DNA from: a virus
Lineage: Duplodnaviria > Heunggongvirae > Uroviricota > Caudoviricetes
IMG/VR virus record: IMGVR_UViG_3300021256_002164
Coordinates: 1 to 64,000 of that record
Length of the DNA stretch: 64,000 nucleotides
Reading direction: 5' to 3' (one strand)
The translations under genes were made by a program, and so were the position numbers. The notes beneath the pieces were generated by a model that saw only the letters and a program-made list of their open reading frames with translations, did not search any database and was not told the DNA's origin. Positions 1-64,000 of this stretch are shown here, in pieces (position 1 is the first letter of the stretch; the number at the start of each line of letters is the position of its first letter).

Positions 1-1
1 A

Positions 2-133
2 CGTGATGAATTACTTCGGCAAAATATAGAAATGAAAAAAGAATTAGACTATATTAAGAATACAACAGAAAAACAAATGTATATTAATGATTTGAATAAT
101 TTATATAAACAACTTGAAAAAGACTTTAACTAA
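2..133 (+). CDS. 3' end of an upstream ORF (C-terminal fragment), hypothetical
   Basis: Open frame from the window edge to TAA at 131..133; Lys/Glu-rich helical tail. Start lies outside the window. Confidence 0.35.
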   Translation, partial: RDELLRQNIEMKKELDYIKNTTEKQMYINDLNNLYKQLEKDFN

Positions 134-164
134 TAATTAATTTTTAACTTTTAATTTTATAATT

Positions 165-983
165 ATGAAGAAATTTACATTTATCTTTGCATTGATTTTG
201 AGTGTTTGTTTTTTGACTTCTTGCCATAGTGTTTCACCTAAGGCTGGTGAAGAAGCTGTTCTTACATATACACCTTGGTTCTTCGGACATGGCGGTGTAG
301 ATCATCAGGCAGTCCCAACAGGTCTTACTTGGTGTGTATTTAGTACTCATGCAACAATCTTTCCAATTGTACCGGTAAAGAATCAAGTAGACATGAATGA
401 TTTGTTTAGTGATGACAATACACCATTGGACTTTCACACAGTTATTAGGACACAGATTATTCAAGGTAAATCACCTATCCTATTGGAAAACTATGGTGAG
501 AATTGGTTTGATGCTAACTTGTACAACTATTATTGTAATCTTATCCGAGACCAAATTTCACAGCATTCGCCATTTGATTTGATGAGTAATCGAGAAGTAT
601 TGAATGAAATTGATGAGAAGGTAAAGGTATCAATGCAAAAGTATATTGCAAAACTATCTGAAGATAAGGAATTTCCGGTTAAGATTATTGCGGTTACTAT
701 TGGTAAAGCTACACCTAATGCAGAACAACTTGCAGAAATGAATAAGACAGCAAGGGCGGTTCAAGCAAGACAAACACAAGAACGTGAGGTTGAAGTTCAG
801 GTTGCTCGTGAAAAAGCAGAACGCCAACGTGCTATGGCAGATAAAGCATACCGTGAGGAACTTGGCTTGAATACACAAGACTTCATTAATCTTAAGTGGA
901 TTGAAACTATTGCTGCTAAGGAAGGTGCAAATATTGATGTAATGGTTGGTCCTGCAACATCAATGTGGAATATTAGACGATAA
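165..983 (+). CDS. SPFH/band-7 (prohibitin/HflK-like) domain lipoprotein
   Basis: Lipoprotein signal peptide with lipobox (…FLTSC). C-terminal Glu/Arg/Gln-rich helical segment (QTQEREVEVQVAREKAERQRAMAD) typical of SPFH-domain proteins. GC content clearly higher than the rest of the window. Confidence 0.55.
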   Translation: MKKFTFIFALILSVCFLTSCHSVSPKAGEEAVLTYTPWFFGHGGVDHQAVPTGLTWCVFSTHATIFPIVPVKNQVDMNDLFSDDNTPLDFHTVIRTQIIQGKSPILLENYGENWFDANLYNYYCNLIRDQISQHSPFDLMSNREVLNEIDEKVKVSMQKYIAKLSEDKEFPVKIIAVTIGKATPNAEQLAEMNKTARAVQARQTQEREVEVQVAREKAERQRAMADKAYREELGLNTQDFINLKWIETIAAKEGANIDVMVGPATSMWNIRR

Positions 984-1007
984 ACATATATAAAATATTT
1001 AATAATA

Positions 1008-1040
1008 AAGGTGGAACTTTAAAGTTCCACCTTTTATATT
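1008..1040. terminator. Rho-independent terminator hairpin (probably bidirectional)
   Basis: Perfect hairpin aaggtggaacttt/aaagttccacctt followed by a T-run; sits between the convergent genes 165..983 (+) and 1061..1804 (-). Confidence 0.7.
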
Positions 1041-1060
1041 TATCATCTTGTTATTATAAT

Positions 1061-1804
1061 TTATATTGCACATTCGCAGTCACCCATATCTTTTCGTTTA
1101 TTTAGTATTTCACAAACTCTACAATATTTATATATATCTTTTACTGTATATATATCTGTATAGACTGAATTGTTTGGGAAATATTTTATTTTACCTGTCC
1201 AGAAATGTGCTGATGGATCATCATATTCCATACACGAAAATGCAAAATCTGACTTAATTGCATAAATAGCTGCATCTACCATTTTGACACGTTGATATTC
1301 ACTTGATAATAAGTGAGCATCTTTGTTATTTTGATTAAGTGCTTCATCAACAAAGAAATGAGAACGATTTGATATTTCAGTATAAGAAGCAATAACATCA
1401 TATTTATCATCTATATTACGAATTGTTTCAGCTATTAAATCTTTAGAACGAAATAACTGATTTACATTTAAAATAATAATCCAATCAGGATGATAATTAT
1501 GTTCAACACCATAACGATAAGTTGCAAAATATTCAAGATACTTATAATCTTTCTGACTACCACAAGGATAATGTATTATATTAGTAAATCCTAATTCCTT
1601 TGCAAATTCTAAAAGCTCTTTATTATCAGATATAATATAAGTTTGTGAGAACAAATCTTGCTCTTGAATAAATATATATGCGAATTTTAATGACTCTTTA
1701 TGTTTTATAATATTTTCTTCAGTATTTCCTCTAACAGTTATAAAAATAGGTATATTGGATATCATAACTATTTTAGGAATTGGTATCTTATTTTTACTCA
1801 TCAT
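1061..1804 (-). CDS. hypothetical protein; weak resemblance to a nucleotide-sugar nucleotidyltransferase fold
   Basis: 247-aa ORF; only weak motif-level similarity (…IIILNVNQLF…). Function not supported beyond that. Confidence 0.4.
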   Translation of the reverse strand: MMSKNKIPIPKIVMISNIPIFITVRGNTEENIIKHKESLKFAYIFIQEQDLFSQTYIISDNKELLEFAKELGFTNIIHYPCGSQKDYKYLEYFATYRYGVEHNYHPDWIIILNVNQLFRSKDLIAETIRNIDDKYDVIASYTEISNRSHFFVDEALNQNNKDAHLLSSEYQRVKMVDAAIYAIKSDFAFSCMEYDDPSAHFWTGKIKYFPNNSVYTDIYTVKDIYKYCRVCEILNKRKDMGDCECAI

Positions 1805-2591
1805 ATTTATAGCGTAAATTAATTAGCTGTGTAATTTCTGCTGCTTGAACATGCAGTTTATTGAAATTAATATTCTCTTCTTGAATTATATGGTCATACT
1901 CTAGAACAATTACTGCTATCAATATATTATTCTTATCATATAATCCTTTGAATATAAGAGATTTTGTAGTATTTTTAACAATATAATAATAAAGAGATGG
2001 ATTTTTATTTCCAAATGTATCTAAATCATTATATAATATGCAATGATTACTTGAATTACGAACATCTTTAAATACTTGGGCTATCGCAGCAAATGCAACA
2101 TCATTCAATGAACCAAGGAATGGAACATAAGTAGGATATATCTTTCTATCATACCATTCATACTTACATGTAAACTTAACAAATGGTGTTCCACTTAAGT
2201 TTTCGTTATGGTTATGGAATTCAAGTATATATGTTCTTTGAGCATTATGAACTTCATTAATAACAGTTACATAGTCATTAATATCAACAGCTAAATCTTC
2301 CTTTTCTTCAACCATTTTATTATGGCGCACTTGCTCATTTTTCTTTTCATTAATAAAATATTGTAATAATTGTTTATCTTGTTCAATAATTGTAGCTGTT
2401 AATTGCTTATTTTGTTCAGATATTTGATATGTCAATTTCTCTCCAATACGTTCGAGGCCTGTAGACATATTATCTGTTAATTTCTGCCCATAATATTTAA
2501 TTATAAAAAATAGAATCATACCAATTAACACAACAAATACGCCAGTTAATCCGTAAGATTCAAATATTGTACCAAATGTTTCCACACGCAA
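1794..2591 (-). CDS. membrane-anchored hypothetical protein
   Basis: N-terminal hydrophobic helix (GVFVVLIGMILFFII) followed by a coiled-coil region; overlaps the downstream gene (ATGA-type overlap). Confidence 0.5.
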   Translation of the reverse strand: MRVETFGTIFESYGLTGVFVVLIGMILFFIIKYYGQKLTDNMSTGLERIGEKLTYQISEQNKQLTATIIEQDKQLLQYFINEKKNEQVRHNKMVEEKEDLAVDINDYVTVINEVHNAQRTYILEFHNHNENLSGTPFVKFTCKYEWYDRKIYPTYVPFLGSLNDVAFAAIAQVFKDVRNSSNHCILYNDLDTFGNKNPSLYYYIVKNTTKSLIFKGLYDKNNILIAVIVLEYDHIIQEENINFNKLHVQAAEITQLINLRYKYDE

Positions 2592-2787
2592 ATTCTTTAA
2601 TTAATATTTATAGTATTTTATTATATGAAATTAATCATAAATAGTTTCTATATTTATATATAATAATAATAATTCAAATGTCTAATTTTATTAATTTGTG
2701 ACCTCTTGAGTAAAAAATTAATATATGTCAATTTAACTTAAACCCTTTATATTACTATATTATATAATAAAAAATATCAATAAATTT

Positions 2788-3609
2788 ATGTTTGAAAAAG
2801 TAAATCCAAGTCATCCAGACAAAATTGCAGATAGAATTGCTGGAGCTATTGTAGATGTAGCATATAAGCAGTGTTCAAACCCTATAATTGCGGTAGAAGT
2901 ATTAATTGGCCATGGTGAATGTAATATTATAATTGAAAGCAATATAGATATTAATAATACAATAATTGAAAATATCGTATATAGGATTTGCGAAGATGAT
3001 ACTATAATTGTTGATATTCATAAAGTTCCACAAGATGAGCACCTAGCAGATAATCAAAATAATAGTCCAAAATGTGGAGATAATGGAATATTCAAAGGTA
3101 CTATTATAACTCGTGAGCAACAATTCTTAACTAATCTTGTTGGAAAAATTTATCAAACATATCCTTATGATGGTAAATATATAATTGATAATAGTAAGAT
3201 AATTGGTTGCCAATCACACATTAAAAATGATGAATTATATAATTACTTAAATTGTAATGGGTATAATCCTATAGTAAATCCTCTTGGCGAATGGACTGGC
3301 GGAATTAATGTTGATTGTGGAGCAACTAATCGTAAACTTGGATCAGATATGGGTGACTCAGTAACAGGAGGTGGTCTCCATGGTAAAGATTTATCTAAAG
3401 CAGATGTTTCAGTTAATATTTATTGTTTCTTAAAAGCACAAGGTAGTTTTGATAATTCAGATTGTCAATTAAGTTGTGCTATTGGTGATGAAACTATTGA
3501 TGGATTACCATATTCTGCAATTATGAATATTGCTTATGATTATATTAAGAGTATTGGTGGTTTTGAAAAGTTTGCTGAATGGGGATTAATACGTCCAAAT
3601 AATTATTAA
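2788..3609 (+). CDS. metK-like: truncated/minimal S-adenosylmethionine synthetase (MetK-like)
   Basis: N-terminus SHPDKIADRIAGAIVDV matches the MetK GHPDKIADQISDAVLDA motif. Also CGDNGIFKG ~ GAGDQGLMFG, GG..DCGATNRK ~ GGPMGDCGLTGRK, GGGLHGKDLSKADVS ~ GGGAFSGKDPSKVDRS. Only 273 aa versus about 384 for bacterial MetK. Confidence 0.65.
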   Translation: MFEKVNPSHPDKIADRIAGAIVDVAYKQCSNPIIAVEVLIGHGECNIIIESNIDINNTIIENIVYRICEDDTIIVDIHKVPQDEHLADNQNNSPKCGDNGIFKGTIITREQQFLTNLVGKIYQTYPYDGKYIIDNSKIIGCQSHIKNDELYNYLNCNGYNPIVNPLGEWTGGINVDCGATNRKLGSDMGDSVTGGGLHGKDLSKADVSVNIYCFLKAQGSFDNSDCQLSCAIGDETIDGLPYSAIMNIAYDYIKSIGGFEKFAEWGLIRPNNY

Positions 3610-3629
3610 TAAAATTTAAAATTATATAT

Positions 3630-4745
3630 ATGTTAAACGAAGAAAAAGTATATCAAATTTTAGAAAGGTGGAATGATGAAAGTGACCATTATCTTGGTTC
3701 ACTATTTGGAGCAATATATCATAAATGTCCTGAATGTTATTATTTTCAGTTTAATGATAATCAAGAAATATTTTATGATAAGTATATAAATAAACGAACA
3801 GTTAATAAGGTATCATTAGTTTCATCTCATTGCTTAGATGATAGAAATTTATTATTATCATTTATTAATAAGCCTGATGATTATATGATTATAAATTACT
3901 CACCTACAGAGTATTTAATTCTTGGAAAAAAACAAGATATATTATTGACAATTATTATTAATGATAGTGGAGATAAATCACTTTCTGTATATCAAACTGT
4001 TTATGTTGATAGAAATGTAGAACATAATTTTTTAGATGAATTAAAACCATTCTTTGAATATTCTCAAAGGCATATTGATATTGATTTTGGTATTGCTGCA
4101 GTAGATGCTAGTGGTAGTATATATACTAATTATTATGATTATTATACAGTAGATGTAGATATTAATAAAAATTATAATGATGATATTCCATATGATAAGA
4201 TGATTAATATTCTTAAAGATGATAGTAAGTCGTCATTAATGCTATTTTATGGTGATCCAGGAACCGGAAAATCTACAATAATAAAACATTTTATAGGAAG
4301 ATTACCTGCAAAAGAATTTGTTTTTGTTGATGGTGCACTCTTAGCAAATGTACAGCAAGATAGATTAATGTCTTATTTCTTAGAAAATCAAGATACAGTA
4401 TTTATTTTTGAAGATTGTGAAAAAATATTACTAAGTAGAGATCATAATTATAATCCAACAATGTCAATACTTCTTAATTTAACTGATGGTATTATTAGTG
4501 ATGTTTTGAATATTAAAATTATTTGTACATTTAATACTTCTTTGTCAAATATTGATAAGGCACTATTACGAAAGGGACGTTTGACAATGAAATATGAATT
4601 CAAAAAGTTAAATAAAGAAAAAGCACAGAAACTATTACCTAATGAAACAATTACGCAGGATATGTCTTTAGCAGATATTTATAATTATTATGAAGAAAAC
4701 GATTTTAGTAAGAAACAACAAAATAAAATAGGGTTCAGTGTTTAA
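3630..4745 (+). CDS. AAA+ ATPase with an N-terminal domain of unknown function
   Basis: Walker A GDPGTGKST, Walker B VFIFEDCE, sensor-1-like ICTFNT, Arg-finger region LLRKGRL. N-terminal ~200 aa unassigned (CPECYYF). Confidence 0.7.
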   Translation: MLNEEKVYQILERWNDESDHYLGSLFGAIYHKCPECYYFQFNDNQEIFYDKYINKRTVNKVSLVSSHCLDDRNLLLSFINKPDDYMIINYSPTEYLILGKKQDILLTIIINDSGDKSLSVYQTVYVDRNVEHNFLDELKPFFEYSQRHIDIDFGIAAVDASGSIYTNYYDYYTVDVDINKNYNDDIPYDKMINILKDDSKSSLMLFYGDPGTGKSTIIKHFIGRLPAKEFVFVDGALLANVQQDRLMSYFLENQDTVFIFEDCEKILLSRDHNYNPTMSILLNLTDGIISDVLNIKIICTFNTSLSNIDKALLRKGRLTMKYEFKKLNKEKAQKLLPNETITQDMSLADIYNYYEENDFSKKQQNKIGFSV

Positions 4746-4778
4746 ATTATTATAGTTGTTAAAAAATATATTTGTAGG

Positions 4779-4854
4779 GTTCTGGAACTTAATATGTGAA
4801 TACGCCATAGTAATATATAGAAGCAAAAACATATAATAAAGTTCCAGAACTTTT
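4779..4854. terminator. Long inverted repeat (gttctggaactt … aagttccagaac) followed by a T-run; bidirectional terminator-like
   Basis: 12-bp perfect arms enclosing a ~48-nt loop that contains the 20-mer taatatatagaagcaaaaac; TTTTATT follows. Lies between convergent genes. Confidence 0.45.
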
Positions 4855-4855
4855 A

Positions 4856-5086
4856 TTATATAAATTCATATTGTAAATTTTTCATATTACAACCAATAGT
4901 TAATTTTTTATGGTTTGATATATTCTTAGTGTCTAATATTATTTCATTATTACTTAAATATATATTATATACATATACTTTAACATCAAAATTTGGGAAG
5001 AATTCACAATCAGATATAAAATGAATTTTTCTATGATTAAACTGTTCACAAATATCTATATATGACAATTTTGATACTAATTTCAT
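4856..5086 (-). CDS. hypothetical small protein
   Basis: 76-aa ORF, AT-rich, no recognisable motifs. Confidence 0.3.
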   Translation of the reverse strand: MKLVSKLSYIDICEQFNHRKIHFISDCEFFPNFDVKVYVYNIYLSNNEIILDTKNISNHKKLTIGCNMKNLQYEFI

Positions 5087-5126
5087 TTATATAAGTTATT
5101 TTTATATATATTTAATAATATGTTTA

Positions 5127-5612
5127 ATGAAAGCATTCAATACATATATACAAGAAAAATTTATTCTAAATAAGAATACAAAAGTTCAAACATATATAAA
5201 GGATTGCAGTCAAGGTGATATTGTATATTTATTAAAACTCCATATTGATAGTGGATATATGAAAGAAGATACAGGTAAAGTTATAGAAAATACATGTAAA
5301 ACTATCAATAATGTATCTGTAAAAGATTCTATTAAATGTATAGTACAAATAAGTAAATATAAAAAAATGCAATATATATTTACAAATGGTATAAACTTTG
5401 ATGATAAATCATATATTGCTGTTCAAGAATGGAATGATATATTATATATTATTTCAAGAAATGAAGACTATATAAAAATTATTAAAGATAATACTGATAA
5501 AATATGTAAAGAACTTTGGAAAATAAATGATAATTTATATAATAAGGATGCAGATCAAAAAGAAAAAGATTTAGCATGTTTAAATTATTTTAAAACAAAC
5601 TTTAAATTATAA
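5127..5612 (+). CDS. hypothetical protein; N-terminal motif shared with the DUF285-repeat paralogs at 24–27 kb
   Basis: N-terminus MKAFNTYIQEKFILNKNTK resembles MKNLNQYIQEKFEINKNTK of the three DUF285 genes, but the repeat body is absent. Confidence 0.45.
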   Translation: MKAFNTYIQEKFILNKNTKVQTYIKDCSQGDIVYLLKLHIDSGYMKEDTGKVIENTCKTINNVSVKDSIKCIVQISKYKKMQYIFTNGINFDDKSYIAVQEWNDILYIISRNEDYIKIIKDNTDKICKELWKINDNLYNKDADQKEKDLACLNYFKTNFKL

Positions 5613-5661
5613 AATAGATATAACTATATTAAAATATATAAAATTTGTTCTTTGAAACTTT

Positions 5662-5989
5662 GGGGCTATTTTGGATTTGATTGGATATGTGACTTTAAGA
5701 ATCATGCAGGAGTGTTGAATCCTTAAATTTGACAAAACAATAAATGACGATAATTTTGAATATCGTATGGCTGCCTAACCTTTAGAAGGTTGATAAATAT
5801 CTTTAGGGCATATGCCGGCGCAGTGAGAACCTTTATTAAGGTCGTAGCAACAGAAGCCTCACAAACTACTTCAAACCATAATAATGTTAATCAGGTGAAA
5901 CATAAGTGAACTACATATATTTATAAAAGCATGTAATAAGTTCTTTTAGAAGTGTATTTAAGACGTGGGTTCGAGTCCCACTAGCTCCA
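5662..5989 (+). ncRNA. ssrA: tmRNA (SsrA)
   Basis: 5' end GGGGCTATTTTGGATTTGATTGG resembles the canonical GGGGCUGAUUCUGGAUUCGAC. 3' tRNA-like domain has T-arm GTGGG-TTCGAGT-CCCAC. Acceptor strand TAGCTCC pairs with 5' GGGGCTA, followed by discriminator A. Internal tag ORF …GAC GAT AAT TTT GAA TAT CGT ATG GCT GCC TAA (…DDNFEYRMAA*) ends at 5778. A terminator hairpin follows at 6010..6038. Confidence 0.7.
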
Positions 5990-6009
5990 CAAAATAATTA
6001 AATAATATA

Positions 6010-6038
6010 GAAGTAATATCTATTGCTTCTTTTTTTTG
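6010..6038 (+). terminator. Rho-independent terminator after the tmRNA
   Basis: Hairpin gaagtaata-tc-tattgcttc followed by TTTTTTTTT. Confidence 0.6.
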
Positions 6039-6204
6039 TATTGTTCTTTGAGCAATGCCACAGATTCTAAATCAAAATATAAGATTGGGATCTTGAGTAG
6101 AAATACTCAACATACTAAAAATATATGAGAAATAGAGGCTATGACAAAGCTAAATTTAAATCGTAATTTCAAATCTATGTTACAGTCTTTATACTGTAAT
6201 TAGG

Positions 6205-6858
6205 ATGCGAAAAATTTTATTAATTTTATGTTGTATATTATTTATAAGTAATATACATGGACAACAAATAGCACGTGCAGATGCTATTCTCTCTCTTGAA
6301 ACAATTCTTAATTCTTCTTGGCATAAATCAATGATAAATCCAGCAGAGGATGTGTATGATGATATATGGGATCATACTCATATTAATTGTTATTCAACAT
6401 TAAAAATGGAAAAGAATACATTAATTGATTTACAAGATTTTCATATGCCAATAAATAAAAATGAAATTGTAGTAACTTCTCAATATGGATATAGAAAACA
6501 ATTTAAAAGAAATCACTATGGAATTGACTTAAAAGTTCATACCGGAGATACTATATATTCAACATTTTCAGGAAAAATAAGAATTGTAAAATATGAGCCA
6601 AAAGGATATGGGAAAGTTATTGTTATACGGCATTTTAATGGCCTGGAAACAATTTACGGACATTTATCTAAACAATTAGTAAAAGAAAATGAATATGTTT
6701 ATGCAGGTCAACCTATTGGATTAGGTGGTTCTACAGGTCGTTCAACTGGCCAGCATCTTCATTTAGAAACTAAATATGGAAATGCTCATATTAATCCACA
6801 GAAGATATTTAATTTTAAATATCAAGATATCACAGATGATAAATATTTATATAAATAA
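6205..6858 (+). CDS. M23 family metallopeptidase (lysostaphin-like), secreted
   Basis: Signal peptide. M23 motifs HYGIDL (HxxxD) and GSTGRSTGQHLHLE (HxH). Candidate cell-wall hydrolase or lysin. Confidence 0.8.
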   Translation: MRKILLILCCILFISNIHGQQIARADAILSLETILNSSWHKSMINPAEDVYDDIWDHTHINCYSTLKMEKNTLIDLQDFHMPINKNEIVVTSQYGYRKQFKRNHYGIDLKVHTGDTIYSTFSGKIRIVKYEPKGYGKVIVIRHFNGLETIYGHLSKQLVKENEYVYAGQPIGLGGSTGRSTGQHLHLETKYGNAHINPQKIFNFKYQDITDDKYLYK

Positions 6859-6860
6859 AA

Positions 6861-6886
6861 ATTGGACTCTATAGAGTCCAATTTTT
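6861..6886. terminator. Bidirectional rho-independent terminator
   Basis: Hairpin ttggactc-tata-gagtccaa followed by TTTTTT, between convergent genes. Confidence 0.7.
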
Positions 6887-7359
6887 TAATTAAAGAATTT
6901 TTCAGTTATTATAATAAATTTCATATTATTCTTTTCTGCAAAAGCTTTAGCTGCATTCCATTTATCTACATTTATTACCCATTGTTCTTTTAACCATTCA
7001 GAATCTGCTGAACTTGGTTTAATTGTTTGATCATACGGTTTTATTTCTACTATTGTACGTTCTCCTTTATAATTTTCAATAATATAATCAGGATAATAAT
7101 GTGATTCTTTATCTTTCAATCTACTAAAATATGGTATAGATATTGGTTCTGATGCCCATTTAGTTATTTTTGGATTATTTTCACAAAACTGTATAAATTG
7201 TAATTCTAATCCAGAACGATATATAATGGGCTCATCTTTAACACTACCAAATAATTTTTTACATTGATTTATTGGTATATATCCTTGATGATACCTAGAT
7301 TTTTTACGAGGCTTAAGTTTTTTTATTTGATTATTCTCTAAAACTTTTGGATCTATCAT
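6886..7359 (-). CDS. hypothetical protein with a PD-(D/E)xK-like nuclease signature
   Basis: YYPDYIIENYKGERTIVEIKPY resembles a D…(E/D)xK restriction-endonuclease-fold core. Weak. Confidence 0.35.
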   Translation of the reverse strand: MIDPKVLENNQIKKLKPRKKSRYHQGYIPINQCKKLFGSVKDEPIIYRSGLELQFIQFCENNPKITKWASEPISIPYFSRLKDKESHYYPDYIIENYKGERTIVEIKPYDQTIKPSSADSEWLKEQWVINVDKWNAAKAFAEKNNMKFIIITEKFFN

Positions 7360-7386
7360 ACCAAATATAATAATTTATATATTAAA

Positions 7387-7415
7387 AATAAAAAAATCCT
7401 ATCTTTCGATAGGAT
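7387..7415 (-). terminator. Rho-independent terminator at the end of the minus-strand tail-fibre operon
   Basis: Hairpin atcctatc-tttc-gataggat; on the minus strand it is followed by a T-run. Confidence 0.6.
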
Positions 7416-7440
7416 TTTAATATAAATATATTAATTATTT

Positions 7441-8694
7441 TTATGAACCTGCACCAACAATTTCCCAAGTAATAACATTATTAAGATTATTAGTTAAATC
7501 ATCTAATTTAGTATTTAATAATGATTGATTAATAACATAATTTTCATTATGGTCCCCATATGAAGTTACTGTTACTAATCCTGTTGTTCCTGTAACTGTT
7601 TGATTATATTTACTATCAACTGCAGATTGCAATGCAGAAATAGCACTTGCATTAGCAGCAATACCACTTGCATTAACTACAATACCTGTATAATTATTTA
7701 TAATCTTAGCATTAAGACCAGTATATACACCAGTAATTGCATTTGCTACACTAGTATTAGCATTTGCGATTTTAGCTGAATTTCCTGAAATATTATCTGC
7801 TAAATGCTTTAATGATGTTTGTAAAGGTACTATTAAACTATCTGTACCTTCATTTAAATTAGACTGAATACCTTTATAATTAGTTACACCTGTAAAATTA
7901 TTTCTAAGTTGTAATGTTGTTAATGCATCAAGTAATGTATTTAAGTATTCACCCTCTGCGCCAGTTACACCATAAAGTTCATCTTTAATATGTTGAATTT
8001 GCGTTAATACAGTACTTAATCCAGATTCACCATTAGATAAAGTATCAATAGCTGAAGTTAAACTCTCTAATTTTTGAGTTAATGCGTCTTGATGAATAGT
8101 ATAAGTTTCTTTATATGTACCAGAAGTAGATAATGTTAAATATCCTGTTGCTTTATCTAATTCAACAGTTTGATTATGTAATGCTGAAATAGCACTTGCA
8201 TTAGCTGCAATACCACTAGCATTAGCAACAATACCTGTATGATTTGTTGCAATTCTACCTTGAATACCAGTTAATTCAGTACCTAAATTAGTTTCAAGAG
8301 AATTTTTATAAGTATCAAATCTGCTATTAATACCACTAATTCCATTCCATAATTGATTATGTGTTTCATTACCAGTTGCAACAATACCGCTTAGACCTTC
8401 CCATAATGCAGAAATTCCGCTTGCATTAACAGCAATTGCAGTTTCATGACTTGCTAATTCTGCTACAACAGCTTCTAATGATTGTGGATTAGAACCAGTT
8501 GCGCCAATAACGTTAATTAATCTATCATACTCTGCTTTAGTTAATGTATGAAAATCATATGCTGCGCCACCAGCATAAATAATTTGAGCGCCGTGGTCAA
8601 AAGTTATTGTATGTCCTTCAGTAATAGTTGCTAAACCAGTTTTCGCAGCATTAACTATAATATTTAATTGATCTGGATATCCTAAATTTGCCAT
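7441..8694 (-). CDS. tail fibre protein (internally duplicated Ala/Ser/Gly-rich repeats)
   Basis: Repeated segments NASGIAANASAISAL(H/Q); Gly/Thr/Ser/Asn-rich β-structure-like composition; sits in a block of fibre genes. Confidence 0.6.
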   Translation of the reverse strand: MANLGYPDQLNIIVNAAKTGLATITEGHTITFDHGAQIIYAGGAAYDFHTLTKAEYDRLINVIGATGSNPQSLEAVVAELASHETAIAVNASGISALWEGLSGIVATGNETHNQLWNGISGINSRFDTYKNSLETNLGTELTGIQGRIATNHTGIVANASGIAANASAISALHNQTVELDKATGYLTLSTSGTYKETYTIHQDALTQKLESLTSAIDTLSNGESGLSTVLTQIQHIKDELYGVTGAEGEYLNTLLDALTTLQLRNNFTGVTNYKGIQSNLNEGTDSLIVPLQTSLKHLADNISGNSAKIANANTSVANAITGVYTGLNAKIINNYTGIVVNASGIAANASAISALQSAVDSKYNQTVTGTTGLVTVTSYGDHNENYVINQSLLNTKLDDLTNNLNNVITWEIVGAGS

Positions 8695-8740
8695 ATTTTT
8701 AAATATATATTATAAATTTATTATTTTATTATTTTAATTT

Positions 8741-10255
8741 TTATTCACCTATACCAGTTGCACCAGAAATAAGTACCCAACTAATTGATTCTTTATCTAA
8801 TTTTTGTTCATATAAATTAGAAATATCTTCTGCAATTGTACTTATTCCTGATTGTGTTGTTCTAATATCTTCTCCAGTTAATACTAATGCACCTGTTGTA
8901 CCAATAATATTAGATAATCTATTAATAATATTGCTTAATGATGTTTGTACATTAGTAATATCTGTTTTATTTTGTTCAATTTGCGCTAAGTTAGCATTAT
9001 CAATTTGGTCTGCAAGTCCAGCTAATGTTCCAGATAAATTATTAGTTATTTGTAAAATTTGCTCTTCTGTTAAATATTGGGACATTTTAAATGCTTGACG
9101 ACCAAGTTTTTCCCAATGATAATCAGCAGCTAATGGTTGAGGAGGAACTTGGTTATCATATTTACCTGCATTACGATTAATATAGATATACTCAGTATAC
9201 ATATCTCTAGATGTTGATATATCTTCAACATCAGTTCCTGCTTCTATTTCATCACTATCAGATGGAACTAAATAAATAGTTGTTTTACTAATATCATTAA
9301 CTGCAATATCAGGTTCTCCATTATTATTTGCAGATACAACTTGAATATCAAATTTAGGTATAATATCGATACTTGCAGCTAATTGTTGAGTTGTATTATT
9401 TAATGTATTAATAACATTAACTACACTACCAGTAATTCCAGTTCCCCAAGTAACTGATGATAATCCAGTAGCACCCATCAATTCAACTAGTGCACTAAAG
9501 TCATGTTGAGATGCTTTTAATAATATTTGTTCATCTAAACGTTGAATTGCAGTTTTAACAGTACCTAAATCTAAATCTTCAATTAATGAATTAACACCTG
9601 TTAAGGTCATATAATTATTTTCTGTTAAATAACCTTGAACTCCTGTTAAAGTTGTATAATTATTATTTGACAAATAACCTTGAACACCAGTTAATGTCAT
9701 ATAATTATTTTCAGTTAAATAGTTTTCAATATTATCATTAAGAACATTATCTAAATGTTGATTAACGATTTCTACTATTGCATCAGACATTGAACCAGTA
9801 CTACCAGTAGGACTTAACAATGTAATTTCTTGTTCTATCATATTTAATCTAGATAGAACAGAAGAAGCACCATCAGCTAATTCTGTAGCGCCAATTAATG
9901 TTTGTAAATTACTAATACCTGTAGCAGCACCTGCAATATTTTGTGTATTTTGTTGTACTAATGCAGCTAAATTTTGCAAAGGAGGTTCTAAACCATTAAG
10001 TTCATCTTCAATTGCTGATAATCTTGTTGTTATACCAGTCCAATCTTCTCCGCTAACTCCATAATATATACCTCTTGCATATATTTTATTAATGAGAGAT
10101 AAGAATATAATGACACCAGCTTCATTAGCTATTGAACGATAGCTTGAACCGTCTTCTGTTAATGAAGTAAATGTTACACTAAATGTAGGATCAGAGATTT
10201 CAACAAAGATTTTATTTTGAATTAAACTCCTAAATTGTTCTGTACTCATTGACAT
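8741..10255 (-). CDS. tail fibre protein with 3× tandem 14-aa repeat
   Basis: YLTENNYMTLTGVQGYLSNNNYTTLTGVQGYLTENNYMTLTGV; fibre-like composition. Confidence 0.55.
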   Translation of the reverse strand: MSMSTEQFRSLIQNKIFVEISDPTFSVTFTSLTEDGSSYRSIANEAGVIIFLSLINKIYARGIYYGVSGEDWTGITTRLSAIEDELNGLEPPLQNLAALVQQNTQNIAGAATGISNLQTLIGATELADGASSVLSRLNMIEQEITLLSPTGSTGSMSDAIVEIVNQHLDNVLNDNIENYLTENNYMTLTGVQGYLSNNNYTTLTGVQGYLTENNYMTLTGVNSLIEDLDLGTVKTAIQRLDEQILLKASQHDFSALVELMGATGLSSVTWGTGITGSVVNVINTLNNTTQQLAASIDIIPKFDIQVVSANNNGEPDIAVNDISKTTIYLVPSDSDEIEAGTDVEDISTSRDMYTEYIYINRNAGKYDNQVPPQPLAADYHWEKLGRQAFKMSQYLTEEQILQITNNLSGTLAGLADQIDNANLAQIEQNKTDITNVQTSLSNIINRLSNIIGTTGALVLTGEDIRTTQSGISTIAEDISNLYEQKLDKESISWVLISGATGIGE

Positions 10256-10326
10256 ATATTAATATGAAAATATAAATTTATATTTATTAAAAATAATATT
10301 ATTGTAATCTTTAAATTATAGTTTAT

Positions 10327-11505
10327 TTATTCAACAGTTACCCAATACTCATTCGTTTCTTTATCAATAATAGATATAACATTATCTGCAGAAATACAAA
10401 TACCAGTACCAGCAGTATAAATATTTCCATTAGTTATTTTATTAATCCAGTCTTCTTGTGTTCCTGTATATCCAAATTCTTGGGCAATTTCAAATGCTGA
10501 TTTTCCTGATACACCAGTAGCACCTTGAATACCTTGTTCACCATTTAATGATACTAACCAGTCAGTTTCATTATCAATTTGACCACCGAAATCTTTATAT
10601 ATTTCAAATGCAGATTTTCCTGATATACCAGTTGCACCTTGTAATGTATTTAGCCATTCTGTAGTAGTTCCAGTAAATCCTGCTTCAATAGCTACTTCAT
10701 ATGCTGATTTACCTTCAGGTCCTTGTAATGTTCCTGCAGGTTTCCATTTATCATCTATAGAAGTATATTCATCATTATATACATAGAATTTTCCACCTAC
10801 ATTATATGCATCACCTAAAGAATTAATAGTATCAATAGTTGCTTCTTTTAATTCTTCAAGAGTATCATAATATCCAATAATATTAATTGATGCACCAGGA
10901 TCACCTTTCTCGCCTTGGTCACCTTTATCACCTTTAAGAGATTCTAGCCATTCTCTTTCTGTTCTAGTAAATCCATAATCTTGTGCAATTTGAAATGCAG
11001 ATTTTCCGTCAAGTCCATTAGTACCTTTTAATGATTCTAACCATTCAGGTTTTTCCATATAAGGATATCCTTGAGATTGTTGGTATTCAACATATACATC
11101 ATATGGAGTTTTTGCATAAGTTAAAAATTGGTTTTGTACCCATGAAATAGTTGCTAAATCATCATAACCACGTAATTGAGAAATACGAGTAGGAATTTCT
11201 GATTTATCAGCTTTATTTTGTAATTGACTATATATTAATTCTATTTGTGATAATAATTCTCCTGTAGAATTAATATAAGTATCTAATTGTGGTAAATATG
11301 CATTATTCCAGTCAATATCAACAGCATTAATAAAAGATGTATTTATATTTTCATCTATACTTAATTGTTTTGTAACAATATCATATTTATGATTACGTGT
11401 AACTAAATCAGATTTAGTTCTTTTAGTTATAAATCCATCAATAGTTTCATCAGTATTAACGGTAAACTGGATATTATTTAAAATTAAATTGTAATTATCT
11501 GCCAT
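10327..11505 (-). CDS. tail fibre protein with phage-tail-fibre repeats (Phage_fiber_2-like)
   Basis: Repeats GKSAFEIAQ.(F/Y)G(F/Y)TGT..EWL.SLKG…G.QG match the known 'phage tail fibre repeat' consensus (G.SAYE.A...GF.GTE.EWL.SLKG). Confidence 0.7.
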   Translation of the reverse strand: MADNYNLILNNIQFTVNTDETIDGFITKRTKSDLVTRNHKYDIVTKQLSIDENINTSFINAVDIDWNNAYLPQLDTYINSTGELLSQIELIYSQLQNKADKSEIPTRISQLRGYDDLATISWVQNQFLTYAKTPYDVYVEYQQSQGYPYMEKPEWLESLKGTNGLDGKSAFQIAQDYGFTRTEREWLESLKGDKGDQGEKGDPGASINIIGYYDTLEELKEATIDTINSLGDAYNVGGKFYVYNDEYTSIDDKWKPAGTLQGPEGKSAYEVAIEAGFTGTTTEWLNTLQGATGISGKSAFEIYKDFGGQIDNETDWLVSLNGEQGIQGATGVSGKSAFEIAQEFGYTGTQEDWINKITNGNIYTAGTGICISADNVISIIDKETNEYWVTVE

Positions 11506-11531
11506 ATTTATTTAAATATTATTTACATATT

Positions 11532-13304
11532 TTAATAATTAAGTACTATCGCACTATTAATTGTTTCACTACTAATATAAATAATCATGTACTCAATATT
11601 TTTAATTAGTTGTGTAGGAACATTTGTAGATTTAGTTTCTAATACTATATTTGGTTCTATAACACCATCAATATTTATTGGGAAATTTCCTACAGTAACT
11701 GGTTTACTATTAATTATTATATTATTATTATCAATAGTTATATATTGACTAGGTATAATCATATATAATCCACTATCTATATCAATATTTTCAAATTTAT
11801 TATTAAGAATATTAAATACATTATATTGCGTATTTTGAACCATTGGACATTGACCAATTAGTTTACTATTAGCAATAAAGTCTATACAATTATCAGTAAA
11901 TTGATTATTCTCAATAATCTTATTTATATTTGAACCATCAGTAAACCATAAGTAATTATAATATTCAGGTTTAACTACATTAAATGTTAATCTTGCCGAA
12001 GTATTATCTTCATTAACAGCTGTATGATTATTATATGTAACTGTAATTTTTCCTGTAGTAGTTGTATTTCCAGCTGTTACTATATAATTATTTAATGTTC
12101 CACCAGAAATATTAAATACTGCTTTATTAGTTACATTCTCGGGAGCAGAACCATCATTATAATAAACAGTAACAGTTCCTTTATTAATTACAAATTGTTC
12201 TCCTGATATATATCTATCTTTAACTGTAGGAATACTATATCCTGTCCAAACAACTTTATCTATAACATCTACAGGACTTATACCACTATGTCTAATATCT
12301 AATACATCTTCTTCTAATTTATCAATACGACTATCTCCAAGTAATCCATTTTCATTAGTCATAAGTTCATTTTTAATTTTAGTTAGCTCATTACTCATAT
12401 ATTCAGATGATTCAGCAGATTCACCAAATAATGCTTGTATAGAATTAAACATTTCATTAACATAATTATTAAATGTACTAGTAATTTGTAATAATTTTCT
12501 ATCTAATTCTGTTTTAGATATATATTCTGTAGAATCAAATTCATTTATTTTTTGAGTATTATCAGATACTTGTTGTTGAATAATATCAAGACTATTAGAT
12601 AAAAGTGTTACATTATTAGATAATTCAGATAATGCTTCTTCACTTTCTATATCATGTGCTAGTACATCATTTTTTAATTCAGTAATACTATTATTATAAT
12701 TATTAATTTCTTGCTGTAAAATATTATAAGAATCCCTTAAATCATTTTTACTAACATAAGTTTCTTCTAAATTTAATAATCTTGTATTTTGCTCTTCATT
12801 AACTTGAGATAATTGAGAAATAGTATTAGATATATCTTGAATATTATTTGTTAATTCTTGATTTATATTATTTTGCGTTGTTTCAGATTCAGATAAATGA
12901 TCTTGAATATTTTTGATAATATTTTGATAGTTTTCTATTGTTCTATGTATAGGAGCTAAATATGTATTTTTTAGTTGTGTTCTTGTTATCAAATCAGATA
13001 AACCTAACTCTTCTAATTGCTCTCCATATGCAGCAAGAATATTGTTTATTTCTTCAATAGTATCTGCATTTTTTAAATCAGAAATAATATCATCTTTAAT
13101 ATGTTGTGAAAAATATTCTAATAATGATTGTACTGTTTGTTTATAATTTCGTCCAGGTTCTCCATTACCTGGAGCAGGATATGCTAATAATAAATATGAA
13201 TTATTTAATATTTGAGTATCTTCATTACTAATTTCTGTTAAATCTGATATTCTTGAAAGTTGTTCTCTATTTGATTGTATAATTAAATCTTCTGTAGCAG
13301 CCAT
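11532..13304 (-). CDS. tail fibre / fibre-proximal protein with long N-terminal coiled coil
   Basis: ~330 aa of heptad-like Asn/Glu/Leu-rich coiled coil, then a β-rich Asn/Thr-rich C-terminal domain; first gene of the minus-strand fibre block. Confidence 0.5.
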   Translation of the reverse strand: MAATEDLIIQSNREQLSRISDLTEISNEDTQILNNSYLLLAYPAPGNGEPGRNYKQTVQSLLEYFSQHIKDDIISDLKNADTIEEINNILAAYGEQLEELGLSDLITRTQLKNTYLAPIHRTIENYQNIIKNIQDHLSESETTQNNINQELTNNIQDISNTISQLSQVNEEQNTRLLNLEETYVSKNDLRDSYNILQQEINNYNNSITELKNDVLAHDIESEEALSELSNNVTLLSNSLDIIQQQVSDNTQKINEFDSTEYISKTELDRKLLQITSTFNNYVNEMFNSIQALFGESAESSEYMSNELTKIKNELMTNENGLLGDSRIDKLEEDVLDIRHSGISPVDVIDKVVWTGYSIPTVKDRYISGEQFVINKGTVTVYYNDGSAPENVTNKAVFNISGGTLNNYIVTAGNTTTTGKITVTYNNHTAVNEDNTSARLTFNVVKPEYYNYLWFTDGSNINKIIENNQFTDNCIDFIANSKLIGQCPMVQNTQYNVFNILNNKFENIDIDSGLYMIIPSQYITIDNNNIIINSKPVTVGNFPINIDGVIEPNIVLETKSTNVPTQLIKNIEYMIIYISSETINSAIVLNY

Positions 13305-13443
13305 ATTAAATTATATAATATTATACATTTATATTTAATAATAATTTTATATACTATCTTATATTTTAAAATTATCTATTATTATTAGCCTATTTTATAT
13401 ATGAATAATTTTATATGTTTAAATATATTTCTAGTTAAAATGA

Positions 13444-13602
13444 TATGGAAACTAATCAACAATTAACACATAAAGATAAAGTTAAAGTCGTTAAAGAAAA
13501 GTTTAGTAAATTTACTAATTATTTATCTGATGCAAAAAATGTAGAAGAAATATTACCAAACAAAATAGATAATGAACAAGCTACAGAAATAAGTAATGAA
13601 TA
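13444..13602 (+). CDS. small hypothetical ORF (52 aa)
   Basis: ATG…TAA open frame (METNQQLTHKDK…); below the ORF-track length cutoff; speculative. Confidence 0.2.
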
Positions 13603-13623
13603 AATATATGTTTAATTTTTATA

Positions 13624-13899
13624 ATGGAATCTTTATTATGCGATAGAATTAAAATGTTAAAAGTAATTGATAATATTGAAGATGAGCTTCGATATATTAA
13701 AAATGAATTGAAAAAAGTATCTATTTTAGAAGAAGTTACTAATGTTAATGATGTAACTCAAGATACTAAGCATCCAGAGAAAGAAGAAATTATTCTAAAT
13801 AAAAAAGAAAAAGTTAAAGCTAATAAATTTGATTCAACTTTAGATACTGGATATACAGATTATTATGATATGAATAGTAGACCAGAATTTCACATTTAA
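13624..13899 (+). CDS. hypothetical protein
   Basis: 91-aa ORF upstream of the polymerase; no motifs. Confidence 0.35.
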   Translation: MESLLCDRIKMLKVIDNIEDELRYIKNELKKVSILEEVTNVNDVTQDTKHPEKEEIILNKKEKVKANKFDSTLDTGYTDYYDMNSRPEFHI

Positions 13900-13988
13900 T
13901 TTTATAAATATTTAACAGTTTAATTAGTAATAAAATCTCTTGATGAGATATGTTATATATAGTAATAACATTTAAGAATTTTTAGATT

Positions 13989-16328
13989 ATGATATTAGAT
14001 AGAACATGGAGTAAAAAAGAACAAAAATTAACAGTTTCTTATATTGATAAATTAGGTAATAGACAATTTTATCAAAAGTATTTACATCATATTAAAAGCT
14101 ATGAGTATAATCCTAATGGCGATTTAGAAACTTGGGATGAAAAGAAATGTAGTAAAATTTTTAAAGATACCACAGATTATACGCCAAATGAATTTGAAAT
14201 ATTAGAGTATTTATATGAATTGCCCGAAGATTTAAATAAGGCTATGCATGCTCAATATTTTCCAAAGGTATATTCATTTGATATTGAAACTGAAGTTAGT
14301 GATGAATTTCCTGATCCTGAAATTGCTGCTCAAAAAGTAACTGCGATATCATTAGTTGGTCCTGATTTATCATGTATTGTATATGGACTTCACCAATTGA
14401 ATGAAGCACAAATTGAATTATTTAGAAAGAGATATATAGATTGGCTTCATGCTAATGAATTTGCAACAGCATTAATTAATAAGAATAATTGGAAGCCTAA
14501 AGTATTATATCAATATTTTCCTACTGAAGAAGAAATGCTTGAGCATTTTTTCACAGTGATTATTCCAAAAATCAGTTGTTTATCTGGATGGAATAGTTAC
14601 GGATTCGATATGTTATATTTGACTCATCGAATTGAAAGATTATTTGGTAAGAAGATTGCTATGAATATGATTTATAAAGCATCTCCAACAGGTGAAATTA
14701 AAAAGTATTCATGGGAAGATATGAATGGTGATAAGAAATTTTTCTGGGGTCCTGCTCATTCAGTTATTATTGACTATATGCTGGTAGTAAAACAATATGA
14801 TTATACATTAAGACCTTATGAAAGCTATTCATTGGATTGGGTAGGAAGTCATGCTGTCAATGCTCATAAAATTAAATATGAAGGAACATTGCAGCAATTA
14901 TATGAAAGAGATCCTGAATGGTATTATTTCTATAATGCTGTTGATAGTTTGATTACTGAATTAATTCATTATAAGCTTAAGTCTCTTGAATCGCCTTGTG
15001 CAACATCAGCAGTAACATTAGTATCATTATTAAGTGCATTTGGACAAGTTGCATTAGGAACAGCAAATGTATTTGAAGAATTTTATGAGCAAAATAAGAA
15101 AGTAGTATGGGATTATGATGCTATTGAACGTACAAAAATTCCATATGAAGGTGCATTTTGTGGATGTGTTCCTGGTCGTTATGAATTTACAGTTTGTGAT
15201 GATTTTGCTTCACTTTATCCGTCTCAAGTTCGTACATGTAATATATCATTTGAAAATCTTATCCAAGCTAAAGATGGACCAGATAGTTTTGGAAGATATA
15301 TACCAAGAAATTGGACTCCTGAAGAACTAGAAGAATTCAAGAAAGACCCAAACTATTTTGTTACTGTTATGGGTAATGTATATAAGAATGATAAAGACTA
15401 TGCATTCAGACGTATTCAAGCAAAGTTAAAGAGAAATAGAGATAAATATAAATATACAGGACAACGTGTAGAATCAGAAGCATTAGTATATATTGATGAT
15501 ATACTTTCAGGAAAACAATCAAATATTGTATTTGATGATGATGTAAATAAGCTCTTAACTGAAAAGTTTGCATTCTTAGGTGAAAATCCTCAACAATATA
15601 TTAAGAATATGTCTAAGCAAGAATTAGAATTATTTAGAGTTGATGTTGAAGATTTACGACATGAACATTGGCTTCTTGAGAATGCTATGAAAACATCAGG
15701 TAATGGATTATATGGCTGTTGTGCAAATAGATTTTTCTATTTCTATAATATGGCTTTAGCAGGTGATATTACTGGTGAGTGCCGTAATCTTACAAAGACA
15801 ATGTGGAATAATCTTGAATATTTCTTCCATGAAACTTTATGGGAAAGAAAAGACTTATGGAAAGAATTTGACTTTGAACTTGATGAAAGTATGCATGATT
15901 GGTATAGAGAACAACCTATCTCTATATATTCCGATACTGATAGCTTGGCAAAAAAATCATTATTATTAATTAAAGATACTAAAAATATTAAAAATAAAAT
16001 AACTATTGAAGATTTATTTAATCAATCTTTAGATAAAAATGGTTTATCAGATATAACACAGAATAATCAAGAAATAGTTAAGTGTGATCAACAATGTTTA
16101 AATTGGACTAAGGAAAATGGATTACAATATGTACCTATTAAATATATTATGAGACATAAAGTATCTAAAGAACAATTTAAAATTAAAACAAAATCGGGTA
16201 AAGAAATTATAGTTACAGGAGATCATTCTTGTATAGTTTTTAGAAATGGAAAACAATTAACTATTAAAGCTAGAGATATAAATAAATCTACTGATAAGAT
16301 TTTATCAATAATTAATAATGAAGAATAA
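13989..16328 (+). CDS. family-B DNA polymerase, N-terminal cistron (exonuclease plus motifs A, B, C) ending in an N-terminal split-intein fragment
   Basis: Exo I FDIETE, Exo II YGFDMLYL, Exo III YYFYNAVD. Motif A DFASLYPS, motif B KTSGNGLYG, motif C YSDTD|S. After DTD comes a ~128-aa Hint N-terminal half (SLAKK…TGDHSCIVF = intein block B), then stop. Confidence 0.85.
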   Translation: MILDRTWSKKEQKLTVSYIDKLGNRQFYQKYLHHIKSYEYNPNGDLETWDEKKCSKIFKDTTDYTPNEFEILEYLYELPEDLNKAMHAQYFPKVYSFDIETEVSDEFPDPEIAAQKVTAISLVGPDLSCIVYGLHQLNEAQIELFRKRYIDWLHANEFATALINKNNWKPKVLYQYFPTEEEMLEHFFTVIIPKISCLSGWNSYGFDMLYLTHRIERLFGKKIAMNMIYKASPTGEIKKYSWEDMNGDKKFFWGPAHSVIIDYMLVVKQYDYTLRPYESYSLDWVGSHAVNAHKIKYEGTLQQLYERDPEWYYFYNAVDSLITELIHYKLKSLESPCATSAVTLVSLLSAFGQVALGTANVFEEFYEQNKKVVWDYDAIERTKIPYEGAFCGCVPGRYEFTVCDDFASLYPSQVRTCNISFENLIQAKDGPDSFGRYIPRNWTPEELEEFKKDPNYFVTVMGNVYKNDKDYAFRRIQAKLKRNRDKYKYTGQRVESEALVYIDDILSGKQSNIVFDDDVNKLLTEKFAFLGENPQQYIKNMSKQELELFRVDVEDLRHEHWLLENAMKTSGNGLYGCCANRFFYFYNMALAGDITGECRNLTKTMWNNLEYFFHETLWERKDLWKEFDFELDESMHDWYREQPISIYSDTDSLAKKSLLLIKDTKNIKNKITIEDLFNQSLDKNGLSDITQNNQEIVKCDQQCLNWTKENGLQYVPIKYIMRHKVSKEQFKIKTKSGKEIIVTGDHSCIVFRNGKQLTIKARDINKSTDKILSIINNEE
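15942..16325 (+). mobile_element. N-terminal intein fragment (IntN-like, ~128 aa) inserted at PolB motif C
   Basis: Begins with Ser directly after YSDTD; contains the block-B-like VTGDHSCIV; terminates at a stop codon with no endonuclease domain in frame. Confidence 0.65.
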
Positions 16329-17565
16329 CGAATTTTATCATACTAGTATAGACATTAAAGAATATCCCTTTGATATAATATCTTTAGAAGAAGTTAATCA
16401 AGAACTAATACAATTAGTTAAAAAATTTAATTCTTCTAAAGATATTAATGAGAAAAAAGAATTATCTAAACAAATACCTATTGAATTTCCTAAATGTCGA
16501 TTTTGCGGAAATATTATTATAAATTCAAATTTTTTAATAAATTTAAAACAAAAAAATAAAACAATACAATTAATATTACCATCAGTTTATTACCGTGAAA
16601 TAGATGGAAAAAAATATTATTTAAGTTGTTGTGAAAATTGTTTATTAGAACATTTTAAAGATAATCCGCCTAAAGCACCTAAATATTATTTTATGAAAGC
16701 AAATATTTATGGTCAATATTGTTTTGGATATTCTGATGAAGAATATAAAAAAATATGTTCAATGACAGTTGGTGTAACATATAATTCAATGATTAATAAA
16801 TGGGGTAAAGAATTAGGAGAGAAAAAATGGAAAGAATATCGTGATAAACATTCAAAAATAGCGTCTAAACAATATTTTATTGATAAATATGGTAAAGAAG
16901 AAGGATTAAAAATCTATCATGATTCGAGAGCAATAACTAAAAAGGGAATGATAAAGAAATATGGTAAAGAACTTGGTTTAGAAAAATGGAAAGAATATTG
17001 TGATAAACAAAAAATAACTAAATCATTTGATTATATGATTAATAAATTTGGATATGATAAAGCAATTCAAATTAATAAATCTAAAGCATTAACATTAGAT
17101 AATTTTATTAGAAAATATGGAGAAGAATTAGGCAATAAAAAATATATAGAATTTACAAAAAGGCATATTAATTTTTATTCTAATATTTCTCAAAAATTAT
17201 TTAATGAATTAGATAAATATTTATCAGAAAAATATACAACATATTATGCAACTAAAAATTATGAATATCCTATTAAATTATTAGATAAATATGTTTGTTT
17301 AGATTATTATATTAAAGAATTAAATATATGTATTGAATTTAATGGAAGTATATTTCATGGAGAACCTCGATTATATAAAGATAATGATAAATGTAATCCA
17401 TTTATTAATTTAACTGCTAAAGAAATTAGAGATAATGATCAAAAAAGATATAATTTACTAAAAGAATTATATAATATTAATACATATATTATTTGGGAAT
17501 TAGATTATAATAAAAATTTTAATATACAAGACTATATTATAAAAGTATTAAAAATTAATATATAA
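16318..17565 (+). mobile_element. free-standing homing-endonuclease-like gene inside the fractured polymerase
   Basis: Separate frame, overlaps the upstream stop by 11 nt. N-terminal Cys4 zinc ribbon (CRFCGN…CCENC). Four ~30-aa repeats (KYGKELGLEKWKEYCDKQ…). C-terminal Vsr/PD-(D/E)xK-like nuclease core LDYYIKELNICIEFNGSIFHGEP. Confidence 0.6.
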
Positions 17566-17570
17566 TAATT

Positions 17571-18539
17571 ATGTTAGAATATCAATTTGAAGAAATAGAA
17601 AGTATTGAACAACTAGACAATTTTAATGATGAATATGTTTATGATATAGAAGTAGATGATAATTCTCATACTTTTATAGCAAATGATATATTAGTTCATA
17701 ATTCGGTTTATACAACTTATGGTACATTATTCCGTTGTATGACACCAAAATATCAAGAAAAGTATAAAGATAAGAAAACAAAAGTAGATTGGATATTGAA
17801 TTTTAATAAGAAATTTGTAGATAAGCAAAATAACCAATGGTGTGAAGAAATGTATAATCCTCGTCATGGCAAGAATGTTCATGAGTTTGAATTAGAGACT
17901 GTTTCATATTCACAAATTTGCTTAAAGAAAAAGAAATATCTTAAAGGTTATGCGTTTGTTAAAGGTAAGTTTTACGATAAGCCAAAAGTAAGTGGAACAG
18001 GTATTGAACTTATTAAATCAACTACACCAGCATTATGTAGAGAGATTCTTTCAGACTTAATGAATAGTCTTATGTTTGAATATGATGAAGACCATAAGAA
18101 AGAATATATTCTTGAGTTTAATATGAAATTAGCTAATTATAGGAAACAATTCTATTCTGCTCCATTTGAAGATATATCTCAATCTATAGGTGTTGGTAAT
18201 TATAAAAAGTATGTTATTGATGACGAAGATGATTTACTATTAGGAAAACAATGTCCAGTATCAGTTCAAGCTATAGCACGATATAATTATTTAGCACATA
18301 AGAATGGACAAGATAATCTTAAGCAATATTCAGGTAAGATTAAATATTATAATGTTAAGATAGGTAATACAGATGGATATTTTGGTTTTCCTGCTGGCGA
18401 GCTTCCTGAATGGGCACCACCTATGAATAAAGAAATGCAATGGAGAAAAACAATTATAGACCCAATTAATCGTTTCTTGGAAGTTATGGAGATTCCATTG
18501 GTAAATGCTGGAACAGCTCAGCAATTAACATTATTTTAA
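17571..18539 (+). CDS. family-B DNA polymerase, C-terminal cistron beginning with a C-terminal split-intein fragment
   Basis: First 44 aa MLEYQ…VYDIEVDDNSHTFIANDILVHN are intein blocks F/G ending HN, then S+VYTTYG restores the motif-C context (YSDTD-SVY). Downstream KKKY (KKRY motif) and a thumb region. Confidence 0.85.
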   Translation: MLEYQFEEIESIEQLDNFNDEYVYDIEVDDNSHTFIANDILVHNSVYTTYGTLFRCMTPKYQEKYKDKKTKVDWILNFNKKFVDKQNNQWCEEMYNPRHGKNVHEFELETVSYSQICLKKKKYLKGYAFVKGKFYDKPKVSGTGIELIKSTTPALCREILSDLMNSLMFEYDEDHKKEYILEFNMKLANYRKQFYSAPFEDISQSIGVGNYKKYVIDDEDDLLLGKQCPVSVQAIARYNYLAHKNGQDNLKQYSGKIKYYNVKIGNTDGYFGFPAGELPEWAPPMNKEMQWRKTIIDPINRFLEVMEIPLVNAGTAQQLTLF

Positions 18540-18595
18540 ATTATTATTAAATACATGGTAACTTTGTTATAAATATTATATATATGGAAGCATAA

Positions 18596-18856
18596 TTGAT
18601 AATAAATATATTCAAATTACCAGTTATGAGCATAATTTTATTTCTATGTTTTATAGGTTTATTGTATGCTTTATATAAAATTACGAAAAATATAGATAAA
18701 GAAATACATGATAATTATATAAAGATACAAGACCAAATAAAACAATTAAATGATGAGTATGTAAATGGTAAATATGATTTTGAAACGTATAAAGAAAAAA
18801 AGAACGCATTATTTAAATCATATCATATACCTCTTAATTATAAAGAAGACCTTTAA
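18596..18856 (+). CDS. small membrane protein
   Basis: N-terminal TM helix (LPVMSIILFLCFIGLLYALY); followed by a terminator. Confidence 0.45.
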   Translation: MIINIFKLPVMSIILFLCFIGLLYALYKITKNIDKEIHDNYIKIQDQIKQLNDEYVNGKYDFETYKEKKNALFKSYHIPLNYKEDL

Positions 18857-18870
18857 AGGTCTTCTTTTTT
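18843..18870 (+). terminator. Rho-independent terminator
   Basis: aagaagaccttt-aaa-ggtcttctt hairpin followed by TTTTTT. Confidence 0.75.
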
Positions 18871-18939
18871 GATATAAATATATGAATAATTTATTAGTAT
18901 AGACTATATTTAATATATAATTTAAATAATATTAATGAT

Positions 18940-19647
18940 ATGATAGATTGGAGTAAATATTTTGACCATATTTTTTGTATTCACTATTTAGCTAATGACC
19001 GAATTAATAGACATCATCAATTAATTAATGAATTATCCAGAGTTGGAATATATCAATCTGGAATTTTTTCATTTATATATGATGAAGATTCGGTAATTAC
19101 TAATGATATAATGGAAAATGCAAGAAATAAATATTTTATTGGATTAGATAAATATGGGAAACGAGTAACAATAAATCATTATAAAGCATTTAATATTGCA
19201 AAGATATGTGGATATAAGAATATATTAGTGCTTGAAGATGATGTATGTTTTTTGAAAGACTTAGATGAATTAGAAAAATATATTCAAGAAACAAGTGTAT
19301 TGAATACTGATTTAATTATGTATGATTATATTACTTATAAGAATATATATACAAATACTGAATTAAATTGCTTTGCTACTTGTTATCAATTAAAGAATGA
19401 CGGTATTGATAAGATGATTAAGAATCTTGAACATATTCATATGTATATTATTGACTTATATTTTTCTACTACTAATCATTATAATTTCTATGCTAAAGAT
19501 TATGAACAACCGATAGTATATCCTCATGTCTTAAGTATTAGTAAATGTCCTAAACGATTAGCATTACAAAGAAATAACCCAGCATATAAGAATTGTCATA
19601 TAGATATAAATTATGATGAATATGAAAATTTTTTTGATAAAAACTAA
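18940..19647 (+). CDS. glycosyltransferase family 25-like protein (LPS/LOS-type)
   Basis: MIDWSKYFDHIF… and ILVLEDDVCFLKD (LEDD motif), as in GT25 enzymes; paralog of 36963..37646. Confidence 0.55.
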   Translation: MIDWSKYFDHIFCIHYLANDRINRHHQLINELSRVGIYQSGIFSFIYDEDSVITNDIMENARNKYFIGLDKYGKRVTINHYKAFNIAKICGYKNILVLEDDVCFLKDLDELEKYIQETSVLNTDLIMYDYITYKNIYTNTELNCFATCYQLKNDGIDKMIKNLEHIHMYIIDLYFSTTNHYNFYAKDYEQPIVYPHVLSISKCPKRLALQRNNPAYKNCHIDINYDEYENFFDKN

Positions 19648-19762
19648 AAATTTTTGTATATAATTTAAAATTTTTTGAAAAAAAGTATTATATTTATATA
19701 GTAATTTATAGAAATATAGGTTACTGAGCTACTATAAAAATATTAACATAAATAATTAAATT

Positions 19763-21709
19763 ATGAGCAACAAAGTTTTTGGTATCGATTTGGGTACCGG
19801 TAATTCATGTGTAGCTGTTATTGAAAATGGAAAGGCTACAGTTATTGCAAATGCTGAAGGTAATCGTACAACTCCTTCAGTAGTTTTTATTAAGGGTGAT
19901 GAACGTAAAGTTGGAGGTTCAGCTAAACGTGGTATGATTATGAACCCTAAGAATACAGTATCTTTCATTAAGCGTTTTATGGGTGCTGAATGGCAAGATG
20001 CAGATGTACAAAAGATGTTGACTATGGTAACTTATGAAGTAGTTAACAAAAATAATAAGCCGTATATTAAGATTGATGGTAAAGAATATTCTGCTGAGGA
20101 AATCTCTTCATATATTCTTGCTGACCTCGCAAAGGTTGCATCAGAATATTATGGTGAAGATGTAAAGAAGGTTGTTATTACTGTTCCTGCATGGTTCAAT
20201 GATGTTCAACGTAAGGCAACACAACTTGCTGGCGAACTTGCTGGACTTGAAGTTCTCCGTATTATCAATGAGCCTACCGCAGCTATTCTTGCAGCTGGTA
20301 TGGATAAAGAAGATAAGGAACGTCTTGTACTTGTAAATGACCTTGGTTGTGGTACTGAAGATGTATCTATTTGCGAAGTTTCACAAGGAATCGTTGAAGT
20401 TCTTGCATCTGATGGTGATGTATTCCTTGGCGGTCAAAACTATGATAATGAAATTGTAAATTGGTTGGCCGATGAATTTATGAAGGACCATGCTGGTGTT
20501 GATTTACGAAAGGATCCTATGGCATATGCACGTTTGGTTGAAGCTGCAGAAAAAGCAAAATGTGAATTGTCAACCGCAACACAAGCTGAAATCAATCTTC
20601 CTTATATTACTGTTATTGATAGTGTTCCTCAAATGTTGGTAACCACATTGACTCGTGCTAAATTTGAATCACTTACAAAGCAATATACAGATAAGGTAAT
20701 TGAAATTGCAAAACGTGCTCTTGAAAAGGCAGGTAAGACTTCTGCAGATATTACAGATATTCTTCTTGTTGGTGGTTCTTCACGTATGCCACAAGTACAA
20801 GAAGCACTTAAGAATGCATTTGGTGATAAACTTAATAAGCAATCTAATTTTGATGAAGCAGTTGCACTTGGTGCAGCAACTCAAGCTAAAGCAATTGCAA
20901 ATCCTGAAGAAGGTGATACATTGCTTCTTGATGTAACTCCTATTTCACTTGGTATTGAAGTTAATGGCAATATGTTTGGTAAGCTTGTAGATGCTAATAC
21001 AACTATTCCATGTAAGAAATCACAAATCTTTACAACAGCGGTAGATAATCAACCTGCAGTATCAATCGTAGTTCTTCAAGGTGAACGTCCTATGAGTAAG
21101 GATAATAAGCAAATTGGTATATTCAACCTTGATGGTATTGCTCCTGCCCCTCGTGGAATTCCTCAAATTGAAGTAACATTTGATATTGATGCTAATGGTA
21201 CTTTGACAGTAACTGCTGTTGATAAGGGTACTAATAAGGAACAGCATATTACTATTTCAGATTCTAATACTCTATCACAAGATGAAATTGATAGAATTAA
21301 GAAGGAAGCTGAAGAACATAAAGCTGAAGATGATAAGAAGAAAGCTGAGTTTGAAAAGAAGAATGAAGCTGAAGGATATATCTATTCAGTTGAAAAATCT
21401 TTGAATGATGAACAATTTAAAGATAAGTTTACTGAAGATGAAAAGAAGCAACTTGAAGACCTTGTAAAGGAAGCTAAGGAAGCAATCGATTCTAAAGATG
21501 ATGAAAAGATGTTTTCTAAGAAAGAAGAACTTGAAAAGGTATATGCTCCTATCATTACACGTATCTATCAAGAATCAATGCCTAAGGACCAACAAGGTAA
21601 TCCCCAAGTAGATCCTAATATGTTCAAAAATATGTTTGGTAGTGGTAATTTTGCTACAGGTGCAGATTTTGATCCATCAAAGTTTACACAAGCAAAACCG
21701 AATAATTAA
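19763..21709 (+). CDS. dnaK: Hsp70/DnaK-family chaperone (divergent)
   Basis: IDLGTGNS (cf. IDLGTTNS), [10 protein letters not shown] (cf. DLGGGTFDVS), VGGSSRMP (cf. VGGSTRIP), [14 protein letters not shown], charged C-terminal lid. GC content higher than flanks. Confidence 0.85.
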
Positions 21710-21771
21710 TATATAAAACTCTCAATGGGATTCTCATTTGAGAGTCCCTATATAAATATATTCAAAAATAA

Positions 21772-22215
21772 TTGGAGGTAATTATTATGACAAACGCTTT
21801 AGATTTTTTCAATTTTGGTAAATCGTCTATTTTCGACAATTGGTTCGACAATTTTGGTATGATTCCAACAAACTTTACCAATTCCCCAAAGGTTAATGTA
21901 AAGGAAACTGATAAAGCTTATGAAATAGAAATTGCCAATCCTGGTTTCTCTAAAGATGAAACAAAAATTGAGGTTAAGAATGGTATTATTACTGTTTCAA
22001 TGACTTCTGAAAGTAAAGAAGGTGAAGGAACAGAAGATAAGTATCATGTTAAACAATGGAGTAAATCATCTTATGAGGAATCTTGGAATCTTCCAGAAAA
22101 TGTAATTGATGACCAAATCTCAGCAAAGAATGTTGATGGGGTTCTTACAATTACATTACCTAAACGAGAGGAAGATACTAAGAAAGAAGAACCAAGGACC
22201 ATTACTATTGAATGA
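21772..22215 (+). CDS. small heat-shock protein (Hsp20/α-crystallin family)
   Basis: α-Crystallin domain ending …AKNVDGVLTITLPK. A GGAGGT ribosome-binding site precedes the ATG. Confidence 0.8.
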   Translation: MEVIIMTNALDFFNFGKSSIFDNWFDNFGMIPTNFTNSPKVNVKETDKAYEIEIANPGFSKDETKIEVKNGIITVSMTSESKEGEGTEDKYHVKQWSKSSYEESWNLPENVIDDQISAKNVDGVLTITLPKREEDTKKEEPRTITIE

Positions 22216-22218
22216 TAT

Positions 22219-22262
22219 TTATTTTGGGTGGGACTTAAAAATCTCACCCAAATTTTTCTATT
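22219..22262 (+). terminator. Rho-independent terminator after the sHsp gene
   Basis: tttgggtg…cacccaaa hairpin followed by a TTTTTCTATTTT run. Confidence 0.6.
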
Positions 22263-22290
22263 TTATTATATTAAATATATTTGAAGTATT

Positions 22291-22926
22291 ATGACAGAAT
22301 TAAGCTTAATTGCACAAAATTATTTAACAGATAAAGGTTGTACATATTTTAATTCTCATTGTTATACTGAAATTTATAATTCTTATTTTCAAAAACTTAA
22401 GAATAAAAATAGAAAAGTATATATTTTAGAAATTGGAGTACAAGCAGGATATGATTTATTAATGATGAATGATTATTTTGAAGGCAATTGTGAAATATAT
22501 GGTTTTGATATTAATATAAATACTTTAGAAGTTGAATTACCTGATAATATTCATATATTTGAATTAAATGCTGCAAGTATACCAGAGTTAAATAAATTTT
22601 ATTCAAACTTAATACATTGGTCAGTAAATAAAATGCCTCAATTTGATATTATTATTGATGACGGTTCCCATGAGTCACAAGATATATTAACATCTTTATA
22701 TTTTTTCTATCTTATGTTATCTTATGATGGTATATATATTATAGAAGATTTACATGCAGAATCAGCAAAAGAAGCATTAAATTATTTAACATTTAATGAG
22801 TCAAATAATATTAATATGGATGATGTAACAAAAAATATACAAAGTAAAACTATACATTATATTTGTAATTCCTATTGTATAGACTATGATAGTTCTATAT
22901 GTGCAGTTTTAACATTTAAAAAATAA
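22291..22926 (+). CDS. class I SAM-dependent methyltransferase
   Basis: Motif I-like VYILEIGVQAG and motif IV-like IIIDDGSH (TylF/FkbM-like O-MTase architecture). Confidence 0.55.
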   Translation: MTELSLIAQNYLTDKGCTYFNSHCYTEIYNSYFQKLKNKNRKVYILEIGVQAGYDLLMMNDYFEGNCEIYGFDININTLEVELPDNIHIFELNAASIPELNKFYSNLIHWSVNKMPQFDIIIDDGSHESQDILTSLYFFYLMLSYDGIYIIEDLHAESAKEALNYLTFNESNNINMDDVTKNIQSKTIHYICNSYCIDYDSSICAVLTFKK

Positions 22927-22929
22927 GTT

Positions 22930-24018
22930 ATGGCAAATAATAAAGATTTATACGAAATATTAGGTTTATCACGTAATGCATCTGATAATGATATTAAGAA
23001 AGCATATAAGAAGCTTGCTTTAAAATATCATCCTGATCGTCAAGGTGGAAAATCAGATAAAGAAAAGAAAGAAGCTGAAGAAAAATTTAAGGAAGTATCA
23101 TGGGCTTATGATATATTAAGCAATCCTGAAAAGAAACAGCGATATGATCAGTTTGGTATTACTGATGACCAGCAACAAATGAGTGGCGGATTTGATCCTT
23201 CAGAAATATTCAAACATTTTATGGGAGGATTTGATAGTATGTTTGATGATGACGATTCTCCTTTTGGAACATTTTTTAATAGAAGAAGTTCTCGTCAACC
23301 CAGAGGACCTCAGCCAGGACAGTCAATAAGAATGCAAATTCCAGTTAGTATAGAAGAAATCTGTAATGGTGTTCATAGAGATATTGAATATAATATACAA
23401 GCAAAATGCTCAAGTTGTCATGGAACTGGTGGTGATGGAGTTGAAACTTGTCAATATTGTCATGGAACTGGTATGATTACAGAAACTCAACGAATGGGAT
23501 TTAGTATTATTCAAAATTCTCATCCATGTCATTATTGTGGAGGAACTGGTAAAACTATTAAATATAAATGTTCAAAATGTAATGGTACTGGATTTGAAAC
23601 TAAAACAGTTAAAGTACATGTTGATATTAATCCTGGATTTGAAAATGGATATCAACAAATGTTTAATGGAAAGGGATATGAATCTAAAGATGGTGGGCAA
23701 AATGGTGATTTACTATTAGATTTTATTTATCAATATGATACTTCTAAATATTCAATTCAAGGAAATAATATATATGAAATAATTGAAATTCCATATTATG
23801 ATTGTATACTTGGTTGTAAAAATAAAGAAGTAACATTACCAAATAATGATAAAATAAAAATCAATATTCCAGAATATTCAAAAGATAATACATTAGTTCA
23901 AACAAATAAGAGATTTGGAAGAATGGGATATATATATGTTATAAAAGTAAAAATGCCAACATATATAAGAGATAAAGAAAAAGAACTATTAGAGAAAATT
24001 AAAAAGGAGAACCATTAA
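22930..24018 (+). CDS. dnaJ: DnaJ (Hsp40) co-chaperone
   Basis: J-domain DLYEILGLSRNASDNDIKKAYKKLALKYHPDRQ; four CxxCxGxG zinc-finger repeats (CSSCHGTG, CQYCHGTG, CHYCGGTG, CSKCNGTG); C-terminal β domains. Confidence 0.85.
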   Translation: MANNKDLYEILGLSRNASDNDIKKAYKKLALKYHPDRQGGKSDKEKKEAEEKFKEVSWAYDILSNPEKKQRYDQFGITDDQQQMSGGFDPSEIFKHFMGGFDSMFDDDDSPFGTFFNRRSSRQPRGPQPGQSIRMQIPVSIEEICNGVHRDIEYNIQAKCSSCHGTGGDGVETCQYCHGTGMITETQRMGFSIIQNSHPCHYCGGTGKTIKYKCSKCNGTGFETKTVKVHVDINPGFENGYQQMFNGKGYESKDGGQNGDLLLDFIYQYDTSKYSIQGNNIYEIIEIPYYDCILGCKNKEVTLPNNDKIKINIPEYSKDNTLVQTNKRFGRMGYIYVIKVKMPTYIRDKEKELLEKIKKENH

Positions 24019-24043
24019 GATTCTCCTTTATTTTTTTAATCAA
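23998..24043. terminator. Bidirectional terminator hairpin
   Basis: aggagaa…tctcct hairpin followed by TTTATTTTTTT, between convergent dnaJ and the first DUF285 gene. Confidence 0.6.
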
Positions 24044-25196
24044 CAATACCTCCACCATAAAACTCATCAAATGTTTTACCTCTCCAGAGCATTTTTACTG
24101 GGTCAATAAAAAATGTTCCATACTTATAATCATTTCCTTTTAAAATACATGGATATTTTACTGATAAATCTCCAGTAGTTTTATCTACTTCTTTATAATA
24201 TTTTTTAAGTAGACTCATTTCATCAGTTGTAAGTGCACCACCTTTATCATTATTTAATTTATTATTTAATGCTATTAATTTAGATTTATCTGATGTAGGA
24301 ATATTTTTTATTCTATTTCTTGCTTCTTTAGATATTTCTCCAAAATACCATACAGGCGGATTTTTTTCTAATGGTGAACCAGTAAATATATTTTTCATAT
24401 TTGTAACACGGTTTACATTCCAATTATCAAGATTTCCGTTAAACTTAGAATTGTAAAACATATAAGACATTTCAGTAACTCTACTTACATTCCATTTTGA
24501 TATATTTCCTTTAAATTTTTTATTACTACTAAACATTGAGCTTATATTTGTAACACGACTTACATCCCAATTTGATATATCACCATTAAGTCCACTAAAT
24601 TTACAATTATAAAACATTTCATGAATATCTGTAACATGACTTACATCCCATTTTGATAAATCTCCGTCATAAACAGATTGTGTAAACATAGAGCGCATAT
24701 TTGTAACATGGCTTACGTCCCAATTTGATATGTCACCATTTTTTCCTGTAAATGCACTTCCAAAAAACATTAATTCAGTACTTTCTATACTACTTAATTT
24801 CCATTTTGATAAATCTCCGTCATATAATGAATCAAAGAACATACGAGTTACATCTTTAACATTTGATACATCCCAATTTCCTAAATCACCGTTTTCACCA
24901 GTATATTTACTATCACAAAACATTCTTGACATATCTTCAACATTGCTTACATCCCATTTTGATATATCACCATTAAATTTTCTTAAATATAAATGTTTAC
25001 CATTAAATAAGCTAGACATATCTGTTATCTGACTAACATCAATATCATTTAAATTTGCATTAAGACCTCTTTCAGTAATAAGAGTTTTAAGTAATTTATC
25101 TAATTCTTTTCTTGTTTTCGGAAAATATTTATATTTAGTTACAGTATCATTATTTAATTCAAATTTTTCTTGTATATATTGATTTAAATTTTTCAT
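24036..25196 (-). CDS. DUF285-type repeat protein (Mycoplasma-type 'WDVSNVT.M..MF' repeats), full length
   Basis: ≥9 tandem ~24-aa repeats (GDISNWDVS.VT.M..MF); conserved N-terminus MKNLNQYIQEKFE; extended C-terminal domain. Confidence 0.7.
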   Translation of the reverse strand: MKNLNQYIQEKFELNNDTVTKYKYFPKTRKELDKLLKTLITERGLNANLNDIDVSQITDMSSLFNGKHLYLRKFNGDISKWDVSNVEDMSRMFCDSKYTGENGDLGNWDVSNVKDVTRMFFDSLYDGDLSKWKLSSIESTELMFFGSAFTGKNGDISNWDVSHVTNMRSMFTQSVYDGDLSKWDVSHVTDIHEMFYNCKFSGLNGDISNWDVSRVTNISSMFSSNKKFKGNISKWNVSRVTEMSYMFYNSKFNGNLDNWNVNRVTNMKNIFTGSPLEKNPPVWYFGEISKEARNRIKNIPTSDKSKLIALNNKLNNDKGGALTTDEMSLLKKYYKEVDKTTGDLSVKYPCILKGNDYKYGTFFIDPVKMLWRGKTFDEFYGGGIVD

Positions 25197-25271
25197 ATTT
25201 ATATTTATATTATTTTTTATGCTTATTTTATTGTTTATTTTAATTCTATTTCTTGCTGATTTAGATATTTC

Positions 25272-26114
25272 TCAAAAATACCATATTGGAGGATTTTTTT
25301 CTAATGATGAACCAACAAACATATTTTTCTTATATTTTACTTTCTCTACATTCCAATTTTCTAATCCTTTACCTGTAAATAATGAACATCCATAAAACAT
25401 ACAAAGCATATCTGTAACTTTAGATACATTCCATTTGCTTAAATCACAATTAAATTTTTTGCAATTACCAAACATATTACACATAGTTTCAACATTAGAA
25501 ACATCCCAATTACTTAAATCACAATTCAAATTTGTACAATCTTTAAATGTAGATTCCATAGTTTCAACATTAGATACTTCCCAATTTTCTAATCCTTTAC
25601 CTGTAAATAATGAACATCCTTCAAATATACCACTCATATCTTTAACTTTAGATACTTTCCAATTTTCTAATCCTTTACCGGTAAATGATGAACAATGATA
25701 AAACATATGCCACATATCTTCAATATTAGATACATCCCAATTACTTAAATCACTATTAAAATTTTTACAACCACCAAACATATGTCTTATATCTTTAACA
25801 TTACTAATATCCCATTTATTTAAATCACAATTAAAATATGTACAATTAGTAAACATATTTCTCATAGTTGTAACATTAGATACATCCCATAATGATATAT
25901 CAATATTATGTGGATCTAACTCTTGAAACAATGATTCCATATCTGTTATATTACTAACATCTATATCATTTAAATCAATATCCTTATCTTTAGCTAATCG
26001 TTCTTCTAATATTTTTCGAAGCTCCTCTGTTGTCTTAGGAGAATATTTATAAGTTCTTTTTGTATTCTTATTTATTTCAAATTTTTCTTGTATATATTGA
26101 TTTAAATTTTTCAT
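25272..26114 (-). CDS. DUF285-type repeat protein, paralog 2 (C-terminally truncated by an in-frame TGA)
   Basis: Same N-terminus and repeats. Ends …PPIWYF*, whereas paralog 1 reads …PPVWYFGEISKEARNRI. Sequence after the TGA still encodes EISKSARNRI. Confidence 0.65.
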   Translation of the reverse strand: MKNLNQYIQEKFEINKNTKRTYKYSPKTTEELRKILEERLAKDKDIDLNDIDVSNITDMESLFQELDPHNIDISLWDVSNVTTMRNMFTNCTYFNCDLNKWDISNVKDIRHMFGGCKNFNSDLSNWDVSNIEDMWHMFYHCSSFTGKGLENWKVSKVKDMSGIFEGCSLFTGKGLENWEVSNVETMESTFKDCTNLNCDLSNWDVSNVETMCNMFGNCKKFNCDLSKWNVSKVTDMLCMFYGCSLFTGKGLENWNVEKVKYKKNMFVGSSLEKNPPIWYF

Positions 26115-26164
26115 TTTTATATTAATTATTTTATTTTTTAATTTTTAAAACAAATAAATATAAA

Positions 26165-26854
26165 TTAATTTTTATACCAAGCAGGAATATGTTTTAATGA
26201 TGAGCAGTTGACAAACATTTGAGCTGGGAATTTTGCTAGTTTAGACACATCCCATTTACTTAAATCACAATTAAAACTTTTACAATCATAGAACATATAG
26301 CCCATATATTCAACTTTAGACACTTTCCATTTACTCAAATCAGAATTAAATTGTTGACAGCCATGAAACATAGCCTCCGTATTTACACACGAAGATAAAT
26401 CCCAATGGCTTAAATCTGCATTAAATTCTTCACAATCATAGAACAAGTAACTCATATATTTAACGTTAGATACATCCCAATCGCTTAAATCAGAATTAAA
26501 TATATCACATCTGTTAAACATACCATTCATATCTGTAACATTAGAAACGTTCCATTCACTCAAATCAGAATTAAAATTCATACAATTGGAAAACATATAT
26601 TCCATATTTTCAACATTAGAAACATCCCATTGCGATATATCTATATTATGAGGATCCAAACCTTTAAATAACTCATTCATATATGTTATTTTAGATACAT
26701 CAATATCATTCAAATTGGCATTTTTATCTTTCTTTAGCCGTTGTTCTATTATTTCTCGTAATTCTTCTGTTGTCTTAGGAGAATATTTATAAGTTCTTTT
26801 TGTATTCTTATTTATTTCAAATTTTTCTTGTATATATTGATTTAAATTTTTCAT
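26165..26854 (-). CDS. DUF285-type repeat protein, paralog 3
   Basis: First ~40 codons and the upstream region are near-identical to paralog 2 at the nucleotide level; same repeat family. Confidence 0.65.
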   Translation of the reverse strand: MKNLNQYIQEKFEINKNTKRTYKYSPKTTEELREIIEQRLKKDKNANLNDIDVSKITYMNELFKGLDPHNIDISQWDVSNVENMEYMFSNCMNFNSDLSEWNVSNVTDMNGMFNRCDIFNSDLSDWDVSNVKYMSYLFYDCEEFNADLSHWDLSSCVNTEAMFHGCQQFNSDLSKWKVSKVEYMGYMFYDCKSFNCDLSKWDVSKLAKFPAQMFVNCSSLKHIPAWYKN

Positions 26855-26997
26855 ATATATATTTATATTATTTTTTATACTTATTTTATTGTTTATTTTG
26901 ATTCTAATGGCTTTAAATTTAATTTAAATATATTTACTTATTTTTAATATTTAAATTCAATACGGGCAAAATAATGAGTTTTTAAAGCTATTTATTC

Positions 26998-27327
26998 TTA
27001 TTTATTATATTTATTCTTATTAGATTTATTTGCAATTAATTGTTTAACTATTTCTTTTAGTTGATATATATAATCTAATTCAAGTTTATGCTTAAGTTCA
27101 ATATCATCTAATAAAAAATTAATCATAGCTTTATATGTTTCTTTAAATATAGAAGTCTTTTCAATATAATCTTCAATATTATTTACATTATGGTCATTAA
27201 TACAATTAACAACAATATTAATAAATTCTTGTTGTTCATCTTCTTTATTAGTAAACCATGTATCTAAAAGCCATAATAAATTATCTGAATCTAATGACTC
27301 TAATATATATTGAGATAATTTTTTCAT
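26998..27327 (-). CDS. small helical partner protein of the adjacent nucleotidyltransferase (putative toxin–antitoxin-like cognate)
   Basis: 109 aa; start overlaps the upstream gene's stop (ATGA). No clear HEPN Rx4-6H motif seen. Confidence 0.4.
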   Translation of the reverse strand: MKKLSQYILESLDSDNLLWLLDTWFTNKEDEQQEFINIVVNCINDHNVNNIEDYIEKTSIFKETYKAMINFLLDDIELKHKLELDYIYQLKEIVKQLIANKSNKNKYNK

Positions 27328-27671
27328 TTTACTAATTCAGGCTTAATATCTATATAAATTTTTTGATAAGTTAACTGATCAATATATTCATCTTTATGTA
27401 AAATATTATATAAGTTTTCTTTTGGAATATTTCCTTTATAATATAATACAATATCTAAATCTGAATCTTTATGTGGGTTTTCATTAATACGAGAACCACA
27501 AAGTTCTAATTCTACTATTTCAATATTATTTAAATCTTGCTTATATATAATATCTTCTATTTGATATTGCGTATAATCTATAATATCTTCTACAGTAGTT
27601 TGACCCATCCCATATACATGATGGTTATTTAATGAAGATTCATATATATTATCAAGTATATCAATATCCAT
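27324..27671 (-). CDS. minimal nucleotidyltransferase (MNT; Pol-β superfamily)
   Basis: LCGSRINENPHKDSDLDIVL matches the hG[GS]x9-13Dh[DE]h NTase motif; 115 aa, as in MNT antitoxins. Confidence 0.6.
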   Translation of the reverse strand: MDIDILDNIYESSLNNHHVYGMGQTTVEDIIDYTQYQIEDIIYKQDLNNIEIVELELCGSRINENPHKDSDLDIVLYYKGNIPKENLYNILHKDEYIDQLTYQKIYIDIKPELVK

Positions 27672-27700
27672 AATTTTATCTTCTATATATATTTAAAAAT

Positions 27701-27731
27701 AAAAAATCCTAACCAATTATGATTAGGATTT
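27701..27731 (-). terminator. Rho-independent terminator downstream of the collagen-like fibre gene
   Basis: aatcctaa…ttaggatt hairpin; T-run on the minus strand. Confidence 0.6.
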
Positions 27732-27751
27732 TAATAGTATAAATTTATTTA

Positions 27752-30700
27752 TTACTTATTTTCTAATATTTGTATTCTATCTTCTAATTCTTTAATCTTT
27801 TTAAATACAGCGCCAACAATTTTACTTAATGCTGAATTATAGTTTACAGAATATAAATTAGTATCAAGATTCAAATCTACTGCTTCAGGAATTATATCTT
27901 GTAAATATTGTGCAATAAATCCATTAGTATTCCTATTATTACCTTTCCAATCAAAATTATATACTATATCATTTTGATTAAATAATTTATTAATAAATTC
28001 TTCTGAAATAGGATTAATATTTTCTTTTAATGATATATCTGAATTTGCAAATAATTCTCCACTTTTAGCATATGCAGTAGAAACAAATATTTGGTTTTTA
28101 TAACCTGCAGAATTACCACTAAAACCTGCAATATATACATTATTTGATCCAGGACTTGCTGCATAAATTTTCAATGCACCAGTATTTCCACCTACACCAG
28201 TTGAACCAATATATACATCACCATTTGGTCCTTGTGCACCTGTTACAGCATTTCCTGCAATAGGTCCTTTTGCACCAGTAAAACCTTGAATAGCAGTACC
28301 TGCTGTACCAGTTCTACCTTGAACACCTCGGTTGTCATCACCTTTAGGACCTTGCGCTCCTGTTGTACCTTGAGTTCCTGGTTTAGTACCTTGTGAACCA
28401 GTTACACCTTGTATAGTTGCACCAGGTTTACCTTGACGTCCTATGTCACCTTGATTGTTTGAACCTTGAGGACCTTGCGCTCCTGTTTTACCTTGAGTTC
28501 CTGGTTTAGTACCTTGTGAACCAGTTACACCTTGTATAGTTGCACCAGGTTTACCTTGACGTCCTATGTCACCTTGATTGTTTGAACCTTGAGGACCTTG
28601 TGCACCAGTTTTACCTTGAGCTGATGGTTTAGTACCTTGTAAACCAGTTACACCTTGTGGACTTATACCTAATGCACCATCGCGTCCTTTATATCCTTGG
28701 TTATAAGAACCTGTAGGACCTTGAGCACCAGTTTTACCTTGAGCTGATGGTTTAGTACCTTGTGAACCAGTTACACCTTGTGGGCTTATACCTAATGCAC
28801 CATCACGTCCAGTATATCCTTGGTTATAAGAACCAGTAGGACCTTGTGCACCAGTTTTACCTTGAGCTGATGGTTTAGTACCAACAGTACCAGTTGTACC
28901 TTGTATACTTAATCCATTCGCGCCATTACGTCCAGTATATCCTTGGTTATAAGAACCTGTAGGACCTTGAGCACCTGTTGTACCTTGAGCTGATGGTTTA
29001 GTACCAGTAGTACCAGTTGCACCTTGTATACTTAAACCATTTGCACCTTTACGTCCAGCATATCCTTGGTTATTCGAACCTGTAGGACCTTGAGCACCTG
29101 TTGTACCTTGAGCTGATGGTTTAGTACCAACAGCACCAGTTATACCTTGTGGACTCAAACCATTCGCACCTTTGCGTCCATCATATCCTTGGTTATAAGA
29201 ACCTGTGGGACCTTGTGCACCTGTTGTACCTTGAGTTGATGGTTTAGTGCCAATACCACCAGTTACACCTTGTGGACTCAAACCTTTTGCACCAGTTCTA
29301 CCTTGTATACCAGGCCAATCACTACCAGTTACACCTTGTGCACCAGTTGAACCTTGAATACCTCTTGGCCCAATATCACCTTGTCTACCTTGAGTATTAT
29401 TTATAATACCTTGTGTTCCTTGACGTCCTTGAATACCTGTATATCCAGTAGGACCTTGTTTACCTTGAACACCAGTTCTACCTTGAACGCCTTGTTTACC
29501 ATCAATACCTTGTCTACCTTGAGTTGTATTTTCTATACCTTGTGGACCTTCTCGACCTTGAGCACCAGTAAGACCTCTAGAGCCTTGTGCTCCTTGTGTA
29601 CCCGTTGGACCTTGAATACCTCGTTTAGTACCATCAATACCTTGTCTACCTTGAGTTGTATTTTCTATACCTTGTGGACCTTCTCGACCTTGAGCACCAG
29701 TAAGACCTCTAGAGCCTTGTGCTCCTTGTGTACCCGTTGGACCTTGAATACCCATTGTACTAGATTTAATACCTGTTCTACCTTGCGTTGTATTTTCTAC
29801 ACCTTGAGGTCCTTCTCGTCCTTGTGTACCAGTATATCCAGTAGGACCTTGAATACCTTGCGCACCAGTTCTACCTTGAATACCTTGCTTAGACGCAGTA
29901 AGACCAGTTCTGCCCTGTATTATATTTTCTACACCTTGAGCACCTTCTCGTCCTTGTGTGCCAGTATATCCAACAGGTCCTTGGGCACCTTGTGTACCAG
30001 TAGGACCTTGAATACCTCTTGTACTAGATTTAATACCTGTTCTACCTTGCGTTGTATTTTCTACACCTTGTGGACCTTCTCGTCCTTGTGTACCAGTAAA
30101 ACCAATAGGTCCTTGAATACCTTGAGCTCCTGTTGTACCTTGAATACCTTGCTTAGAAGATGTAAGACCAGTTCTTCCTTGTGTTGTATTTTCTATACCT
30201 TGTGGACCTTCTCGACCTTGTATACCAGTAAAACCAATTGGACCTTGAATACCTTGAGCTCCTGTTCTTCCTTGAATACCTTGCTTAGAAGATGTAAGAC
30301 CAGTTCTACCTTGTATTATATTTTCTACACCTTGCGCACCTTCACGTCCTTGTGTACCAGTATATCCAGTAGGACCTTGAATACCTTGAGCTCCTGTTCT
30401 TCCTTGAATACCTTGCTTAGAAGATGTAAGACCAGTTCTACCTTGCGTTGTATTTTCTATACCTTGTGGTCCTTCTCGTCCTTGTGTACCGGTATATCCA
30501 GTAGGACCTTGAATACCTTGAGCTCCTGTTCTTCCTTGAATACCTTGCTTAGAAGATGTAAGACCAGTTCTACCTTGAATTGTATTTTCTACACCTTGAG
30601 GGCCTTCACGTCCTTGTATACCAGTATATCCAATAGGACCTTGAATACCTTGAGCTCCTGTTCTTCCTTGAATACCTTGCTTAGAAGATGTAAGACCAGT

Positions 30701-31726
30701 TCTACCTTGAATTGTATTTTCTACGCCTTGCGGGCCTTCTCGACCTTGTGTACCAGTAAAACCAATTGGACCTTGAATACCTTGAGCACCCGTTGTACCT
30801 TGAATACCTTGCTTAGAAGATGTAAGGCCAGTTCTGCCTTGAGTTGTATTTTCTACACCTTGCGCACCTTCTCGTCCCTGTGTACCAGTAAAACCAATTG
30901 GACCTTGAATACCTTGAGCTCCTGTTGTACCTTGAATACCTTGCTTAGAAGATGTAAGACCAGTTCTTCCTTGTGTTGTATTTTCTACACCTTGCGGACC
31001 TTCTCGTCCTTGTGTACCAGTAAAACCAATTGGACCTTGAATACCTTGTGCACCTGTTGTACCTTGAATACCTTGTTTAGAAGATGTAAGACCAGTTCTT
31101 CCTTGTGTTGTATTTTCTACACCTTGTGCTCCTTCTCGTCCTTGCGTACCAGTATATCCTGTGGGGCCTTGAATACCTTGAGCACCAGTTCTACCTTGAA
31201 TACCTTGTTTTGATGATGTAAGACCAGTTCTGCCCTGAGTTGTATTTTCTACACCCTGCGCTCCTTCTCGTCCTTGTATACCAGTATGACCTGTTGTACC
31301 TTGTGCTCCTTGTGCTCCAGTTACACCTTGCATACCAATCATACCAATTATACCAGTTCTACCTTGAGCGCCCATAATTCCTCGTACACCAGTTAATCCA
31401 TAATTTCCTCTTAACGGATATCTAGGAACCCATTGAGAACCATTATATGAATATAAATATTCATTATTCTCTTCAACATTTATGAAAATATCTCCTTCTT
31501 GAATATCTTCTGTTGGTTGAGTAGTACCCCAATAACATTTTGATCCTCTCTGTAATGTTGTTTGAATTTTATCAAGTATGTCTTTTTTATTAAAAAATTC
31601 TATACCTTGAGAATAAATAATTCTATTGTCATCAGCAGTTTCAAATAAAATATGATAACTATTTTTATTTTCTGCTACAGCATTTCTAGAAAGTCCTAAT
31701 CTAATATTTTGCTTAATAATACCCAT
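27752..31726 (-). CDS. collagen-like tail fibre protein with C-terminal intramolecular-chaperone (peptidase S74) domain
   Basis: ~100-aa N-terminal head, then ~1070 aa of G-X-Y triplets in ~44-aa tandem units (QGREGAQGVENTTQGRTGLTSSKQGIQGRTGAQGIQGPTGYTGT). C-terminus SDISLKENINPISEEF…GFIAQYLQDIIPEAV…LEDRIQILENK matches the S74 auto-chaperone consensus. Confidence 0.8.
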   Translation of the reverse strand: MGIIKQNIRLGLSRNAVAENKNSYHILFETADDNRIIYSQGIEFFNKKDILDKIQTTLQRGSKCYWGTTQPTEDIQEGDIFINVEENNEYLYSYNGSQWVPRYPLRGNYGLTGVRGIMGAQGRTGIIGMIGMQGVTGAQGAQGTTGHTGIQGREGAQGVENTTQGRTGLTSSKQGIQGRTGAQGIQGPTGYTGTQGREGAQGVENTTQGRTGLTSSKQGIQGTTGAQGIQGPIGFTGTQGREGPQGVENTTQGRTGLTSSKQGIQGTTGAQGIQGPIGFTGTQGREGAQGVENTTQGRTGLTSSKQGIQGTTGAQGIQGPIGFTGTQGREGPQGVENTIQGRTGLTSSKQGIQGRTGAQGIQGPIGYTGIQGREGPQGVENTIQGRTGLTSSKQGIQGRTGAQGIQGPTGYTGTQGREGPQGIENTTQGRTGLTSSKQGIQGRTGAQGIQGPTGYTGTQGREGAQGVENIIQGRTGLTSSKQGIQGRTGAQGIQGPIGFTGIQGREGPQGIENTTQGRTGLTSSKQGIQGTTGAQGIQGPIGFTGTQGREGPQGVENTTQGRTGIKSSTRGIQGPTGTQGAQGPVGYTGTQGREGAQGVENIIQGRTGLTASKQGIQGRTGAQGIQGPTGYTGTQGREGPQGVENTTQGRTGIKSSTMGIQGPTGTQGAQGSRGLTGAQGREGPQGIENTTQGRQGIDGTKRGIQGPTGTQGAQGSRGLTGAQGREGPQGIENTTQGRQGIDGKQGVQGRTGVQGKQGPTGYTGIQGRQGTQGIINNTQGRQGDIGPRGIQGSTGAQGVTGSDWPGIQGRTGAKGLSPQGVTGGIGTKPSTQGTTGAQGPTGSYNQGYDGRKGANGLSPQGITGAVGTKPSAQGTTGAQGPTGSNNQGYAGRKGANGLSIQGATGTTGTKPSAQGTTGAQGPTGSYNQGYTGRNGANGLSIQGTTGTVGTKPSAQGKTGAQGPTGSYNQGYTGRDGALGISPQGVTGSQGTKPSAQGKTGAQGPTGSYNQGYKGRDGALGISPQGVTGLQGTKPSAQGKTGAQGPQGSNNQGDIGRQGKPGATIQGVTGSQGTKPGTQGKTGAQGPQGSNNQGDIGRQGKPGATIQGVTGSQGTKPGTQGTTGAQGPKGDDNRGVQGRTGTAGTAIQGFTGAKGPIAGNAVTGAQGPNGDVYIGSTGVGGNTGALKIYAASPGSNNVYIAGFSGNSAGYKNQIFVSTAYAKSGELFANSDISLKENINPISEEFINKLFNQNDIVYNFDWKGNNRNTNGFIAQYLQDIIPEAVDLNLDTNLYSVNYNSALSKIVGAVFKKIKELEDRIQILENK

Positions 31727-31777
31727 TATTATTTATTCAATAAATATGCTAATATTTTTTATAATATTTAATTAAAA

Positions 31778-31815
31778 ATAAAAAAAACATATGACTTACG
31801 CCATATGTTTATATA
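31778..31815 (-). terminator. Rho-independent terminator
   Basis: aacatatg-acttacgc-catatgtt hairpin; poly-T on the minus strand (aaaaaaaa on plus). Confidence 0.6.
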
Positions 31816-31834
31816 AATTAATATTTAAAATAAA

Positions 31835-32635
31835 TTATAGATTAATAAAATGAGATTCTTTTAATTTATCTGATTTTTCCTCAGATTTTTCTTTTTTATT
31901 TTCAACTAAATCATTCACAAAATCTATTTTTTCAACAGCATCATGAATTTCAGGATCAACCTTGTTTTCTTCATTATATATTTTATCAACGTCTTCTTTT
32001 GAATTTACTACAATTGGTTGTTTAGGACCTATTTCATTATCTATCTTACCAATTTCTGTTTCTTGTAAATTTTTAATTTTTTCATTTAATTTTTCATTTT
32101 GTTCTCTAAGACCTTGATTTTCCATTTGAAGAATTGAATAATCACCTAAAATACTTGGTTGATTTTCTTGTTTATTTTCTTCTTCATTATCTGTTAAATA
32201 ATTTGTAATCATTGAAGTTAAAAGCAATGCACAAACAGGAAGAATAGCACCAACTATATATGTAATAATTACTGTTGTTTGTGCATCTGGTAAATCTGTC
32301 CATATAAATATTGGCTCTTTAAAATACCGAAGGTTTTCAACTGAATTTGTAATTAAATATTTATATGAACTAAATACATTACCAATAACTTGAACTAATG
32401 TAAACATAGTCATTAATACCCATGGCATTACTCTTGACCTATCTTTCTGAGAAGTTAATAAGCTAAATAATACTGCCGCTTGTCCAACTTCAAATGCGAA
32501 AGCTAATATAATACTCATCCATGAATTATTAGCTAATCCAAAAAATGCGCATGCATGCCAAAAACTTGAAAATGCAACTATTAAATATAATATTGCAAAT
32601 AATCCGATATAAATTCCTTTCTTTGTAAATTTCAT
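31835..32635 (-). CDS. integral membrane protein with C-terminal coiled-coil/acidic tail
   Basis: 4–5 predicted TM helices in the N-terminal 150 aa; Glu/Lys-rich coiled coil at the C-terminus. Confidence 0.5.
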   Translation of the reverse strand: MKFTKKGIYIGLFAILYLIVAFSSFWHACAFFGLANNSWMSIILAFAFEVGQAAVLFSLLTSQKDRSRVMPWVLMTMFTLVQVIGNVFSSYKYLITNSVENLRYFKEPIFIWTDLPDAQTTVIITYIVGAILPVCALLLTSMITNYLTDNEEENKQENQPSILGDYSILQMENQGLREQNEKLNEKIKNLQETEIGKIDNEIGPKQPIVVNSKEDVDKIYNEENKVDPEIHDAVEKIDFVNDLVENKKEKSEEKSDKLKESHFINL

Positions 32636-32704
32636 AATGTTAAAAAATAAAGTCCTATTTTTAAAAATAGAACTTTATAATATTTTTATTTATACTTTTA
32701 ATAA

Positions 32705-33868
32705 CTATATTTTAATATGATATGTTTCATAAACTGATTTGCTATTTCTTTCTTGGTCATTTAAACATTCTTGCATTAATGCATATACTTCTTGTAATAG
32801 TTTAAATGTTACTTTATCTTTTTGCAAATAGTTATTAACTTTTGTACAATAATAAGTAATAGATGAATTACTTACATTATATGTTGCTGCGAGTTCTTTA
32901 TTCTTAAGTTTCTCTTTTCCATTAATACCATAGAATCCACACCAGATATTAAATATTTGTTCACCAAATTCTTTCTTAATTCTAGCATAAATTTCTCCCC
33001 AAACTTTATCTAAATCTGCTTTATCTAAAGAAGAGTCAGAATATTCTTGTGAGTCAATAAAGTCAAATACTGTCTTATTACCATCTTCACTATTATTAAT
33101 ACCAACTTTTAAATCGCCAGATACTGTATTAGATTTGGTGTTTTGACCATTTTTCTTTCTCTCTTTATTTAATTGAGATTTAGCAATACGAACTGTACGA
33201 GATTCATGAGCAATTGCATCTAGAATTGTAAATCTAATAATATATGCTGCCCATTGAAGAAAAGATTGAGATGATATATTTTTAGCATCAATATTATCAT
33301 CTTTAATATTTGACTTTTTACCATATGTATTCATTGCATATGTTAATCCATCAAATGCTACGCTCAATAAGTCTTCATAATTTAAATTGCTTTTTCCATA
33401 ATATTGTTTACAAATTTTATGTACAAGTGGAGTATATTTAATAGCAATATTATTTCTAGATTTATCATCTTTAAAATCCATAACAATTAAATCAAGATGA
33501 CAAGTTTTATTGATAATACTATTAAATTGTTCTTTTGTTTGGAATACTGGGATTTCTAAAACTCTATTTTCTTTAACAACTTTTTCAAGTTTATTATAAA
33601 GTTCTGCAAAATCAGACTTATCTGGATAACCTGCATTAAAAAATCCAGCAAGTACGTTTTCTTCATTTGCTGTATCTAAATCAGTAAGATACGAATTATT
33701 ATTAACAATTAAATAATCAATAATATCTTTTGATTCAGGCATTATATATTTATCTGTAATAGCTAAATATTTTTTCAATTGTTCGACTGTTAAATAATTC
33801 AAAGAATTAGGTTGTACTTTAATTGTCAAAGTATTCTTTTTAGGATTTGTTAAAGAAATTTTTTTCAT
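32705..33868 (-). CDS. sigma-70 family RNA polymerase sigma factor
   Basis: Region-2-like YEDLLSVAFDGLTYAMNTY and FLQWAAYIIRFTILDAIAHESRTVRI (cf. TYATWWIRQAI…SRTIRIP); region-4 HTH-like KELAATYNVSNSSITYYCTKVNNYL. Confidence 0.6.
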   Translation of the reverse strand: MKKISLTNPKKNTLTIKVQPNSLNYLTVEQLKKYLAITDKYIMPESKDIIDYLIVNNNSYLTDLDTANEENVLAGFFNAGYPDKSDFAELYNKLEKVVKENRVLEIPVFQTKEQFNSIINKTCHLDLIVMDFKDDKSRNNIAIKYTPLVHKICKQYYGKSNLNYEDLLSVAFDGLTYAMNTYGKKSNIKDDNIDAKNISSQSFLQWAAYIIRFTILDAIAHESRTVRIAKSQLNKERKKNGQNTKSNTVSGDLKVGINNSEDGNKTVFDFIDSQEYSDSSLDKADLDKVWGEIYARIKKEFGEQIFNIWCGFYGINGKEKLKNKELAATYNVSNSSITYYCTKVNNYLQKDKVTFKLLQEVYALMQECLNDQERNSKSVYETYHIKI

Positions 33869-33949
33869 AAAATTAAATAATTATACTAATTAAATCTATT
33901 TTATTAAAAATAATATTATCTCATAAATATAATCATTTTAATATAGGAT

Positions 33950-34483
33950 ATGAAGTTCATAAATTCAATATTAAGTAAATTATTTTCTGCTACTTTAACA
34001 TATAAAATAGGAATGTTATTATATTCATTATATATATTTGCTAGAGATTATGAATATGTATCACCTATAATTTATAGCGATGGATTTTTAAAGATTATTA
34101 AGTCATATTTACATGTAGATTTACAAAAAGATTGGATAGGTCGTTTATATGGAATTATAAATCCAACTATTGATATTGATGGAAAATTTAATGTAAGTAA
34201 TATGATTATAGAAATTGATGGAGATTTGACAAATAATAATGAGCAAGTTTTAAATTGGATTTATAAACAATTGCATTTAGTTCAAGATTTATTTAATTTC
34301 CATAATTTGTATAACTATATTAATTTAGATATCACGCATATTGGTCCAGTTAATGGAGACAATTATTTACTTGTTTTAGATATTGCATCTAGACAATTAC
34401 TTAGTAGATATTTTAAACAAACAATAATTCAATTATTTATTTACGGAATAATTATTGGATTAATATTTTTAATTATTTTATAA
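33950..34483 (+). CDS. hypothetical tail-anchored membrane protein
   Basis: C-terminal TM helix IIQLFIYGIIIGLIFLIIL. Confidence 0.4.
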   Translation: MKFINSILSKLFSATLTYKIGMLLYSLYIFARDYEYVSPIIYSDGFLKIIKSYLHVDLQKDWIGRLYGIINPTIDIDGKFNVSNMIIEIDGDLTNNNEQVLNWIYKQLHLVQDLFNFHNLYNYINLDITHIGPVNGDNYLLVLDIASRQLLSRYFKQTIIQLFIYGIIIGLIFLIIL

Positions 34484-34505
34484 ATATATTACTTTTTATG
34501 TATAC

Positions 34506-35021
34506 ATGAAAGATCTTAAAGAAAAGCAAAAAGAATTAGAAAAGTTTTCTAAGTCACTAAAGGAAAAAACATTAGAAGAATTAGAAAAGATTGAACAAGA
34601 AATTATTGCCGAAGCAGATAAGAACGGTGAAGAACTTGGAAAGATTGAATTTGATATGCCTTCAGAGAATTATGAAGAAGTAGCTGCCGGAGTTCAATAC
34701 TTTTTAAATAAGCAATCAGTTCAATGGCAATATACATTAGGAATGGTAAGTATGTATGATTTTTGGGATCCTGAAAATCGTTCTGAAAAGATTCCATATC
34801 CGCATCTTGACTCTATTCTTCGTACATTAGGTGGACTTCAGTTTACTGGATATAAAGAATGGGCAATGGTTGTTGCTATTAATAAATTCTTTGAGCCCTT
34901 ACAGAAAGCTTATGTTGATGCTACTGAATTAACATATGATATTGCTGCAAAACATGATGTTGTAATGAAAGCAATTGAGTTAGCTACTCCAGTAAATTCT
35001 TCAAAAGAAAAAGAATCCTAA
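34506..35021 (+). CDS. hypothetical protein
   Basis: Acidic coiled-coil N-terminus; no motif identified. Confidence 0.4.
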   Translation: MKDLKEKQKELEKFSKSLKEKTLEELEKIEQEIIAEADKNGEELGKIEFDMPSENYEEVAAGVQYFLNKQSVQWQYTLGMVSMYDFWDPENRSEKIPYPHLDSILRTLGGLQFTGYKEWAMVVAINKFFEPLQKAYVDATELTYDIAAKHDVVMKAIELATPVNSSKEKES

Positions 35022-35100
35022 TTATTAAATCTATTTATAAGGAGGATATAAGAAATTATATTCTCCTTTTTATTTAATTAATGTATAATATATAAAGTCT

Positions 35101-35844
35101 ATGAAAAAATCTCAATGTATTGTTTTAATACCAATTTATCAAGAAGAATTAAATCAATATGAAAAAATGTCAATATATAATACTATTGATAAATTTGATG
35201 GAATATATGATATTTATTACTTAATAGGAAATAATTTTGATATAAATAAGTTTTTTGAAAAAAATAATATTGAAACAAGATACCAAACTAATTATTATAT
35301 ATTTTCGCATATTGAGTTTAATAGTATTTCAGCATATAATACTTTATTGTTATCTCAAAATTTTTATGAGACATTTATAGATAAATATAATTATATATTA
35401 ATTGTTCAAACTGACGCATATGTTTTCGATCAGTTTAAACTTCAAAATTATATTAATAAAGGGTATAATTTTATTGGTGCACCTATTATATTTCCAAATA
35501 CATTAAATAGATTTTCTGTTTTTAAACGAGGTATATATTATAATGGAGGATTATCATTAAGAAATATTAAGTTTTGTTTAGACTCATTACAAGATAAAGA
35601 ATATATTAATTATTTATATTCATATGGATATGTAGATGAAGATATGGTTTTCTCATCATTTGTTCAAGAGTTATATCCATCACCTACATATTTAGAAGCA
35701 TTACAATTTTCAATAGATAATCAAATAGAACTATATGCACCCATATTAGATTTTAAACAACCATTTGGAATTCATCATTTTTTCAATAATGATGATAACC
35801 AGTTTAATAAATTAGAATATATTAAAGATTTAAAATGGATATAA
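35101..35844 (+). CDS. hypothetical protein, possible GT-A-like glycosyltransferase
   Basis: ILIVQTDAYVFDQ (DxD-like) context; weak. Confidence 0.35.
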   Translation: MKKSQCIVLIPIYQEELNQYEKMSIYNTIDKFDGIYDIYYLIGNNFDINKFFEKNNIETRYQTNYYIFSHIEFNSISAYNTLLLSQNFYETFIDKYNYILIVQTDAYVFDQFKLQNYINKGYNFIGAPIIFPNTLNRFSVFKRGIYYNGGLSLRNIKFCLDSLQDKEYINYLYSYGYVDEDMVFSSFVQELYPSPTYLEALQFSIDNQIELYAPILDFKQPFGIHHFFNNDDNQFNKLEYIKDLKWI

Positions 35845-36770
35845 AAACCCAAATACCTAAGACCATAGTATATTATTTCTATATAGATTCTAATGAATTC
35901 TATGAAGTATATAAATTACACTTAGAATGTCTTAAAGTATATAAAGATATTGTCAATAAATATATTATTATTCTAGCTATTAATGACCTTAATGATAATA
36001 TATTAATAGATATTTGGAAAACTAGAATACAAGAATATCTTAATAGTGATAACATAGAATTTCATATTGAGCAAAATTTTCCACAATATAGAGAAGGCAT
36101 ATATTATTTTAAGTATATAATATCAAATCTTCAAAATTATGATGGATTGGTATTATTTGGTCATGGTAAACGTGATTTCTTAGATAATAAGAATAATATA
36201 TATGAATGGATTACATCTTGTCATTATATATTATCTCATGATATTAATTATATTGAAGAAAAACTCATATATGATAAATATTTATTTTTTGGACCTCATA
36301 AATCACAATATTTAATATATCCAAATGTAACTATATACCAAGGTGCATTTTATTGGCTAAATCCTAAAAAAATATATAATACAAATAAAGAAAGTATAGA
36401 TAGATTTATTGACCATATTAATTATTTTTTGAATTTTGTAAATAATTTATCAAATATTGATAATTTTACGATTGAGCAAAGTAAAGTAATATTAATGCTT
36501 GCAGAAAATAATTTTATTCTTAATATAAATAGTGAATATATGGCAGATTATTATCAAAATGAAATTATTCATGTAATGTTAATTGAAACATTTAATAATA
36601 GTACAATGTATTTTCAAGCTTATAGTAAAAATGAGTTCTATACTGAGTCATTTTTAAATATATGTGATAAATTCTATAATCTTGATTTTTTTGATAAAGA
36701 TGATTATTTAAACTATCATAATACTATATTAAATAATATTAATGGCAAGAAAGAAGAAAATACAAATTGA
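35835..36770 (+). CDS. hypothetical protein
   Basis: 311-aa ORF overlapping its neighbours; no motif. Confidence 0.4.
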   Translation: MDIKTQIPKTIVYYFYIDSNEFYEVYKLHLECLKVYKDIVNKYIIILAINDLNDNILIDIWKTRIQEYLNSDNIEFHIEQNFPQYREGIYYFKYIISNLQNYDGLVLFGHGKRDFLDNKNNIYEWITSCHYILSHDINYIEEKLIYDKYLFFGPHKSQYLIYPNVTIYQGAFYWLNPKKIYNTNKESIDRFIDHINYFLNFVNNLSNIDNFTIEQSKVILMLAENNFILNINSEYMADYYQNEIIHVMLIETFNNSTMYFQAYSKNEFYTESFLNICDKFYNLDFFDKDDYLNYHNTILNNINGKKEENTN

Positions 36771-36960
36771 ACCCATATCTAAATTAGGATTTAATGATAA
36801 ATTACATATTTGCTATAATTGTTTATTCAGACATAAAGATACAGGATATTGTCCAATGTATAATGAATATTATAACTATAACCATAAATGTATAACTGAT
36901 AAAGTATTTAGATATAAATTTGAATTAATAGATAAAGGATATAAAAATCCAGAAATATAA
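36742..36960 (+). CDS. small zinc-ribbon protein
   Basis: CYNC…C..Y…HKC cysteine pattern; 72 aa. Confidence 0.35.
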   Translation: MARKKKIQIEPISKLGFNDKLHICYNCLFRHKDTGYCPMYNEYYNYNHKCITDKVFRYKFELIDKGYKNPEI

Positions 36961-36962
36961 TT

Positions 36963-37646
36963 ATGATAGATTGGAATAAGTATTTTGAACACATATTTAT
37001 ATTATCTCGTTGTTCTAATTTCAAACAAAGAGAATTACTTGAAGCTGAATTAAAACGAGTAGGTATAACTAATTATACATTTTGGTATAATATTGATAGT
37101 AATTTAATAGATACTACTCATTTTGTTCCAGAAATGTCTATATCTCAGTGTAGAGCAACATATGGACATTATTCAATTATTAAAATATGCTATGAATTAA
37201 ATTATAATAATGTATTGATTTTAGAAGATGATATTCGATTTTTAAAAGATATAGATAGTATTCAAAATGGTTTAGATGAATTTTTAAATAGTAATTCTGA
37301 TTTTTATTTATTTGATTGGATAACATTAGATAATGTAGTAAATTATTATTTGCTTGATGCATATTATCTTAATCGTAGAGGAATGGAATATTTAATTTAT
37401 TGTATTGAAAATTATCCATTTCATGTTGATTCATATAGTTATCCTACTGTATTAAATAATGATAATAGAGATATAAATAGAATATTTTATGTATATGGTA
37501 AACCATATAATTTTTATATATCTAAAGAATTGAATATACAATTAAATGCAGCAAATAACCGAATATGTGTACAAAATAATCCTACTGTATTTAACCCTAA
37601 TACTAATCCTAATTATAATTTATATAATATTGATAAGAATATATGA
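36963..37646 (+). CDS. glycosyltransferase family 25-like protein (paralog of 18940..19647)
   Basis: MIDWNKYFEHIF… and VLILEDDIRFLKD. Confidence 0.55.
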   Translation: MIDWNKYFEHIFILSRCSNFKQRELLEAELKRVGITNYTFWYNIDSNLIDTTHFVPEMSISQCRATYGHYSIIKICYELNYNNVLILEDDIRFLKDIDSIQNGLDEFLNSNSDFYLFDWITLDNVVNYYLLDAYYLNRRGMEYLIYCIENYPFHVDSYSYPTVLNNDNRDINRIFYVYGKPYNFYISKELNIQLNAANNRICVQNNPTVFNPNTNPNYNLYNIDKNI

Positions 37647-39424
37647 TACATTTTGTATTTTCAAAACAAGACACAAGATATTTATTTCTTAAGTTTGATA
37701 CTAAAGATGATGAAAAGAATCTACATAAATTACAAGCACATATGAATTTAGTAGATCCAATTTGCCATCTACCAACATATACAGGAATTCCATTTACACA
37801 AGATTTTCTTTTTGAATATAAACAAGCAACAGGACAAAAAATATTCTATTGTTCTATAGGATTATGGAAAGTCATATTTGATTTCTTTAAAGAAAATAAT
37901 ATTGAATTTGATGGATTATTAGACCATCAAGAATTTTTTAAGTTACCAATAAAACATACATTTGAAGAATTTAAAGCAATTGTTGATTCTTGGGGATTAA
38001 AGTTGCCACCTCGTCCATACCAATATGAAGCAGCATATAAAATATTACAATGGTATAGTTCAGTTAGCCAATTAGCAACCAGAGCAGGAAAAACATTAAT
38101 AGCTTATATGGTATTTAGATATTCTATGGAGTATTTAGGTGTTAAGAATATATTAATGATTGTTCCTTCTATAGACTTAGTAAAACAAGCATATAATGAT
38201 TTTAATGAATATGCTGAATTTTTTAAGACTGAATGCGTATGGTCAGGTGGTAAATTATTAGAATCATCAAATTTGACAGTAGGTACTTTTCAATCATTAA
38301 TCAAGTTTATCGAAAAACCAAAGAAAGGAAAAATAAATAAAAAGTATAATCCTTCGTTTTTCGATAAGTTTGATTGTGTATTTGTAGATGAAACACATAG
38401 AGCAGCTGCCGATCAAATTAAGACAATTATTAGTCAGCCATTCATGAAAAAAGTTAAAATCAAATTTGGAATGACTGGAACATTACCTAAGCCTAAGACT
38501 ATTGAACATTATTGTATTCATTCTTTATTAGGTGCAAAGATACAGCAAATCAAGCCTAAAGAGTTAATGGATAGTGGATATATATCTCCTGTAGAAATTA
38601 AACAAGTAAGATTATTCTATCAAAATGAAGAAAAGCAAAAAGATATATTTATTAAATGTGCTGAGTATGCTATTTCTGAATTTGTAATGAAGCAAAATGA
38701 GAAAGGAAAAAAAGTTAAAATACCATTAGATAATCCAGAAAATCAAATACAATATGTTAAAACTTTACCTTATATGGTAGCCCAAATTAAATCAAAACTT
38801 TTCTTAAATGATAATTCAATAGGACATTATCAAAAAGCTCAATGGGATTATATTACTTATCTTCGTAAACATATTGCTGCAGATACTGCTACTAATTCAT
38901 TATTTGTTGAACGTATGATGACTCATTTCTTTAATGAGAGAATTGAATATCTATGTGAAAAAATATTACCTAATTGTGTAAATAATACTTTAATACTTGG
39001 ACACCATACCGAGTATCTTAAAAAATTATTTAATATATTAACTGAGAGGTTTCCTAATAAGCATATTGATATTATTACAGGTTCAGTAAGTGCTAAGAAA
39101 CGAGATAAAATAAAACAAATGCTTAAAGATAATGATGATTGTATCTTAATAGGTTCTTATGGATGCATGTCGACAGGTATTACTTTGAATAACCTTTGCT
39201 ATGGAGTATTATTTGAATCATTTAAATCTAATGTAGTAAATATGCAATCAATTGGTAGAGGATTAGGATTAAGTGATATTAAGAATAAATATATATTATA
39301 TGATATTATTGATTGTTTTAATCCTACTATAACACCAAAGAAAATATATTTACAAGGATTAGCAAAAATAAAGATATATGATGAAGAGCAATATCCTTAT
39401 AAAATTATTAATGTAAATATTTAA
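37643..39424 (+). CDS. superfamily-2 DExH helicase/translocase
   Basis: Motif I ATRAGKT, motif II VFVDETHR, motif III-like GMTGTL, C-terminal RecA2 motifs (LILGHH…, QSIGRGLG). Confidence 0.65.
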   Translation: MIHFVFSKQDTRYLFLKFDTKDDEKNLHKLQAHMNLVDPICHLPTYTGIPFTQDFLFEYKQATGQKIFYCSIGLWKVIFDFFKENNIEFDGLLDHQEFFKLPIKHTFEEFKAIVDSWGLKLPPRPYQYEAAYKILQWYSSVSQLATRAGKTLIAYMVFRYSMEYLGVKNILMIVPSIDLVKQAYNDFNEYAEFFKTECVWSGGKLLESSNLTVGTFQSLIKFIEKPKKGKINKKYNPSFFDKFDCVFVDETHRAAADQIKTIISQPFMKKVKIKFGMTGTLPKPKTIEHYCIHSLLGAKIQQIKPKELMDSGYISPVEIKQVRLFYQNEEKQKDIFIKCAEYAISEFVMKQNEKGKKVKIPLDNPENQIQYVKTLPYMVAQIKSKLFLNDNSIGHYQKAQWDYITYLRKHIAADTATNSLFVERMMTHFFNERIEYLCEKILPNCVNNTLILGHHTEYLKKLFNILTERFPNKHIDIITGSVSAKKRDKIKQMLKDNDDCILIGSYGCMSTGITLNNLCYGVLFESFKSNVVNMQSIGRGLGLSDIKNKYILYDIIDCFNPTITPKKIYLQGLAKIKIYDEEQYPYKIINVNI

Positions 39425-39473
39425 ATATTATATAAATTTTATCTATATTAGAATTGTACTGATTATAATATAT

Positions 39474-40061
39474 ATGAGTAAACCAATAAAAAATATACTT
39501 TGTTATTCTCATTATGATTTTGATAATATAATGAGAAAGAATAATTGGATTGATTTTCCTGGTGAAGGAATATCTTGTATATCTATATGTTCTCCAAATG
39601 AAGGTGACTTAGCTGAACATTGGTTTAAATATGATGTAAATACTTTTAAAGTTCATGGAAAACATGTCTTTAATCTTGATATTGATGATTGCGGTCCTTA
39701 TTGGTTTGGGTCATCTGAAAATTTTTGTTATGATAAATCTCTTGAATTATATTTAAATAAGAAAATTCAAAAGTCAAACAATTATTTTAATTATGAGAAT
39801 TTGCACATATTAAATTATGAGGAAGCATTTAGATTAGTAAATTGGATTGATTTTGAAATTACTCATAATCATACATTTTATATTCATTGTGCAGTTGGTG
39901 TAAGTCGTAGTCAGGGTGTTGTAAGATATATTCTTGATACTTATGGTAATGAATTTGATATTAAAACAAATCCAGATAATCCATGTATTGTACCTAATGC
40001 CCATATAGTAATGATGTTAAAGAGAGCATATCGTCAATTATTCTATAATGATATATATTAA
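39474..40061 (+). CDS. dual-specificity / protein-tyrosine phosphatase
   Basis: Cx5R signature HCAVGVSRSQG. Confidence 0.65.
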   Translation: MSKPIKNILCYSHYDFDNIMRKNNWIDFPGEGISCISICSPNEGDLAEHWFKYDVNTFKVHGKHVFNLDIDDCGPYWFGSSENFCYDKSLELYLNKKIQKSNNYFNYENLHILNYEEAFRLVNWIDFEITHNHTFYIHCAVGVSRSQGVVRYILDTYGNEFDIKTNPDNPCIVPNAHIVMMLKRAYRQLFYNDIY

Positions 40062-40311
40062 TTTAAAATTTATGAAGAAAATTATATTGACAATTATTTT
40101 TTCAATACTTTTAATTAACTGTAATAATTTTAGATGTGATCAAAAAACAGGTATTATAATTAAAAAAGATACGATATTACGGTATGACCCGGTTGTTCAT
40201 ATGCTTACAGATATATATAAATATCAAATTAATATTAATGATACAATAGTTAGTATAGAAACTGATGCAATTTATAATACTGGTGATACATTAACATTTT
40301 ATATTTATTAA
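40048..40311 (+). CDS. small secreted protein
   Basis: N-terminal signal-like hydrophobic segment; 87 aa. Confidence 0.35.
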   Translation: MIYINLKFMKKIILTIIFSILLINCNNFRCDQKTGIIIKKDTILRYDPVVHMLTDIYKYQININDTIVSIETDAIYNTGDTLTFYIY

Positions 40312-40332
40312 ATTTATATTATAAGTTAAATT

Positions 40333-40647
40333 ATGGATTTTAATACATATCAAGAAAATGCAAGACTATTTGCAAATTATCATAAAGAGCTCGGTCCATA
40401 TAGTGTAATATTGGATATGATAAATAATATAGGTATTCTTGGTGGAAAACTATATACTGTGCTTGAGCAAAGTAATGGAACATTTACTCCAGATGATAAA
40501 GCAAGAGTATCTATATCATTAGGTGATATAATGAATAATATTGCAAATATTGCTGCTGATTTAGGTTTGACATTAGATAATATTGTTTCTCTAAATCTAC
40601 GAAAAATGGAATTGTCAAAAAGTAAAGAGCAAAAACAAACTAATTAA
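40333..40647 (+). CDS. MazG-like nucleotide pyrophosphohydrolase
   Basis: All-α MazG core KELGPYSV…(E/D)-rich helix…LGDIMNNIANIAADLGLTLDNIV. Confidence 0.55.
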   Translation: MDFNTYQENARLFANYHKELGPYSVILDMINNIGILGGKLYTVLEQSNGTFTPDDKARVSISLGDIMNNIANIAADLGLTLDNIVSLNLRKMELSKSKEQKQTN

Positions 40648-41005
40648 TATCTTGAATAATTTTACTTGGCAATTCATTAGCACGTTTACCTTCGCAAGAT
40701 AAGAATGAACGGAATGTATCTAAGTATTCTTGTTGCGTCATTTTGAATATAAGGTCGTTAAATCCTAAAGAAATGGTTTTATATGTATCATAGATAAACG
40801 TGGTCCCAGAAGCCAATTTTGGAACAAATAACATATAATATTTATCTGTTTGATATGTGATTTGATTTGTATATTTATTTTTTTCTAAATTTACAACTTG
40901 AAAAATATTATATAAGTAAGCTTCTTTAGTTTCTTGTTTTAAATATAAAAAATTATTTGATAATTCATCAAGATTATCATATATAGATTTATCTAATTTA
41001 GTCAT
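40640..41005 (-). CDS. hypothetical protein
   Basis: 121-aa ORF. Confidence 0.4.
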   Translation of the reverse strand: MTKLDKSIYDNLDELSNNFLYLKQETKEAYLYNIFQVVNLEKNKYTNQITYQTDKYYMLFVPKLASGTTFIYDTYKTISLGFNDLIFKMTQQEYLDTFRSFLSCEGKRANELPSKIIQDIN

Positions 41006-41089
41006 AATTAATTAAAATATTTATAAAAATTAAGGGCATCTTTTTAATAATAAAAAGTGCCCTTATTAATTTATATTATACTTTAACTA

Positions 41090-41764
41090 TTATCCATTAG
41101 TAGTACCAGTTGCAAGAGTATCATACCAATAGTCTGAACGGAATGTACATTGTAATGTTAATGCTTCATTAGAAGTATAATCTAATGTATCAAGATTAGT
41201 AACACCTGTAAGCATTACATCTCTAAATATAACACTACGCCATACATCACCATTACGGTTACCTTGTGCAATTGTCATATGTGCTGCACAATAGTCTGAC
41301 TTAATTGAACGAGTACCATCGGCAAGGTCATAAGAAATATTTTCCCAAGCTCTGAATAAACGTAATACAAAGTTATCTGTTACATTACGTAAGTTAAGGT
41401 TGAATGTAATAGTTAAATCAGCATATGTACCACTATCCATTACGGGATTAAGATAAGATACATCTACACCATAGAACTTTTGAGTACCAGCCGTTGTTGT
41501 CTTTTGAAGAGCATCAAGACCAGAAACATTAGTAACTTGCTGTTGTAAGATAGCTAAATCTTGAATAAATTCTGGTTGAATCATTTGAGGGATAGAGAAT
41601 GATACTTCATAAATAGAATTATGTACAGGATCCCATTTATTAATACCAGATTTAATTGATCTAATATGAGGCAAATTATCTGTAATCGCTGCTTCAGGAC
41701 TTTGTAAATCTCCTTGTTTATATAATATAGTTTGGCCGGTTTTTCTTTGATTTTCAAATGCCAT
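41090..41764 (-). CDS. tail tube protein (gp19-like)
   Basis: Immediately downstream of the sheath gene. C-terminus …LTLQCTFRSDYWYD resembles the T4 gp19 C-terminus …QTFEVTLALDYWE. Confidence 0.55.
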   Translation of the reverse strand: MAFENQRKTGQTILYKQGDLQSPEAAITDNLPHIRSIKSGINKWDPVHNSIYEVSFSIPQMIQPEFIQDLAILQQQVTNVSGLDALQKTTTAGTQKFYGVDVSYLNPVMDSGTYADLTITFNLNLRNVTDNFVLRLFRAWENISYDLADGTRSIKSDYCAAHMTIAQGNRNGDVWRSVIFRDVMLTGVTNLDTLDYTSNEALTLQCTFRSDYWYDTLATGTTNG

Positions 41765-41878
41765 ATGTTTATATTATAGATATTTTTTTTATTTCCTTTA
41801 ATTAATAATAATTTAATACTATGAACTTTTAGTATTTGGCAGCCTGACTTACGTCAAGCTACCAAATTTATATATTAT

Positions 41879-44800
41879 TTAAGAACCTTTAATTGTAGAC
41901 ATCATTTGTCCAGTTCTGTAAAGTGTAAGTTCATGTACCATCTTACCACAACCCATACCAGGTTCGATATGAGTAGAGAGAACAGCCATTTCATTATCGA
42001 TAATTTCAGGAGTATTATTAGATTCATCCATGATATTAAGATAAGCTTGAAGACCTCCATTACTCATGATACGTGCGCAGATATCATTAGCACGAGCTAA
42101 GATTGCTTCACGAGTACGTGAATTATTGAATTCCCATTGATAAGCTTGAAGAACTTTTTCAACCTCATCTTGTAAGTAGATAACAAGTTCACGAACATGT
42201 ACTTTAGAAAGAGCAGATAATGGAATTTGCTTAGCTGTTTGGTTAGCATTAATGAATGTACCGAAGTTTGGACGATATACCATACAGTTAACACCAAATG
42301 GTTCAATAATTTGTAATTCATCCACTGAATACTTATAATCAGGACCAACCATACCACTTGCATATACACGACCATAGTTAGGACCAGCAACGATATAGTA
42401 AGGTTGACGTGTCATATATTTCTCAATGAATAAGTTAGAAACTAAACCAGCAGATGGAATAATATTATCAATATATCCATCAGAGAATTTCAATGGAGTA
42501 TAGAATGCAATGAATGAAGCACCTTCGCCATCATCAGGTAATGAGAATGATACAGAAGAAGCTTTCTTACGGTTACATCCCTTAACTACATATTGAACGT
42601 CAAATACATTCTTACTATCTGTAAATGATGCATAAGGACATTTTGTAAATGTTTGAACTGATGGGAAGTTAGCAATACAGAATGCACTTTGTTTTTGTTT
42701 ACATAAGTAAGAAAGTTCCTTCTTAATACTTGAATCTGGGAATGAAGCAAATGTATCAATTACATAGCGATAATCAATTTCAGACTTATTAAGAAGAGCA
42801 GTACGTAAGCCTTTATATTCAGAAAGAACTGAAAGAATTTGTTTTTGCCATTGTTCTTTAGCCCACATACCAACGCCATCTGGACGAGTCATTTCATAAA
42901 CATAACCTTCAAGATATAATGGTTTCATAGTACCAATTTCTTGGTTAAGTGGAGCATCCATACGAACAAGATATTTATTATCAACTGGACGCATTAAATC
43001 TTCATCTGCAGGCCAAATCATTGGTTTACCAGTTAATACAACATAGTGGAAATAGAAATCGCCAACTTTATGAACTAATTCAGGATGATTTACAGCGTCA
43101 ATTTCACCGTTAGCTATCTTTTCTTGTTCTTCTTTAATATCATCTTCAGTATAATACTTAGTACCTGTTTCTTGTACATAAACTGCATCACAGAAGTAAT
43201 CTTGTTCATCTTCTAATTCACCATCTTGGTCATAGTCAACAATCATATCTTCTGCAAGTAAGCAATCACCAGGTTTAAGAATTGATAATAATGAACGATC
43301 ATAATAGTTAGTTGTATATAACATTTCTTGATAAACCATTGGGATAATTTGTTGTTCACCCCATTGCCAAGGTTCACCAGTACCATATTCAACATCATCT
43401 GCATAGTCAATAAATGAAATAGATGTTCCATAAACTGAATCACCATCAGCTACTGTTTGATTAGTATATTTACTTTCTGTTACAAATTGAACATCTAAGA
43501 ATGATACACGAAGATCTTCATTAATATCAGTATAAAGATATTTATTAGTTGCATCTGGTTTTTCAAGGTTATTAATAGATGTAATAACTTTTTCAGGACC
43601 ACAAACACGGCAGCTATGACCATAAGGAATCAATTCTTCATGTGAACCATCTTCAGGCTCAATATATGCACTTTCATATGACCATGAAGTACCCATACCA
43701 TTCTTAAGTGCATAAACTTGAATTGCTTCTCCAGTTTCATCATCAGTCTTTGTTTCGCTATCAACCATGAATTTCTTACCTTCAATATCATGGTCAAATA
43801 CTACACCAAATTTTTCTGCAGCAATATCTGATGCATCACGTAATTGACCATCAGAATTTTGACCGAATTCAACACCATCAAAATTAACAGTTACAGTTTC
43901 ACCTGTAGCAACTTGACGTAATTCGATTTCAGTTTTAGTAACTGCAGAAACATATAATGTACCACTGATTGAACGTTTACTCTTTGCTATGAATGGAACA
44001 ATACCTTGTTCTTCATATGCACCTGTTTTAGTATTGAATACAGATTTTGTAGCATTAGTATGAATAGCTAACTTATCTGCAATAACAGGAGCATTTAAGT
44101 TACCAAGAACAGAAGTAGTAGCTGTACCATTATAAATATCATCAAGAGTTAAATGTGTATTATAAACTTTCTTATCTTCTGCACCTTCTTTTGTAGGAAT
44201 TTGAAGACGACCAGATAAATCAATAACTGTACCTTCATATTCATAAAGAAGATCAGTATTGAATGACATCATCATATTATGGATATCAATATCTGAATTA
44301 AATAAAATATCTAATGCAGCATATGAATTATTCTTATTCTTAAATTCAGGAATTAAGCAACCAATATAATGACCTACAGGATGAGATGTCATATCATTAT
44401 ATAACATATCAAGTGTATCAACAGGATCTCCAAATGCATCATAAACCTTTTCACGAAGACGAAGCTCTAATGTTGGATGTCCATTTTCATCCAAGTTATT
44501 AATATTCTTTTCAACAATGAAATAGTTTTTTAATGTATCAGAAGCTAGAACTTGTTTAGCAGTAAATTGTCCACGGAAGACATAGATTTCTGCAAAGAAG
44601 TCGCTAATAAGATTATTACGATACTTTTCTAAGAATTCAGGCATTTCGCCAGGATTATCAGAATACCAGTCTTGAACAGTAATATTATATTGAGAAACTT
44701 TTAAGCCAGAAGCTTTACGAATAAATACAGAACAAGATGTTTTCTTAGTATCAGTAATTGCGATATTAATATATTCATCCATTGTTTTTCCATAAATATC

Positions 44801-45235
44801 ACGTAAACCATTAAGCTTATCTGCTTCTAAAGTCCAGAAACGAGTTGTATCGTAAATATCTTCAACTTTAAGTTCTACTTGATCAATTGGATCTAATGTT
44901 GGATTAAATTGAGAAGAAATTGTTGCACCACCGACTGTTTCATTATTGAATTTCTTCAAGTTTAAAACAAGACAAGGTGAAACTTGAAGCATTTGAATCG
45001 CTAAGCGATGGAAAAATACTCCACGTTTTTCTAATTTCTTATTAATACCTCCAAACATTGATACAAAAGTCTGTGGGTCTTTAATATATACAGGAGTATT
45101 AAAAGGACCTTGTTCAGAATAACCAACAACGAGTCTTAATAATTCTGTATCATAATTTACAATAGTTGATTTATCAAAAACAACACGATAAATTCCCGCA
45201 GCTTTAAAATTTTGTAAATGAACTGGAATTGACAT
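41879..45235 (-). CDS. contractile tail sheath protein (gp18-like, enlarged)
   Basis: N-terminus AAGIYRVVFDKS…GPFNTPVYIKDPQTFVSMFG parallels T4 gp18 SPGIELKETTVQS…GPAFQIKQVTNEVDLVNTFG. C-terminus …EMAVLSTHIEPG…ELTLYRT parallels …EFVATFYIQPARSINYITLNFVAT. Confidence 0.7.
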   Translation of the reverse strand: MSIPVHLQNFKAAGIYRVVFDKSTIVNYDTELLRLVVGYSEQGPFNTPVYIKDPQTFVSMFGGINKKLEKRGVFFHRLAIQMLQVSPCLVLNLKKFNNETVGGATISSQFNPTLDPIDQVELKVEDIYDTTRFWTLEADKLNGLRDIYGKTMDEYINIAITDTKKTSCSVFIRKASGLKVSQYNITVQDWYSDNPGEMPEFLEKYRNNLISDFFAEIYVFRGQFTAKQVLASDTLKNYFIVEKNINNLDENGHPTLELRLREKVYDAFGDPVDTLDMLYNDMTSHPVGHYIGCLIPEFKNKNNSYAALDILFNSDIDIHNMMMSFNTDLLYEYEGTVIDLSGRLQIPTKEGAEDKKVYNTHLTLDDIYNGTATTSVLGNLNAPVIADKLAIHTNATKSVFNTKTGAYEEQGIVPFIAKSKRSISGTLYVSAVTKTEIELRQVATGETVTVNFDGVEFGQNSDGQLRDASDIAAEKFGVVFDHDIEGKKFMVDSETKTDDETGEAIQVYALKNGMGTSWSYESAYIEPEDGSHEELIPYGHSCRVCGPEKVITSINNLEKPDATNKYLYTDINEDLRVSFLDVQFVTESKYTNQTVADGDSVYGTSISFIDYADDVEYGTGEPWQWGEQQIIPMVYQEMLYTTNYYDRSLLSILKPGDCLLAEDMIVDYDQDGELEDEQDYFCDAVYVQETGTKYYTEDDIKEEQEKIANGEIDAVNHPELVHKVGDFYFHYVVLTGKPMIWPADEDLMRPVDNKYLVRMDAPLNQEIGTMKPLYLEGYVYEMTRPDGVGMWAKEQWQKQILSVLSEYKGLRTALLNKSEIDYRYVIDTFASFPDSSIKKELSYLCKQKQSAFCIANFPSVQTFTKCPYASFTDSKNVFDVQYVVKGCNRKKASSVSFSLPDDGEGASFIAFYTPLKFSDGYIDNIIPSAGLVSNLFIEKYMTRQPYYIVAGPNYGRVYASGMVGPDYKYSVDELQIIEPFGVNCMVYRPNFGTFINANQTAKQIPLSALSKVHVRELVIYLQDEVEKVLQAYQWEFNNSRTREAILARANDICARIMSNGGLQAYLNIMDESNNTPEIIDNEMAVLSTHIEPGMGCGKMVHELTLYRTGQMMSTIKGS

Positions 45236-45358
45236 ATTATGCGAATTTTAATATATTTTTATTATTGTTTTTATATAGTTTATTTATATATAATTTATAT
45301 GATAACTTATATAAAAATAATATTTTTTAAATCTAAAAGTTAAATTATATAAAAATTA

Positions 45359-45408
45359 AACAATATATTTAAAATAAAAGAGAGGAACCGAAATTCCTCT
45401 CTTCGATT
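45359..45408 (-). terminator. Rho-independent terminator downstream of the major capsid gene
   Basis: agagaggaa-ccgaaa-ttcctctct hairpin, then a T-run on the minus strand. The palindrome GGATATTTAAATATCC and the 20-mer taatatatagaagcaaaaac lie between the stop codon and the hairpin. Confidence 0.65.
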
Positions 45409-45464
45409 TTGGATATTTAAATATCCGCAATCTAATATATAGAAGCAAAAACGCTTGAATATTA

Positions 45465-47264
45465 TTAGATAATACCAAATTCTGAATGTACAGCAAATGT
45501 GAAGTACATAGATTCGGGGAAGAATCCAAGTTCAGCAAGTGCGAAGCGGCTGTTAAGAAGCATCTTAGGAGCCATTGTACCTTCAGCTGTGATTTGTACT
45601 TGGTCAGCAAGAATGTAAGGTAAGAATACCAAACCAGGGCTGTTAGCATCACCTTTACGACCTACGCAAATACGTGTGTCTTCCCAATCCATATAAGGAT
45701 CAACATAAACCTTCAAGCCAGCAACAGTACCACCCATGTAAAGGTCTTTAGAACCATCTTGTGCCATACCGTTAACCATAGGAGCTACAACATAACCAGA
45801 AACATCTTGGAGAGCAGCAGCAACTTGACCGTTAGTAACAATCCATGTAGGACGGCCACGACGACCAACATTTTGAATAACTGTAGCAGCAGCTAAGATA
45901 CGAGACATGATACGACGTTGACGAGTATGAAGATTTTCAGCACTTGTAAGTACTTCAGCATTTTCAATACCATCCCAAGTTTCAAGATGATCAACACCAT
46001 GGATATCTTTGAATTCTTTGATACCAAACTCTGAAAGAGCATGAGTAGCATTACCTTTACCCATCCAAAGGTTCAAATCAACATTTTGATAAGCTTTTTG
46101 TTGAGCTGCATTAGTAACACCAAGAGCAAAGATTCTTTCAAGGATACGTTGGTTAATGTGTTGAGTGATTTCATTTTGCATTTGTTCCATAATCTTACCA
46201 ACAGCATCAACACCATAAAGTGGAAGGTCTTGAAGTTGTTGACGAGTTACAGTACCAGTAACTTCATATGAACCCATTTGGATCCAACGTGAGAATAAAC
46301 GAAGACCGATTGTATTACCTGTACCAGTTTCGTTTTCAGCACGTGTCATTGTACGGTTAAAGTTCTTAGGATCAGAAGCTTTAACATTGAAGTTAGCAAA
46401 ACCATCAGCAAGGTCTACAGAAGTTTGAACGAAGTCAGCTTCAACTGTTTGAGCAGGAACATAATCAGCTTCACCTTCTGTACCTTGAGCAGCTTCTAAT
46501 GTAATTTCAGCACCACCAAGTGTTACTGTTGTAGCACTAGCAACAGCTTCACGAACAGAAGTGTCTTCATCACCACAATCTACAACTTCAACTAATGGGC
46601 AGCCATCCATACGACCCCATCCAATGAATAAACCATTAAGGTCACCAATAGTAACTGTATCGCCTTTCTTAGGTTTCTTAGTTGCATCAGCTTTAGCTTC
46701 TTTGATTTGTGCTAATGTAAGACCCTTAATCTTAACATAGATAGGTTTATTTTCATTACCTTCGCCTTTACCGTCAAATACAGTTTCATTTACACGGCCA
46801 AGTTTACCACCAGCATATGGGAAGTCCATATAAGAAAGCATATGCCAAGGACCTTTAGAAGGAATAACAGGAACAAGTTCTAAACCAATAGTAAGAAGAG
46901 CGATATTAAGAGCCATTGGAAGAGTACTCATAGGAATATCACCACTACCTACACTTTGTTGATAGAAGCTAGCTGTACCACCTACAGGAACTTGACCTTG
47001 GTCAAAACCAGGAGTATTAACTACACCAGGAGCATAAGGATTACCCATACCAGTTGTATTAAGAGGAGTAGCATAAATAGGACCTACAGCAGCAGGGTTA
47101 TTATTTAACACATTTCCTGCATTAACACCAAGTTGAGATTCATAGATTTCATGAACACTTGCGTATTGTGAAATCCAGTCTAATTTATCTTGATCATCAA
47201 CTTTAAAATTTTCAGTTAACATTTGACGCCACATATTTGCGCCATTTTGTTCAGTAATTAACAT
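45465..47264 (-). CDS. major capsid protein (T4 gp23-like, HK97 fold)
   Basis: PTWIVTNGQVAAALQDVSG ~ T4 GNFIIASRNVVNVLASVDTG; DLYMGGTVAGLKVYVDPYM ~ SVFAGVLGGKYRVYIDQYA. About 600 aa, as for gp23 precursors. A strong terminator follows. Confidence 0.8.
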   Translation of the reverse strand: MLITEQNGANMWRQMLTENFKVDDQDKLDWISQYASVHEIYESQLGVNAGNVLNNNPAAVGPIYATPLNTTGMGNPYAPGVVNTPGFDQGQVPVGGTASFYQQSVGSGDIPMSTLPMALNIALLTIGLELVPVIPSKGPWHMLSYMDFPYAGGKLGRVNETVFDGKGEGNENKPIYVKIKGLTLAQIKEAKADATKKPKKGDTVTIGDLNGLFIGWGRMDGCPLVEVVDCGDEDTSVREAVASATTVTLGGAEITLEAAQGTEGEADYVPAQTVEADFVQTSVDLADGFANFNVKASDPKNFNRTMTRAENETGTGNTIGLRLFSRWIQMGSYEVTGTVTRQQLQDLPLYGVDAVGKIMEQMQNEITQHINQRILERIFALGVTNAAQQKAYQNVDLNLWMGKGNATHALSEFGIKEFKDIHGVDHLETWDGIENAEVLTSAENLHTRQRRIMSRILAAATVIQNVGRRGRPTWIVTNGQVAAALQDVSGYVVAPMVNGMAQDGSKDLYMGGTVAGLKVYVDPYMDWEDTRICVGRKGDANSPGLVFLPYILADQVQITAEGTMAPKMLLNSRFALAELGFFPESMYFTFAVHSEFGII

Positions 47265-47366
47265 ATTTTATTAATTAATCAAAATTTATTTATTATGGTT
47301 GTTTTATATTTTTTAAATAATATTCTTATTTAATAATAAAAATTTAACAAAAGTTTTTATCAGTAT

Positions 47367-49124
47367 TTATTTTTGCTTACGTAAATACATCATTCTGTTT
47401 ATAATAGATTGATGATAATCATTTACTGGGCTATTTACTTGACTTTCTTTAACTGCAGTAGCAGTATCTTTCTTTGAAAAATCTACATTACTCCAGAATG
47501 ATTCAAGTACACCATCTTTTGTAAAATCATACATACGAGATGAACGAACAATTTCATCTTTACGTTCTTCTGAAAGCATTTCCCATGAAGGTTTAAATTC
47601 AGAAGGCATATTTTCTACAGCAAATACATTCTTATATTTACTTACTTCAACATTTTCTTTAACAATATTTTCTAAATCTTTATTTCCATTATCAGAAATA
47701 GTTTCAAGAAGAGTATCAATTTCTTCTAAGCGACCAGCTTTTTGTGATTCTAAAATATTATTAACTTTCTCATTAATAGTATTCATTTGTTCTTCAGCAA
47801 ATTCTTCAGTAATCCAAGAATCAACTACAGGAGCAAATTCTTCAGTAATCCAATTTTGAACTTCAGGTGAATATTCTTCTGTAATCCAATTTTGAACTTC
47901 AGGAGCAAATTCTTCACATATCCAACCTTGAACTTCAGGAGCAAATTCTTCACATACCCAATTTTGAACTTCAGGAGCAAATTCTTCAGTAATCCAACCT
48001 TGAACTTCAGGAGCAAATTCTTCGCATACCCAATTTTGAACTTCAGGAGCAAATTCTTCACATACCCAATTTTGAACTTCAGGAGCAAATTCTTCTGTAA
48101 TCCATTGTTGAACACCATTACTAATTAATTCAACAGCTTCATTAATTTTGTTTTCAATTGTAGAATTAATATCAGAATCATTAAGACGTTCAACTACAAT
48201 ATTATTTACATTATCCATAATTTGTGAATTGAAACTTTCTGCAAATTCATTAGTAATCCATTCTTGAATAGCATCATAATTAACATGAGGAACTTCTTCT
48301 AAAGATTCTTGAGCGATATGAAGTTGAGCTTCAAGAGAAGTAACTTTATCACTAAGCTTATCAATAGCTTCTTTTAAATCTTTCATATCAATTTTATCAG
48401 TATTATTTTTGTTATCTTTATTTTCTTTTTTATTATCATCATTATCTTTATCCTCTTCCTTTTTATCTTCCTCTTTTTTGTCTTCTTTCTTATCATCTTT
48501 TTTCTTATCGTCATCATCAGATAAAAGATCATCATCTAAAGAATCATCATCACCTTCGATAATTGCATACATAACATTACCATCATCTAAAGATTCATTA
48601 AGACATTCGAGAGTTTGATTTGATTTTAAAGATAATTTAGCTTGACTAAAACCTGGTGTACCAACCAAGTCATAAGTTTTAATAGTAGATAAAGTTACTC
48701 TACCTTCATTTGTAATAGTACCAGCGCCACGAGAAGAAATATAAAGTGGTAATCCACCTTCAACAATTGCTTGTGCAATTTGTCCTTTAGGTGTATTTAA
48801 TAAAACAATTGTACCAGTAATTGTTCCATCTTCATTCATTTGAATACTTTCAATTTTGTGAGATACATTTTCTAGATTAATATTCATAGAATTAGGATGT
48901 TCTAATTCACCAGGACAACCACTTTCTTTAATAACCTGTTGTAATGATTCAACCATTTGTTTATAGTTTTCTCTATCATAAACACGGTTATTCTGATTTT
49001 TTATACCACATACTCCAAATATTCCTTCAAGACGCATTAAACCATCACTTGTACTTTCTTTAATTGTTAGATCTGAAACTTTTCCCAATGTTTCATAAAC
49101 TAAGCAATGTTTTTTATTTGTCAT
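47367..49124 (-). CDS. prohead protease (T4 gp21-like) fused to a repeat-rich scaffold/core domain
   Basis: N-terminus GLMRLEGIFGVCGIKNQNNRVYDRENY ~ gp21 GLYIEGIF…VNRNKRLYPKRI. Then a poly-D/K/E linker and 9× tandem 12-aa repeats WITEEFAPEVQN (36-nt period, 47825..48130). Confidence 0.7.
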   Translation of the reverse strand: MTNKKHCLVYETLGKVSDLTIKESTSDGLMRLEGIFGVCGIKNQNNRVYDRENYKQMVESLQQVIKESGCPGELEHPNSMNINLENVSHKIESIQMNEDGTITGTIVLLNTPKGQIAQAIVEGGLPLYISSRGAGTITNEGRVTLSTIKTYDLVGTPGFSQAKLSLKSNQTLECLNESLDDGNVMYAIIEGDDDSLDDDLLSDDDDKKKDDKKEDKKEEDKKEEDKDNDDNKKENKDNKNNTDKIDMKDLKEAIDKLSDKVTSLEAQLHIAQESLEEVPHVNYDAIQEWITNEFAESFNSQIMDNVNNIVVERLNDSDINSTIENKINEAVELISNGVQQWITEEFAPEVQNWVCEEFAPEVQNWVCEEFAPEVQGWITEEFAPEVQNWVCEEFAPEVQGWICEEFAPEVQNWITEEYSPEVQNWITEEFAPVVDSWITEEFAEEQMNTINEKVNNILESQKAGRLEEIDTLLETISDNGNKDLENIVKENVEVSKYKNVFAVENMPSEFKPSWEMLSEERKDEIVRSSRMYDFTKDGVLESFWSNVDFSKKDTATAVKESQVNSPVNDYHQSIINRMMYLRKQK

Positions 49125-49228
49125 AAATTAATATTTGTACAAATATATTTATTATGTATATATAACTTATTAAAAATAATATTTTTCTAAAATAATATTT
49201 ATTTTTTATTTATTTTTTACTTTTTATA

Positions 49229-52200
49229 TTATGAATTTGCTGTAATACCTATAATTTTATAAACTGTTGTTCCTTCTTCATATTGTAACTGACAAGTATA
49301 TGTATTATAAAGTATATCATTAGTGCTATTTGCTTTAACTAATACTTTTGTAGTATCTTCATTTAGTATATCTAAATTATTATAAATATAAATTGTACTT
49401 GATGTTATTGATGAACCTTCTTGAGGACGTGCAGGATTAGACACTTCCCAAGAATTAAATAATAATAAGTAATTATAATAAATCATATAAGTATACTCTA
49501 ATAATGCATTTTTAATAACTTGTGATTTATCTACATCATTTAAAGTACTAAATTCTGAAGTATTATAATAAAGATATGTATAATAATTTCCAATATTAAT
49601 ATAATTATTAATATATCCTACATTATCTGGGTCTTCTTCATAACTAATAGAGATATTATATAATTGTATATAATCTTCATATGTATTTTCATTAATATTC
49701 TCTTCTAATACATCTGGTATTAATGTATCTATATAATTTAGATAAATATTTACATGACCTTTAATAGTATATAAATATTTATATTTATTTATATTAGTTA
49801 TCGTACTAAATCGTTTTCCTACAAATGTTGTAGGATATGATTCTGTTGTTATAGTATGTAAATAAAGTATACTTGGATAAATAATATTTTTAGAACATGG
49901 AATAGTATCTTTTTGACTACTTTGTAATGGATTTATAATTTCTCTATTAAAGTTAACTAAATATCGAGGATTTAATTCTCCAGTAAAATAATTATTAGTA
50001 CCTAATACAGTTCCTTTTTCTAATAAATATCCATAATATATTTCGGACATTTCCATATTTAATAAATATCCATTATTACTTAATTGTCTAAATGTAATAA
50101 CATCAGTAGTATTATATTTTAATCCTTCTGAATATTGTAAATATCCATTAGTTGTATTTTCTGCTTCATTAAAGTTAAAGCAAATATTAAAATATAAAGA
50201 TAATTCAGGAGTTTCTAATTGTTCATTAACTAAAATCTTATATGATACATCATTTTGAATAACGTATTTAGATATTATCAAACTATCTGGATGGAAATTA
50301 ACATTAAAGTTATTAATTATAACATTTGTATTATCACCTGTAAATGTTAAATCATTGAATAAGTAAATTCTATCATTAGGTGAGCTTGATACTGTTACAT
50401 ATATTCCAAATATATCTAGTGCATTTATTTTTCCTGTAATATTTAAGAAATTCTTTGGGAATAACGAATAAATATTATAAGAACTGTTTTGACTTAAATT
50501 AGATATTTTATCATTTTTCTGTTGATTAGTAAATGATGTAATTAATTGAGGTAATATTTTACAATTATTAAATATATAATTAAGATTTGTTAATGATGCA
50601 CTTAAGTCAGTAAATAAGCTTTCAGGAATATAGCCTTCAAAATCAGAATTAATAAATAAATATGAAATATTAGTTAATGGTGTATTATACTTAAAGAAAT
50701 TTACTGGAATAATAGGATATCCATATATTATAGTATTTTCTGTACTTATACTATCTGGACTATAATCATAATTCTTTATATCTATACCTGATTCAGTAAT
50801 AGAGAAAATAGTACTCTTCTTATAAATTTGACGTTTATAATTACTATTTTTGTATGTTTTATTATTACCTATAATTTTACTACTATCAAACATATGGCTA
50901 ATAGAAGTTAAATTAGTAAATCCTTCTAATAGATTCTCAGGTAATGGATAAGAGTATTTACCATTAAATGTTGTTCCACTAAATATATATAATAATGAAA
51001 CTAATTTATTAAATGGTGATAATGTATTATTAGATATTCTAATACCACATTCTTTATATATATTATTTTCTAGATATACACCTGTACATTCAGAGAATAA
51101 ATAATCAACAGTATTAATATTATTAATGTGACCAATAGTTGGTTGAGGAATTGTAATTAATGTATCTTCATCTGAATCTGATTTAAATTTAAATACTGTT
51201 CTATTAAATAAGTATTTTAAGTTTTCTGACCTAGATAAATATAAATTATACCAGAATGATGTCCAATTAGCTTGAGCAGATTCATCAATATTATAATCAC
51301 AACTTTTATAGAAATTAAATAAATTATTAATAACACTATATCTTGCTAAATAATTTTGAATTACCTTTTGATATTGTCTATTCATATCAACAAATTTAGT
51401 AATATCAACTAATTCATTAATATCTAAAGCATTATATAATGACATATTTTTTATATCTATTGTTATTCCTATAAATGCATTATCTAATAATAAATTATCA
51501 GCAATATTAGTTAAGCCAATATTATTAAATCCCTTTGAAAATGATGCTCTACTTGGACAATTATATTTATTTCTATCATATTGACATAAGTTATTAAAAC
51601 AGTTAATAATTGTATCTACATTAGATTGTTTTTCTGTAAATAAATTATTAATATTAGTTATTAAATTAACAAAATTTAATCCACATAACTTAGTAATATA
51701 AGTTTGGGCATTCTCATCATCACTATATAATAAATTATGAACATTTACTTCGTTTAAAACACCTAAATTATTATATGCTAATAAAATATTATTATAGGAT
51801 ATATATGGAACATTATCATCATCATTACCAGTTATATCATATAAAAATCCAGTTATTTGGTTTTTAATATTCTTAATACAATCTTCATGAATATAGAATA
51901 AGTGTCTTCCAAATATATTTAAAATATTTAATTCATGATTAAATGTACCATTAAATAAATTATTATCAAATACAGTTATTTGAGTATTCCAGAATATATT
52001 TTTACAATTTTGTAAATTCGAATAATTACTTAAAGATACGAAATTTTCAACTAATCTATCATTACTTGTATATGTTTGCTGACTAGTATAAGAATAATTG
52101 ATACTTGCTTGACGAGCAAACATTTTCTCCATAGATATAATATTTTCTGGGTTAACAATACAAGTTTGAGGATTTGTAAGTATATCATATACATCAGAAT

Positions 52201-55200
52201 ATGTCAATGCAGAAAATCCACTATGTGCTTCAGTTGATGAATTTCCTATTTCAAACATTGAAATTAATGAAGTATTTTCATTAGGTATTTTAAATCTATA
52301 ATTAACTGTATTTGCATCATAATTAAATTTAGAATTATAGAATGTATGGCAAGAAACATCGGTAACATTTGCTGGTAATGATGAACGATTATCTACAATA
52401 CATAAATAGTGATTACCTGAATTTGATGTCTCTTCATTAAATCTAATTGTACTTAAATTTGTATTTGCAAAACAGTAAGGTAATAATGTTACTTCTTCTT
52501 TATCTGGTAAAATAACTGAATCAATATATTCTGTTGAGTTAACTGATAATTCTTCTAAATTTTTTAATAATGATAAATCAAGAATTATATCATTATTTGA
52601 AGTTTTAGAACTTGAACGTCCATTAAAAGTAAAGTTTAAATTACTCTTATTTTCGCGAATATAATTACAGCAATTTATAATTTTTAATGATTTAATATAA
52701 TATTGTGTTTCTGAACTAGTATCTTCTGCAATGATAATATTTAATAAGTTTGGACAATTATTTATTTCAATTGATTCGAAACCTGATAATGTTAAGTTTG
52801 TTAATGCAGTATCATTCATGATTTTGATTTTTGCATGATCAAATTGAGTATTAGAAATTGTCATACGTTTAATTCTTGTATTATCAATAACAATATTATC
52901 ACTCCACATTGATGTTAAAGTTAAACTATTTAGTGATGTATTATTTAAATTACAAGATTTAAGGTTAGGACAGTTATTAATACTCATATCTGAATTTTCA
53001 GGGTCACCAACAATACCACTAACATTAATATGAGTTACATTTAAATTATTTACAATTAAATTACAATGAGAATTATGTAAATCAATTGTACGTAAATTTG
53101 GATATTTATCTTCATTTTGACTATTACTTAAATTAATAGTACAAGATACATTTTCAGAATTAATTTGAATAATTCTTACAGAAGGTATTGATTGTAAACT
53201 TAAATTTGTAAGATTACCTTGTGTGATAATAATATCTTCAAGATATGGTGCATTTAATGTTAATTGCTTATTAGATGGAATTAATGTATTAAATGTTTCT
53301 ACATGAGTCCAACCAATAGAACCACCAAATTTACAAGTTATTTCACCTTTACCTGAAGGTTGTTTCCAGTTATATAATTTATTTGAATCTATACAAATAA
53401 ATTGACTAAAGTCAGTTTGGTGCTTAAATAACATAGGACTATAATCTAATGTACGCATATAAATTGTACCTATAGAATTACCTCCCCAAGTACCATCACT
53501 ACTAATATCTGAACTAGCAAATATAGAACGTAATAAATAAATATCTGTATTTGATGCAGAAGCAATAGTATCACCGACAACAGAAGAAAATGATGGGTCA
53601 TAAAGTAATATACCATTATCATATACATCTTCCCATTGTTTTGTAGTTAAATTATATTTTTGAATATTGTTATTACTTCTAATTTCTGTAATATTAAAAT
53701 ATGCGTCAAGAATATGGAATCTCTTATTTAACCAGTCTTCTAATGAATATAATCCTCTACCATGGAAAGGAACTAAATTTAATTGATCAAATCCTTCACT
53801 TGTTTTTTGTAAATATTTATATCTATAGTTTGCATTAAAAAATATTCTACTAATATTATTTAAGTTTTTACCAAAATAATTATTAATAAAGTATTTTGCA
53901 TTTCTTAATTCGCTACTTGAATTACCTCTAAGTTGATACCAGAAATAATTTGGATTAGTTTTATATCTATCATAATTATTTACTGTATATAATATTTTTG
54001 CATATTTAGCAATTGCAAATAAATATGAACTAGGAATATCATATCCATCAGGAACATTAATATTTTCATATCTATCATTTACAGAAATTTTACCTATAAT
54101 ATCTTTATCAGGATAAAAGTCTCTATAAATAACATTTGAATTATTACCAAATCTATCTGTAGCATTTTTCCAATAATCACTAAATGCAAATGGACTTACA
54201 TATCCACCTAAGTTATTTCTTCCAAACGACGTATCCATATCATAGAAAGCAATATAGAATGGTCCTGATTCTCTGAATGATTTAATATTTAAGTTTTTAC
54301 AAACAGAGTCGACTAATCCAAATGCCATACAAATAGTATAATATTCTACTAAGCTTGTATAATCTAATAAATAAAACCACTTCGAAAATAATTCATCAGT
54401 ATGATGATATTCAATAGGATCTACATTACCTTCACTATTTGTTGTTATTCCAATAAGTCCAGAAAAAATAGGTTTCCAATCAATATCACCACCAGTAATA
54501 TTATCATGTAATTGTTGTTGATAAAGATTTGTTGCATCTTCATTTAAATAAAAGTTAGATTGGAATCTATCAAATTGATATTTATAGTTTGGAACAAAAT
54601 TTGTTGATTCTGTATCATGGTGTTTTCCATTTTCATCAATATAATATGAACTATATCCTTCATCATAGCCATAATTATCTTCAGGACTAGTTGACATATT
54701 TTTTTCTAATTTACTAAAAATAAGTCCACCTACAGTTGCAACTTCTCTAACAAATGTACGTATCTTTTGTTTAGATAATCTTAAATCAGCATTTTTTGGA
54801 TAGAAGTCTCCAAACATACCTTCATTATGATCAGAATCTTCAAATAAGATTGTTTCTCCAAATTGAGAAAAATCAAAATATGTATTACCACCCTGTATTT
54901 CTGCAATACTTAAATCATCAATAGGTTGGTATCTTTCATTATCAACTAAATATACACCAAAACCATTATGTAAAGGTTTGTTCTGTTCATCGGTATCAAA
55001 TAAATTAATCGGATTACCATCAATATCTGTTAAGTTATTTAATATATTACCAACAGGATAATAACCTAAATTTAAATATGAATCTCTACCTAAATTACAG
55101 TTATATATACCCATATAGTAATATGTTGTAACGTCATTTCCTTCTGAATCAGTATTTGTTAATCCAAAAATAGTTATAATTGGAAATCCTGTTAAACAAT

Positions 55201-57850
55201 TCTTAATATATGGCTTATATCTTTCTACATTTTCATGTACTTCTCTTGAATCAGTAAATGCTGTTGTGTTTTTATTAATAAATAAACCTGCTGAAGTATT
55301 ATTAGCGTGTGTTGAATCTACAGCATCAGCTTTAAATGTAAACATTGCTTCAGGTAAAAATGTCATTGGATCATCAGTTTTAAAATTAGGAGTAAACAAT
55401 GCTACTTTATTTTCATTCATTGCTTCTGCTGGAGGAGCTATAGTTAATGTAAAGTTTTTACTTTTATATTTACCAGTTGAAGAACCTTGTAATCTAAAAT
55501 TAGATACATTTCTATTATATGTATTATATGTTCCATCATCATTAATAATTGTAAATGATGGAATATCAATACCTATTAATTTATCAAACTCGTTCTGACT
55601 GACATTTCTATTTAAAAAGTTTTCAAAAAATTCTTTATCTGTTGTAAATTGATTATTATTCTTAATATTCATATTTAATATTAAGAATGGAATATTATGA
55701 ATTATTGGTATATTATTACTTTGCGTTAAAAAGTTTATTAAATCTGCATCTTTATTATATTGCTTAATTTTAATTACTGATGTGGTAATTTGATTTAAGT
55801 TATTATAAAAATCTACATCTTCAAAATATACAGATAAATCCTTAACTTGCTTAAAATAATTTATTTCTGTATTTGTAACTAATGGATAATCTGGATGATT
55901 AAAATTCTTATTATACTTATAATAGTATTGAACAATATCAACATCTGTAATTTGTGAATAACTTGTCTGACTAGAATTATTTGCAATATATGCTATATCT
56001 AATAAATTAATACCATAGTTACTTTCATAAACAGTAATATCAGTTAATCGAATTGTATTTTGTGTAGTAAAATATGAAGTTAATGCACCTTCAATATATC
56101 CATCAAGATAAACTATAAATTCATAAGCGTATTTTTCATTTTCACTCTTTTCAGTATTTCTAATTAAAATATTTAAAATATGATATTTTGAACCATTTGA
56201 AATATCAAAACTAGTTTCTTTTGGAATAAATATTTCAACTTTCTCTGTTCCGAATATTAATGAATTTTGTTGTAATAGTATACTTGGCGTAGTTTCGCCT
56301 AAGTCAAATGATAATTTCATTAAATTACTATTATGATTATTAACTTCATTATATTGTAATCCTATAGATATTAATAAATCAGAATTTTCTGTTGTAAATG
56401 CATTACTATTTTCATGAAATATATTTATACCATTTTCATCAGTAATAGTATTCATTTGTATATATCCAGTACCACTAAAATTACGATTTAATTGTTTTAA
56501 TGATTCTAAATTAATATTTTCTTCATCGGTATTAATAATATTATTACCAATGAATGCATGTTCTTTTAAAATATTTAAATATCTATCATACCAATTTAAT
56601 TCAGCTGTATCAGTATCAAGATATACATAATAAATATATTCATTAATATCTCTACTATTACTAATAACAAATTTTAACTCGTGCTCAGTAATTTCAGTAA
56701 GGCTATTAGTTAATTGAATAGTAAATTGATGGTTTTGCTGTCTATATATAGTTGTTGCAGCAATCAAATCTATATATTTGTTATTATCTTTTTTCTGAAT
56801 ACGTAAAGTTAAAGAAGATGAAACATTATCATATGCAGTTATATTAAATACAATATTCTTAGAATTAAATTTATAAGTTAATTCTGAATTTTTATCTTTT
56901 TGTGTTCTATAAATTATTGCATCTTGTAATCTTGGCGTAACTTTTAAATATAATCCTTCAGGAATTAATGTAAATATAAATGTAAATTCTTCTGTTACAG
57001 GATTTCCATCATATGTATAACTTAATTTTCCTGAAATATTATATGTTCCTACTATATCATTAATATTTTCTTCTGTAACATTACCTAATCCAATAATTTG
57101 AAATAAATCTATATATGAATATGCATTATTTGTTTCTGTATTAATACCAGTATTTGATAATATAATATCATTAATAGTATAATCTGCTAGCCCAGTCATA
57201 TATGTATTAATTTTAACATTTTGGGCTTCTACATAAATATTATGAGTTAATTTTAATTTTAATCCATTAGTAATATTTTTTAGATATAATGTTGTATTAG
57301 ACATTCCTAAATCTTTATCTGAATTATCTACTAATGAATAAGTTAATTCATGTGCAGAAATAATATAATTAAATGATATAAGCTTAGGTTCATCTGTATC
57401 ATTATTTGTAATTTTAATTAAAAAATTACCATTAGCAACAATTCTAGTATTAATTATATATTCATTATTTTCAGCAGATATAGTTTTTGTACCTATTTTA
57501 ATTTTATTTTGCTGAACTTCAATAGAATATGAAGAATCTCCTGGTCTACCTATTGAAAGTCTTAATTGGTATGTATTATTATCTGTTTTGTTTAATAATA
57601 TGGGCTTACTATTACTAGTTACTAATTGGCCATCTAATGTACAAATAATGGACCATGAAGATGAACTAGATCCACCTCCACCACCATTTCCTTTAGAACC
57701 AGTACCCCCATATTTATACAGCCATTTAACATATGCTTTTAATTTATCAATATCTCCACCAAATTGATTTAAAATATCTACAACATCTTCAGAATTAGTA
57801 TATTGTTTTAATATTGCTAATTCTTCTTCACTAAACTTAATTTTACTCAT
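49229..57850 (-). CDS. giant (2873 aa) putative virion structural protein (fibre/baseplate-associated?)
   Basis: Single uninterrupted ORF; N-terminal helical segment, then a G5S5 linker (GTGSKGNGGGGGSSSSS); Asn/Tyr/Thr/Ser-rich β-type composition throughout; lies in the structural block. Confidence 0.45.
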   Translation of the reverse strand: MSKIKFSEEELAILKQYTNSEDVVDILNQFGGDIDKLKAYVKWLYKYGGTGSKGNGGGGGSSSSSWSIICTLDGQLVTSNSKPILLNKTDNNTYQLRLSIGRPGDSSYSIEVQQNKIKIGTKTISAENNEYIINTRIVANGNFLIKITNNDTDEPKLISFNYIISAHELTYSLVDNSDKDLGMSNTTLYLKNITNGLKLKLTHNIYVEAQNVKINTYMTGLADYTINDIILSNTGINTETNNAYSYIDLFQIIGLGNVTEENINDIVGTYNISGKLSYTYDGNPVTEEFTFIFTLIPEGLYLKVTPRLQDAIIYRTQKDKNSELTYKFNSKNIVFNITAYDNVSSSLTLRIQKKDNNKYIDLIAATTIYRQQNHQFTIQLTNSLTEITEHELKFVISNSRDINEYIYYVYLDTDTAELNWYDRYLNILKEHAFIGNNIINTDEENINLESLKQLNRNFSGTGYIQMNTITDENGINIFHENSNAFTTENSDLLISIGLQYNEVNNHNSNLMKLSFDLGETTPSILLQQNSLIFGTEKVEIFIPKETSFDISNGSKYHILNILIRNTEKSENEKYAYEFIVYLDGYIEGALTSYFTTQNTIRLTDITVYESNYGINLLDIAYIANNSSQTSYSQITDVDIVQYYYKYNKNFNHPDYPLVTNTEINYFKQVKDLSVYFEDVDFYNNLNQITTSVIKIKQYNKDADLINFLTQSNNIPIIHNIPFLILNMNIKNNNQFTTDKEFFENFLNRNVSQNEFDKLIGIDIPSFTIINDDGTYNTYNRNVSNFRLQGSSTGKYKSKNFTLTIAPPAEAMNENKVALFTPNFKTDDPMTFLPEAMFTFKADAVDSTHANNTSAGLFINKNTTAFTDSREVHENVERYKPYIKNCLTGFPIITIFGLTNTDSEGNDVTTYYYMGIYNCNLGRDSYLNLGYYPVGNILNNLTDIDGNPINLFDTDEQNKPLHNGFGVYLVDNERYQPIDDLSIAEIQGGNTYFDFSQFGETILFEDSDHNEGMFGDFYPKNADLRLSKQKIRTFVREVATVGGLIFSKLEKNMSTSPEDNYGYDEGYSSYYIDENGKHHDTESTNFVPNYKYQFDRFQSNFYLNEDATNLYQQQLHDNITGGDIDWKPIFSGLIGITTNSEGNVDPIEYHHTDELFSKWFYLLDYTSLVEYYTICMAFGLVDSVCKNLNIKSFRESGPFYIAFYDMDTSFGRNNLGGYVSPFAFSDYWKNATDRFGNNSNVIYRDFYPDKDIIGKISVNDRYENINVPDGYDIPSSYLFAIAKYAKILYTVNNYDRYKTNPNYFWYQLRGNSSSELRNAKYFINNYFGKNLNNISRIFFNANYRYKYLQKTSEGFDQLNLVPFHGRGLYSLEDWLNKRFHILDAYFNITEIRSNNNIQKYNLTTKQWEDVYDNGILLYDPSFSSVVGDTIASASNTDIYLLRSIFASSDISSDGTWGGNSIGTIYMRTLDYSPMLFKHQTDFSQFICIDSNKLYNWKQPSGKGEITCKFGGSIGWTHVETFNTLIPSNKQLTLNAPYLEDIIITQGNLTNLSLQSIPSVRIIQINSENVSCTINLSNSQNEDKYPNLRTIDLHNSHCNLIVNNLNVTHINVSGIVGDPENSDMSINNCPNLKSCNLNNTSLNSLTLTSMWSDNIVIDNTRIKRMTISNTQFDHAKIKIMNDTALTNLTLSGFESIEINNCPNLLNIIIAEDTSSETQYYIKSLKIINCCNYIRENKSNLNFTFNGRSSSKTSNNDIILDLSLLKNLEELSVNSTEYIDSVILPDKEEVTLLPYCFANTNLSTIRFNEETSNSGNHYLCIVDNRSSLPANVTDVSCHTFYNSKFNYDANTVNYRFKIPNENTSLISMFEIGNSSTEAHSGFSALTYSDVYDILTNPQTCIVNPENIISMEKMFARQASINYSYTSQQTYTSNDRLVENFVSLSNYSNLQNCKNIFWNTQITVFDNNLFNGTFNHELNILNIFGRHLFYIHEDCIKNIKNQITGFLYDITGNDDDNVPYISYNNILLAYNNLGVLNEVNVHNLLYSDDENAQTYITKLCGLNFVNLITNINNLFTEKQSNVDTIINCFNNLCQYDRNKYNCPSRASFSKGFNNIGLTNIADNLLLDNAFIGITIDIKNMSLYNALDINELVDITKFVDMNRQYQKVIQNYLARYSVINNLFNFYKSCDYNIDESAQANWTSFWYNLYLSRSENLKYLFNRTVFKFKSDSDEDTLITIPQPTIGHINNINTVDYLFSECTGVYLENNIYKECGIRISNNTLSPFNKLVSLLYIFSGTTFNGKYSYPLPENLLEGFTNLTSISHMFDSSKIIGNNKTYKNSNYKRQIYKKSTIFSITESGIDIKNYDYSPDSISTENTIIYGYPIIPVNFFKYNTPLTNISYLFINSDFEGYIPESLFTDLSASLTNLNYIFNNCKILPQLITSFTNQQKNDKISNLSQNSSYNIYSLFPKNFLNITGKINALDIFGIYVTVSSSPNDRIYLFNDLTFTGDNTNVIINNFNVNFHPDSLIISKYVIQNDVSYKILVNEQLETPELSLYFNICFNFNEAENTTNGYLQYSEGLKYNTTDVITFRQLSNNGYLLNMEMSEIYYGYLLEKGTVLGTNNYFTGELNPRYLVNFNREIINPLQSSQKDTIPCSKNIIYPSILYLHTITTESYPTTFVGKRFSTITNINKYKYLYTIKGHVNIYLNYIDTLIPDVLEENINENTYEDYIQLYNISISYEEDPDNVGYINNYINIGNYYTYLYYNTSEFSTLNDVDKSQVIKNALLEYTYMIYYNYLLLFNSWEVSNPARPQEGSSITSSTIYIYNNLDILNEDTTKVLVKANSTNDILYNTYTCQLQYEEGTTVYKIIGITANS

Positions 57851-57879
57851 AATTTTTTATATACAAATTTAATGATTTT

Positions 57880-57898
57880 CTTATATATAAAAATAAAA
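57880..57898 (-). promoter_or_regulatory. candidate late-promoter motif (cttatatataaaaataaaa) ~30 nt upstream of the 2873-aa gene
   Basis: Near-identical element at 63301..63319 with the same spacing to the 1772-aa gene start; variants at 45304..45328, 49163..49185 and 10283..10300. Confidence 0.3.
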
Positions 57899-57935
57899 TA
57901 GGCCATTTTAAAAATGACCTATTCTTAAAAGTTTT
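57895..57935 (-). terminator. Rho-independent terminator downstream of the 1772-aa gene
   Basis: Near-palindrome aataggccattttt/aaaaatgacctatt; T-rich on the minus strand. Confidence 0.5.
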
Positions 57936-57953
57936 ATAAAGTAATATTTTCTA

Positions 57954-60900
57954 TTAAAACATTTCATTAGTTTTAAATAAGTAAATATCAGTATTTGTTA
58001 ATAAATCTGGATATAATATCTTATTTTGATTATCTGTTACTTTAAATTCAGTTGTATTTTCTTTACAATATGTTAATTTTGTTTTACTTGATGCAACATC
58101 TGTTTGAATAAAGATATTGTTATCATCTTCATCTTTACCTTTATATTTACACCATATTCCATATAAATAATCATTTATTGATGAACAAGACATACATAAA
58201 TATTCAATAACTGCTGTAGATTTGCCAAATTTACTTTGGTTAAATGTCATTTTATTATTTGCAGAAGAAATATTTTGAATTCTTGCAACTTTAACATAAT
58301 AAATATTATTTCCTAAAACATCTATAATACTAAACATTGGTGATTGCTGATCTCCGCTTGCTGTATCTGTAAATGAACCACCTTCAAATTTTGTTGTTGT
58401 TTTTGGAATAATCATAGAGAATTTTTGATCTTCTGATGGTAATTCTTTATTTGAAGTTAATTTATATCCAGTAGCTTGAGACATATCATAAATCACAAAT
58501 GTATTATTATCATCATTTTGACATTCTATAAATGGATAAAAACGATAATCAATAAATTCATCTTCTCCTACTTTACTATACATTCTTGCACTAAGTAAAA
58601 TTGTTATAGAATTATCATTTAATACTTTAATTGTACCTTTATTTGAAGTTATAATATTTAAATTCTTATGTTTTGTTTGTCGTTTAAGAATTGGGAACTT
58701 ACTTAAATTAATTGTAATATTTTGACTTTTACTAATTTCTTGAATATTTTCTCCAGATGAATCAGGTACAAATGCACCAGTTACTATCCATGTTGCAGTA
58801 TCATCTTTTAATGAACTCGGCATATCCATTGCACCATTTAAATATGACCATTTTTTATCTCCTTCATGTGCTTCTGTCCATTCACTATCATAAGTTGTAA
58901 TGTAATTTTCATCTCCTGGATATTTATCATTTTCATCTTTAATCAAATGTGCGGTATTTAATATATTTGCAGCTTCACTTGTTAAAGTATATAAATAGTT
59001 TTCACGAGCAGGATATGTACAAGCATATGTATGTTTATGACCCCCTAAACATAAAGTAATATTTCTATATTCAAATAATCTACTCATCCAATGCATTCCT
59101 TTTCCTGATTCTTTATCTGAAATTTGATTAGTATGAGAACCAATTAATTTACTCTTATCTGATAAACTTCTAAATTTACTATATTCATTAGAACTACTTC
59201 TCCAGCTTAAACATGCATTTGTTATAACGGTAAATGGCATTTCATGGCAAACTGGTAAATATGTTTTATCTGAATCTTCTGTCCAATGATATAATATTTC
59301 ATAAACAGGATAAAATGGTTTAAACTCATCTTGGGCAGAAACTGCACCAGTAAGTGTTGAATTATGTGTGATACACTCACCTTCTTCATAATAGGTATGC
59401 TTATTAGGATTAACCATAGTTGTTGAAATTGCACCATCAAGATTAGCATTAGCCGCATTTGCATCATCTTCAGTGTAATTTGTTTCGGTTTTTGGATTAA
59501 TATCTTTTGTTGAAACTGCACCAGGAAGCTTTGCATTATATTCTATACATTCTTCTTGGGTATAATAAATAAGTATATTTGGATTAATAGTAGATGTTGA
59601 CCAAGCACCTGGAAGTTTTGCATTATAACTATTTGCTTCATCTTCAGTATATTGTTTATACATACTATATACTTGATTACTTGCATTAATTGTAAAACCG
59701 GTATATATATTAATAGTTTTATCATCATTAGTTAAATTAAACCATTCTCTACAATTAGTTTCAGTAATTTCAGAGTTAATAAATAATATACGAGTATACT
59801 TATGAATATCTTCACTATTTTCATCTTGCCCTGAAATATAATCTAAATCTATATAATATAAAGATGGTATATAAATTCCAGGATCTTCATAATAATGTCT
59901 ACAAATAGGAGCATATTTATCTGTAGGTATTTCATAGCAGTTAAATAAATGGAAGAAATAACCATTAGATTTACCAGTATCATCACCAGTACCAAGAGCA
60001 TTTATATTTGTATCACATAAATCATTATTACCAACTATATTATTTTGCTCATAATGTTTAAATAATGAATCACCAGCATTAAAATAATCAAGCCATTCAT
60101 TTACACGAGCACCTGATTGTACGCAGTCACCAGTATTAATAATAATTGGCATAATATGGCTATTTGGTTCATTTTGGTCATCAATAATTTTTTGATTAAC
60201 TACTTGTGCAGCAGCTGTCCATACTTGATATTCAACCCAGTGGAAACCTTGTTGATCAGTTATTTGGTATACTCTTGGTTGATATGTTTTAGGATATATT
60301 GTAAATGAACGTAATTCAGATTTATAATTATTATCAATAAAATTATTACTATCTAATCTAGCTATATAGTATTGATAAGTTTGTGGCTCTGTTACATTAT
60401 TATTGATTTCTATAATACATTTATGAGATGTATAAGGTTCATTATTTCCTGGGAACTTATTATAGATACGAGCATAGACAGTATTATTAATATCTACAGG
60501 GAACTCTTTACGATGTATTGTATCTGTAGATTGAGTATTCTTCTTAGAAATTGTTGTATATGACTCAAATTTATATTCTTTATTAGTTATAGGATCAATA
60601 ATTATAACTGCTTCATTAAATAATCCACTAGATACCCAGTTAAAACATCTTGTAGTATATGGATTAATACCATATGAACATACTATTGCATTTGGTTTAG
60701 TTTTATCTAATTTTGATTTATCTGTAATAACATTTTTATGTTCAAATGATGCTTTAGGAGTATAATCAGCAACAGCCTTAACTAATTTTGTTTTTGGAAA
60801 CTCAATAAATTCTCTATTCAATGATAATAATTGTTGGTCATTATTTGCATTAGCCCATCTACGTCTACTTGAATCTTTTGTAGTCATTGAGTTATATGCT

Positions 60901-63272
60901 TGTTTTGCTGGGTCTAATTCGAATGTAACTTTATATATAGTATTTGATGAAATTGTACTAAATACTCTTGCTTTATAAATATCACTATTTGCTGGTACCC
61001 AGTGGTCTCCACCAGAACCCCAATCACCGCCAATACATTTAGAATCAATTAATGTACTTATTAAAACTAATGGATCAGTACCTCCAGATAATATATATCC
61101 ATCTACATTATTTTTTGCACCTGCAGGAACTGGTTTTGTAAAATTAGTTGCTTGGTCAATAAGAGTTCCATTTCTTAATTTATTATCATATGTTAATGCT
61201 AAGCTAAGTCCACCAGTTGAAGCTATACTTAAGTCTAATAATTCATTTTCAGAAATATACCATTCAATATCATAAGTTTTAACATTTATAAATACATTTG
61301 GATCATCTGGTTCTGCATATTTTTTACAACGAATTAAATATGTACCACCAGCAGGAATATATCCAGTTAATGCCAAATTATAATATTGTACTTGTGATTT
61401 TTGAGTAACAGTTCTATCATCAGTATATGAATAATGTAAATAGCAACCATCTAAATAGAAATCTTCATCAGAAGCATTAAATAATTCAATATATCCATGT
61501 GTACAGCCGTGTATTTTATCTGTTTTAGTAGGAGCATAAATAGCGCCAATTTCAATATGGTCACCATTTAATCCAAGGTCACCTGTAGCAGCAATATTAT
61601 TTTTCTTCAATTTAATTAATGATACAAAACCTCTATCTGAATGATAATCATCTGGTAATAAATCTAACCAAGATGTTCCATCAGGTTTTGTTAAATATTC
61701 TTGCATACTACTAATATTTCGAGTAATAGTTACTGTACCATTTTTCTCAGAAATTGTAGATACATGTTTTTCTTGAATATTAAATTCACCATACGGAGAC
61801 ATAGTAACTTTAAATTCTTTACCAGTATCTCCATTAATAAAGTTAACTGTACCAATATTATTAAGGTTATCATTAATATTAAATTTAGGTGATAATGTGT
61901 ATTCTTTAATATTACTATTATCATATTTAAGAGCTGGGTTAATCTCATTTTCATCTATAAATGTAATATTAATAACACCTTGTTCTTCTAATGCTTTAAG
62001 AATTTCATAATTTTCCATAATATCTTGTTCTCCAGACTGATCACCAGATCCGCCCTTTCCTATATTTATTAAATTTCCGTTAGTATAAATGTATAAATTT
62101 TTATTACTTTCACAAAATACAAGTTCATTATTTTGCAATTCATGTAAATGTGCCTGCAATTTTTCATATGTAGACATTGAACGTATAGTTAATGCAGCAG
62201 TCCTATATTTATAGTCTTCATCATATGTTGGTACTGATGCTTCAACAGTTTTTGTGAAATCTTGATATTTACTATATAAATCAAGTTTATATATATAATC
62301 TTCAGAATCTGTCTTAAATTGAATTTCTGAAATATTATAAATATCATCATTATAAATAGGTGTTTCTGGTGTTTGAGTATTTATTGTTCCATCTGGATTT
62401 ATATAAGCATTTAATAATGACATTCCAGAACCCCATTCAGAGATAGATAGCCAAATAAAGTTTTTACCTATAACTTTATCATTGTCATCTTTTAATTTTC
62501 TACAAACAATTAATAAAATATTATATTTTTCTGGTTTATATTCATATTGTATTAAATTAGCAGGATTAATTGTAATAGTTTTTTCTCCTGATGTTAATAT
62601 AATATCTATATCTTTATTTGTACATGTAATATATGTGTAGATTTTTGCATCAGGTATTTCTTCAAGTATTGTTTTACCTTCTGAACCCTCTCTAACAGTA
62701 AATGTAAGAGGACCTGTATATTTTAATCTATTATTTGTTAATATTGAAAAATTACTAATTGGAGATAATGCATCATATGTTTCCTGTGATAAATCTAATC
62801 CTTCTATAAAAGATAATTCTGTTTCATCAGTTGCCCATAATGGTTCTTCCTCTTCAGTATCAGCTAAGTCTGCAACAGTTTCTGACATTCCAAAAGCATC
62901 TTCATTATAAGAATTAATACCAAATCTAAAACTATTCTTTAATCTTAGCACTTCTGATTGTAATGCTCTAATAGCAGATAGCATTATTCCAATCATCTTA
63001 TTACCACTAATATCTGAATCACCACCAATATTTCCTGAGTTTAATAATTCAATTAAATCATCTGTTCTATTAATAGTAGTTTCTCCAATTTCTGCTCCAC
63101 CCCAATTAATATCTGTCGCATTAATTATAGGTAACGGATATTCTTGTAATTCATTATTTTGAATTTTATACTGTTGTACTCCAATAGCAAAACCTGTAGT
63201 AACTTGTGGCTTAATTAAATTAGTATATTTAACATTTTGTTCTTCATTAGTATATTTAATTCCTTTAGCCAT
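57954..63272 (-). CDS. giant (1772 aa) putative virion protein with an embedded calcineurin-like metallophosphoesterase-type motif set
   Basis: INTGDCVQSGARVNEW (GDxxxxG), IVGNNDLC (GNHD-like), LCLGGHKHTY (GHxH), in the canonical order. Domain spans roughly nt 59000..60200. Confidence 0.45.
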   Translation of the reverse strand: MAKGIKYTNEEQNVKYTNLIKPQVTTGFAIGVQQYKIQNNELQEYPLPIINATDINWGGAEIGETTINRTDDLIELLNSGNIGGDSDISGNKMIGIMLSAIRALQSEVLRLKNSFRFGINSYNEDAFGMSETVADLADTEEEEPLWATDETELSFIEGLDLSQETYDALSPISNFSILTNNRLKYTGPLTFTVREGSEGKTILEEIPDAKIYTYITCTNKDIDIILTSGEKTITINPANLIQYEYKPEKYNILLIVCRKLKDDNDKVIGKNFIWLSISEWGSGMSLLNAYINPDGTINTQTPETPIYNDDIYNISEIQFKTDSEDYIYKLDLYSKYQDFTKTVEASVPTYDEDYKYRTAALTIRSMSTYEKLQAHLHELQNNELVFCESNKNLYIYTNGNLINIGKGGSGDQSGEQDIMENYEILKALEEQGVINITFIDENEINPALKYDNSNIKEYTLSPKFNINDNLNNIGTVNFINGDTGKEFKVTMSPYGEFNIQEKHVSTISEKNGTVTITRNISSMQEYLTKPDGTSWLDLLPDDYHSDRGFVSLIKLKKNNIAATGDLGLNGDHIEIGAIYAPTKTDKIHGCTHGYIELFNASDEDFYLDGCYLHYSYTDDRTVTQKSQVQYYNLALTGYIPAGGTYLIRCKKYAEPDDPNVFINVKTYDIEWYISENELLDLSIASTGGLSLALTYDNKLRNGTLIDQATNFTKPVPAGAKNNVDGYILSGGTDPLVLISTLIDSKCIGGDWGSGGDHWVPANSDIYKARVFSTISSNTIYKVTFELDPAKQAYNSMTTKDSSRRRWANANNDQQLLSLNREFIEFPKTKLVKAVADYTPKASFEHKNVITDKSKLDKTKPNAIVCSYGINPYTTRCFNWVSSGLFNEAVIIIDPITNKEYKFESYTTISKKNTQSTDTIHRKEFPVDINNTVYARIYNKFPGNNEPYTSHKCIIEINNNVTEPQTYQYYIARLDSNNFIDNNYKSELRSFTIYPKTYQPRVYQITDQQGFHWVEYQVWTAAAQVVNQKIIDDQNEPNSHIMPIIINTGDCVQSGARVNEWLDYFNAGDSLFKHYEQNNIVGNNDLCDTNINALGTGDDTGKSNGYFFHLFNCYEIPTDKYAPICRHYYEDPGIYIPSLYYIDLDYISGQDENSEDIHKYTRILFINSEITETNCREWFNLTNDDKTINIYTGFTINASNQVYSMYKQYTEDEANSYNAKLPGAWSTSTINPNILIYYTQEECIEYNAKLPGAVSTKDINPKTETNYTEDDANAANANLDGAISTTMVNPNKHTYYEEGECITHNSTLTGAVSAQDEFKPFYPVYEILYHWTEDSDKTYLPVCHEMPFTVITNACLSWRSSSNEYSKFRSLSDKSKLIGSHTNQISDKESGKGMHWMSRLFEYRNITLCLGGHKHTYACTYPARENYLYTLTSEAANILNTAHLIKDENDKYPGDENYITTYDSEWTEAHEGDKKWSYLNGAMDMPSSLKDDTATWIVTGAFVPDSSGENIQEISKSQNITINLSKFPILKRQTKHKNLNIITSNKGTIKVLNDNSITILLSARMYSKVGEDEFIDYRFYPFIECQNDDNNTFVIYDMSQATGYKLTSNKELPSEDQKFSMIIPKTTTKFEGGSFTDTASGDQQSPMFSIIDVLGNNIYYVKVARIQNISSANNKMTFNQSKFGKSTAVIEYLCMSCSSINDYLYGIWCKYKGKDEDDNNIFIQTDVASSKTKLTYCKENTTEFKVTDNQNKILYPDLLTNTDIYLFKTNEMF

Positions 63273-63300
63273 ATATATAAATGTTAAAATATTAAAATTT

Positions 63301-63319
63301 CTTATATATAAAAATAAAA
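63301..63319 (-). promoter_or_regulatory. candidate late-promoter motif (cttatatataaaaataaaa) ~30 nt upstream of the 1772-aa gene
   Basis: Same sequence and same spacing as at 57880..57898. Confidence 0.3.
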
Positions 63320-63341
63320 AAAGGAACTAATCATAGCTCCT

Positions 63342-63959
63342 TTAACCAACATTTAGCTGTTGTTGTTTTTCTTTATTTTTTCGATTAATTCTTTCTGTCA
63401 TTTCTTTAATAAAGTCTCGAGAACCTTGAACAATCTTTGAACCATCTTCAAGTTCTTCTTTATTCTTTTCAGAAAATGTCTTATCACAATTATCTTGCAT
63501 TTCTTTAAATATATTTTCAAGATTTGCAGTTAATTGATTTAATTGACTTTGCATTTTTAACATAGAATCTTGTAAAGAAGTCAAAGAAGTATATAATGTT
63601 CCTTTTCCTGTATTTGTAGTAATAGACATAATCAATGTATCTTGAGCTTTTTCATTAACTGATAACATTTTAAGCAAACGTCTTATATTATCAATTTCTT
63701 GCTCAATCTTATTCTCAATATATGGGTGCTCTTGAATATATCTTTTATCAAAATAATATGCTGCTAATTTCTCAGCAATAGTTGTAGCTCGTTTTTCTGT
63801 ACGTTCATCTAATTCGTCTAAATCAATAGTCAATACAGGAACTTGTAATGCATCATCAATATCATTTATATCTTCAGGAAGTTCAGAATGTAAAAATAAA
63901 TCATTTAATGTTTCTTTATCATCCTTAGTTCCATATTTATGTTCATACGGTCTGCCCAT
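63342..63959 (-). CDS. hypothetical protein
   Basis: 205-aa ORF with acidic N-terminus and C-terminal coiled coil. Confidence 0.4.
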   Translation of the reverse strand: MGRPYEHKYGTKDDKETLNDLFLHSELPEDINDIDDALQVPVLTIDLDELDERTEKRATTIAEKLAAYYFDKRYIQEHPYIENKIEQEIDNIRRLLKMLSVNEKAQDTLIMSITTNTGKGTLYTSLTSLQDSMLKMQSQLNQLTANLENIFKEMQDNCDKTFSEKNKEELEDGSKIVQGSRDFIKEMTERINRKNKEKQQQLNVG

Positions 63960-64000
63960 AATAATAAATTAAACTATATATAATTAAAAATAATATATTT

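What the first reader, a model, noticed from the sequence alone, without database searches (positions are those of the whole stretch)
2788..4745. Minimal MetK-like SAM synthetase paired with an AAA+ ATPase
A 273-aa protein keeps the hallmark MetK motifs (HPDKIAD, GDxG.xFG, DCG.T.RK, GGG..GKD.SK.D.S) but lacks >100 residues of the canonical enzyme. It is tightly coupled to a P-loop AAA+ ATPase with an unassigned N-terminal domain. A phage-borne truncated MetK could boost SAM supply for phage methyltransferases (there is an MTase at 22291..22926), or act as a dominant-negative or decoy against host SAM-dependent defences such as BREX or Type I/III R-M. The pairing with an ATPase is not a known arrangement.
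Basis: partly seen in the sequence, partly recalled or inferred. Interest (0 to 1): 0.6.

Follow-up and report, generated by a model that had tools for sequence, protein, structure and literature searches.

The report
Compact phage SAM synthetase beside AAA ATPase
A jumbo phage carries a trimmed but apparently complete copy of the enzyme that makes the methyl donor SAM, a gene already common in phages; it sits next to a core AAA ATPase gene because it was inserted there, not because the two form a system.

Summary
ORF 2788-3609 (273 aa) is a compact MetK/methionine adenosyltransferase. ORF 3630-4745 (371 aa), 20 nt downstream, is a classical AAA ATPase.

The short MetK keeps the whole three-repeat MAT fold (pLDDT 87.5; TM 0.65-0.75 to solved MATs). 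It has all 16 E. coli MetK catalytic and ligand residues I mapped, all invariant in its family. The 111 missing residues are spread over seven segments; no lobe is lost.

It is not new. It belongs to phrog_1569, a very large phage and prophage family already annotated as a SAM-synthetase auxiliary gene and already noted as truncated. Its usual neighbour is a ParB-fused DNA methyltransferase.

The AAA ATPase is a core jumbo-phage gene, Bcs1/YjoB-like, with a lineage-restricted N-domain. It occurs without MetK in all 9 homologue loci found by searching with the ATPase itself.

Within one jumbo-phage subclade, MetK sits in a variable slot just upstream of the ATPase. That slot is empty, holds MetK alone, holds an FkbM methyltransferase plus MetK, or holds MetK plus another ORF.

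Best reading: an active SAM synthetase that supplies phage SAM-dependent enzymes, probably co-transcribed with an unrelated chaperone-like ATPase. The decoy idea is disfavoured. Interest is low to moderate.

The parts
2788..3609 (+). Compact MetK / methionine adenosyltransferase (273 aa), a member of the phage short-MetK family phrog_1569
   Evidence: phrog_1569 2.2e-61 over residues 1-269. Pfam S-AdoMet_synt_N 4e-8. AlphaFold model pLDDT 87.5, pTM 0.89, with three beta-alpha-beta-beta-alpha-beta repeats. Foldseek hits only MATs, E 2e-17, query TM 0.65-0.75. 16 of 16 E. coli MetK active-site residues are present and invariant in alignment A1.
3630..4745 (+). Classical-clade AAA ATPase (371 aa), Bcs1/YjoB-like: a lineage-specific N-terminal alpha/beta domain (about residues 1-190) plus one AAA module (about 195-350) and a conserved C-terminal tail EENDxSKK..KIGF
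2592..2787 (.). Divergent intergenic region between the 265-aa minus-strand ORF (1794-2591) and MetK. This is the upstream end of the variable slot into which MetK is inserted in this phage subclade
   Evidence: Across relatives with the same backbone the slot is empty (L316), holds MetK alone (window, L315, L172), holds an FkbM methyltransferase plus MetK (L171, L314), or holds MetK plus a 237-aa ORF (L167). The sigma-70-type scan gave no more promoter-like sites than shuffled sequence.
3610..3629 (+). 20-nt spacer between MetK and the ATPase; no terminator-like site found, so co-transcription is likely
   Evidence: Sequence read directly. 0 terminator-like sites in 2400-5300.
4779..4850 (.). 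Inverted repeat (15-nt arms, 93% complementary, 42 nt apart) between the convergent ATPase gene and the 76-aa minus-strand ORF (4856-5086); possibly the end of the transcription unit
   Evidence: It was not scored as a canonical intrinsic terminator.
22291..22926 (+). TylF/MycF-like class I methyltransferase (211 aa). It is the only candidate SAM-consuming enzyme found in the window, 18.7 kb away, inside a DnaK-Hsp20-DnaJ cluster
   Evidence: phrog_21658 'methyltransferase' 8.9e-19. PDB 8ia9 demethylmacrocin O-methyltransferase 5.1e-8 and 3ssm 1.2e-6. No Pfam hit.

Best explanation
ORF 2788-3609 encodes an active, minimised methionine adenosyltransferase. It condenses ATP and methionine into S-adenosylmethionine with the same chemistry as cellular MetK, but on a scaffold trimmed to about 270 residues.

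It belongs to a very large family specific to phages and prophages. That family's usual genomic partner is a phage DNA methyltransferase, most often a ParB-N6/N4 methyltransferase fusion. Its inferred role is to keep SAM available during infection for phage-encoded SAM-dependent enzymes. In most phages that means self-methylation of phage DNA against restriction. In this jumbo-phage clade the likely consumers are FkbM- or TylF-type methyltransferases and radical-SAM enzymes.

In this lineage the gene was acquired once (inferred from one neighbour-joining tree). It lies in a variable slot at the 5' side of a core gene, the AAA ATPase at 3630-4745.

That ATPase is a separate entity. It is a Bcs1/YjoB-like classical AAA protein with a lineage-restricted N-domain, conserved across jumbo phages. 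It is most plausibly a protein-remodelling or assembly chaperone, alongside the phage's own DnaK, DnaJ and Hsp20 and, in relatives, a ClpX-like gene.

The two genes are probably co-transcribed but are not a functional pair.

Shown: homology, fold, residue conservation and gene-neighbourhood statistics. Inferred: enzymatic activity, dimeric state, the SAM-supply role and the chaperone role of the ATPase.
For: MetK identity and likely competence:
- Fold search returns only MATs, aligned along most of the query (aligned columns 297-364, query TM 0.65-0.75). The model is confident.
- E. coli residues H14, D16, K17, E42, E55, Q98, D118, D163, K165, F230, D238, R244, K245, K265, K269 and D271 map to H9, D11, K12, E37, E50, Q82, D98, D128, K130, W169, D176, R182, K183, K200, K204 and D206.
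- Spacing is identical between H14-E42, E42-E55 and K265-D271. Every one of these columns is invariant in 38 family members of 62-80% identity.

Family size and prior annotation:
- GenBank Gardnerella phage vB_Gva_AB1 annotates it as a SAM synthetase next to a DNA modification methylase.
- PMC11283538 and PMC8223999.

Methyltransferase linkage:
- ParB_N+N6_N4_Mtase is the downstream neighbour in 31 of 65 loci, and a methyltransferase is the upstream neighbour in 11 of 64.
- A ParB-methyltransferase homologue lies within 4 kb in 57 of 80 prophage loci.
- An FkbM methyltransferase lies directly upstream of MetK in L314 and L171. A radical-SAM gene lies two genes upstream in L005.

Independence of the ATPase:
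- Full-length homologues occur without MetK in L085-L090 and L175-L177.
- L316 has the same backbone with an empty slot.
- In L085, L087, L088 and L090 a 348-350-aa minus-strand gene that clusters with the RecA gene of L173 abuts the ATPase. In L173 MetK sits between that RecA gene and the ATPase.
- Homologous AAA modules occur in PA5oct/MIJ3 and other jumbo phages with no SAM synthetase annotated within 4 kb in MIJ3.
- Jumbo-phage MetKs form one clade in which ATPase-adjacent and non-adjacent members are mixed.
Against: - I found no published enzymology for the short form in six literature searches, so activity is inferred only.
- The protein fails the curated NCBIfam metK equivalog threshold (43.8 against 309.4 bits). 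It gives no Pfam hit to the central or C-terminal MAT domains.
- The triphosphate-binding loop (residues 184-197) is modelled with low confidence.
- MAT active sites form across a dimer interface, and I did not model the oligomer.
- In this window no methyltransferase is adjacent; the nearest methyltransferase-like ORF is 18.7 kb away.
- Direct MetK-ATPase adjacency, with gaps of 1-20 nt, is kept in at least six sampled lineages in which the ATPase has diverged to 50-66% identity: window, L171, L172, L173, L314 and L315. In L173 the upstream flank differs. This is more persistent than a random juxtaposition and leaves some room for functional coupling.
Confidence: 0.7

Rival explanations
1. 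MetK and the AAA ATPase form a functional two-gene unit in this jumbo-phage subclade. For example, the ATPase might assemble or activate the minimal MetK. Or it might remodel or disassemble host MetK or a SAM-dependent defence complex while the phage enzyme takes over SAM synthesis.
For: The two genes share a strand, have a 20-nt spacer and no terminator-like site between them. Direct adjacency is retained in the window, L171, L172, L173, L314 and L315, although the ATPase has diverged to 50-66% identity and the upstream flank differs in L173.
Against: The ATPase occurs without MetK in 9 of 9 loci found by searching with the ATPase, and in L316 with an identical backbone. MetK occurs without the ATPase in 160 of 160 viral and bacterial loci outside the clade, and in L165 and L005 inside it. 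An unrelated ORF is inserted between the two genes in L167. The ATPase module is widespread in jumbo phages, and the one neighbourhood inspected (MIJ3) has no SAM synthetase annotated within 4 kb.
Confidence: 0.08
2. The short MetK is a non-catalytic decoy or dominant-negative subunit. It would bind host MetK, or a SAM-sensing defence system, and block it, by analogy with the way T3 SAM lyase polymerises with host MetK.
For: More than 100 residues are trimmed. By my own recollection of MAT structures, not tested here, the trimmed segments include some that contribute to the tetramer interface of cellular MATs. The curated metK equivalog threshold is failed. T3 SAM lyase does bind MetK (PDB 8bb1 appears among the fold hits; bioRxiv 10.1101/2023.02.27.530186).
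Against: All 16 catalytic and ligand-binding residues are invariant across the family, which a decoy would not need. The gene's dominant neighbour is a SAM-consuming DNA methyltransferase, which argues for making SAM rather than removing it. Identity to cellular MetKs is only about 20%, which makes hetero-oligomers with diverse hosts unlikely.
Confidence: 0.06
3. The enzyme is catalytically active but has a shifted chemistry or purpose. It might make a SAM analogue for DNA or sugar modification, or act mainly as a tripolyphosphatase. Or it might replenish SAM after a host response depletes it, rather than feeding phage methyltransferases.
For: The gating-loop region (residues 82-97) and the segments around the substrate pocket are shortened relative to E. 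coli. The aromatic residue that stacks on adenine is Trp instead of Phe. Partners in the jumbo clade are not DNA methyltransferases but FkbM- or TylF-type methyltransferases and a radical-SAM enzyme. The S. agalactiae prophage copy affects aggregation and biofilm phenotypes of the lysogen (PMC8223999).
Against: The residues that bind methionine in E. coli MetK (E55, Q98, D238, K269) are all conserved. Nothing in the sequence points to another substrate.
Confidence: 0.1

Closest known systems
Short prophage/phage MetK (phrog_1569; KEGG K00789 'auxiliary metabolic gene' of Ca. Heliusvirales, Streptococcus Javan-type prophages and 12/111phiA, Gardnerella phage vB_Gva_AB1 ORF19)
   Same: 57-61% identical along the full length (one partial match at 55%). 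Same 260-275-aa size, same invariant motifs and same C-terminal GGFEKFAEWGL motif. The truncation relative to E. coli MetK has already been described (PMC8223999).
   Different: Here it sits in an AT-rich jumbo myovirus of about 203 kb, not a 40-65-kb temperate siphovirus-like phage. It forms a separate jumbo-phage clade. It lacks the usual flanks of small terminase subunit upstream and ParB-methyltransferase downstream, and is followed by an AAA ATPase.
Cellular MetK / MAT (E. coli MetK, PDB 1fug, 7ll3; U. urealyticum MAT 6rk7)
   Same: Same three-repeat fold (TM 0.65-0.75) and the same 16 active-site residues.
   Different: 111 residues shorter, with deletions of 6, 11, 4, 15, 27, 3 and 45 residues between conserved anchors. 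About 20% identity. Fails the TIGR01034 equivalog cut-off, and the Pfam central and C-terminal domain models do not fire. Oligomeric state unknown.
Phi1207.3 orf29-type phage MetK (353 aa)
   Same: A phage-borne SAM synthetase placed near ParB-methyltransferase and C5-methyltransferase genes, and proposed to be the methyl-donor supplier (PMC4260502).
   Different: That protein is near full length, with all three Pfam MAT domains at strong E-values. The window's protein is about 80 residues shorter and more divergent.
Bcs1 (mitochondrial AAA translocase) and B. subtilis YjoB
   Same: Best structural matches for the 371-aa ATPase. Shared architecture of an N-terminal alpha/beta domain plus a single classical AAA module. 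Relative to the Rpt3 alignment there is a 3-residue gap where I expect the canonical pore-loop-1 motif (position assigned from my own knowledge).
Jumbo-phage ATPase of the PA5oct/MIJ3 group (MIJ3_00217, 'putative AAA+ ATPase and BCS1 domain protein')
   Same: AAA module 37% identical over residues 180-370. It is a conserved gene of large myoviruses.
   Different: The Pseudomonas-phage protein is 475 aa, and its N-terminal part does not match the window's N-domain in tblastn. No SAM synthetase is annotated within 4 kb.
T3 SAM lyase (SAMase)
   Same: A phage protein that acts on the host SAM pool in the context of restriction and BREX.
   Different: The opposite strategy: it destroys SAM and inhibits host MetK. 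No sequence or fold relationship.

Membership tests
MetK / methionine adenosyltransferase (EC 2.5.1.6) | Pfam S-AdoMet_synt_N at or above the gathering score | tested here: met
   34.1 bits against a cut-off of 33.1, E 4e-8, residues 3-65; a marginal pass.
MetK / methionine adenosyltransferase (EC 2.5.1.6) | Pfam central and C-terminal MAT domain models, and the NCBIfam TIGR01034 equivalog cut-off | tested here: not met
   No hit to either domain model at E 0.1 or below. TIGR01034 scored 43.8 bits against a cut-off of 309.4.
MetK / methionine adenosyltransferase (EC 2.5.1.6) | Three-repeat beta-alpha-beta-beta-alpha-beta MAT fold | tested here: met
   Model pLDDT 87.5. The secondary-structure order shows three repeats. 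Foldseek probability 1.00, query TM 0.65-0.75, and all top 50 hits are MATs.
MetK / methionine adenosyltransferase (EC 2.5.1.6) | Catalytic and ligand residues: His14, Asp16, Lys17, Glu42, Glu55, Gln98, Asp118, Asp163, Lys165, Phe230, Asp238, Arg244, Lys245, Lys265, Lys269, Asp271 (E. coli mature numbering) | tested here: met
   16 of 16 are present (Phe230 is Trp169). All are invariant columns of alignment A1. The choice of residues and their roles come from my own knowledge of E. coli MetK. The E. coli sequence was checked against PDB 7ll3.
MetK / methionine adenosyltransferase (EC 2.5.1.6) | SAM synthesis from ATP and L-methionine; active site formed across a homodimer interface | not testable with these tools
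   Needs an enzyme assay and an oligomer structure.
Short phage MetK family (phrog_1569) | Full-length match to the family profile; 260-275 aa; family-specific invariant motifs | tested here: met
   phrog_1569 2.2e-61 over residues 1-269. 57-80% identity to family members. 88 invariant columns shared.
Short phage MetK family (phrog_1569) | Usual context: adjacent DNA methyltransferase (ParB-N6/N4 methyltransferase) and small terminase subunit | tested here: not met
   In the window the neighbours are a 265-aa unknown ORF on the minus strand and the AAA ATPase. This context is typical of the family, not defining.
Classical AAA ATPases (PF00004) | Walker A, Walker B, sensor-1 and second region of homology with arginine fingers | tested here: met
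   PF00004 47.6 bits against a cut-off of 21.2. GxPGTGKS, FIxEDCE, CTFN and LLRKGR are invariant in alignment A2.
Bcs1 / YjoB-type AAA proteins | Bcs1-specific N-terminal/middle domain and membrane anchor; heptameric ring | tested here: inconclusive
   Adjacent only within one jumbo-phage subclade. Absent in 160 of 160 MetK loci outside that subclade, and in 9 of 9 loci found by searching with the ATPase. The slot is empty in L316. An ORF is inserted between the genes in L167.
Known anti-phage defence or anti-defence systems (PADLOC-DB) | Match to a defence-system protein model | tested here: not met
   MetK: no hit. ATPase: only generic AAA-level hits, mad8 2.1e-7 and TRIP13 0.0065.

The most novel reading that the evidence does not exclude
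In this jumbo-phage subclade, the retained head-to-tail MetK-to-ATPase arrangement may reflect a real functional link. A Bcs1-like ATPase without the canonical pore loop could handle folded oligomers. It might assemble the minimal MetK, or dismantle host MetK or a SAM-dependent restriction or BREX complex, while the phage enzyme supplies SAM. Together that would be a two-part takeover of the host methyl-donor economy. Separately, the short MetK family could be the smallest natural MAT, a dimer-only enzyme freed from host regulation.
Probability: 0.07. Interest if true: 0.65.

Novelty: new member of a known kind. Interest (0 to 1): 0.25.

Why it matters
The practical result is a correction: this locus does not need to be followed up as a new MetK-ATPase system.

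Two points are still worth keeping.

First, the short phage MetK is extremely common: more than 8000 clusters at 90% identity, about 59% of Ca. Heliusvirales genomes, and at least 510 loci in the species-representative bacterial and archaeal genome set. I found no enzymology for it in the searchable literature. It retains every catalytic residue in about 70% of the usual chain length, so it is a natural minimal MAT. That could interest enzymologists and people who make SAM analogues. It also bears on how phages keep their methyltransferases supplied.

Second, the Bcs1-like AAA ATPase is a conserved jumbo-phage gene whose function was not established by any library or annotation searched here. 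It lies among phage-encoded chaperones and is a reasonable target in its own right.

Tried and rejected
- Defence or anti-defence assignment: PADLOC gave nothing for MetK and only generic AAA hits for the ATPase.
- Assigning the ATPase N-domain:
  - Pfam, PHROGs and NCBIfam gave no model for residues 1-190.
  - An exhaustive phmmer search of 1.84 billion representatives found only 17 clusters, full-length N-domain-plus-AAA proteins or shorter proteins, so there are no informative fusions.
- Promoter and terminator scan of 2400-5300: promoter-like sites were fewer than in shuffled sequence and no terminators were found, so it is uninformative in this 25% GC DNA.
- Literature: six searches for a biochemical study of a phage or short MetK found only genome-annotation-level mentions and one genetic study.
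- I first read the window as crAss-like because of its giant ORFs. I rejected that: it has a T4-type Gp23 capsid protein, prohead protease and tail sheath, so it is a jumbo myovirus.
- Coincident 'longest contig' sizes in the two homologue lists suggested universal adjacency. Locus look-ups showed that some of these are only the same contig (L165) or chance (P0109, which is ParB-methyltransferase plus MetK).
- I looked for the FkbM methyltransferase seen next to MetK in relatives; it is not in the window.
Full report
**Setting.** The window is 25% GC. It matches exactly part of a 203-kb metagenomic scaffold (ENA ERZ28612970 scaffold_67). It encodes a T4-type Gp23 major capsid protein, a prohead protease, a tail sheath, a family-B DNA polymerase, a helicase, a sigma factor, DnaK, DnaJ and Hsp20. 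It is therefore part of a jumbo myovirus genome. The host is unknown.

**Observation.** ORFs 2788-3609 (273 aa) and 3630-4745 (371 aa) are on the + strand, 20 nt apart.
- The first ORF carries HPDKIAD (residues 9-15), GDNGIFKG (97-104), DCGATNRK (176-183) and GGGLHGKDLSKADVS (194-208).
- It hits Pfam S-AdoMet_synt_N at 4e-8, just above the gathering score, and TIGR01034 metK at 1.5e-11, far below the equivalog cut-off.
- It matches PDB MetK chains in two stretches and phrog_1569 at 2.2e-61 over its whole length.
- The second ORF is a classical AAA ATPase: PF00004 2.9e-12, with Walker A, Walker B, sensor-1 and arginine fingers invariant in its family. No library model covers its N-terminal 190 residues.

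**What the MetK-like protein is.**
- An AlphaFold model built on 38 homologues is confident (pLDDT 87.5, pTM 0.89). It shows three beta-alpha-beta-beta-alpha-beta repeats.
- Foldseek against the PDB returns only methionine adenosyltransferases. E-values go down to 2e-17, the probability is 1.00, and the query-normalised TM-score is 0.65-0.75. No lobe is missing.
- I took the E. coli sequence from memory and verified it as identical to PDB 7ll3. I then anchored the conserved motifs.
- The 16 residues I know as the catalytic and ligand-binding set of E. coli MetK are His14, Asp16, Lys17, Glu42, Glu55, Gln98, Asp118, Asp163, Lys165, Phe230, Asp238, Arg244, Lys245, Lys265, Lys269 and Asp271.
- In the phage protein they correspond to H9, D11, K12, E37, E50, Q82, D98, D128, K130, W169, D176, R182, K183, K200, K204 and D206.
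- All 16 are invariant columns in the family alignment.
- The spacing between H14-E42, E42-E55 and K265-D271 is unchanged.
- The 111 missing residues are distributed as deletions of 6 (N-terminus), 11, 4, 15, 27, 3 and 45 residues between these anchors.

This is the pattern expected of a working enzyme trimmed at its periphery. It is not the pattern of a pseudo-enzyme.

**How common and how well known it is.**
- IMG/VR holds at least 593 loci. The species-representative bacterial and archaeal genome set holds at least 510, overwhelmingly Bacillota and hence prophages.
- GenBank phages with the gene include Streptococcus Javan prophages, Gardnerella phage vB_Gva_AB1 and Ca. Heliusvirales phages. 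In the Gardnerella phage it is annotated as a SAM synthetase and followed by a DNA modification methylase.
- The Heliusvirales paper reports SAM synthetase K00789 in 58.9% of genomes, next to a cytosine-5 methyltransferase in 67% (PMC11283538).
[quoted passage not shown] It also links the gene genetically to aggregation and glycocalyx phenotypes (PMC8223999).
- The Phi1207.3 paper proposed that a longer phage MetK serves as the methyl-donor supplier for phage methylases (PMC4260502).
- I found no enzymology of the short form.

**Usual partner.**
- In 65 IMG/VR loci the immediate downstream gene is a ParB_N-N6_N4_Mtase fusion in 31.
- The immediate upstream gene is a methyltransferase in 11 of 64 and a small terminase subunit in 33 of 64.
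- In 80 bacterial-genome loci, 57 carry a ParB-methyltransferase homologue within 4 kb.
- None of these 160 loci carries the AAA ATPase.

**What the ATPase is.**
- By sequence it is about equally distant from Rpt3, VAT, p97 and Bcs1. The alignment to Rpt3 has a 3-residue gap where I expect the canonical pore-loop-1 motif from my own knowledge.
- The N-domain is restricted to 17 clusters at 50% identity among 1.84 billion representatives, as full-length N-domain-plus-AAA proteins or shorter proteins.
- The AAA module is 34-44% identical to ATPases of many jumbo phages: the PA5oct/MIJ3 group (annotated 'AAA+ ATPase and BCS1 domain protein'), XacN1, Xoo-sp13, GAP32, fHe-Yen9 and a 735-kb megaphage. 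No SAM synthetase is annotated within 4 kb in MIJ3.
- It is therefore a core jumbo-phage gene, plausibly a protein-remodelling factor. Its actual substrate is unknown.

**Is the pairing meaningful?**
- Starting from the ATPase, 9 full-length homologues with enough upstream sequence carry no MetK: L085-L090 from IMG/VR and L175-L177 from metagenomes.
- In L085, L087, L088 and L090 a 348-350-aa minus-strand gene that clusters with the RecA gene of L173 abuts the ATPase. In L173 MetK sits exactly between that RecA gene and the ATPase.
- Within the window's own subclade the backbone is o247(-), o265(-), a slot, the ATPase(+), then the 76-aa ORF(-), which is the immediate downstream gene in the window and L167.
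  - The slot holds MetK alone in the window, L315 and L172.
  - It holds an FkbM-type methyltransferase plus MetK in L171 and L314.
  - It holds MetK plus an unrelated 237-aa ORF in L167.
  - It is empty in L316.
- In L165 and L005 MetK lies elsewhere, away from the ATPase. In L005 a radical-SAM gene lies two genes upstream of it.
- A neighbour-joining tree puts all jumbo-phage MetKs in one clade, separate from the Bacillota-prophage clade. ATPase-adjacent and non-adjacent members are interspersed within it.

The simplest history is one acquisition into a variable slot at the head of the ATPase gene, followed by local gains, losses and moves. Even here, the gene that travels with MetK is a methyltransferase.

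**Mechanism proposed.** The short MetK makes SAM during infection, so that phage SAM-dependent enzymes are not limited by the host pool. In most phages of the family the consumer is a DNA methyltransferase that protects phage DNA from restriction. In this clade the candidates are FkbM- or TylF-type methyltransferases and radical-SAM enzymes. The window's only methyltransferase-like ORF is 22291-22926, which is TylF/MycF-like and sits 18.7 kb away. The ATPase is probably co-transcribed with MetK (20-nt spacer, no terminator-like site) but acts independently. The enzymatic activity, the dimeric state and the physiological role are inferences.

**Rivals.**
- A true MetK-ATPase functional unit is not excluded. 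Adjacency persists in at least six sampled lineages in which the ATPase has diverged to 50-66% identity. But the presence/absence data above argue against it (confidence about 0.08).
- A decoy or dominant-negative role conflicts with invariant catalytic residues and with the methyltransferase linkage (about 0.06).
- An altered chemistry or another use of SAM remains possible (about 0.1).

**Verdict.** The 'SAM supply' interpretation is the supported one. The 'new arrangement with an ATPase' is lineage-specific synteny. The item is a new member of a known kind. Its residual interest is that this very common minimal MAT appears never to have been characterised biochemically.

Noticed in passing
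window 19763-24018 (+): A phage-encoded chaperone cluster: DnaK/Hsp70 (PF00012 4.9e-213), Hsp20, a TylF/MycF-like methyltransferase and a full three-domain DnaJ. Together with the Bcs1-like ATPase, and a ClpX-like gene in relatives (L167), this phage group carries an unusually rich proteostasis set.
   Followed up: partly
window 13989-18539 (+): The family-B DNA polymerase appears split over consecutive ORFs (779, 415 and 322 aa), with intein-splicing-domain hits at 17571-18539. This may be a polymerase gene interrupted by an intein or a homing element.
   Followed up: no
window 27752-31726 (-): The window contains a collagen-triple-helix-repeat protein (Pfam 1.2e-64). I attribute it, without confirming which ORF gave the hit, to the 1324-aa ORF here, which coincides with a local jump in GC from about 0.22 to 0.37-0.43.
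   Followed up: no
window 24036-25196 (-) and one further ORF not identified: DUF285 (Mycoplasma-type) repeat proteins and a BspA-type leucine-rich-repeat protein. This may hint at a low-GC Bacillota or Mycoplasmatota host.
   Followed up: no
window 6205-7359: An M23 peptidase with a signal peptide (6205-6858, +) lies next to a TnsA-like endonuclease (6886-7359, -). A lipoprotein-like SPFH/Band-7 protein is at 165-983.
   Followed up: no
window 4779-4850: A 15-nt inverted repeat (93% complementary, 42-nt loop) lies between the convergent ATPase gene and the 76-aa ORF. It does not fit the canonical terminator pattern. The 76-aa ORF itself is syntenic with the ATPase in L085 and L087-L090 as well.
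   Followed up: partly
L167 8824-9537; window 36963-37646 and 18940-19647: The 237-aa ORF inserted between MetK and the ATPase in a relative has paralogue-like copies elsewhere in the window (39% and 24% identity). This looks like a multicopy, possibly mobile, gene family with no Pfam match for the L167 copy or the 18940 copy.
   Followed up: partly
L171 9410-10123; L171, L172, L315, L316 downstream of the ATPase: Relatives carry an IS605 OrfB/TnpB (Cas12f1-like) gene, a Macro-domain protein, a nucleoside 2-deoxyribosyltransferase and a PspC-domain protein downstream of the ATPase. L314 also carries an SmpB homologue.
   Followed up: no
window 49229-63272 (-): Two giant ORFs of 2873 and 1772 aa lie back to back. 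Their function was not examined.
   Followed up: no
L165 12346-12564 and 14293-15018: A relative jumbo phage (contigs up to 354 kb) encodes an eIF-1a/IF1-like protein and a protein with a Tad3 Pfam hit a few kb from its MetK.
   Followed up: no

Follow-up and report, generated by a model that had tools for sequence, protein, structure and literature searches.

Introduction

Phages are known to encode tmRNAs, but there is hardly any functional work on them. A tmRNA together with SmpB has been reported in huge phages (Al-Shayeb et al. 2020, Nature 578:425; PMC7162821), and a role in supporting translation in the infected cell is presumed for the ssrA genes of phage G and mycobacteriophages (PMC4131195; PMC12484599). 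A decoy role has been suggested for the ssrA of mycobacteriophage DS6A, which comprises the tRNA-like domain (TLD) only, and a TLD-like molecule can inhibit tmRNA (PMC4131195). The tag peptides of tmRNAs are highly diverse, with 710 unique tags described (PMC4131195). Their last three residues, LAA, form a common motif that is a critical determinant for ClpX, and in Mollicutes the tags end in ...NYAFA and are read mainly by Lon (PMC9382460).

In this study, a viral DNA of 64,000 nucleotides (the window; positions 1 to 64,000 of IMG/VR record IMGVR_UViG_3300021256_002164) was analysed. At 5662-5992 it carries what is very probably a working tmRNA; the phage that encodes it is huge and T4-like and comes from a gut community of ruminant type. 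The combination of tmRNA and SmpB is already known from huge phages, and tmRNA also from phage G and mycobacteriophages; what is documented here is a tag ending, YRMAA, that extends across a whole phage clade, and a tmRNA-M23-SmpB synteny.

Results

A tmRNA gene between phage genes

An initial annotation of the window, made from the letters alone, had called this region a tmRNA and had named ARAGORN and a covariance-model scan as the means of checking it. Both score the region. ARAGORN returned one tmRNA on the plus strand at 5662-5990, with its coding part at gene positions 85-117 and the tag DDNFEYRMAA*, and the Rfam covariance model RF00023 matched 5662-5992 over the whole model (1-374) with 87.3 bits (E=1.7e-32), compared with a gathering score of 47 bits. 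The two programs agree on a full-length, one-piece tmRNA (ssrA) of about 329-331 nt at 5662..5992 (+), which has a GC content of 35% compared with about 24-26% in its flanks.

The tRNA-like domain lacks an anticodon arm; it consists of a T-arm and a 7-bp acceptor stem in which the two ends of the RNA pair. The acceptor 5' strand GGGGCUA (5662..5668, +) pairs with UAGCUCC (5982-5988), giving a G3:U70 pair, and the 3' segment (5982..5992, +) continues with the discriminator A at 5989 and then CAA. The T-arm GUGGG-UUCGAGU-CCCAC occupies 5965..5981 (+). The acceptor, T-arm and discriminator that the initial annotation had listed can therefore all be read directly in the sequence. No CCA is encoded at the tmRNA 3' end, which reads ACAA; in relatives the corresponding ends are ACAG, ACCA or UCGA.

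The source contig measures 203,125 bp with about 26% GC, and the tmRNA sits inside it between phage genes. Pfam and PHROG matches in the window identified a T4 gp23-type capsid protein (45465-47264), a prohead protease (47367-49124) and a family B DNA polymerase with an intein (13989-18539), and PHROG 218 identified a gp4-like head-closure protein (6886-7359), in line with the earlier claim that the gene is phage-encoded and lies in a phage gene context. The last of these ORFs had been considered as a 'TnsA-like' mobile element displacing SmpB, a reading that was dropped because PHROG 218 is the T4 gp4-type head-closure protein. An RtcB gene lies upstream of the tmRNA, and genes for Hsp70, Hsp20 and DnaJ lie downstream. 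With a contig longer than 200 kb and hallmark phage genes, the tmRNA fits the translation gene set of huge phages; relatives of the DnaK occur on contigs of up to 467 kb, and the related genomes reach 390-470 kb. The source is a T4-like huge phage whose contig spans at least 203 kb and stems from a gut metagenome of ruminant type, probably rumen. Its host is likely a member of the Bacteroidota, judging from the infecting range of capsid relatives and from M23 homology, the nearest named bacterial M23 homologue being from Bacteroidaceae with 56% identity. An attempt to derive the host from DnaK failed, as the best 120 matches were all phage relatives with 83-97% identity.

ssrA is a common integration site, and many short IMG/VR contigs carry bacterial-type tmRNAs, both of which would fit a bacterial ssrA that was mis-assembled to phage DNA or that marks a prophage attachment site. 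Such a non-phage origin is effectively refuted. The same junctions occur in two independent assemblies, phage genes flank the tmRNA on a contig that is at least 203 kb long, the synteny described below is repeated in at least five diverged phages, and an integrase was not noted near the tmRNA with Pfam or PHROG. Moreover, the gene has 331 nt and 35% GC, as opposed to 394-400 nt and 47-54% GC in Bacteroidales.

Flanking signals

The box GTTCTTTGAAA at 5647..5657 (+) is a candidate promoter element or processing signal. It is near-invariant, being identical at six of seven tmRNA loci with two mismatches in the seventh (L163), and it lies 5-15 nt upstream of the mature 5' end. The 64-kb window contains a single exact copy, which argues against a general phage promoter. 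A scan of the locus for sigma-70-type promoters gave nothing above chance in such A+T-rich DNA. Downstream, at 6009..6037 (+), a 9-bp A+U-rich hairpin followed by U8 forms an intrinsic terminator (dG -10.3 kcal/mol), as had been proposed. The hairpin has a z-score of -3.43 against shuffled sequences, 1 of 200 of which folds as well, and it is missed by a consensus terminator scan because its stem is A+U-rich.

Conserved pairing and the first pseudoknot

Five tmRNAs that had been located independently of their RNA sequence were aligned for covariation. Across them, 96.4% of the helix cells pair and 13 pairs are changed on both sides, compared with 0-2 when the partners were slid by 1-3 columns as a control. 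In the acceptor stem, pairs 1 and 2 are G:C, G3:U70 is invariant (5/5) and pairs 4-6 change on both sides. The T-arm is 100% paired with two pairs changed on both sides. The 5' strand of the long helix 2 (5681..5707, +) pairs with 5929-5961 through 24 pairs, with 98-100% of cells paired in the five sequences.

The pseudoknot PK1 follows at 5708..5734 (+). Stem 1 is formed by AGGA (5708-5711) and UCCU (5720-5723), and all four of its pairs are changed on both sides; stem 2, formed by UGUUGAA (5713-5719) and UUUGACA (5728-5734), was read by eye from the alignment. The same H-type knot is found with a second sequence type in L020, L160 and L163, where C[A/G][U/A]C/G[A/U][U/C]G makes up the first stem and U[A/U]GAUU/AAUCAA the second. 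Directly 3' of the stop codon of the tag, the helix 5 hairpin CCUU-UAG-AAGG (5779..5789, +) is replaced in relatives by UCC-GAUA-GGA and UCCC-UAA-GGGA at the same position, so that the pairing is kept although the sequences differ.

The domain at 5790..5928 (+), the site of PK2-PK4 elsewhere, is shortened and variable, and the Rfam alignment is of low confidence there, with deletions. Compared with Bacteroidales it lacks approximately 65 nt, its fit to the model is poor, and it contains one co-varying helix, GUGAG (5823-5827) with CUCAC (5858-5862), which is conserved and has two pairs changed on both sides. The tmRNAs of the core clade range from 331 to 398 nt, compared with 394-400 nt in Bacteroidales. 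In E. coli tmRNA, PK2-4 are replaceable.

The tag reading frame

The tag ORF at 5746..5778 (+), found by ARAGORN and Rfam, reads GAC GAT AAT TTT GAA TAT CGT ATG GCT GCC TAA. The resume codon GAC (Asp) begins the tag DDNFEYRMAA, which is followed by a UAA stop. GAC sits on the Rfam consensus resume codon; of the pseudoknots and resume codon that were to be checked according to the initial annotation, the resume codon and PK1 are borne out. A U-A at -5/-4 of the resume codon (5741..5742, +) is the sequence equivalent of E. coli U85/A86, of which A86 has a role in setting the reading frame (PMC2481249). The context AAUAAAU|G before the tag is invariant in relatives.

The tag of the window and that of L020 are both DDNFEYRMAA, with three synonymous and no non-synonymous differences between them, and the adjacent M23 proteins of the two are only 63% identical. 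The core clade was sampled through four distinct relatives found by protein homology and three IMG/VR contigs found with a tag-independent RNA pattern. The tags of all of these end in YRMAA, an ending shared by 8/8 core-clade tmRNAs. The codons used for it vary (Tyr TAT/TAC; Arg CGT/AGA/AGG; Ala GCT/GCA/GCC/GCG), as do the N-terminal residues (DDNFEY, DDSYEY, DDTTTY, DDEFEY, AEDETFY and AEEDTFY). A peptide that is kept despite codon differences and a varying N terminus indicates that the tag is translated and that its C terminus is under selection.

The initial annotation had described the tag as non-canonical because it does not end in ALAA. The ARAGORN tag indeed ends in RMAA, so that the canonical C-terminal Leu-Ala-Ala is Met-Ala-Ala here, and Arg replaces Ala at -4 in 8/8 core-clade tags; Tyr at -5 is kept. 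The description is nevertheless relative: it holds for A8->R and L9->M in the C-terminal degron, but the 11-residue layout, Tyr7 and the final Ala-Ala are as in E. coli. Flynn et al. are said to have assigned, in 2001, tag residues 8-10 to recognition by ClpA and residues 1-4 and 7 to SspB; the latter is a proteobacterial adaptor, and the likely host here belongs to the Bacteroidota.

Distribution of the tag

A blastn search with the tmRNA against 50,697 GenBank phage records gave no match. A degenerate pattern for the exact tag gave no match in IMG/VR or JGI metagenomes, nor, searched as all 10 residues plus TAA, in the 185,579 bacterial species genomes of GTDB, and a 27-mer from the tmRNA 3' end had no match in IMG/VR or JGI. 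A pattern for the 3' end of the tRNA-like domain matched in IMG/VR only tRNA-Ala genes of phage tRNA arrays, and these were discarded. More divergent huge-phage tmRNAs (the L155/L162 group and L157), which are 56-58% identical in the conserved ends, also have YRMAA; the frequency of the ending among IMG/VR matches outside the core clade is uninformative because the search pattern required it. ALAA is kept in other huge-phage tmRNAs, namely L014 (GKNTLALAA), L184 and L201. The host comparison called for by the initial annotation was made with the likely host phylum Bacteroidota, and gave GENNYALAA there against DDNFEYRMAA here.

This leads to the question whether the ending is simply that of the host. 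If the tag of the real host itself ended in (Y)RMAA, the phage copy would track the host degron and nothing about it would be phage-specific. Met at -3 is found in some Bacteroidota and Chlorobiota tags (...YAMAA), which counts for this possibility, as does the fact that the host assignment is indirect and that the bacterial genome search covered the exact 10-residue tag with TAA. Against it, GE[N/T]NYALAA matches fall in Bacteroidota throughout except for one oddly named record, and include rumen and sheep Prevotellaceae and Bacteroidales; the phage tmRNA is 54-55% identical to those of Bacteroidota in the conserved ends, no closer than to unrelated phage tmRNAs; and the string YRMAA as a tag was not found in the searchable literature. 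Such mimicry of the host appears improbable.

Synteny and SmpB

In the four distinct relatives, which were found via neighbouring proteins, the tmRNA has the same location, in the conserved order SAM-synthetase-N-like gene, AAA gene, small ORF on the minus strand, tmRNA. The AAA (PF00004) ATPase, at 3630-4745 in the window, is syntenic with the tmRNA in all relatives and matches generic AAA domains only. An M23 gene follows the tmRNA in L020, L023 and L024, and an SmpB gene (PF01668) follows 1.3-2.3 kb downstream in L020, L024 and L029. In L028, a truncated tmRNA of which the 3' end is present is followed by M23 and SmpB. SmpB is also present in Lak and LR7565xx huge phages, with about 50% identity to that of the relatives, and no tmRNA was found within ±20 kb of SmpB in Lak-B5 and LR756502.

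Neither the 64-kb window nor approximately 84 kb of the source contig (contig positions 6,794 to about 90,600) yielded an SmpB; the partner must thus be that of the host, as is presumed, or be encoded in the remaining or unassembled phage sequence. The 161-aa ORF upstream of the tmRNA (5127-5612) was considered as a divergent SmpB and rejected, having no Pfam or PHROG match, no IMG/VR relatives and no similarity to SmpB.

The lack of SmpB in these 84 kb would also fit an RNA that soaks up the SmpB or alanyl-tRNA synthetase of the host and blunts trans-translation without tagging, for which the inhibition of tmRNA by a TLD-like molecule is a precedent (PMC4131195). This is very improbable. The gene is full length and comprises PK1, resume context, ORF, stop codon and helix 5; its ORF keeps the peptide while synonymous codons turn over, a pattern to be expected only of a translated frame; and the relatives add an SmpB rather than deplete it. 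The complete RNA, the co-varying helices, the conserved tag and the SmpB of relatives thus favour a normally working rescue system over an inhibitor, and lean away from the suggestion of the initial annotation that altered recognition by ClpXP/SspB-type adaptors could redirect or blunt host tagging.

Discussion

Proposed working of the phage tmRNA

From the observed identity, structure, reading frame, peptide-level conservation and synteny of the gene and the SmpB of its relatives, the following working can be proposed. The tmRNA would be transcribed separately from behind the GTTCTTTGAAA box and end at the hairpin-U8 terminator. Host enzymes would trim its ends and add CCA, and the alanyl-tRNA synthetase of the host would charge the tRNA-like domain via G3:U70. 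The charged tmRNA and SmpB, either that of the host or a phage copy, would then enter ribosomes stalled on broken or stop-less mRNAs. Translation would resume at GAC 5746, (A)DDNFEYRMAA would be added to the stalled product, and release would occur at UAA. The tagged products would presumably pass to an AAA+ protease. The phage would thereby gain extra ribosome-rescue capacity while its very A+T-rich genome infects, and the tmRNA would take its place among genes for translation upkeep and protein quality control such as RtcB, Hsp70, Hsp20 and DnaJ.

What the YRMAA ending may mean

YRMAA is most likely a variant of the common YALAA degradation signal that is fixed in the clade and still targets products to an AAA+ protease. 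Met is a conservative substitute for Leu, and the tag retains its final Ala-Ala, so that ClpX of the host may well still read it. That RMAA is fixed across the whole phage clade makes it somewhat more credible that this ending is of consequence.

In a sharpened form of the altered degron proposed in the initial annotation, products ending in YRMAA would be read by a different protease or adaptor, of phage or host, or be spared from ClpXP, which would separate the rescue by the phage from that of the host. YRMAA is fixed in 8/8 members of the core clade despite codon turnover and variable N-terminal residues, and it recurs in the divergent L155/L162 group and L157. The likely host phylum uses GENNYALAA, and the exact tag is absent from the 185,579 bacterial species genomes. 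Furthermore, the AAA (PF00004) ATPase is syntenic with the tmRNA in all relatives, and ClpP is encoded on a T4-like phage fragment that is unrelated but also has an RMAA tag. On the other hand, no protease or adaptor is linked to the tag, nothing beyond generic AAA domains is recognised in the syntenic AAA protein, and host ClpX may well still read YRMAA. ALAA moreover occurs in the other huge-phage tmRNAs L014, L184 and L201, and the matches to YRMAA in IMG/VR beyond the core clade came from a pattern that required this ending. A separate fate for the tagged products is therefore doubtful. It is a little more doubtful still that YRMAA is a phage-specific orthogonal signal within a tmRNA-SmpB system of the phage's own, served by a dedicated reader, either a phage AAA+ protein such as the syntenic one or a particular host protease. 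If YRMAA were orthogonal, the phage would decide what becomes of stalled products, and would neither compete with the ClpXP queue of the host nor saturate it.

With this locus, a well-defined clade of huge phages that are abundant in ruminant guts is added, in which the tmRNA belongs to a conserved module and relatives have SmpB nearby. The tag frame of this clade is demonstrably under peptide-level selection, and its fixed YRMAA contrasts with ALAA in the likely host phylum, which raises the question whether rescued proteins have their fate tuned by phages. If both tags behave alike, the locus is one more case of translation-maintenance genes in huge phages.

Comparison with known systems

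The huge phages of Al-Shayeb et al. 2020 (PMC7162821) likewise have a one-piece ARAGORN tmRNA, genomes above 200 kb, translation genes and SmpB in the group. The capsid protein of the window is 28-36% identical to those of these genomes and of Lak phages. The available text of that report does not discuss tag sequences, whereas the clade described here has YRMAA throughout and the tmRNA-M23-SmpB synteny.

Phage G and mycobacteriophages such as Bxz1, Catera and Wildcat are also large myoviruses with ssrA in non-coding gaps (PMC4131195; PMC12484599). They differ in that their hosts are Firmicutes and Actinobacteria and in their unrelated tags (phage G AKLNITNNELQVA), and an SmpB partner is not noted for their tmRNAs in the available parts of these sources.

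The ssrA of Bacteroidota (Prevotella, Segatella and rumen Bacteroidales) is likewise one-piece, with a non-alanine resume codon (Gly there, Asp here) and a short tag, 9-10 residues long, that has Tyr at -5 and ends in Ala-Ala. It differs in encoding GENNYALAA and in having 394-400 nt and a GC content of 47-54%, as opposed to 331 nt, 35% GC and a shortened PK2-4 region in the phage, and its tag has Ala-Leu where that of the phage has Arg-Met at -4/-3.

Compared with the E. coli tag AANDENYALAA, the phage tag ADDNFEYRMAA, with the charged Ala counted, also has 11 residues and an acidic or polar N terminus. The two share Tyr7, a hydrophobic residue 9 and Ala10-Ala11, and the U-A is equally distant from the resume codon. 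In the C-terminal degron they differ only by A8->R and L9->M.

The Mollicutes offer a precedent for a lineage-wide change at the C terminus of the tag that goes along with a changed reading protease (PMC9382460). They are, however, a bacterial lineage without ClpXP, whereas the YRMAA variant is carried by phages.

A phage tmRNA with a non-canonical tag

Across the 64 kb of the window, ARAGORN called a single RNA gene: a tmRNA (5662-5990, +) whose tag is DDNFEYRMAA*. The Rfam tmRNA family RF00023 matched 5662-5992 from end to end (87.3 bits, E=1.7e-32, against a gathering score of 47), and it was the only Rfam family above its threshold within the window. The initial annotation, which had read a tmRNA with a tag not ending in ALAA from the sequence, is borne out in full. 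The further elements that it named, all on the plus strand, could be read directly in the sequence: the acceptor strands GGGGCTA (5662-5668) and TAGCTCC (5982-5988), which give G3:U70, the T-arm GTGGG-TTCGAGT-CCCAC (5965-5981), the discriminator A (5989) and the internal tag frame GAC GAT AAT TTT GAA TAT CGT ATG GCT GCC TAA (5746-5778). The resume codon, which was to be checked, is GAC at the consensus position of the Rfam alignment, and U5741-A5742 lie 5 and 4 nt 5' of it, the same spacing as that of U85/A86 in E. coli. A86 is a nearly universal base that sets the tmRNA reading frame (PMC2481249). The proposed terminator was also recovered, as a 9-bp A+U-rich hairpin followed by U8 at 6009-6037 (+) (dG -10.3 kcal/mol, z = -3.4); a simple terminator scan missed it because that scan demands three G-C pairs. 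The 3' end of the tmRNA is ACAA, and CCA is absent from the gene. Upstream, 5-15 nt from the 5' end, lies a conserved box, GTTCTTTGAAA, which occurs once in the window and is identical in six of seven aligned loci; the copy in the locus L163 has two mismatches. We infer that the box is a dedicated promoter or processing element.

Relatives and RNA structure

Relatives were fetched via homologues of the M23 peptidase beside the tmRNA, of which many are of phage type, and via contigs with a related SmpB. Four distinct relatives carry a syntenic tmRNA (contigs L020/L021, L023, L024/L025 and L029/L030), and the contig L028 adds a 3' fragment of a tmRNA. In the five-sequence alignment, 96.4% of the cells of 45 proposed pairs are standard pairs, and 13 pairs changed on both sides, compared with 0-2 when the 3' partners were slid by 1-3 columns. 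G3:U70 is invariant in the five sequences, and covariation is seen at acceptor pairs 4-6 and at two pairs of the T-stem. In stem 1 of PK1 (5708-5711 with 5720-5723), 4/4 pairs changed on both sides, and alignment A5 reads the same H-type PK1 from entirely different stems in L020, L160 and L163. The helix 5 hairpin (5779-5789) stands directly 3' of the stop codon, its pairing kept despite differing sequences. The window tmRNA is 331 nt long versus 394-400 nt in Bacteroidales; the PK2-PK4 region is shortened and its length varies within the clade, with one co-varying helix. Of the pseudoknots to be checked, PK1 is thus supported in two ways, and individual knots in the PK2-PK4 region are putative.

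Where the window has its hairpin-U8 terminator, TTTGACAGTTGGAAAGACAA is conserved right after the tmRNA 3' end in relatives (L020 9583-9610, L023 7941-7965, L024 4063-4085, L028 136-160, L029 8720-8745). Between the terminator and the M23 start codon lies a non-coding stretch of ~150 nt (6053-6204, +), with counterparts at L020 ~9850-10000, L023 ~8245-8400, L024 ~4355-4515 and L028 ~480-635. It is ~90% identical in five phages, with M23 proteins 63-66% identical. In its hairpin UUGAGUA-GAAAU-ACUCAA (6093-6111), changes on both sides preserve pairing in L023, L024 and L028, and a second hairpin stands immediately 5' of the M23 start codon. An Rfam search of the stretch gave no family at E<=1; it is a candidate for a new leader or small RNA.

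Conservation of the YRMAA ending

The tag peptides of the window and L020 are identical, with three synonymous and zero non-synonymous differences, while the M23 proteins of the two are only 63% identical. Elsewhere the tag reads DDSYEYRMAA (L023) or AEDETFYRMAA (L025, L029). A pattern of the resume context plus YRMAA, by design biased toward this ending, matched ten IMG/VR contigs (one of 11 kb, the others of 104-435 kb); the tags obtained with it included DDTTTYRMAA, DDEFEYRMAA and AEEDTFYRMAA. Because of this bias, a pattern that ignored the tag, built from the 3' region of the clade, was applied as a control. It returned exactly three core-clade contigs from IMG/VR, 3/3 of which end in YRMAA, so that the ending is found in 8/8 core-clade tmRNAs (the window, the four protein-found relatives and these three contigs). 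The codons below it vary (Tyr TAT/TAC, Arg CGT/AGA/AGG, Ala GCT/GCA/GCC/GCG), as do the residues upstream of YRMAA and the resume codon (Asp or Ala). Such codon turnover under a constant YRMAA marks selection on the peptide, which implies that the tag frame is translated and that its C-terminus matters. Were the RNA a decoy, a peptide-conserved reading frame would be unneeded.

The ending also occurs on other tmRNA scaffolds. Among the same ten IMG/VR contigs, AERSDYRMAA was found on five, in tmRNAs of ~550-580 nt that ARAGORN missed (L155 3469-4018, L158 5418-5966, L162 3242-3819 and L164 7748-8298, with Rfam scores of 77-81 bits), and GRSYSTYRMAA in a tmRNA with a weak Rfam match. In the conserved ends these tmRNAs are 56-58% identical to that of the window, no closer than unrelated tmRNAs; therefore YRMAA is either more conserved than the RNA scaffold or arose more than once. 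Compared with ordinary tmRNAs, the AERSDYRMAA tmRNAs of huge phages have an insertion of roughly 200 nt, and no intron family reached the gathering threshold in L155, L158, L162 or L164.

ANDESYRMAA belongs to a permuted tmRNA on the 11-kb contig. Circularly permuted tmRNAs of the two-piece type, labelled 'tmRNA*' by ARAGORN, were seen on T4-like phage contigs: L159 5213-5578 (-), L169, L171, L178, L181, L190 and ~20 further IMG/VR loci. RF04321 scored 104-110 bits on L159 and L181, and L159 also encodes gp32, gp59 and ClpP. The tag is ANDESYALAA on at least 25 sister contigs of L159, which itself has ANDESYRMAA; GCATTG became CGCATG, a compensating +1/-1 frameshift that turns Ala-Leu into Arg-Met. 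In this one case an origin of the RMAA ending can be traced. We know of no description of phage-encoded permuted tmRNAs.

SmpB in relatives

A complete SmpB (PF01668) of 146-147 aa is carried by the relatives. In L020, L024 and L029, smpB starts downstream of the tmRNA, 1.3-2.3 kb from its 3' end; in L028 the distance from the truncated tmRNA is ~1.7 kb, also downstream. In the one sequence inspected, that of L020 (147 aa), the C-terminal tail is basic. More than 120 SmpB clusters were found at 65-91% identity, many on contigs of 240-465 kb and one on a 442-kb phage contig that comes from the window's own sample; at ~50% identity, SmpB also occurs in every one of the Lak phages and in the 635-735-kb phages described by Al-Shayeb et al. 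Searches yielded no SmpB in the window (tblastn) or in the ~84 kb of the source contig examined. The position of the relatives' SmpB block is occupied in the window phage by minus-strand structural genes.

Genome and neighbourhood

Window proteins were exactly matched on a 203,125-bp ENA contig (SHIW14-1_SAMN02144230 scaffold_67), which may be part of a larger genome, and the same junctions recur in a second, independent assembly. DnaK relatives are numerous (>120 at 83-97% identity among the best matches listed, on contigs up to 467 kb), and the phage therefore belongs to a large, abundant clade. From study labels alone (SHIW14, STEW19, XIEF21, WILK20, WOLF17), the phage and its relatives would come from the ruminant gut.

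The tmRNA sits between a plus-strand block and the M23 peptidase (6205-6858), with minus-strand structural genes beyond. The block comprises a gyrase/topoisomerase, an SPFH protein, a SAM-synthetase-N-like protein (PHROG 1569; 2788-3609, +), an AAA (PF00004) ATPase with an uncharacterised 200-aa N-terminal domain (3630-4745, +) and a 161-aa orphan ORF. The ATPase and SAM-synthetase-N-like genes are syntenic with the tmRNA in all relatives examined (L020, L023, L024, L029); the AAA domain resembles proteasomal Rpt and Cdc48-type unfoldases only weakly.

Gene identities in the window (GC ~26%) were taken from Pfam and PHROG matches. On the minus strand are a gp4-like head-closure protein (6886-7359), a sigma-70-like protein (32705-33868), a T4 gp23-type major capsid protein (45465-47264), a prohead protease (47367-49124) and, adjoining the head genes, two giant ORFs of 2873 and 1772 aa (49229-63272). 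Three tandem DUF285 (BspA-like leucine-rich repeat) genes of 386, 280 and 229 aa (24036-26854, -) may encode host-recognition or surface-binding proteins. A collagen-like fibre of 1324 aa with a C-terminal endosialidase-chaperone domain (27752-31726, -) has a local GC of 37-43% in its repeat region, and a 619-aa ORF antisense to it (29354-31213, +) is probably an artefact of the collagen repeats. The family B DNA polymerase gene (13989-18539, +), interrupted by an intein, is split into three successive ORFs: the first (779 aa) holds polymerase N-terminal motifs and the intein N-terminal splicing region, the second (415 aa) is without a Pfam match and the third (322 aa) begins with the intein C-terminal splicing region. 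Either the intein has its middle part in a different frame or the gene is split in an unusual way.

An RtcB RNA ligase (874-2211 on the contig L214, ~7.7-9.0 kb on the source contig) lies roughly 14 kb upstream of the tmRNA, and Hsp70, Hsp20 and DnaJ lie downstream (19763-24018, +). Taken with the tmRNA, RtcB suggests that the phage repairs or maintains the translation machinery, possibly in response to host defences that cleave RNA. In distant huge-phage relatives (L014 10474-13539, L017 15486-20663) an FtsH-like Peptidase_M41 gene adjoins Hsp70 a few kb from tRNA arrays, in L014 also from a tmRNA with the tag GKNTLALAA; chaperones and Peptidase_M41 near tRNA/tmRNA genes suggest a phage protein-quality-control module. 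Phage tRNA arrays also contain an HNH-type endonuclease ORF with the 3' half of a tRNA-Ala-like sequence, GGGTTCGAGTCCCACTAGCTCCA, immediately behind it (L004 2720-3367, +; L001 about 5931-6600, -). No tRNA finder called this half; the locus may be an intron-containing or split tRNA.

Likely host and reading of the tag

The capsid protein is best matched by huge phages of Al-Shayeb et al. (LR756500, 36%), by jumbo phages of Tenacibaculum, Chryseobacterium and Sphingomonas and by Lak phages of Prevotella. Bacteroidota is the favoured host phylum: most of the cultured phages with a related capsid protein infect members of it, Prevotella is the assigned host of Lak phages and the nearest named bacterial M23 homologue is from a Bacteroidaceae MAG (56% identity). 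A scan for GE[N/T]NYALAA gave at least 120 loci, and 79/80 among the matches listed are Bacteroidota, including rumen Prevotellaceae, a sheep-omasum Bacteroidales MAG and Segatella copri. ARAGORN confirmed GENNYALAA in seven of these loci, in tmRNAs of 394-400 nt that are 54-55% identical to the phage tmRNA in the conserved ends. In the requested comparison with the host ssrA, the two tags would differ at two positions: if Bacteroidales are the host, their tag has Ala-Leu before the terminal Ala-Ala where the phage tag has Arg-Met. The host may instead have an RMAA tag of its own; a degenerate pattern for the exact phage tag had 0 matches in 185,579 bacterial and archaeal species (one genome each), in JGI metagenomes and in IMG/VR.

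The simplest account, which we hold to be very probable, is that the phage tmRNA works and gives extra capacity for ribosome rescue while the phage infects. It fits the neighbourhood because of the RtcB ligase upstream and the chaperones downstream, and it agrees with the proposals made for huge phages in PMC7162821. The initial annotation went further, suggesting that the altered degron may change recognition by ClpXP/SspB and redirect or blunt host tagging. LAA is the commonest ending and the determinant that is critical for ClpX (PMC9382460), the change to Arg at -4 is non-conservative, and YRMAA is fixed across the phage clade while the presumed host phylum retains ALAA; in Mollicutes, a lineage-wide change of ending accompanies a protease change (PMC9382460). 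On the other hand, Leu to Met is conservative, the tag keeps the E. coli design (Tyr7, a hydrophobic position 9, the final Ala-Ala and, counting the charged Ala, a length of 11 residues) and the phages supply SmpB rather than remove it. Within the account of a working rescue RNA, it is unlikely that YRMAA and the host tag are read in different ways.

Comparison with known phage tmRNAs

The searchable literature yielded no report of a clade-wide YRMAA ending or of a conserved tmRNA-SmpB module in these gut phages. The significance of the locus would clearly grow only should another protease or adaptor turn out to recognise its tag. Phage ssrA genes have been known since the genomes of mycobacteriophage (PMC4131195) and phage G (PMC12484599), and tmRNA together with SmpB is explicitly reported for huge phages (PMC7162821). 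The locus in the window is a further example of this known phage tmRNA/SmpB kind.

Follow-up and report, generated by a model that had tools for sequence, protein, structure and literature searches.

The window, that is, the whole 64,000-nt stretch of DNA analysed, derives from a large rumen phage and carries a T4-type family-B DNA polymerase gene (polB) that lies in two pieces. Three cistrons, all on the plus strand, were found at 13989..16328 (779 aa; ORF1), 16318..17565 (415 aa; ORF2) and 17571..18539 (322 aa; ORF3), exactly where the first-pass annotation had placed them. ORF1 and ORF3 each encode a part of the polymerase joined to a part of an intein, and ORF2 encodes a predicted endonuclease (Table 1). 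The endonuclease gene is in its own frame (+1) with its own ATG and TAA, and from its ATG onwards it shares 11 nt with the end of ORF1. The frame of ORF1 is also that of ORF3, with 79 stops of all three kinds between them, much as was first described; yet in a relative (L005) the two parts of polB are read in different frames, so that the shared frame in the window is a coincidence.

Table 1. Features of the interrupted polB locus (positions within the window)
Feature	Position	Strand	Evidence or remark
PolB N-extein, aa 1-651	13989..15941	+	phrog_262, phrog_2062 DNA polymerase, E 1e-65 to 1e-69
N-intein fragment (IntN), 128 aa plus TAA stop	15942..16328 (128 aa = 15942-16325)	+	TIGR01445; PDB 9HTH match
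TATAAATA, weak candidate for a late-promoter-like element	16277..16284	+	motif enriched in window
Predicted free-standing homing-endonuclease gene, 415 aa	16318..17565	+	phrog_22677, E 1e-41
Endonuclease N-terminal domain, aa 1-153, Cys4	16318..16776	+	presumed zinc-binding/DNA-recognition module
Endonuclease five helix-hairpin repeats, aa ~154-285	16777..17172	+	model secondary structure; presumed extended DNA-binding region
Endonuclease Vsr-like (EDxHD-type) nuclease domain, aa 286-415	17173..17565	+	putative active site
C-intein fragment (IntC), 44 aa	17571..17702	+	TIGR01443; PDB 8CPN, 9HTH matches
PolB C-extein, 278 aa plus stop	17703..18539	+	phrog_262 positions 581-846

The N-extein carries the exonuclease motifs, motif A (DFASLYPS) and motif B (KTSGNGLYG), and ends at aa 651 with motif C (YSDTD), whereas the C-extein, which includes KKKY, begins with Ser+1 (SVYTTYG) and is 72-78% identical to the matching part of PolB in relatives. 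An uninterrupted polB that reads YSDTD/SVY at exactly this junction was found in six IMG/VR relatives (C-extein identity 66-73% in all six; N-extein identity 71-73% in five of the six). Relative to these empty sites, the insertion of the element is precise. Once spliced, the exteins would form a protein of 651 + 278 = 929 aa (computed mass 109.8 kDa), shorter than the ~1060 aa originally estimated, and the reconstituted sequence aligns with gp43 of RB69 in one stretch that runs through the junction (E 4e-36).

The fragments next to the junction, whose proposed limits (128 aa, 44 aa and a break after YSDTD) were confirmed, harbour the sequence blocks of an intein. IntN features block A (SLAKKSLLLIKD, with Ser1), block B (TGDH) and, in IMRHKV, the NX-motif His that is a signature of Ser1 inteins (PMC10189870), while IntC features block F (VYDIEVDDNSHTF) and terminates in block G (ILVHN). 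The anticipated profile matches were obtained for both halves, with 33.0 bits for TIGR01445 (intein_Nterm) on IntN and 30.5 bits for TIGR01443 (intein_Cterm) on IntC (NCBIfam cut-offs of 24.5 and 15.6, respectively). Moreover, IntN matches PDB 9HTH, the Aes123 PolB1 intein (E 3e-10), and IntC matches PDB 8CPN (E 1e-7) and 9HTH (E 7e-5). In an alignment of eight diverse homologues, all of which share the DTD/S insertion site, S1, H72, T92, H95, D153, H161, H171, N172 and S+1 are invariant. Omega, computed from the window and L005, amounts to 0.18 in IntN and 0.16 in IntC, similar to the 0.15-0.17 of the exteins, and the intein halves are under purifying selection. The element is thus read, with a probability of about 0.85, as the two halves of a class-1 Ser1/Ser+1 intein placed around a free-standing endonuclease gene, and with equal confidence polB is regarded as a 'fractured gene' broken by a mobile element. 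This is in essence what the first-pass annotation had proposed, and every test run (of insertion, homology, conservation and selection) supports it.

Homologues of the endonuclease number 371, and every one sampled sits inside a fractured PolB. The Cys4 noted earlier in its N-terminal domain (C60, C63, C105 and C108) is invariant in 30 homologues; no fold match was found for this domain, which appears to be the only undescribed part of the enzyme. In the AlphaFold model, the secondary structure of residues 155-282 resolves into five helix pairs (four repeats had been counted) of the type xxhIxKYGxExGxxxW/YxxY, with glycines conserved in the 30 homologues (G163, G167, G216, G220, G245 and G272); repeated N-terminal DNA-binding motifs (NUMOD2 repeats) are also present in described EDxHD enzymes (PMC3239194). 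The putative active site of the nuclease domain consists of E316, D329, E340, N342, H347 and D374 (equivalences D329=D51, E340=F62, N342=H64, H347=H69 and D374=D97), and the pattern of these residues is that reported for I-Bth0305I. Searches of PDB sequences with the endonuclease, and with a profile of 30 homologues, returned no match to Vsr or I-Bth0305I, and hhalign gave a probability of 3.7%; the assignment therefore stands on the fold and the active-site pattern. By these, the modelled enzyme falls within the Vsr-like/EDxHD homing-endonuclease family set out in fractured genes by Dassa et al. 2009, in which repeat-plus-Vsr is the described build, and the earlier idea of an undescribed family was abandoned.

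The two PolB pieces are very probably trans-spliced after translation, because the insertion is precise, the splicing residues are invariant, the intein halves are under purifying selection and the intein is homologous to that of Aes123 PolB1, which splices. Under this reading, three proteins would be made: PolB(1-651)-IntN, the endonuclease and IntC-PolB(652-929). The basic IntN (net charge +8) and the acidic IntC (net charge -13) would associate into one folded intein domain, in which Ser1 would undergo an N-O acyl shift, a transesterification to Ser+1 would come next, Asn172 would cyclise and an O-N shift would end the reaction, giving a polymerase of 929 aa whose motif C is intact. The endonuclease, for its part, would cut the motif-C coding sequence of intein-less polB alleles in co-infecting relatives, and the complete IntN-endonuclease-IntC cassette would then be copied into these when the cut is repaired by recombination.

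Mobility of the element is suggested by its patchy distribution and its divergence. Empty and occupied sites coexist in one clade, and the same polB element was also found in Campylobacter, Vibrio and Lak phages. Identity to the counterparts in Aeromonas, Campylobacter and Lak phages is 41-77% for the intein and about 30-38% for the endonuclease, but only 21-31% for the host PolB. Between the window and L005, dS is 0.46-0.55 for the cassette versus 1.07-1.22 for the exteins, the latter being close to saturation, as values near or above 1 are in a genome of 27% GC. Together, the intact endonuclease ORF, its retained Cys4 and putative catalytic residues, the low dS of the cassette and the empty sites within the clade argue for recent mobility, and are evidence that the element moved between phages.

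It is conceivable, if rather unlikely, that the intein splices while the endonuclease no longer homes, being either a drifting passenger or a protein kept for some other function, for instance to exclude competing phages or degrade their DNA. Consistent with this, omega of the endonuclease (0.50, window versus L005) is well above the ~0.17 of its neighbours, so that it may be drifting, and in the nuclease domain the two phages share only ~30% identity, which suggests a mosaic domain that was replaced or has highly diverged. Furthermore, in deletion derivatives (P0172) only ~80 aa of the endonuclease are left, fused to IntC, as expected of a decay stage of the homing cycle. On the other hand, the endonuclease ORF is intact in hundreds of clusters, across 30 full-length homologues with identities as low as 41% its Cys4 is unchanged and its putative catalytic residues are invariant or almost so, the cassette has about half the dS of the host gene, and the empty sites occur in the same clade, all of which speak against this view.

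A two-subunit polymerase that works as a heterodimer without splicing, with the intein halves serving as a non-covalent dimerisation module or being inert, is considerably less probable. Non-spliced split PolB and NrdA are known in T4-like phages, precedents being the gp43A/gp43B pair in Aeromonas phage 44RR and, in phage Aeh1, a fragmented NrdA (PMC2677866, PMC3045599), and some relatives of the same clade (P0155 and P0198) encode polB in two cistrons split elsewhere (~aa 515) and without an intein. In the window, however, the break separates DTD from S within the catalytic motif C, and thus a 172-aa domain would sit in the active site unless removed. Moreover, residues that serve only splicing (S1, the NX His, TxxH, the terminal Asn and S+1) are invariant even though the eight homologues are very divergent, they are under purifying selection, and the homologous Aes123 PolB1 intein does splice.

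An artefact or decaying pseudogene (a contiguous intein-endonuclease ORF broken by frameshifts of sequencing or assembly, or a dead polymerase gene), which the common frame of ORF1 and ORF3 and the origin of this AT-rich genome (27% GC) in a metagenome assembly might suggest, is effectively refuted, as (i) with 79 stops of all three types in between, a continuous ORF cannot be regained through any one frameshift or reassigned stop codon; (ii) an independent Logan assembly of run SRR873596 (L004) has an identical IntN/endonuclease/IntC stretch; (iii) the three-cistron layout with its own start codons is kept in L005 (a 473.6-kb contig), L015-L020, Lak-B5, Aes509, F379, PTm1 and VPALA, with the polB cistrons of L005 in different frames, and, by our count, 86 of the best 120 homologues of ORF3 begin with an IntC; and (iv) omega of 0.15-0.18 on exteins and intein halves argues against a dead gene.

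The arrangement itself is known, as the polB cassette already carries annotation in the records of Aeromonas phage Aes509 and of Tenacibaculum phage PTm1. In the T4-like Aeromonas salmonicida phages Aes123 and Aes509 (GenBank JN377899, JN377902; PDB 9HTH), a T4-type polB is likewise interrupted at YxDTD/S by a homologous Ser1/Ser+1 split intein (IntC 77% identical over 22 aa) with a homologous Vsr-like endonuclease gene between the halves, labelled in GenBank 'putative N-intein', 'putative VSR endonuclease' and 'putative C-intein'. The Aes123 PolB1 intein trans-splices in vitro, only about 30% in its natural form, the cause being aggregation of IntN (PMC11923092). A further upstream split (gp43A + gp43B1) leaves the Aeromonas PolB in three pieces rather than two, its intein (120 + 39 aa) is Cys-free whereas that of the window (128 + 44 aa) has three non-catalytic Cys, and the host PolB is only 21-28% identical. 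Its endonuclease (~353 aa) matches ORF2 only at residues ~152-405 (tblastn), and thus no counterpart of the N-terminal Cys4 domain was detected there. The same motif-C cassette is present in PTm1 ('intein-containing split DNA polymerase precursor / VSR endonuclease / DNA polymerase'), Vibrio phage VPALA, Campylobacter phages F379 and CP21 and Prevotella Lak megaphages, with endonucleases that are shorter or built otherwise; the Lak records are unannotated, and in Lak-B5 polB is scattered over at least three pieces and a second Vsr-like fragment occurs. Modest additions to these systems are the N-terminal Cys4 domain, the apparently mosaic nuclease domain and the evidence that the element moved between phages.

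The fractured genes of Dassa, London, Stoddard, Schueler-Furman and Pietrokovski 2009 (PMC2677866) resemble the locus in their order of IntN, endonuclease ORF and IntC, in the breakage of an essential replication gene at an intein site, in their mainly phage context and in overlapping reading frames at the junctions; half of those loci have Vsr-like endonucleases. PolB, by contrast, is absent from their eight host enzyme types. In the window the endonuclease gene overlaps at its 5′ end only; a 3′ overlap occurs in L005. The prototype of the EDxHD family, I-Bth0305I (PDB 3R3P; PMC3239194), is the product of a gene within a group I intron of recA and has 266 aa with two NUMOD2 repeats, whereas ORF2 is intein-associated and has 415 aa with five repeats and the Cys4 domain without a fold match. 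Natural Ser1/Ser+1 split inteins of family-B polymerases are also found in PolB16 OarG (sheep gut metagenome; PDB 8CPN) and in Nanoarchaeum equitans Pol. The N-extein of the former ends in DTD as in the window, and its C-terminal intein region is what IntC matches, yet its split is atypical (15 + 168 aa); the halves of the latter are thermophilic, at separate loci and without an endonuclease, unlike those described here.

As for regulatory signals, the upstream RNA hairpin reported for most fractured genes (15/16 loci of Dassa 2009) was not found in the window (z -0.3). TATAAATA falls within the DNA that encodes IntN, 34 nt before the ATG of the endonuclease gene, and the motif has 63 copies in the window versus 40 ± 6 expected; it also occurs in L005 and is not conserved in L015 or L017. 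The same motif was reported upstream of fractured-gene endonucleases (Dassa 2009; PMC2677866), and weakly hints at a possible late-promoter-like element.

The polB gene of the window is interrupted in motif C by a cassette made up of an N-terminal intein half (IntN), an endonuclease gene and a C-terminal intein half (IntC), with the two PolB pieces (exteins) on its outer sides. The three ORFs involved lie exactly where the first-pass annotation had placed them. The hallmarks of a fractured gene were found as follows: (i) the enzyme gene is broken at an intein point and its exteins restore the enzyme, as seen at YSDTD|SVY (the bar marks the insertion point) and in the alignment with RB69 gp43; (ii) the upstream ORF ends with IntN and the downstream ORF begins with IntC; (iii) a free-standing endonuclease ORF, in another frame and with a Vsr fold, is positioned between the halves. 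The ATG of ORF2 lies within an 11-nt overlap with the 3′ end of ORF1 (ATGAAGAATAA), while a 5-nt gap separates its 3′ end from ORF3 in the window. ORF1 and the endonuclease gene also overlap, by 4-14 nt, in L005 (a 473.6-kb relative with the same cassette) and in two other endonuclease-homologue loci (L015 and L017), and this kept overlap suggests that the endonuclease is translationally coupled to ORF1. Beyond IntC, ORF3 reads SVYTTYG... and includes KKKY.

Features of the fractured polB locus, of the endonuclease protein, of the Lak-B5 locus, and example copies of the TATAAATA element
Feature	Sequence	Position	Strand	Remarks
ORF1	window	13989..16328	+	779 aa
PolB motifs up to motif C	window, ORF1	YSDTD ending at residue 651, nt 15941	+	
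IntN	window	15942-16325	+	128 residues; begins SLAKKSLLLIKD; contains IMRHKV, VTGDHS
ORF2 endonuclease	window	16318..17565	+	415 aa; frame differs from ORF1 and ORF3; own start and stop
ORF3	window	17571..18539	+	322 aa
IntC	window	17571-17702	+	44 residues, ending VYDIEVDDNSHTFIANDILVHN
Beta-rich Cys4 domain	ORF2 protein	residues ~10-150		AlphaFold model
Five helix-hairpin repeats	ORF2 protein	residues 155-282		AlphaFold model
Alpha/beta domain, Vsr-type fold	ORF2 protein	residues 289-410		AlphaFold model
Palm fragment + IntN	Lak-B5 (L022)	11003-11821		
Endonuclease	Lak-B5 (L022)	11893-12855		
Second Vsr-like fragment	Lak-B5 (L022)	13265-13636		
IntC + PolB-C	Lak-B5 (L022)	13769-14773		
PolB exonuclease part	Lak-B5 (L022)	21025-22410		about 6 kb further downstream
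TATAAATA copies (examples)	window	13903, 16277, 18568, 18873, 21751	+	
TATAAATA copies (examples)	window	1804, 2605, 25196, 26860, 45281	-	

Joined end to end, the exteins give a protein of 929 aa (109.8 kDa), so that an earlier figure of ~1060 aa for the spliced product was wrong. This protein aligned with RB69 gp43 without a break (E 4e-36, over residues 93-863), with YSDTDSVY against YGDTDSIY at the junction, and Exo I-III, motifs A, B and C and KKxY were all found in it; the polymerase is thus of the T4/RB69 type of family B. A search with the ORF3 extein recovered six IMG/VR phage contigs carrying an uninterrupted polB, 66-73% identical to the C-extein of the window and, in five of the six, also 71-73% identical to the N-extein. 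In every one of them the end of the N-extein match and the start of the C-extein match are adjacent nucleotides in the same frame, reading ...CYSDTD|SVY... (in L006, for example, TGCTATTCGGATACTGAT|TCTGTATATGTAACA), and by their sequence these contigs are taken as empty-site alleles. Together with the RB69 alignment and the NCBIfam scores of the halves (below), such junctions bear out the earlier proposal that the PolB gene was fractured by a split intein around a free-standing endonuclease.

The flanking segments, previously suggested to be intein halves, both scored above the NCBIfam cut-offs: IntN with intein_Nterm TIGR01445 (33.0 bits versus 24.5; ORF1 residues 665-747) and IntC with intein_Cterm TIGR01443 (30.5 bits versus 15.6; ORF3 residues 22-45). 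Pfam Intein_splicing matched both as well, at scores slightly under its gathering score. Among solved structures, IntN matched the Aes123 PolB1 split intein (9HTH; E 3e-10), IntC matched the PolB16 intein (8CPN; 1e-7) and 9HTH (7e-5), and the lesser matches of either half were exclusively inteins. The fused halves were aligned with seven homologues, from two metagenomic megaphage contigs, one further metagenomic relative and Aeromonas, Campylobacter, Tenacibaculum and Vibrio phages. Ser1, His72, Thr92 and His95 of block B, Asp153 and His161 of block F, His171-Asn172 and Ser+1 (S173) are invariant in all eight sequences. The two halves carry opposite charges (net +8 and pI 9.4 for IntN, net -13 and pI 4.1 for IntC), as is typical of natural split inteins. 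His72 is preceded by Arg or Lys in eight of eight sequences (the window reads IMRHKV), and according to Pasch et al. 2023 (PMC10189870) only Ser1 inteins have a His so placed, in the NX motif. The window intein therefore carries the full set of residues of a class 1 Ser1/Ser+1 split intein plus the NX His.

The intein of 9HTH, which trans-splices in vitro (PMC11923092), is a natural split of 120 + 39 aa with Ser1/Ser+1, found in the polB of Aeromonas phages of T4-like type; it is homologous to the window intein and shares its insertion site, DTD|S. The Aes123 PolB1 type is completely cysteine-free, whereas the window intein falls outside that definition with three cysteines in IntN (C48, C52 and C97, at non-catalytic positions) and none in IntC; its splicing chemistry is still Cys-independent. 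A search with IntN for a contiguous (cis) ancestor returned only short IntN-bearing ORFs (87-221 aa) and no long polB, a result of little information as this word-indexed search also missed the known ORF1-type relatives (775-941 aa). Two of the short metagenomic ORFs (P0249 and P0259) are 72-78% identical to IntN over about half its length and match RNA polymerase alpha (PF01000) or NifU_N (PF01592) in Pfam, which hints at related intein halves in other host genes.

On this evidence, the reading favoured here, at a probability of roughly 85%, is trans-splicing to a complete replicase combined with spread of the cassette by its endonuclease. The two polymerase precursors would associate via their oppositely charged intein halves; a Ser1 oxyester would form and be transferred to Ser+1, and cyclisation of Asn172 would release the 929-aa replicase. 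The endonuclease, for its part, would cut empty polB alleles and thereby spread the cassette.

The ORF2 protein matched no family in Pfam or NCBIfam, where at most noise below threshold (TRASH, E 0.002) was returned, and falls in a PHROG of unknown function. Neither Vsr nor I-Bth0305I (3R3P) was found among PDB sequences by phmmer with ORF2 or a 30-sequence profile, and hhalign of ORF2 against E. coli Vsr gave a probability of 3.7%. By tblastn, ORF2 matched GenBank 'VSR endonuclease' proteins in the phages Aes509 and PTm1 (E 1e-10 to 1e-18). In 30 homologues, down to 41% identity, C60, C63, C105, C108, E316, D329, E340 and H347 are invariant and N342, G343, D374, R377 and E394 nearly so. The AlphaFold model (pLDDT 88.7) consists of three parts, with five helix-hairpin repeats in the middle where four had been counted from the sequence; the Pfam NUMOD profile did not match these repeats. 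In the hhalign register, D329, E340, N342, H347 and D374, all invariant or at least 90% conserved in the 30 homologues, fall on D51, F62, H64, H69 and D97 of Vsr. The active site of I-Bth0305I has exactly the same pattern relative to Vsr: D196, N208, H213 and D222, with an acidic residue conserved where Vsr has F62 (Taylor et al. 2011). Modelled fold and active-site pattern thus place the ORF2 nuclease in the Vsr-like/EDxHD homing-endonuclease family, which was discovered in fractured genes (Dassa et al. 2009) and whose members also carry repeated N-terminal DNA-binding motifs.

The earlier suggestion of an undescribed homing-endonuclease family consequently does not hold for the nuclease; only the N-terminal Cys4 domain looks undescribed. 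Fold comparison of this domain gave no counterpart among solved structures, and modelled alone it reached pLDDT 91 and pTM 0.80. In an exhaustive HMMER search through 1.84 billion cluster representatives, just 15 had the domain, mostly proteins of ~400-430 aa and so about as long as the ORF2 endonuclease. Presumably the domain reads motif-C DNA. Between the window and L005 (endonuclease at 4001-5233), residues 1-235 are ~85% identical, while from ~236 on identity falls to ~30% and a helix-hairpin repeat is absent, the pattern of a mosaic endonuclease whose nuclease domain has probably been exchanged. A bolder proposal, to which we give somewhat less than even odds, is that Cys4 domain, five KYGxExG repeats and Vsr-like nuclease form a distinct, undescribed EDxHD sub-architecture, specialised on polB motif C and swapping nuclease domains, in a clade that holds all stages of homing. 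If so, this rumen/Lak-like megaphage clade would comprise empty sites, fractured genes with intact endonuclease and deletion remnants, and would also be a source of hundreds of natural Ser1/Ser+1 split-intein variants.

Cassettes at DTD|S were found in Aeromonas phage Aes509 (in GenBank 'putative N-intein / putative VSR endonuclease / putative C-intein'), Tenacibaculum phage PTm1 ('intein-containing split DNA polymerase precursor / VSR endonuclease / DNA polymerase'), Campylobacter phages F379 and CP21, Vibrio phage VPALA and Prevotella Lak megaphages. Between the Aeromonas, Campylobacter and Lak phages and the window, identity is 41-77% for the intein halves and about 30-38% for the endonuclease but 21-31% for the host PolB; conservation of the cassette thus far exceeds that of its host gene. 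Against L005, dS was 0.46 for IntN, 0.53 for the endonuclease and 0.55 for IntC versus 1.07 and 1.22 for the exteins, so that synonymous divergence of the cassette is about half that of the exteins (a ranking only, as dS is near saturation). A homing element would be expected to show such a patchy spread, with empty sites in the clade and a cassette younger than the exteins. All empty and reconstituted sites share a pseudo-palindrome, ATACnGAT|TCnGTAT, whose centre lies one base 5′ of the insertion point; five to seven of its seven pairs are symmetric. As I-Bth0305I is a homodimer with described pseudo-palindromic recognition, this fits similar recognition here, but is only a hint because the sites are mutually homologous and constrained by the DTDSV codons.

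Several relatives depart from the layout of the window. Prevotella phage Lak-B5 (L022; MK250024.1 502684-527538, reverse complement), a published unannotated megaphage, carries the cassette, and its polB is broken into three or more scattered pieces, as the exonuclease part lies well downstream; the window phage is only distantly related to the Lak phages (PolB ~30% identical). Klebsiella phage KP13-7 (OP617745.1) has a homologous endonuclease and IntC with a C-extein starting HN|TDSVYF, thus an intein two residues earlier in motif C and with Thr+1. In three 404-aa proteins (P0172, P0173 and P0175), ~80 residues from the N-terminus of the endonuclease, with its first CxxC, are fused in frame to IntC and PolB-C; by sequence they resemble remnants left by deletion within the endonuclease, as expected at a decay stage of homing.

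As to the mobility part of the reading, the endonuclease might be drifting. Constraint on the intein halves (omega 0.18 for IntN and 0.16 for IntC) equals that on the polymerase (0.17 and 0.15), while the endonuclease is under less (0.50), its nuclease domain is strongly diverged and one of its repeats is missing between the window and L005, and remnants fused to IntC exist, as in P0172; against drift, full-length copies keep the catalytic and Cys4 residues without exception. As to the splicing part, a non-spliced PolB heterodimer of the gp43A/gp43B type is unlikely. Such splits do occur nearby: P0155, P0198 and about 30 similar proteins (413 aa) are close relatives with an intein-free motif C (YSDTDSVY contiguous), and their C-terminal cistron begins at about residue 515 of the window PolB, a second, intein-independent split of the same polymerase. 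In the window, however, the break falls inside catalytic motif C rather than in a non-conserved linker, both new termini carry intein halves, and residues required solely for splicing chemistry are invariant.

An artefact or pseudogene is effectively excluded by the 79 stop codons of three kinds (TAA, TGA and TAG) between ORF1 and ORF3, by an identical IntN/endonuclease/IntC stretch in the independent Logan assembly of run SRR873596, and by the three-cistron layout kept in L005 and in every other endonuclease homologue sampled (L015-L020). As first annotated, ORF1 and ORF3 share a frame with intervening stops, and because of the number and kinds of these stops the two are not joinable by a single frameshift or by stop-codon reassignment; reassignment as in Lak phages is ruled out, all three stop codons being present in the gap. 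Nor is the common frame a trace of a former single ORF: the two cistrons of L005 differ in frame, so it is a coincidence. By our count, 86 of the best 120 ORF3 homologues start with IntC. The window derives from a 203-kb scaffold, and the sample is very probably sheep rumen, since the neighbouring run SRR873603, which holds the homologous locus L018, comes from a study of sheep rumen by Shi et al. 2014.

The fractured-gene architecture was defined in 2009, its polB version is already annotated in GenBank, and a homologous intein has been crystallised, with published splicing kinetics, and engineered as a protein-ligation tool. The window adds a rumen-phage member and a lineage-specific endonuclease domain of unknown fold. 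Naturally split Ser1/Ser+1 (cysteine-independent) inteins are rare and wanted in protein chemistry, and the window and its many metagenomic variants form a pool of natural Aes123 PolB1 homologues. Empty, occupied and decayed sites together in one clade provide a natural system for the joint movement of an intein and a free-standing endonuclease. In annotation, the locus is best entered as a single trans-spliced polymerase with a homing endonuclease rather than as three genes that have nothing to do with each other.

Accessory features of fractured genes are overlapping frames, a TATAAATA element and a hairpin that precedes the endonuclease start (Dassa et al. 2009). No significant hairpin was found around the endonuclease start (z -0.3); a sigma-70 promoter scan gave 55 matches versus 57 in shuffled sequence, the level of chance, and the only terminator-like hairpin is at 18842-18867. 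TATAAATA occurs 63 times in the window versus 40 ± 6 expected in shuffles, with many copies closely preceding same-strand ORF starts, and is a candidate T4-late-like promoter motif of this phage. The copy at 16277 precedes the endonuclease ATG by 34 nt, and the D-I-N-K codons of the intein account for part of its sequence; as a conserved endonuclease promoter the element was rejected, being present in L005 but not kept in the more distant cassettes of L015 and L017.

Elsewhere in the window, a phage tmRNA gene was found at 5662-5992 (+; full-length Rfam RF00023 match, 87 bits versus a gathering score of 47; ARAGORN tag peptide DDNFEYRMAA*). Giant neighbouring ORFs lie at 49229-57850 (-; 2873 aa) and 57954-63272 (-; 1772 aa); these two and a 1118-aa ORF (41879-45235) gave no Pfam hit at E ≤ 0.001. 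The polB locus is followed, about 1.2 kb downstream, by a gene for an Hsp70/DnaK-type chaperone of 648 aa (19763-21709, +; precomputed Pfam matches HSP70 and MreB_Mbl), which is unusual phage cargo. The gene at 27752-31726 (-) encodes a probable tail fibre of 1324 aa, which combines ~20 collagen triple-helix repeats with a Peptidase_S74 chaperone domain at the C-terminus. A giant-virus origin, suggested by AT-richness, the Hsp70 gene and PolB inteins, was rejected because of the T4/RB69-type polymerase, this collagen-repeat/Peptidase_S74 gene and nearest relatives that are phage contigs. A 619-aa ORF (29354-31213, +) wholly inside the opposite-strand collagen-repeat gene is probably an artefact of the repeats.
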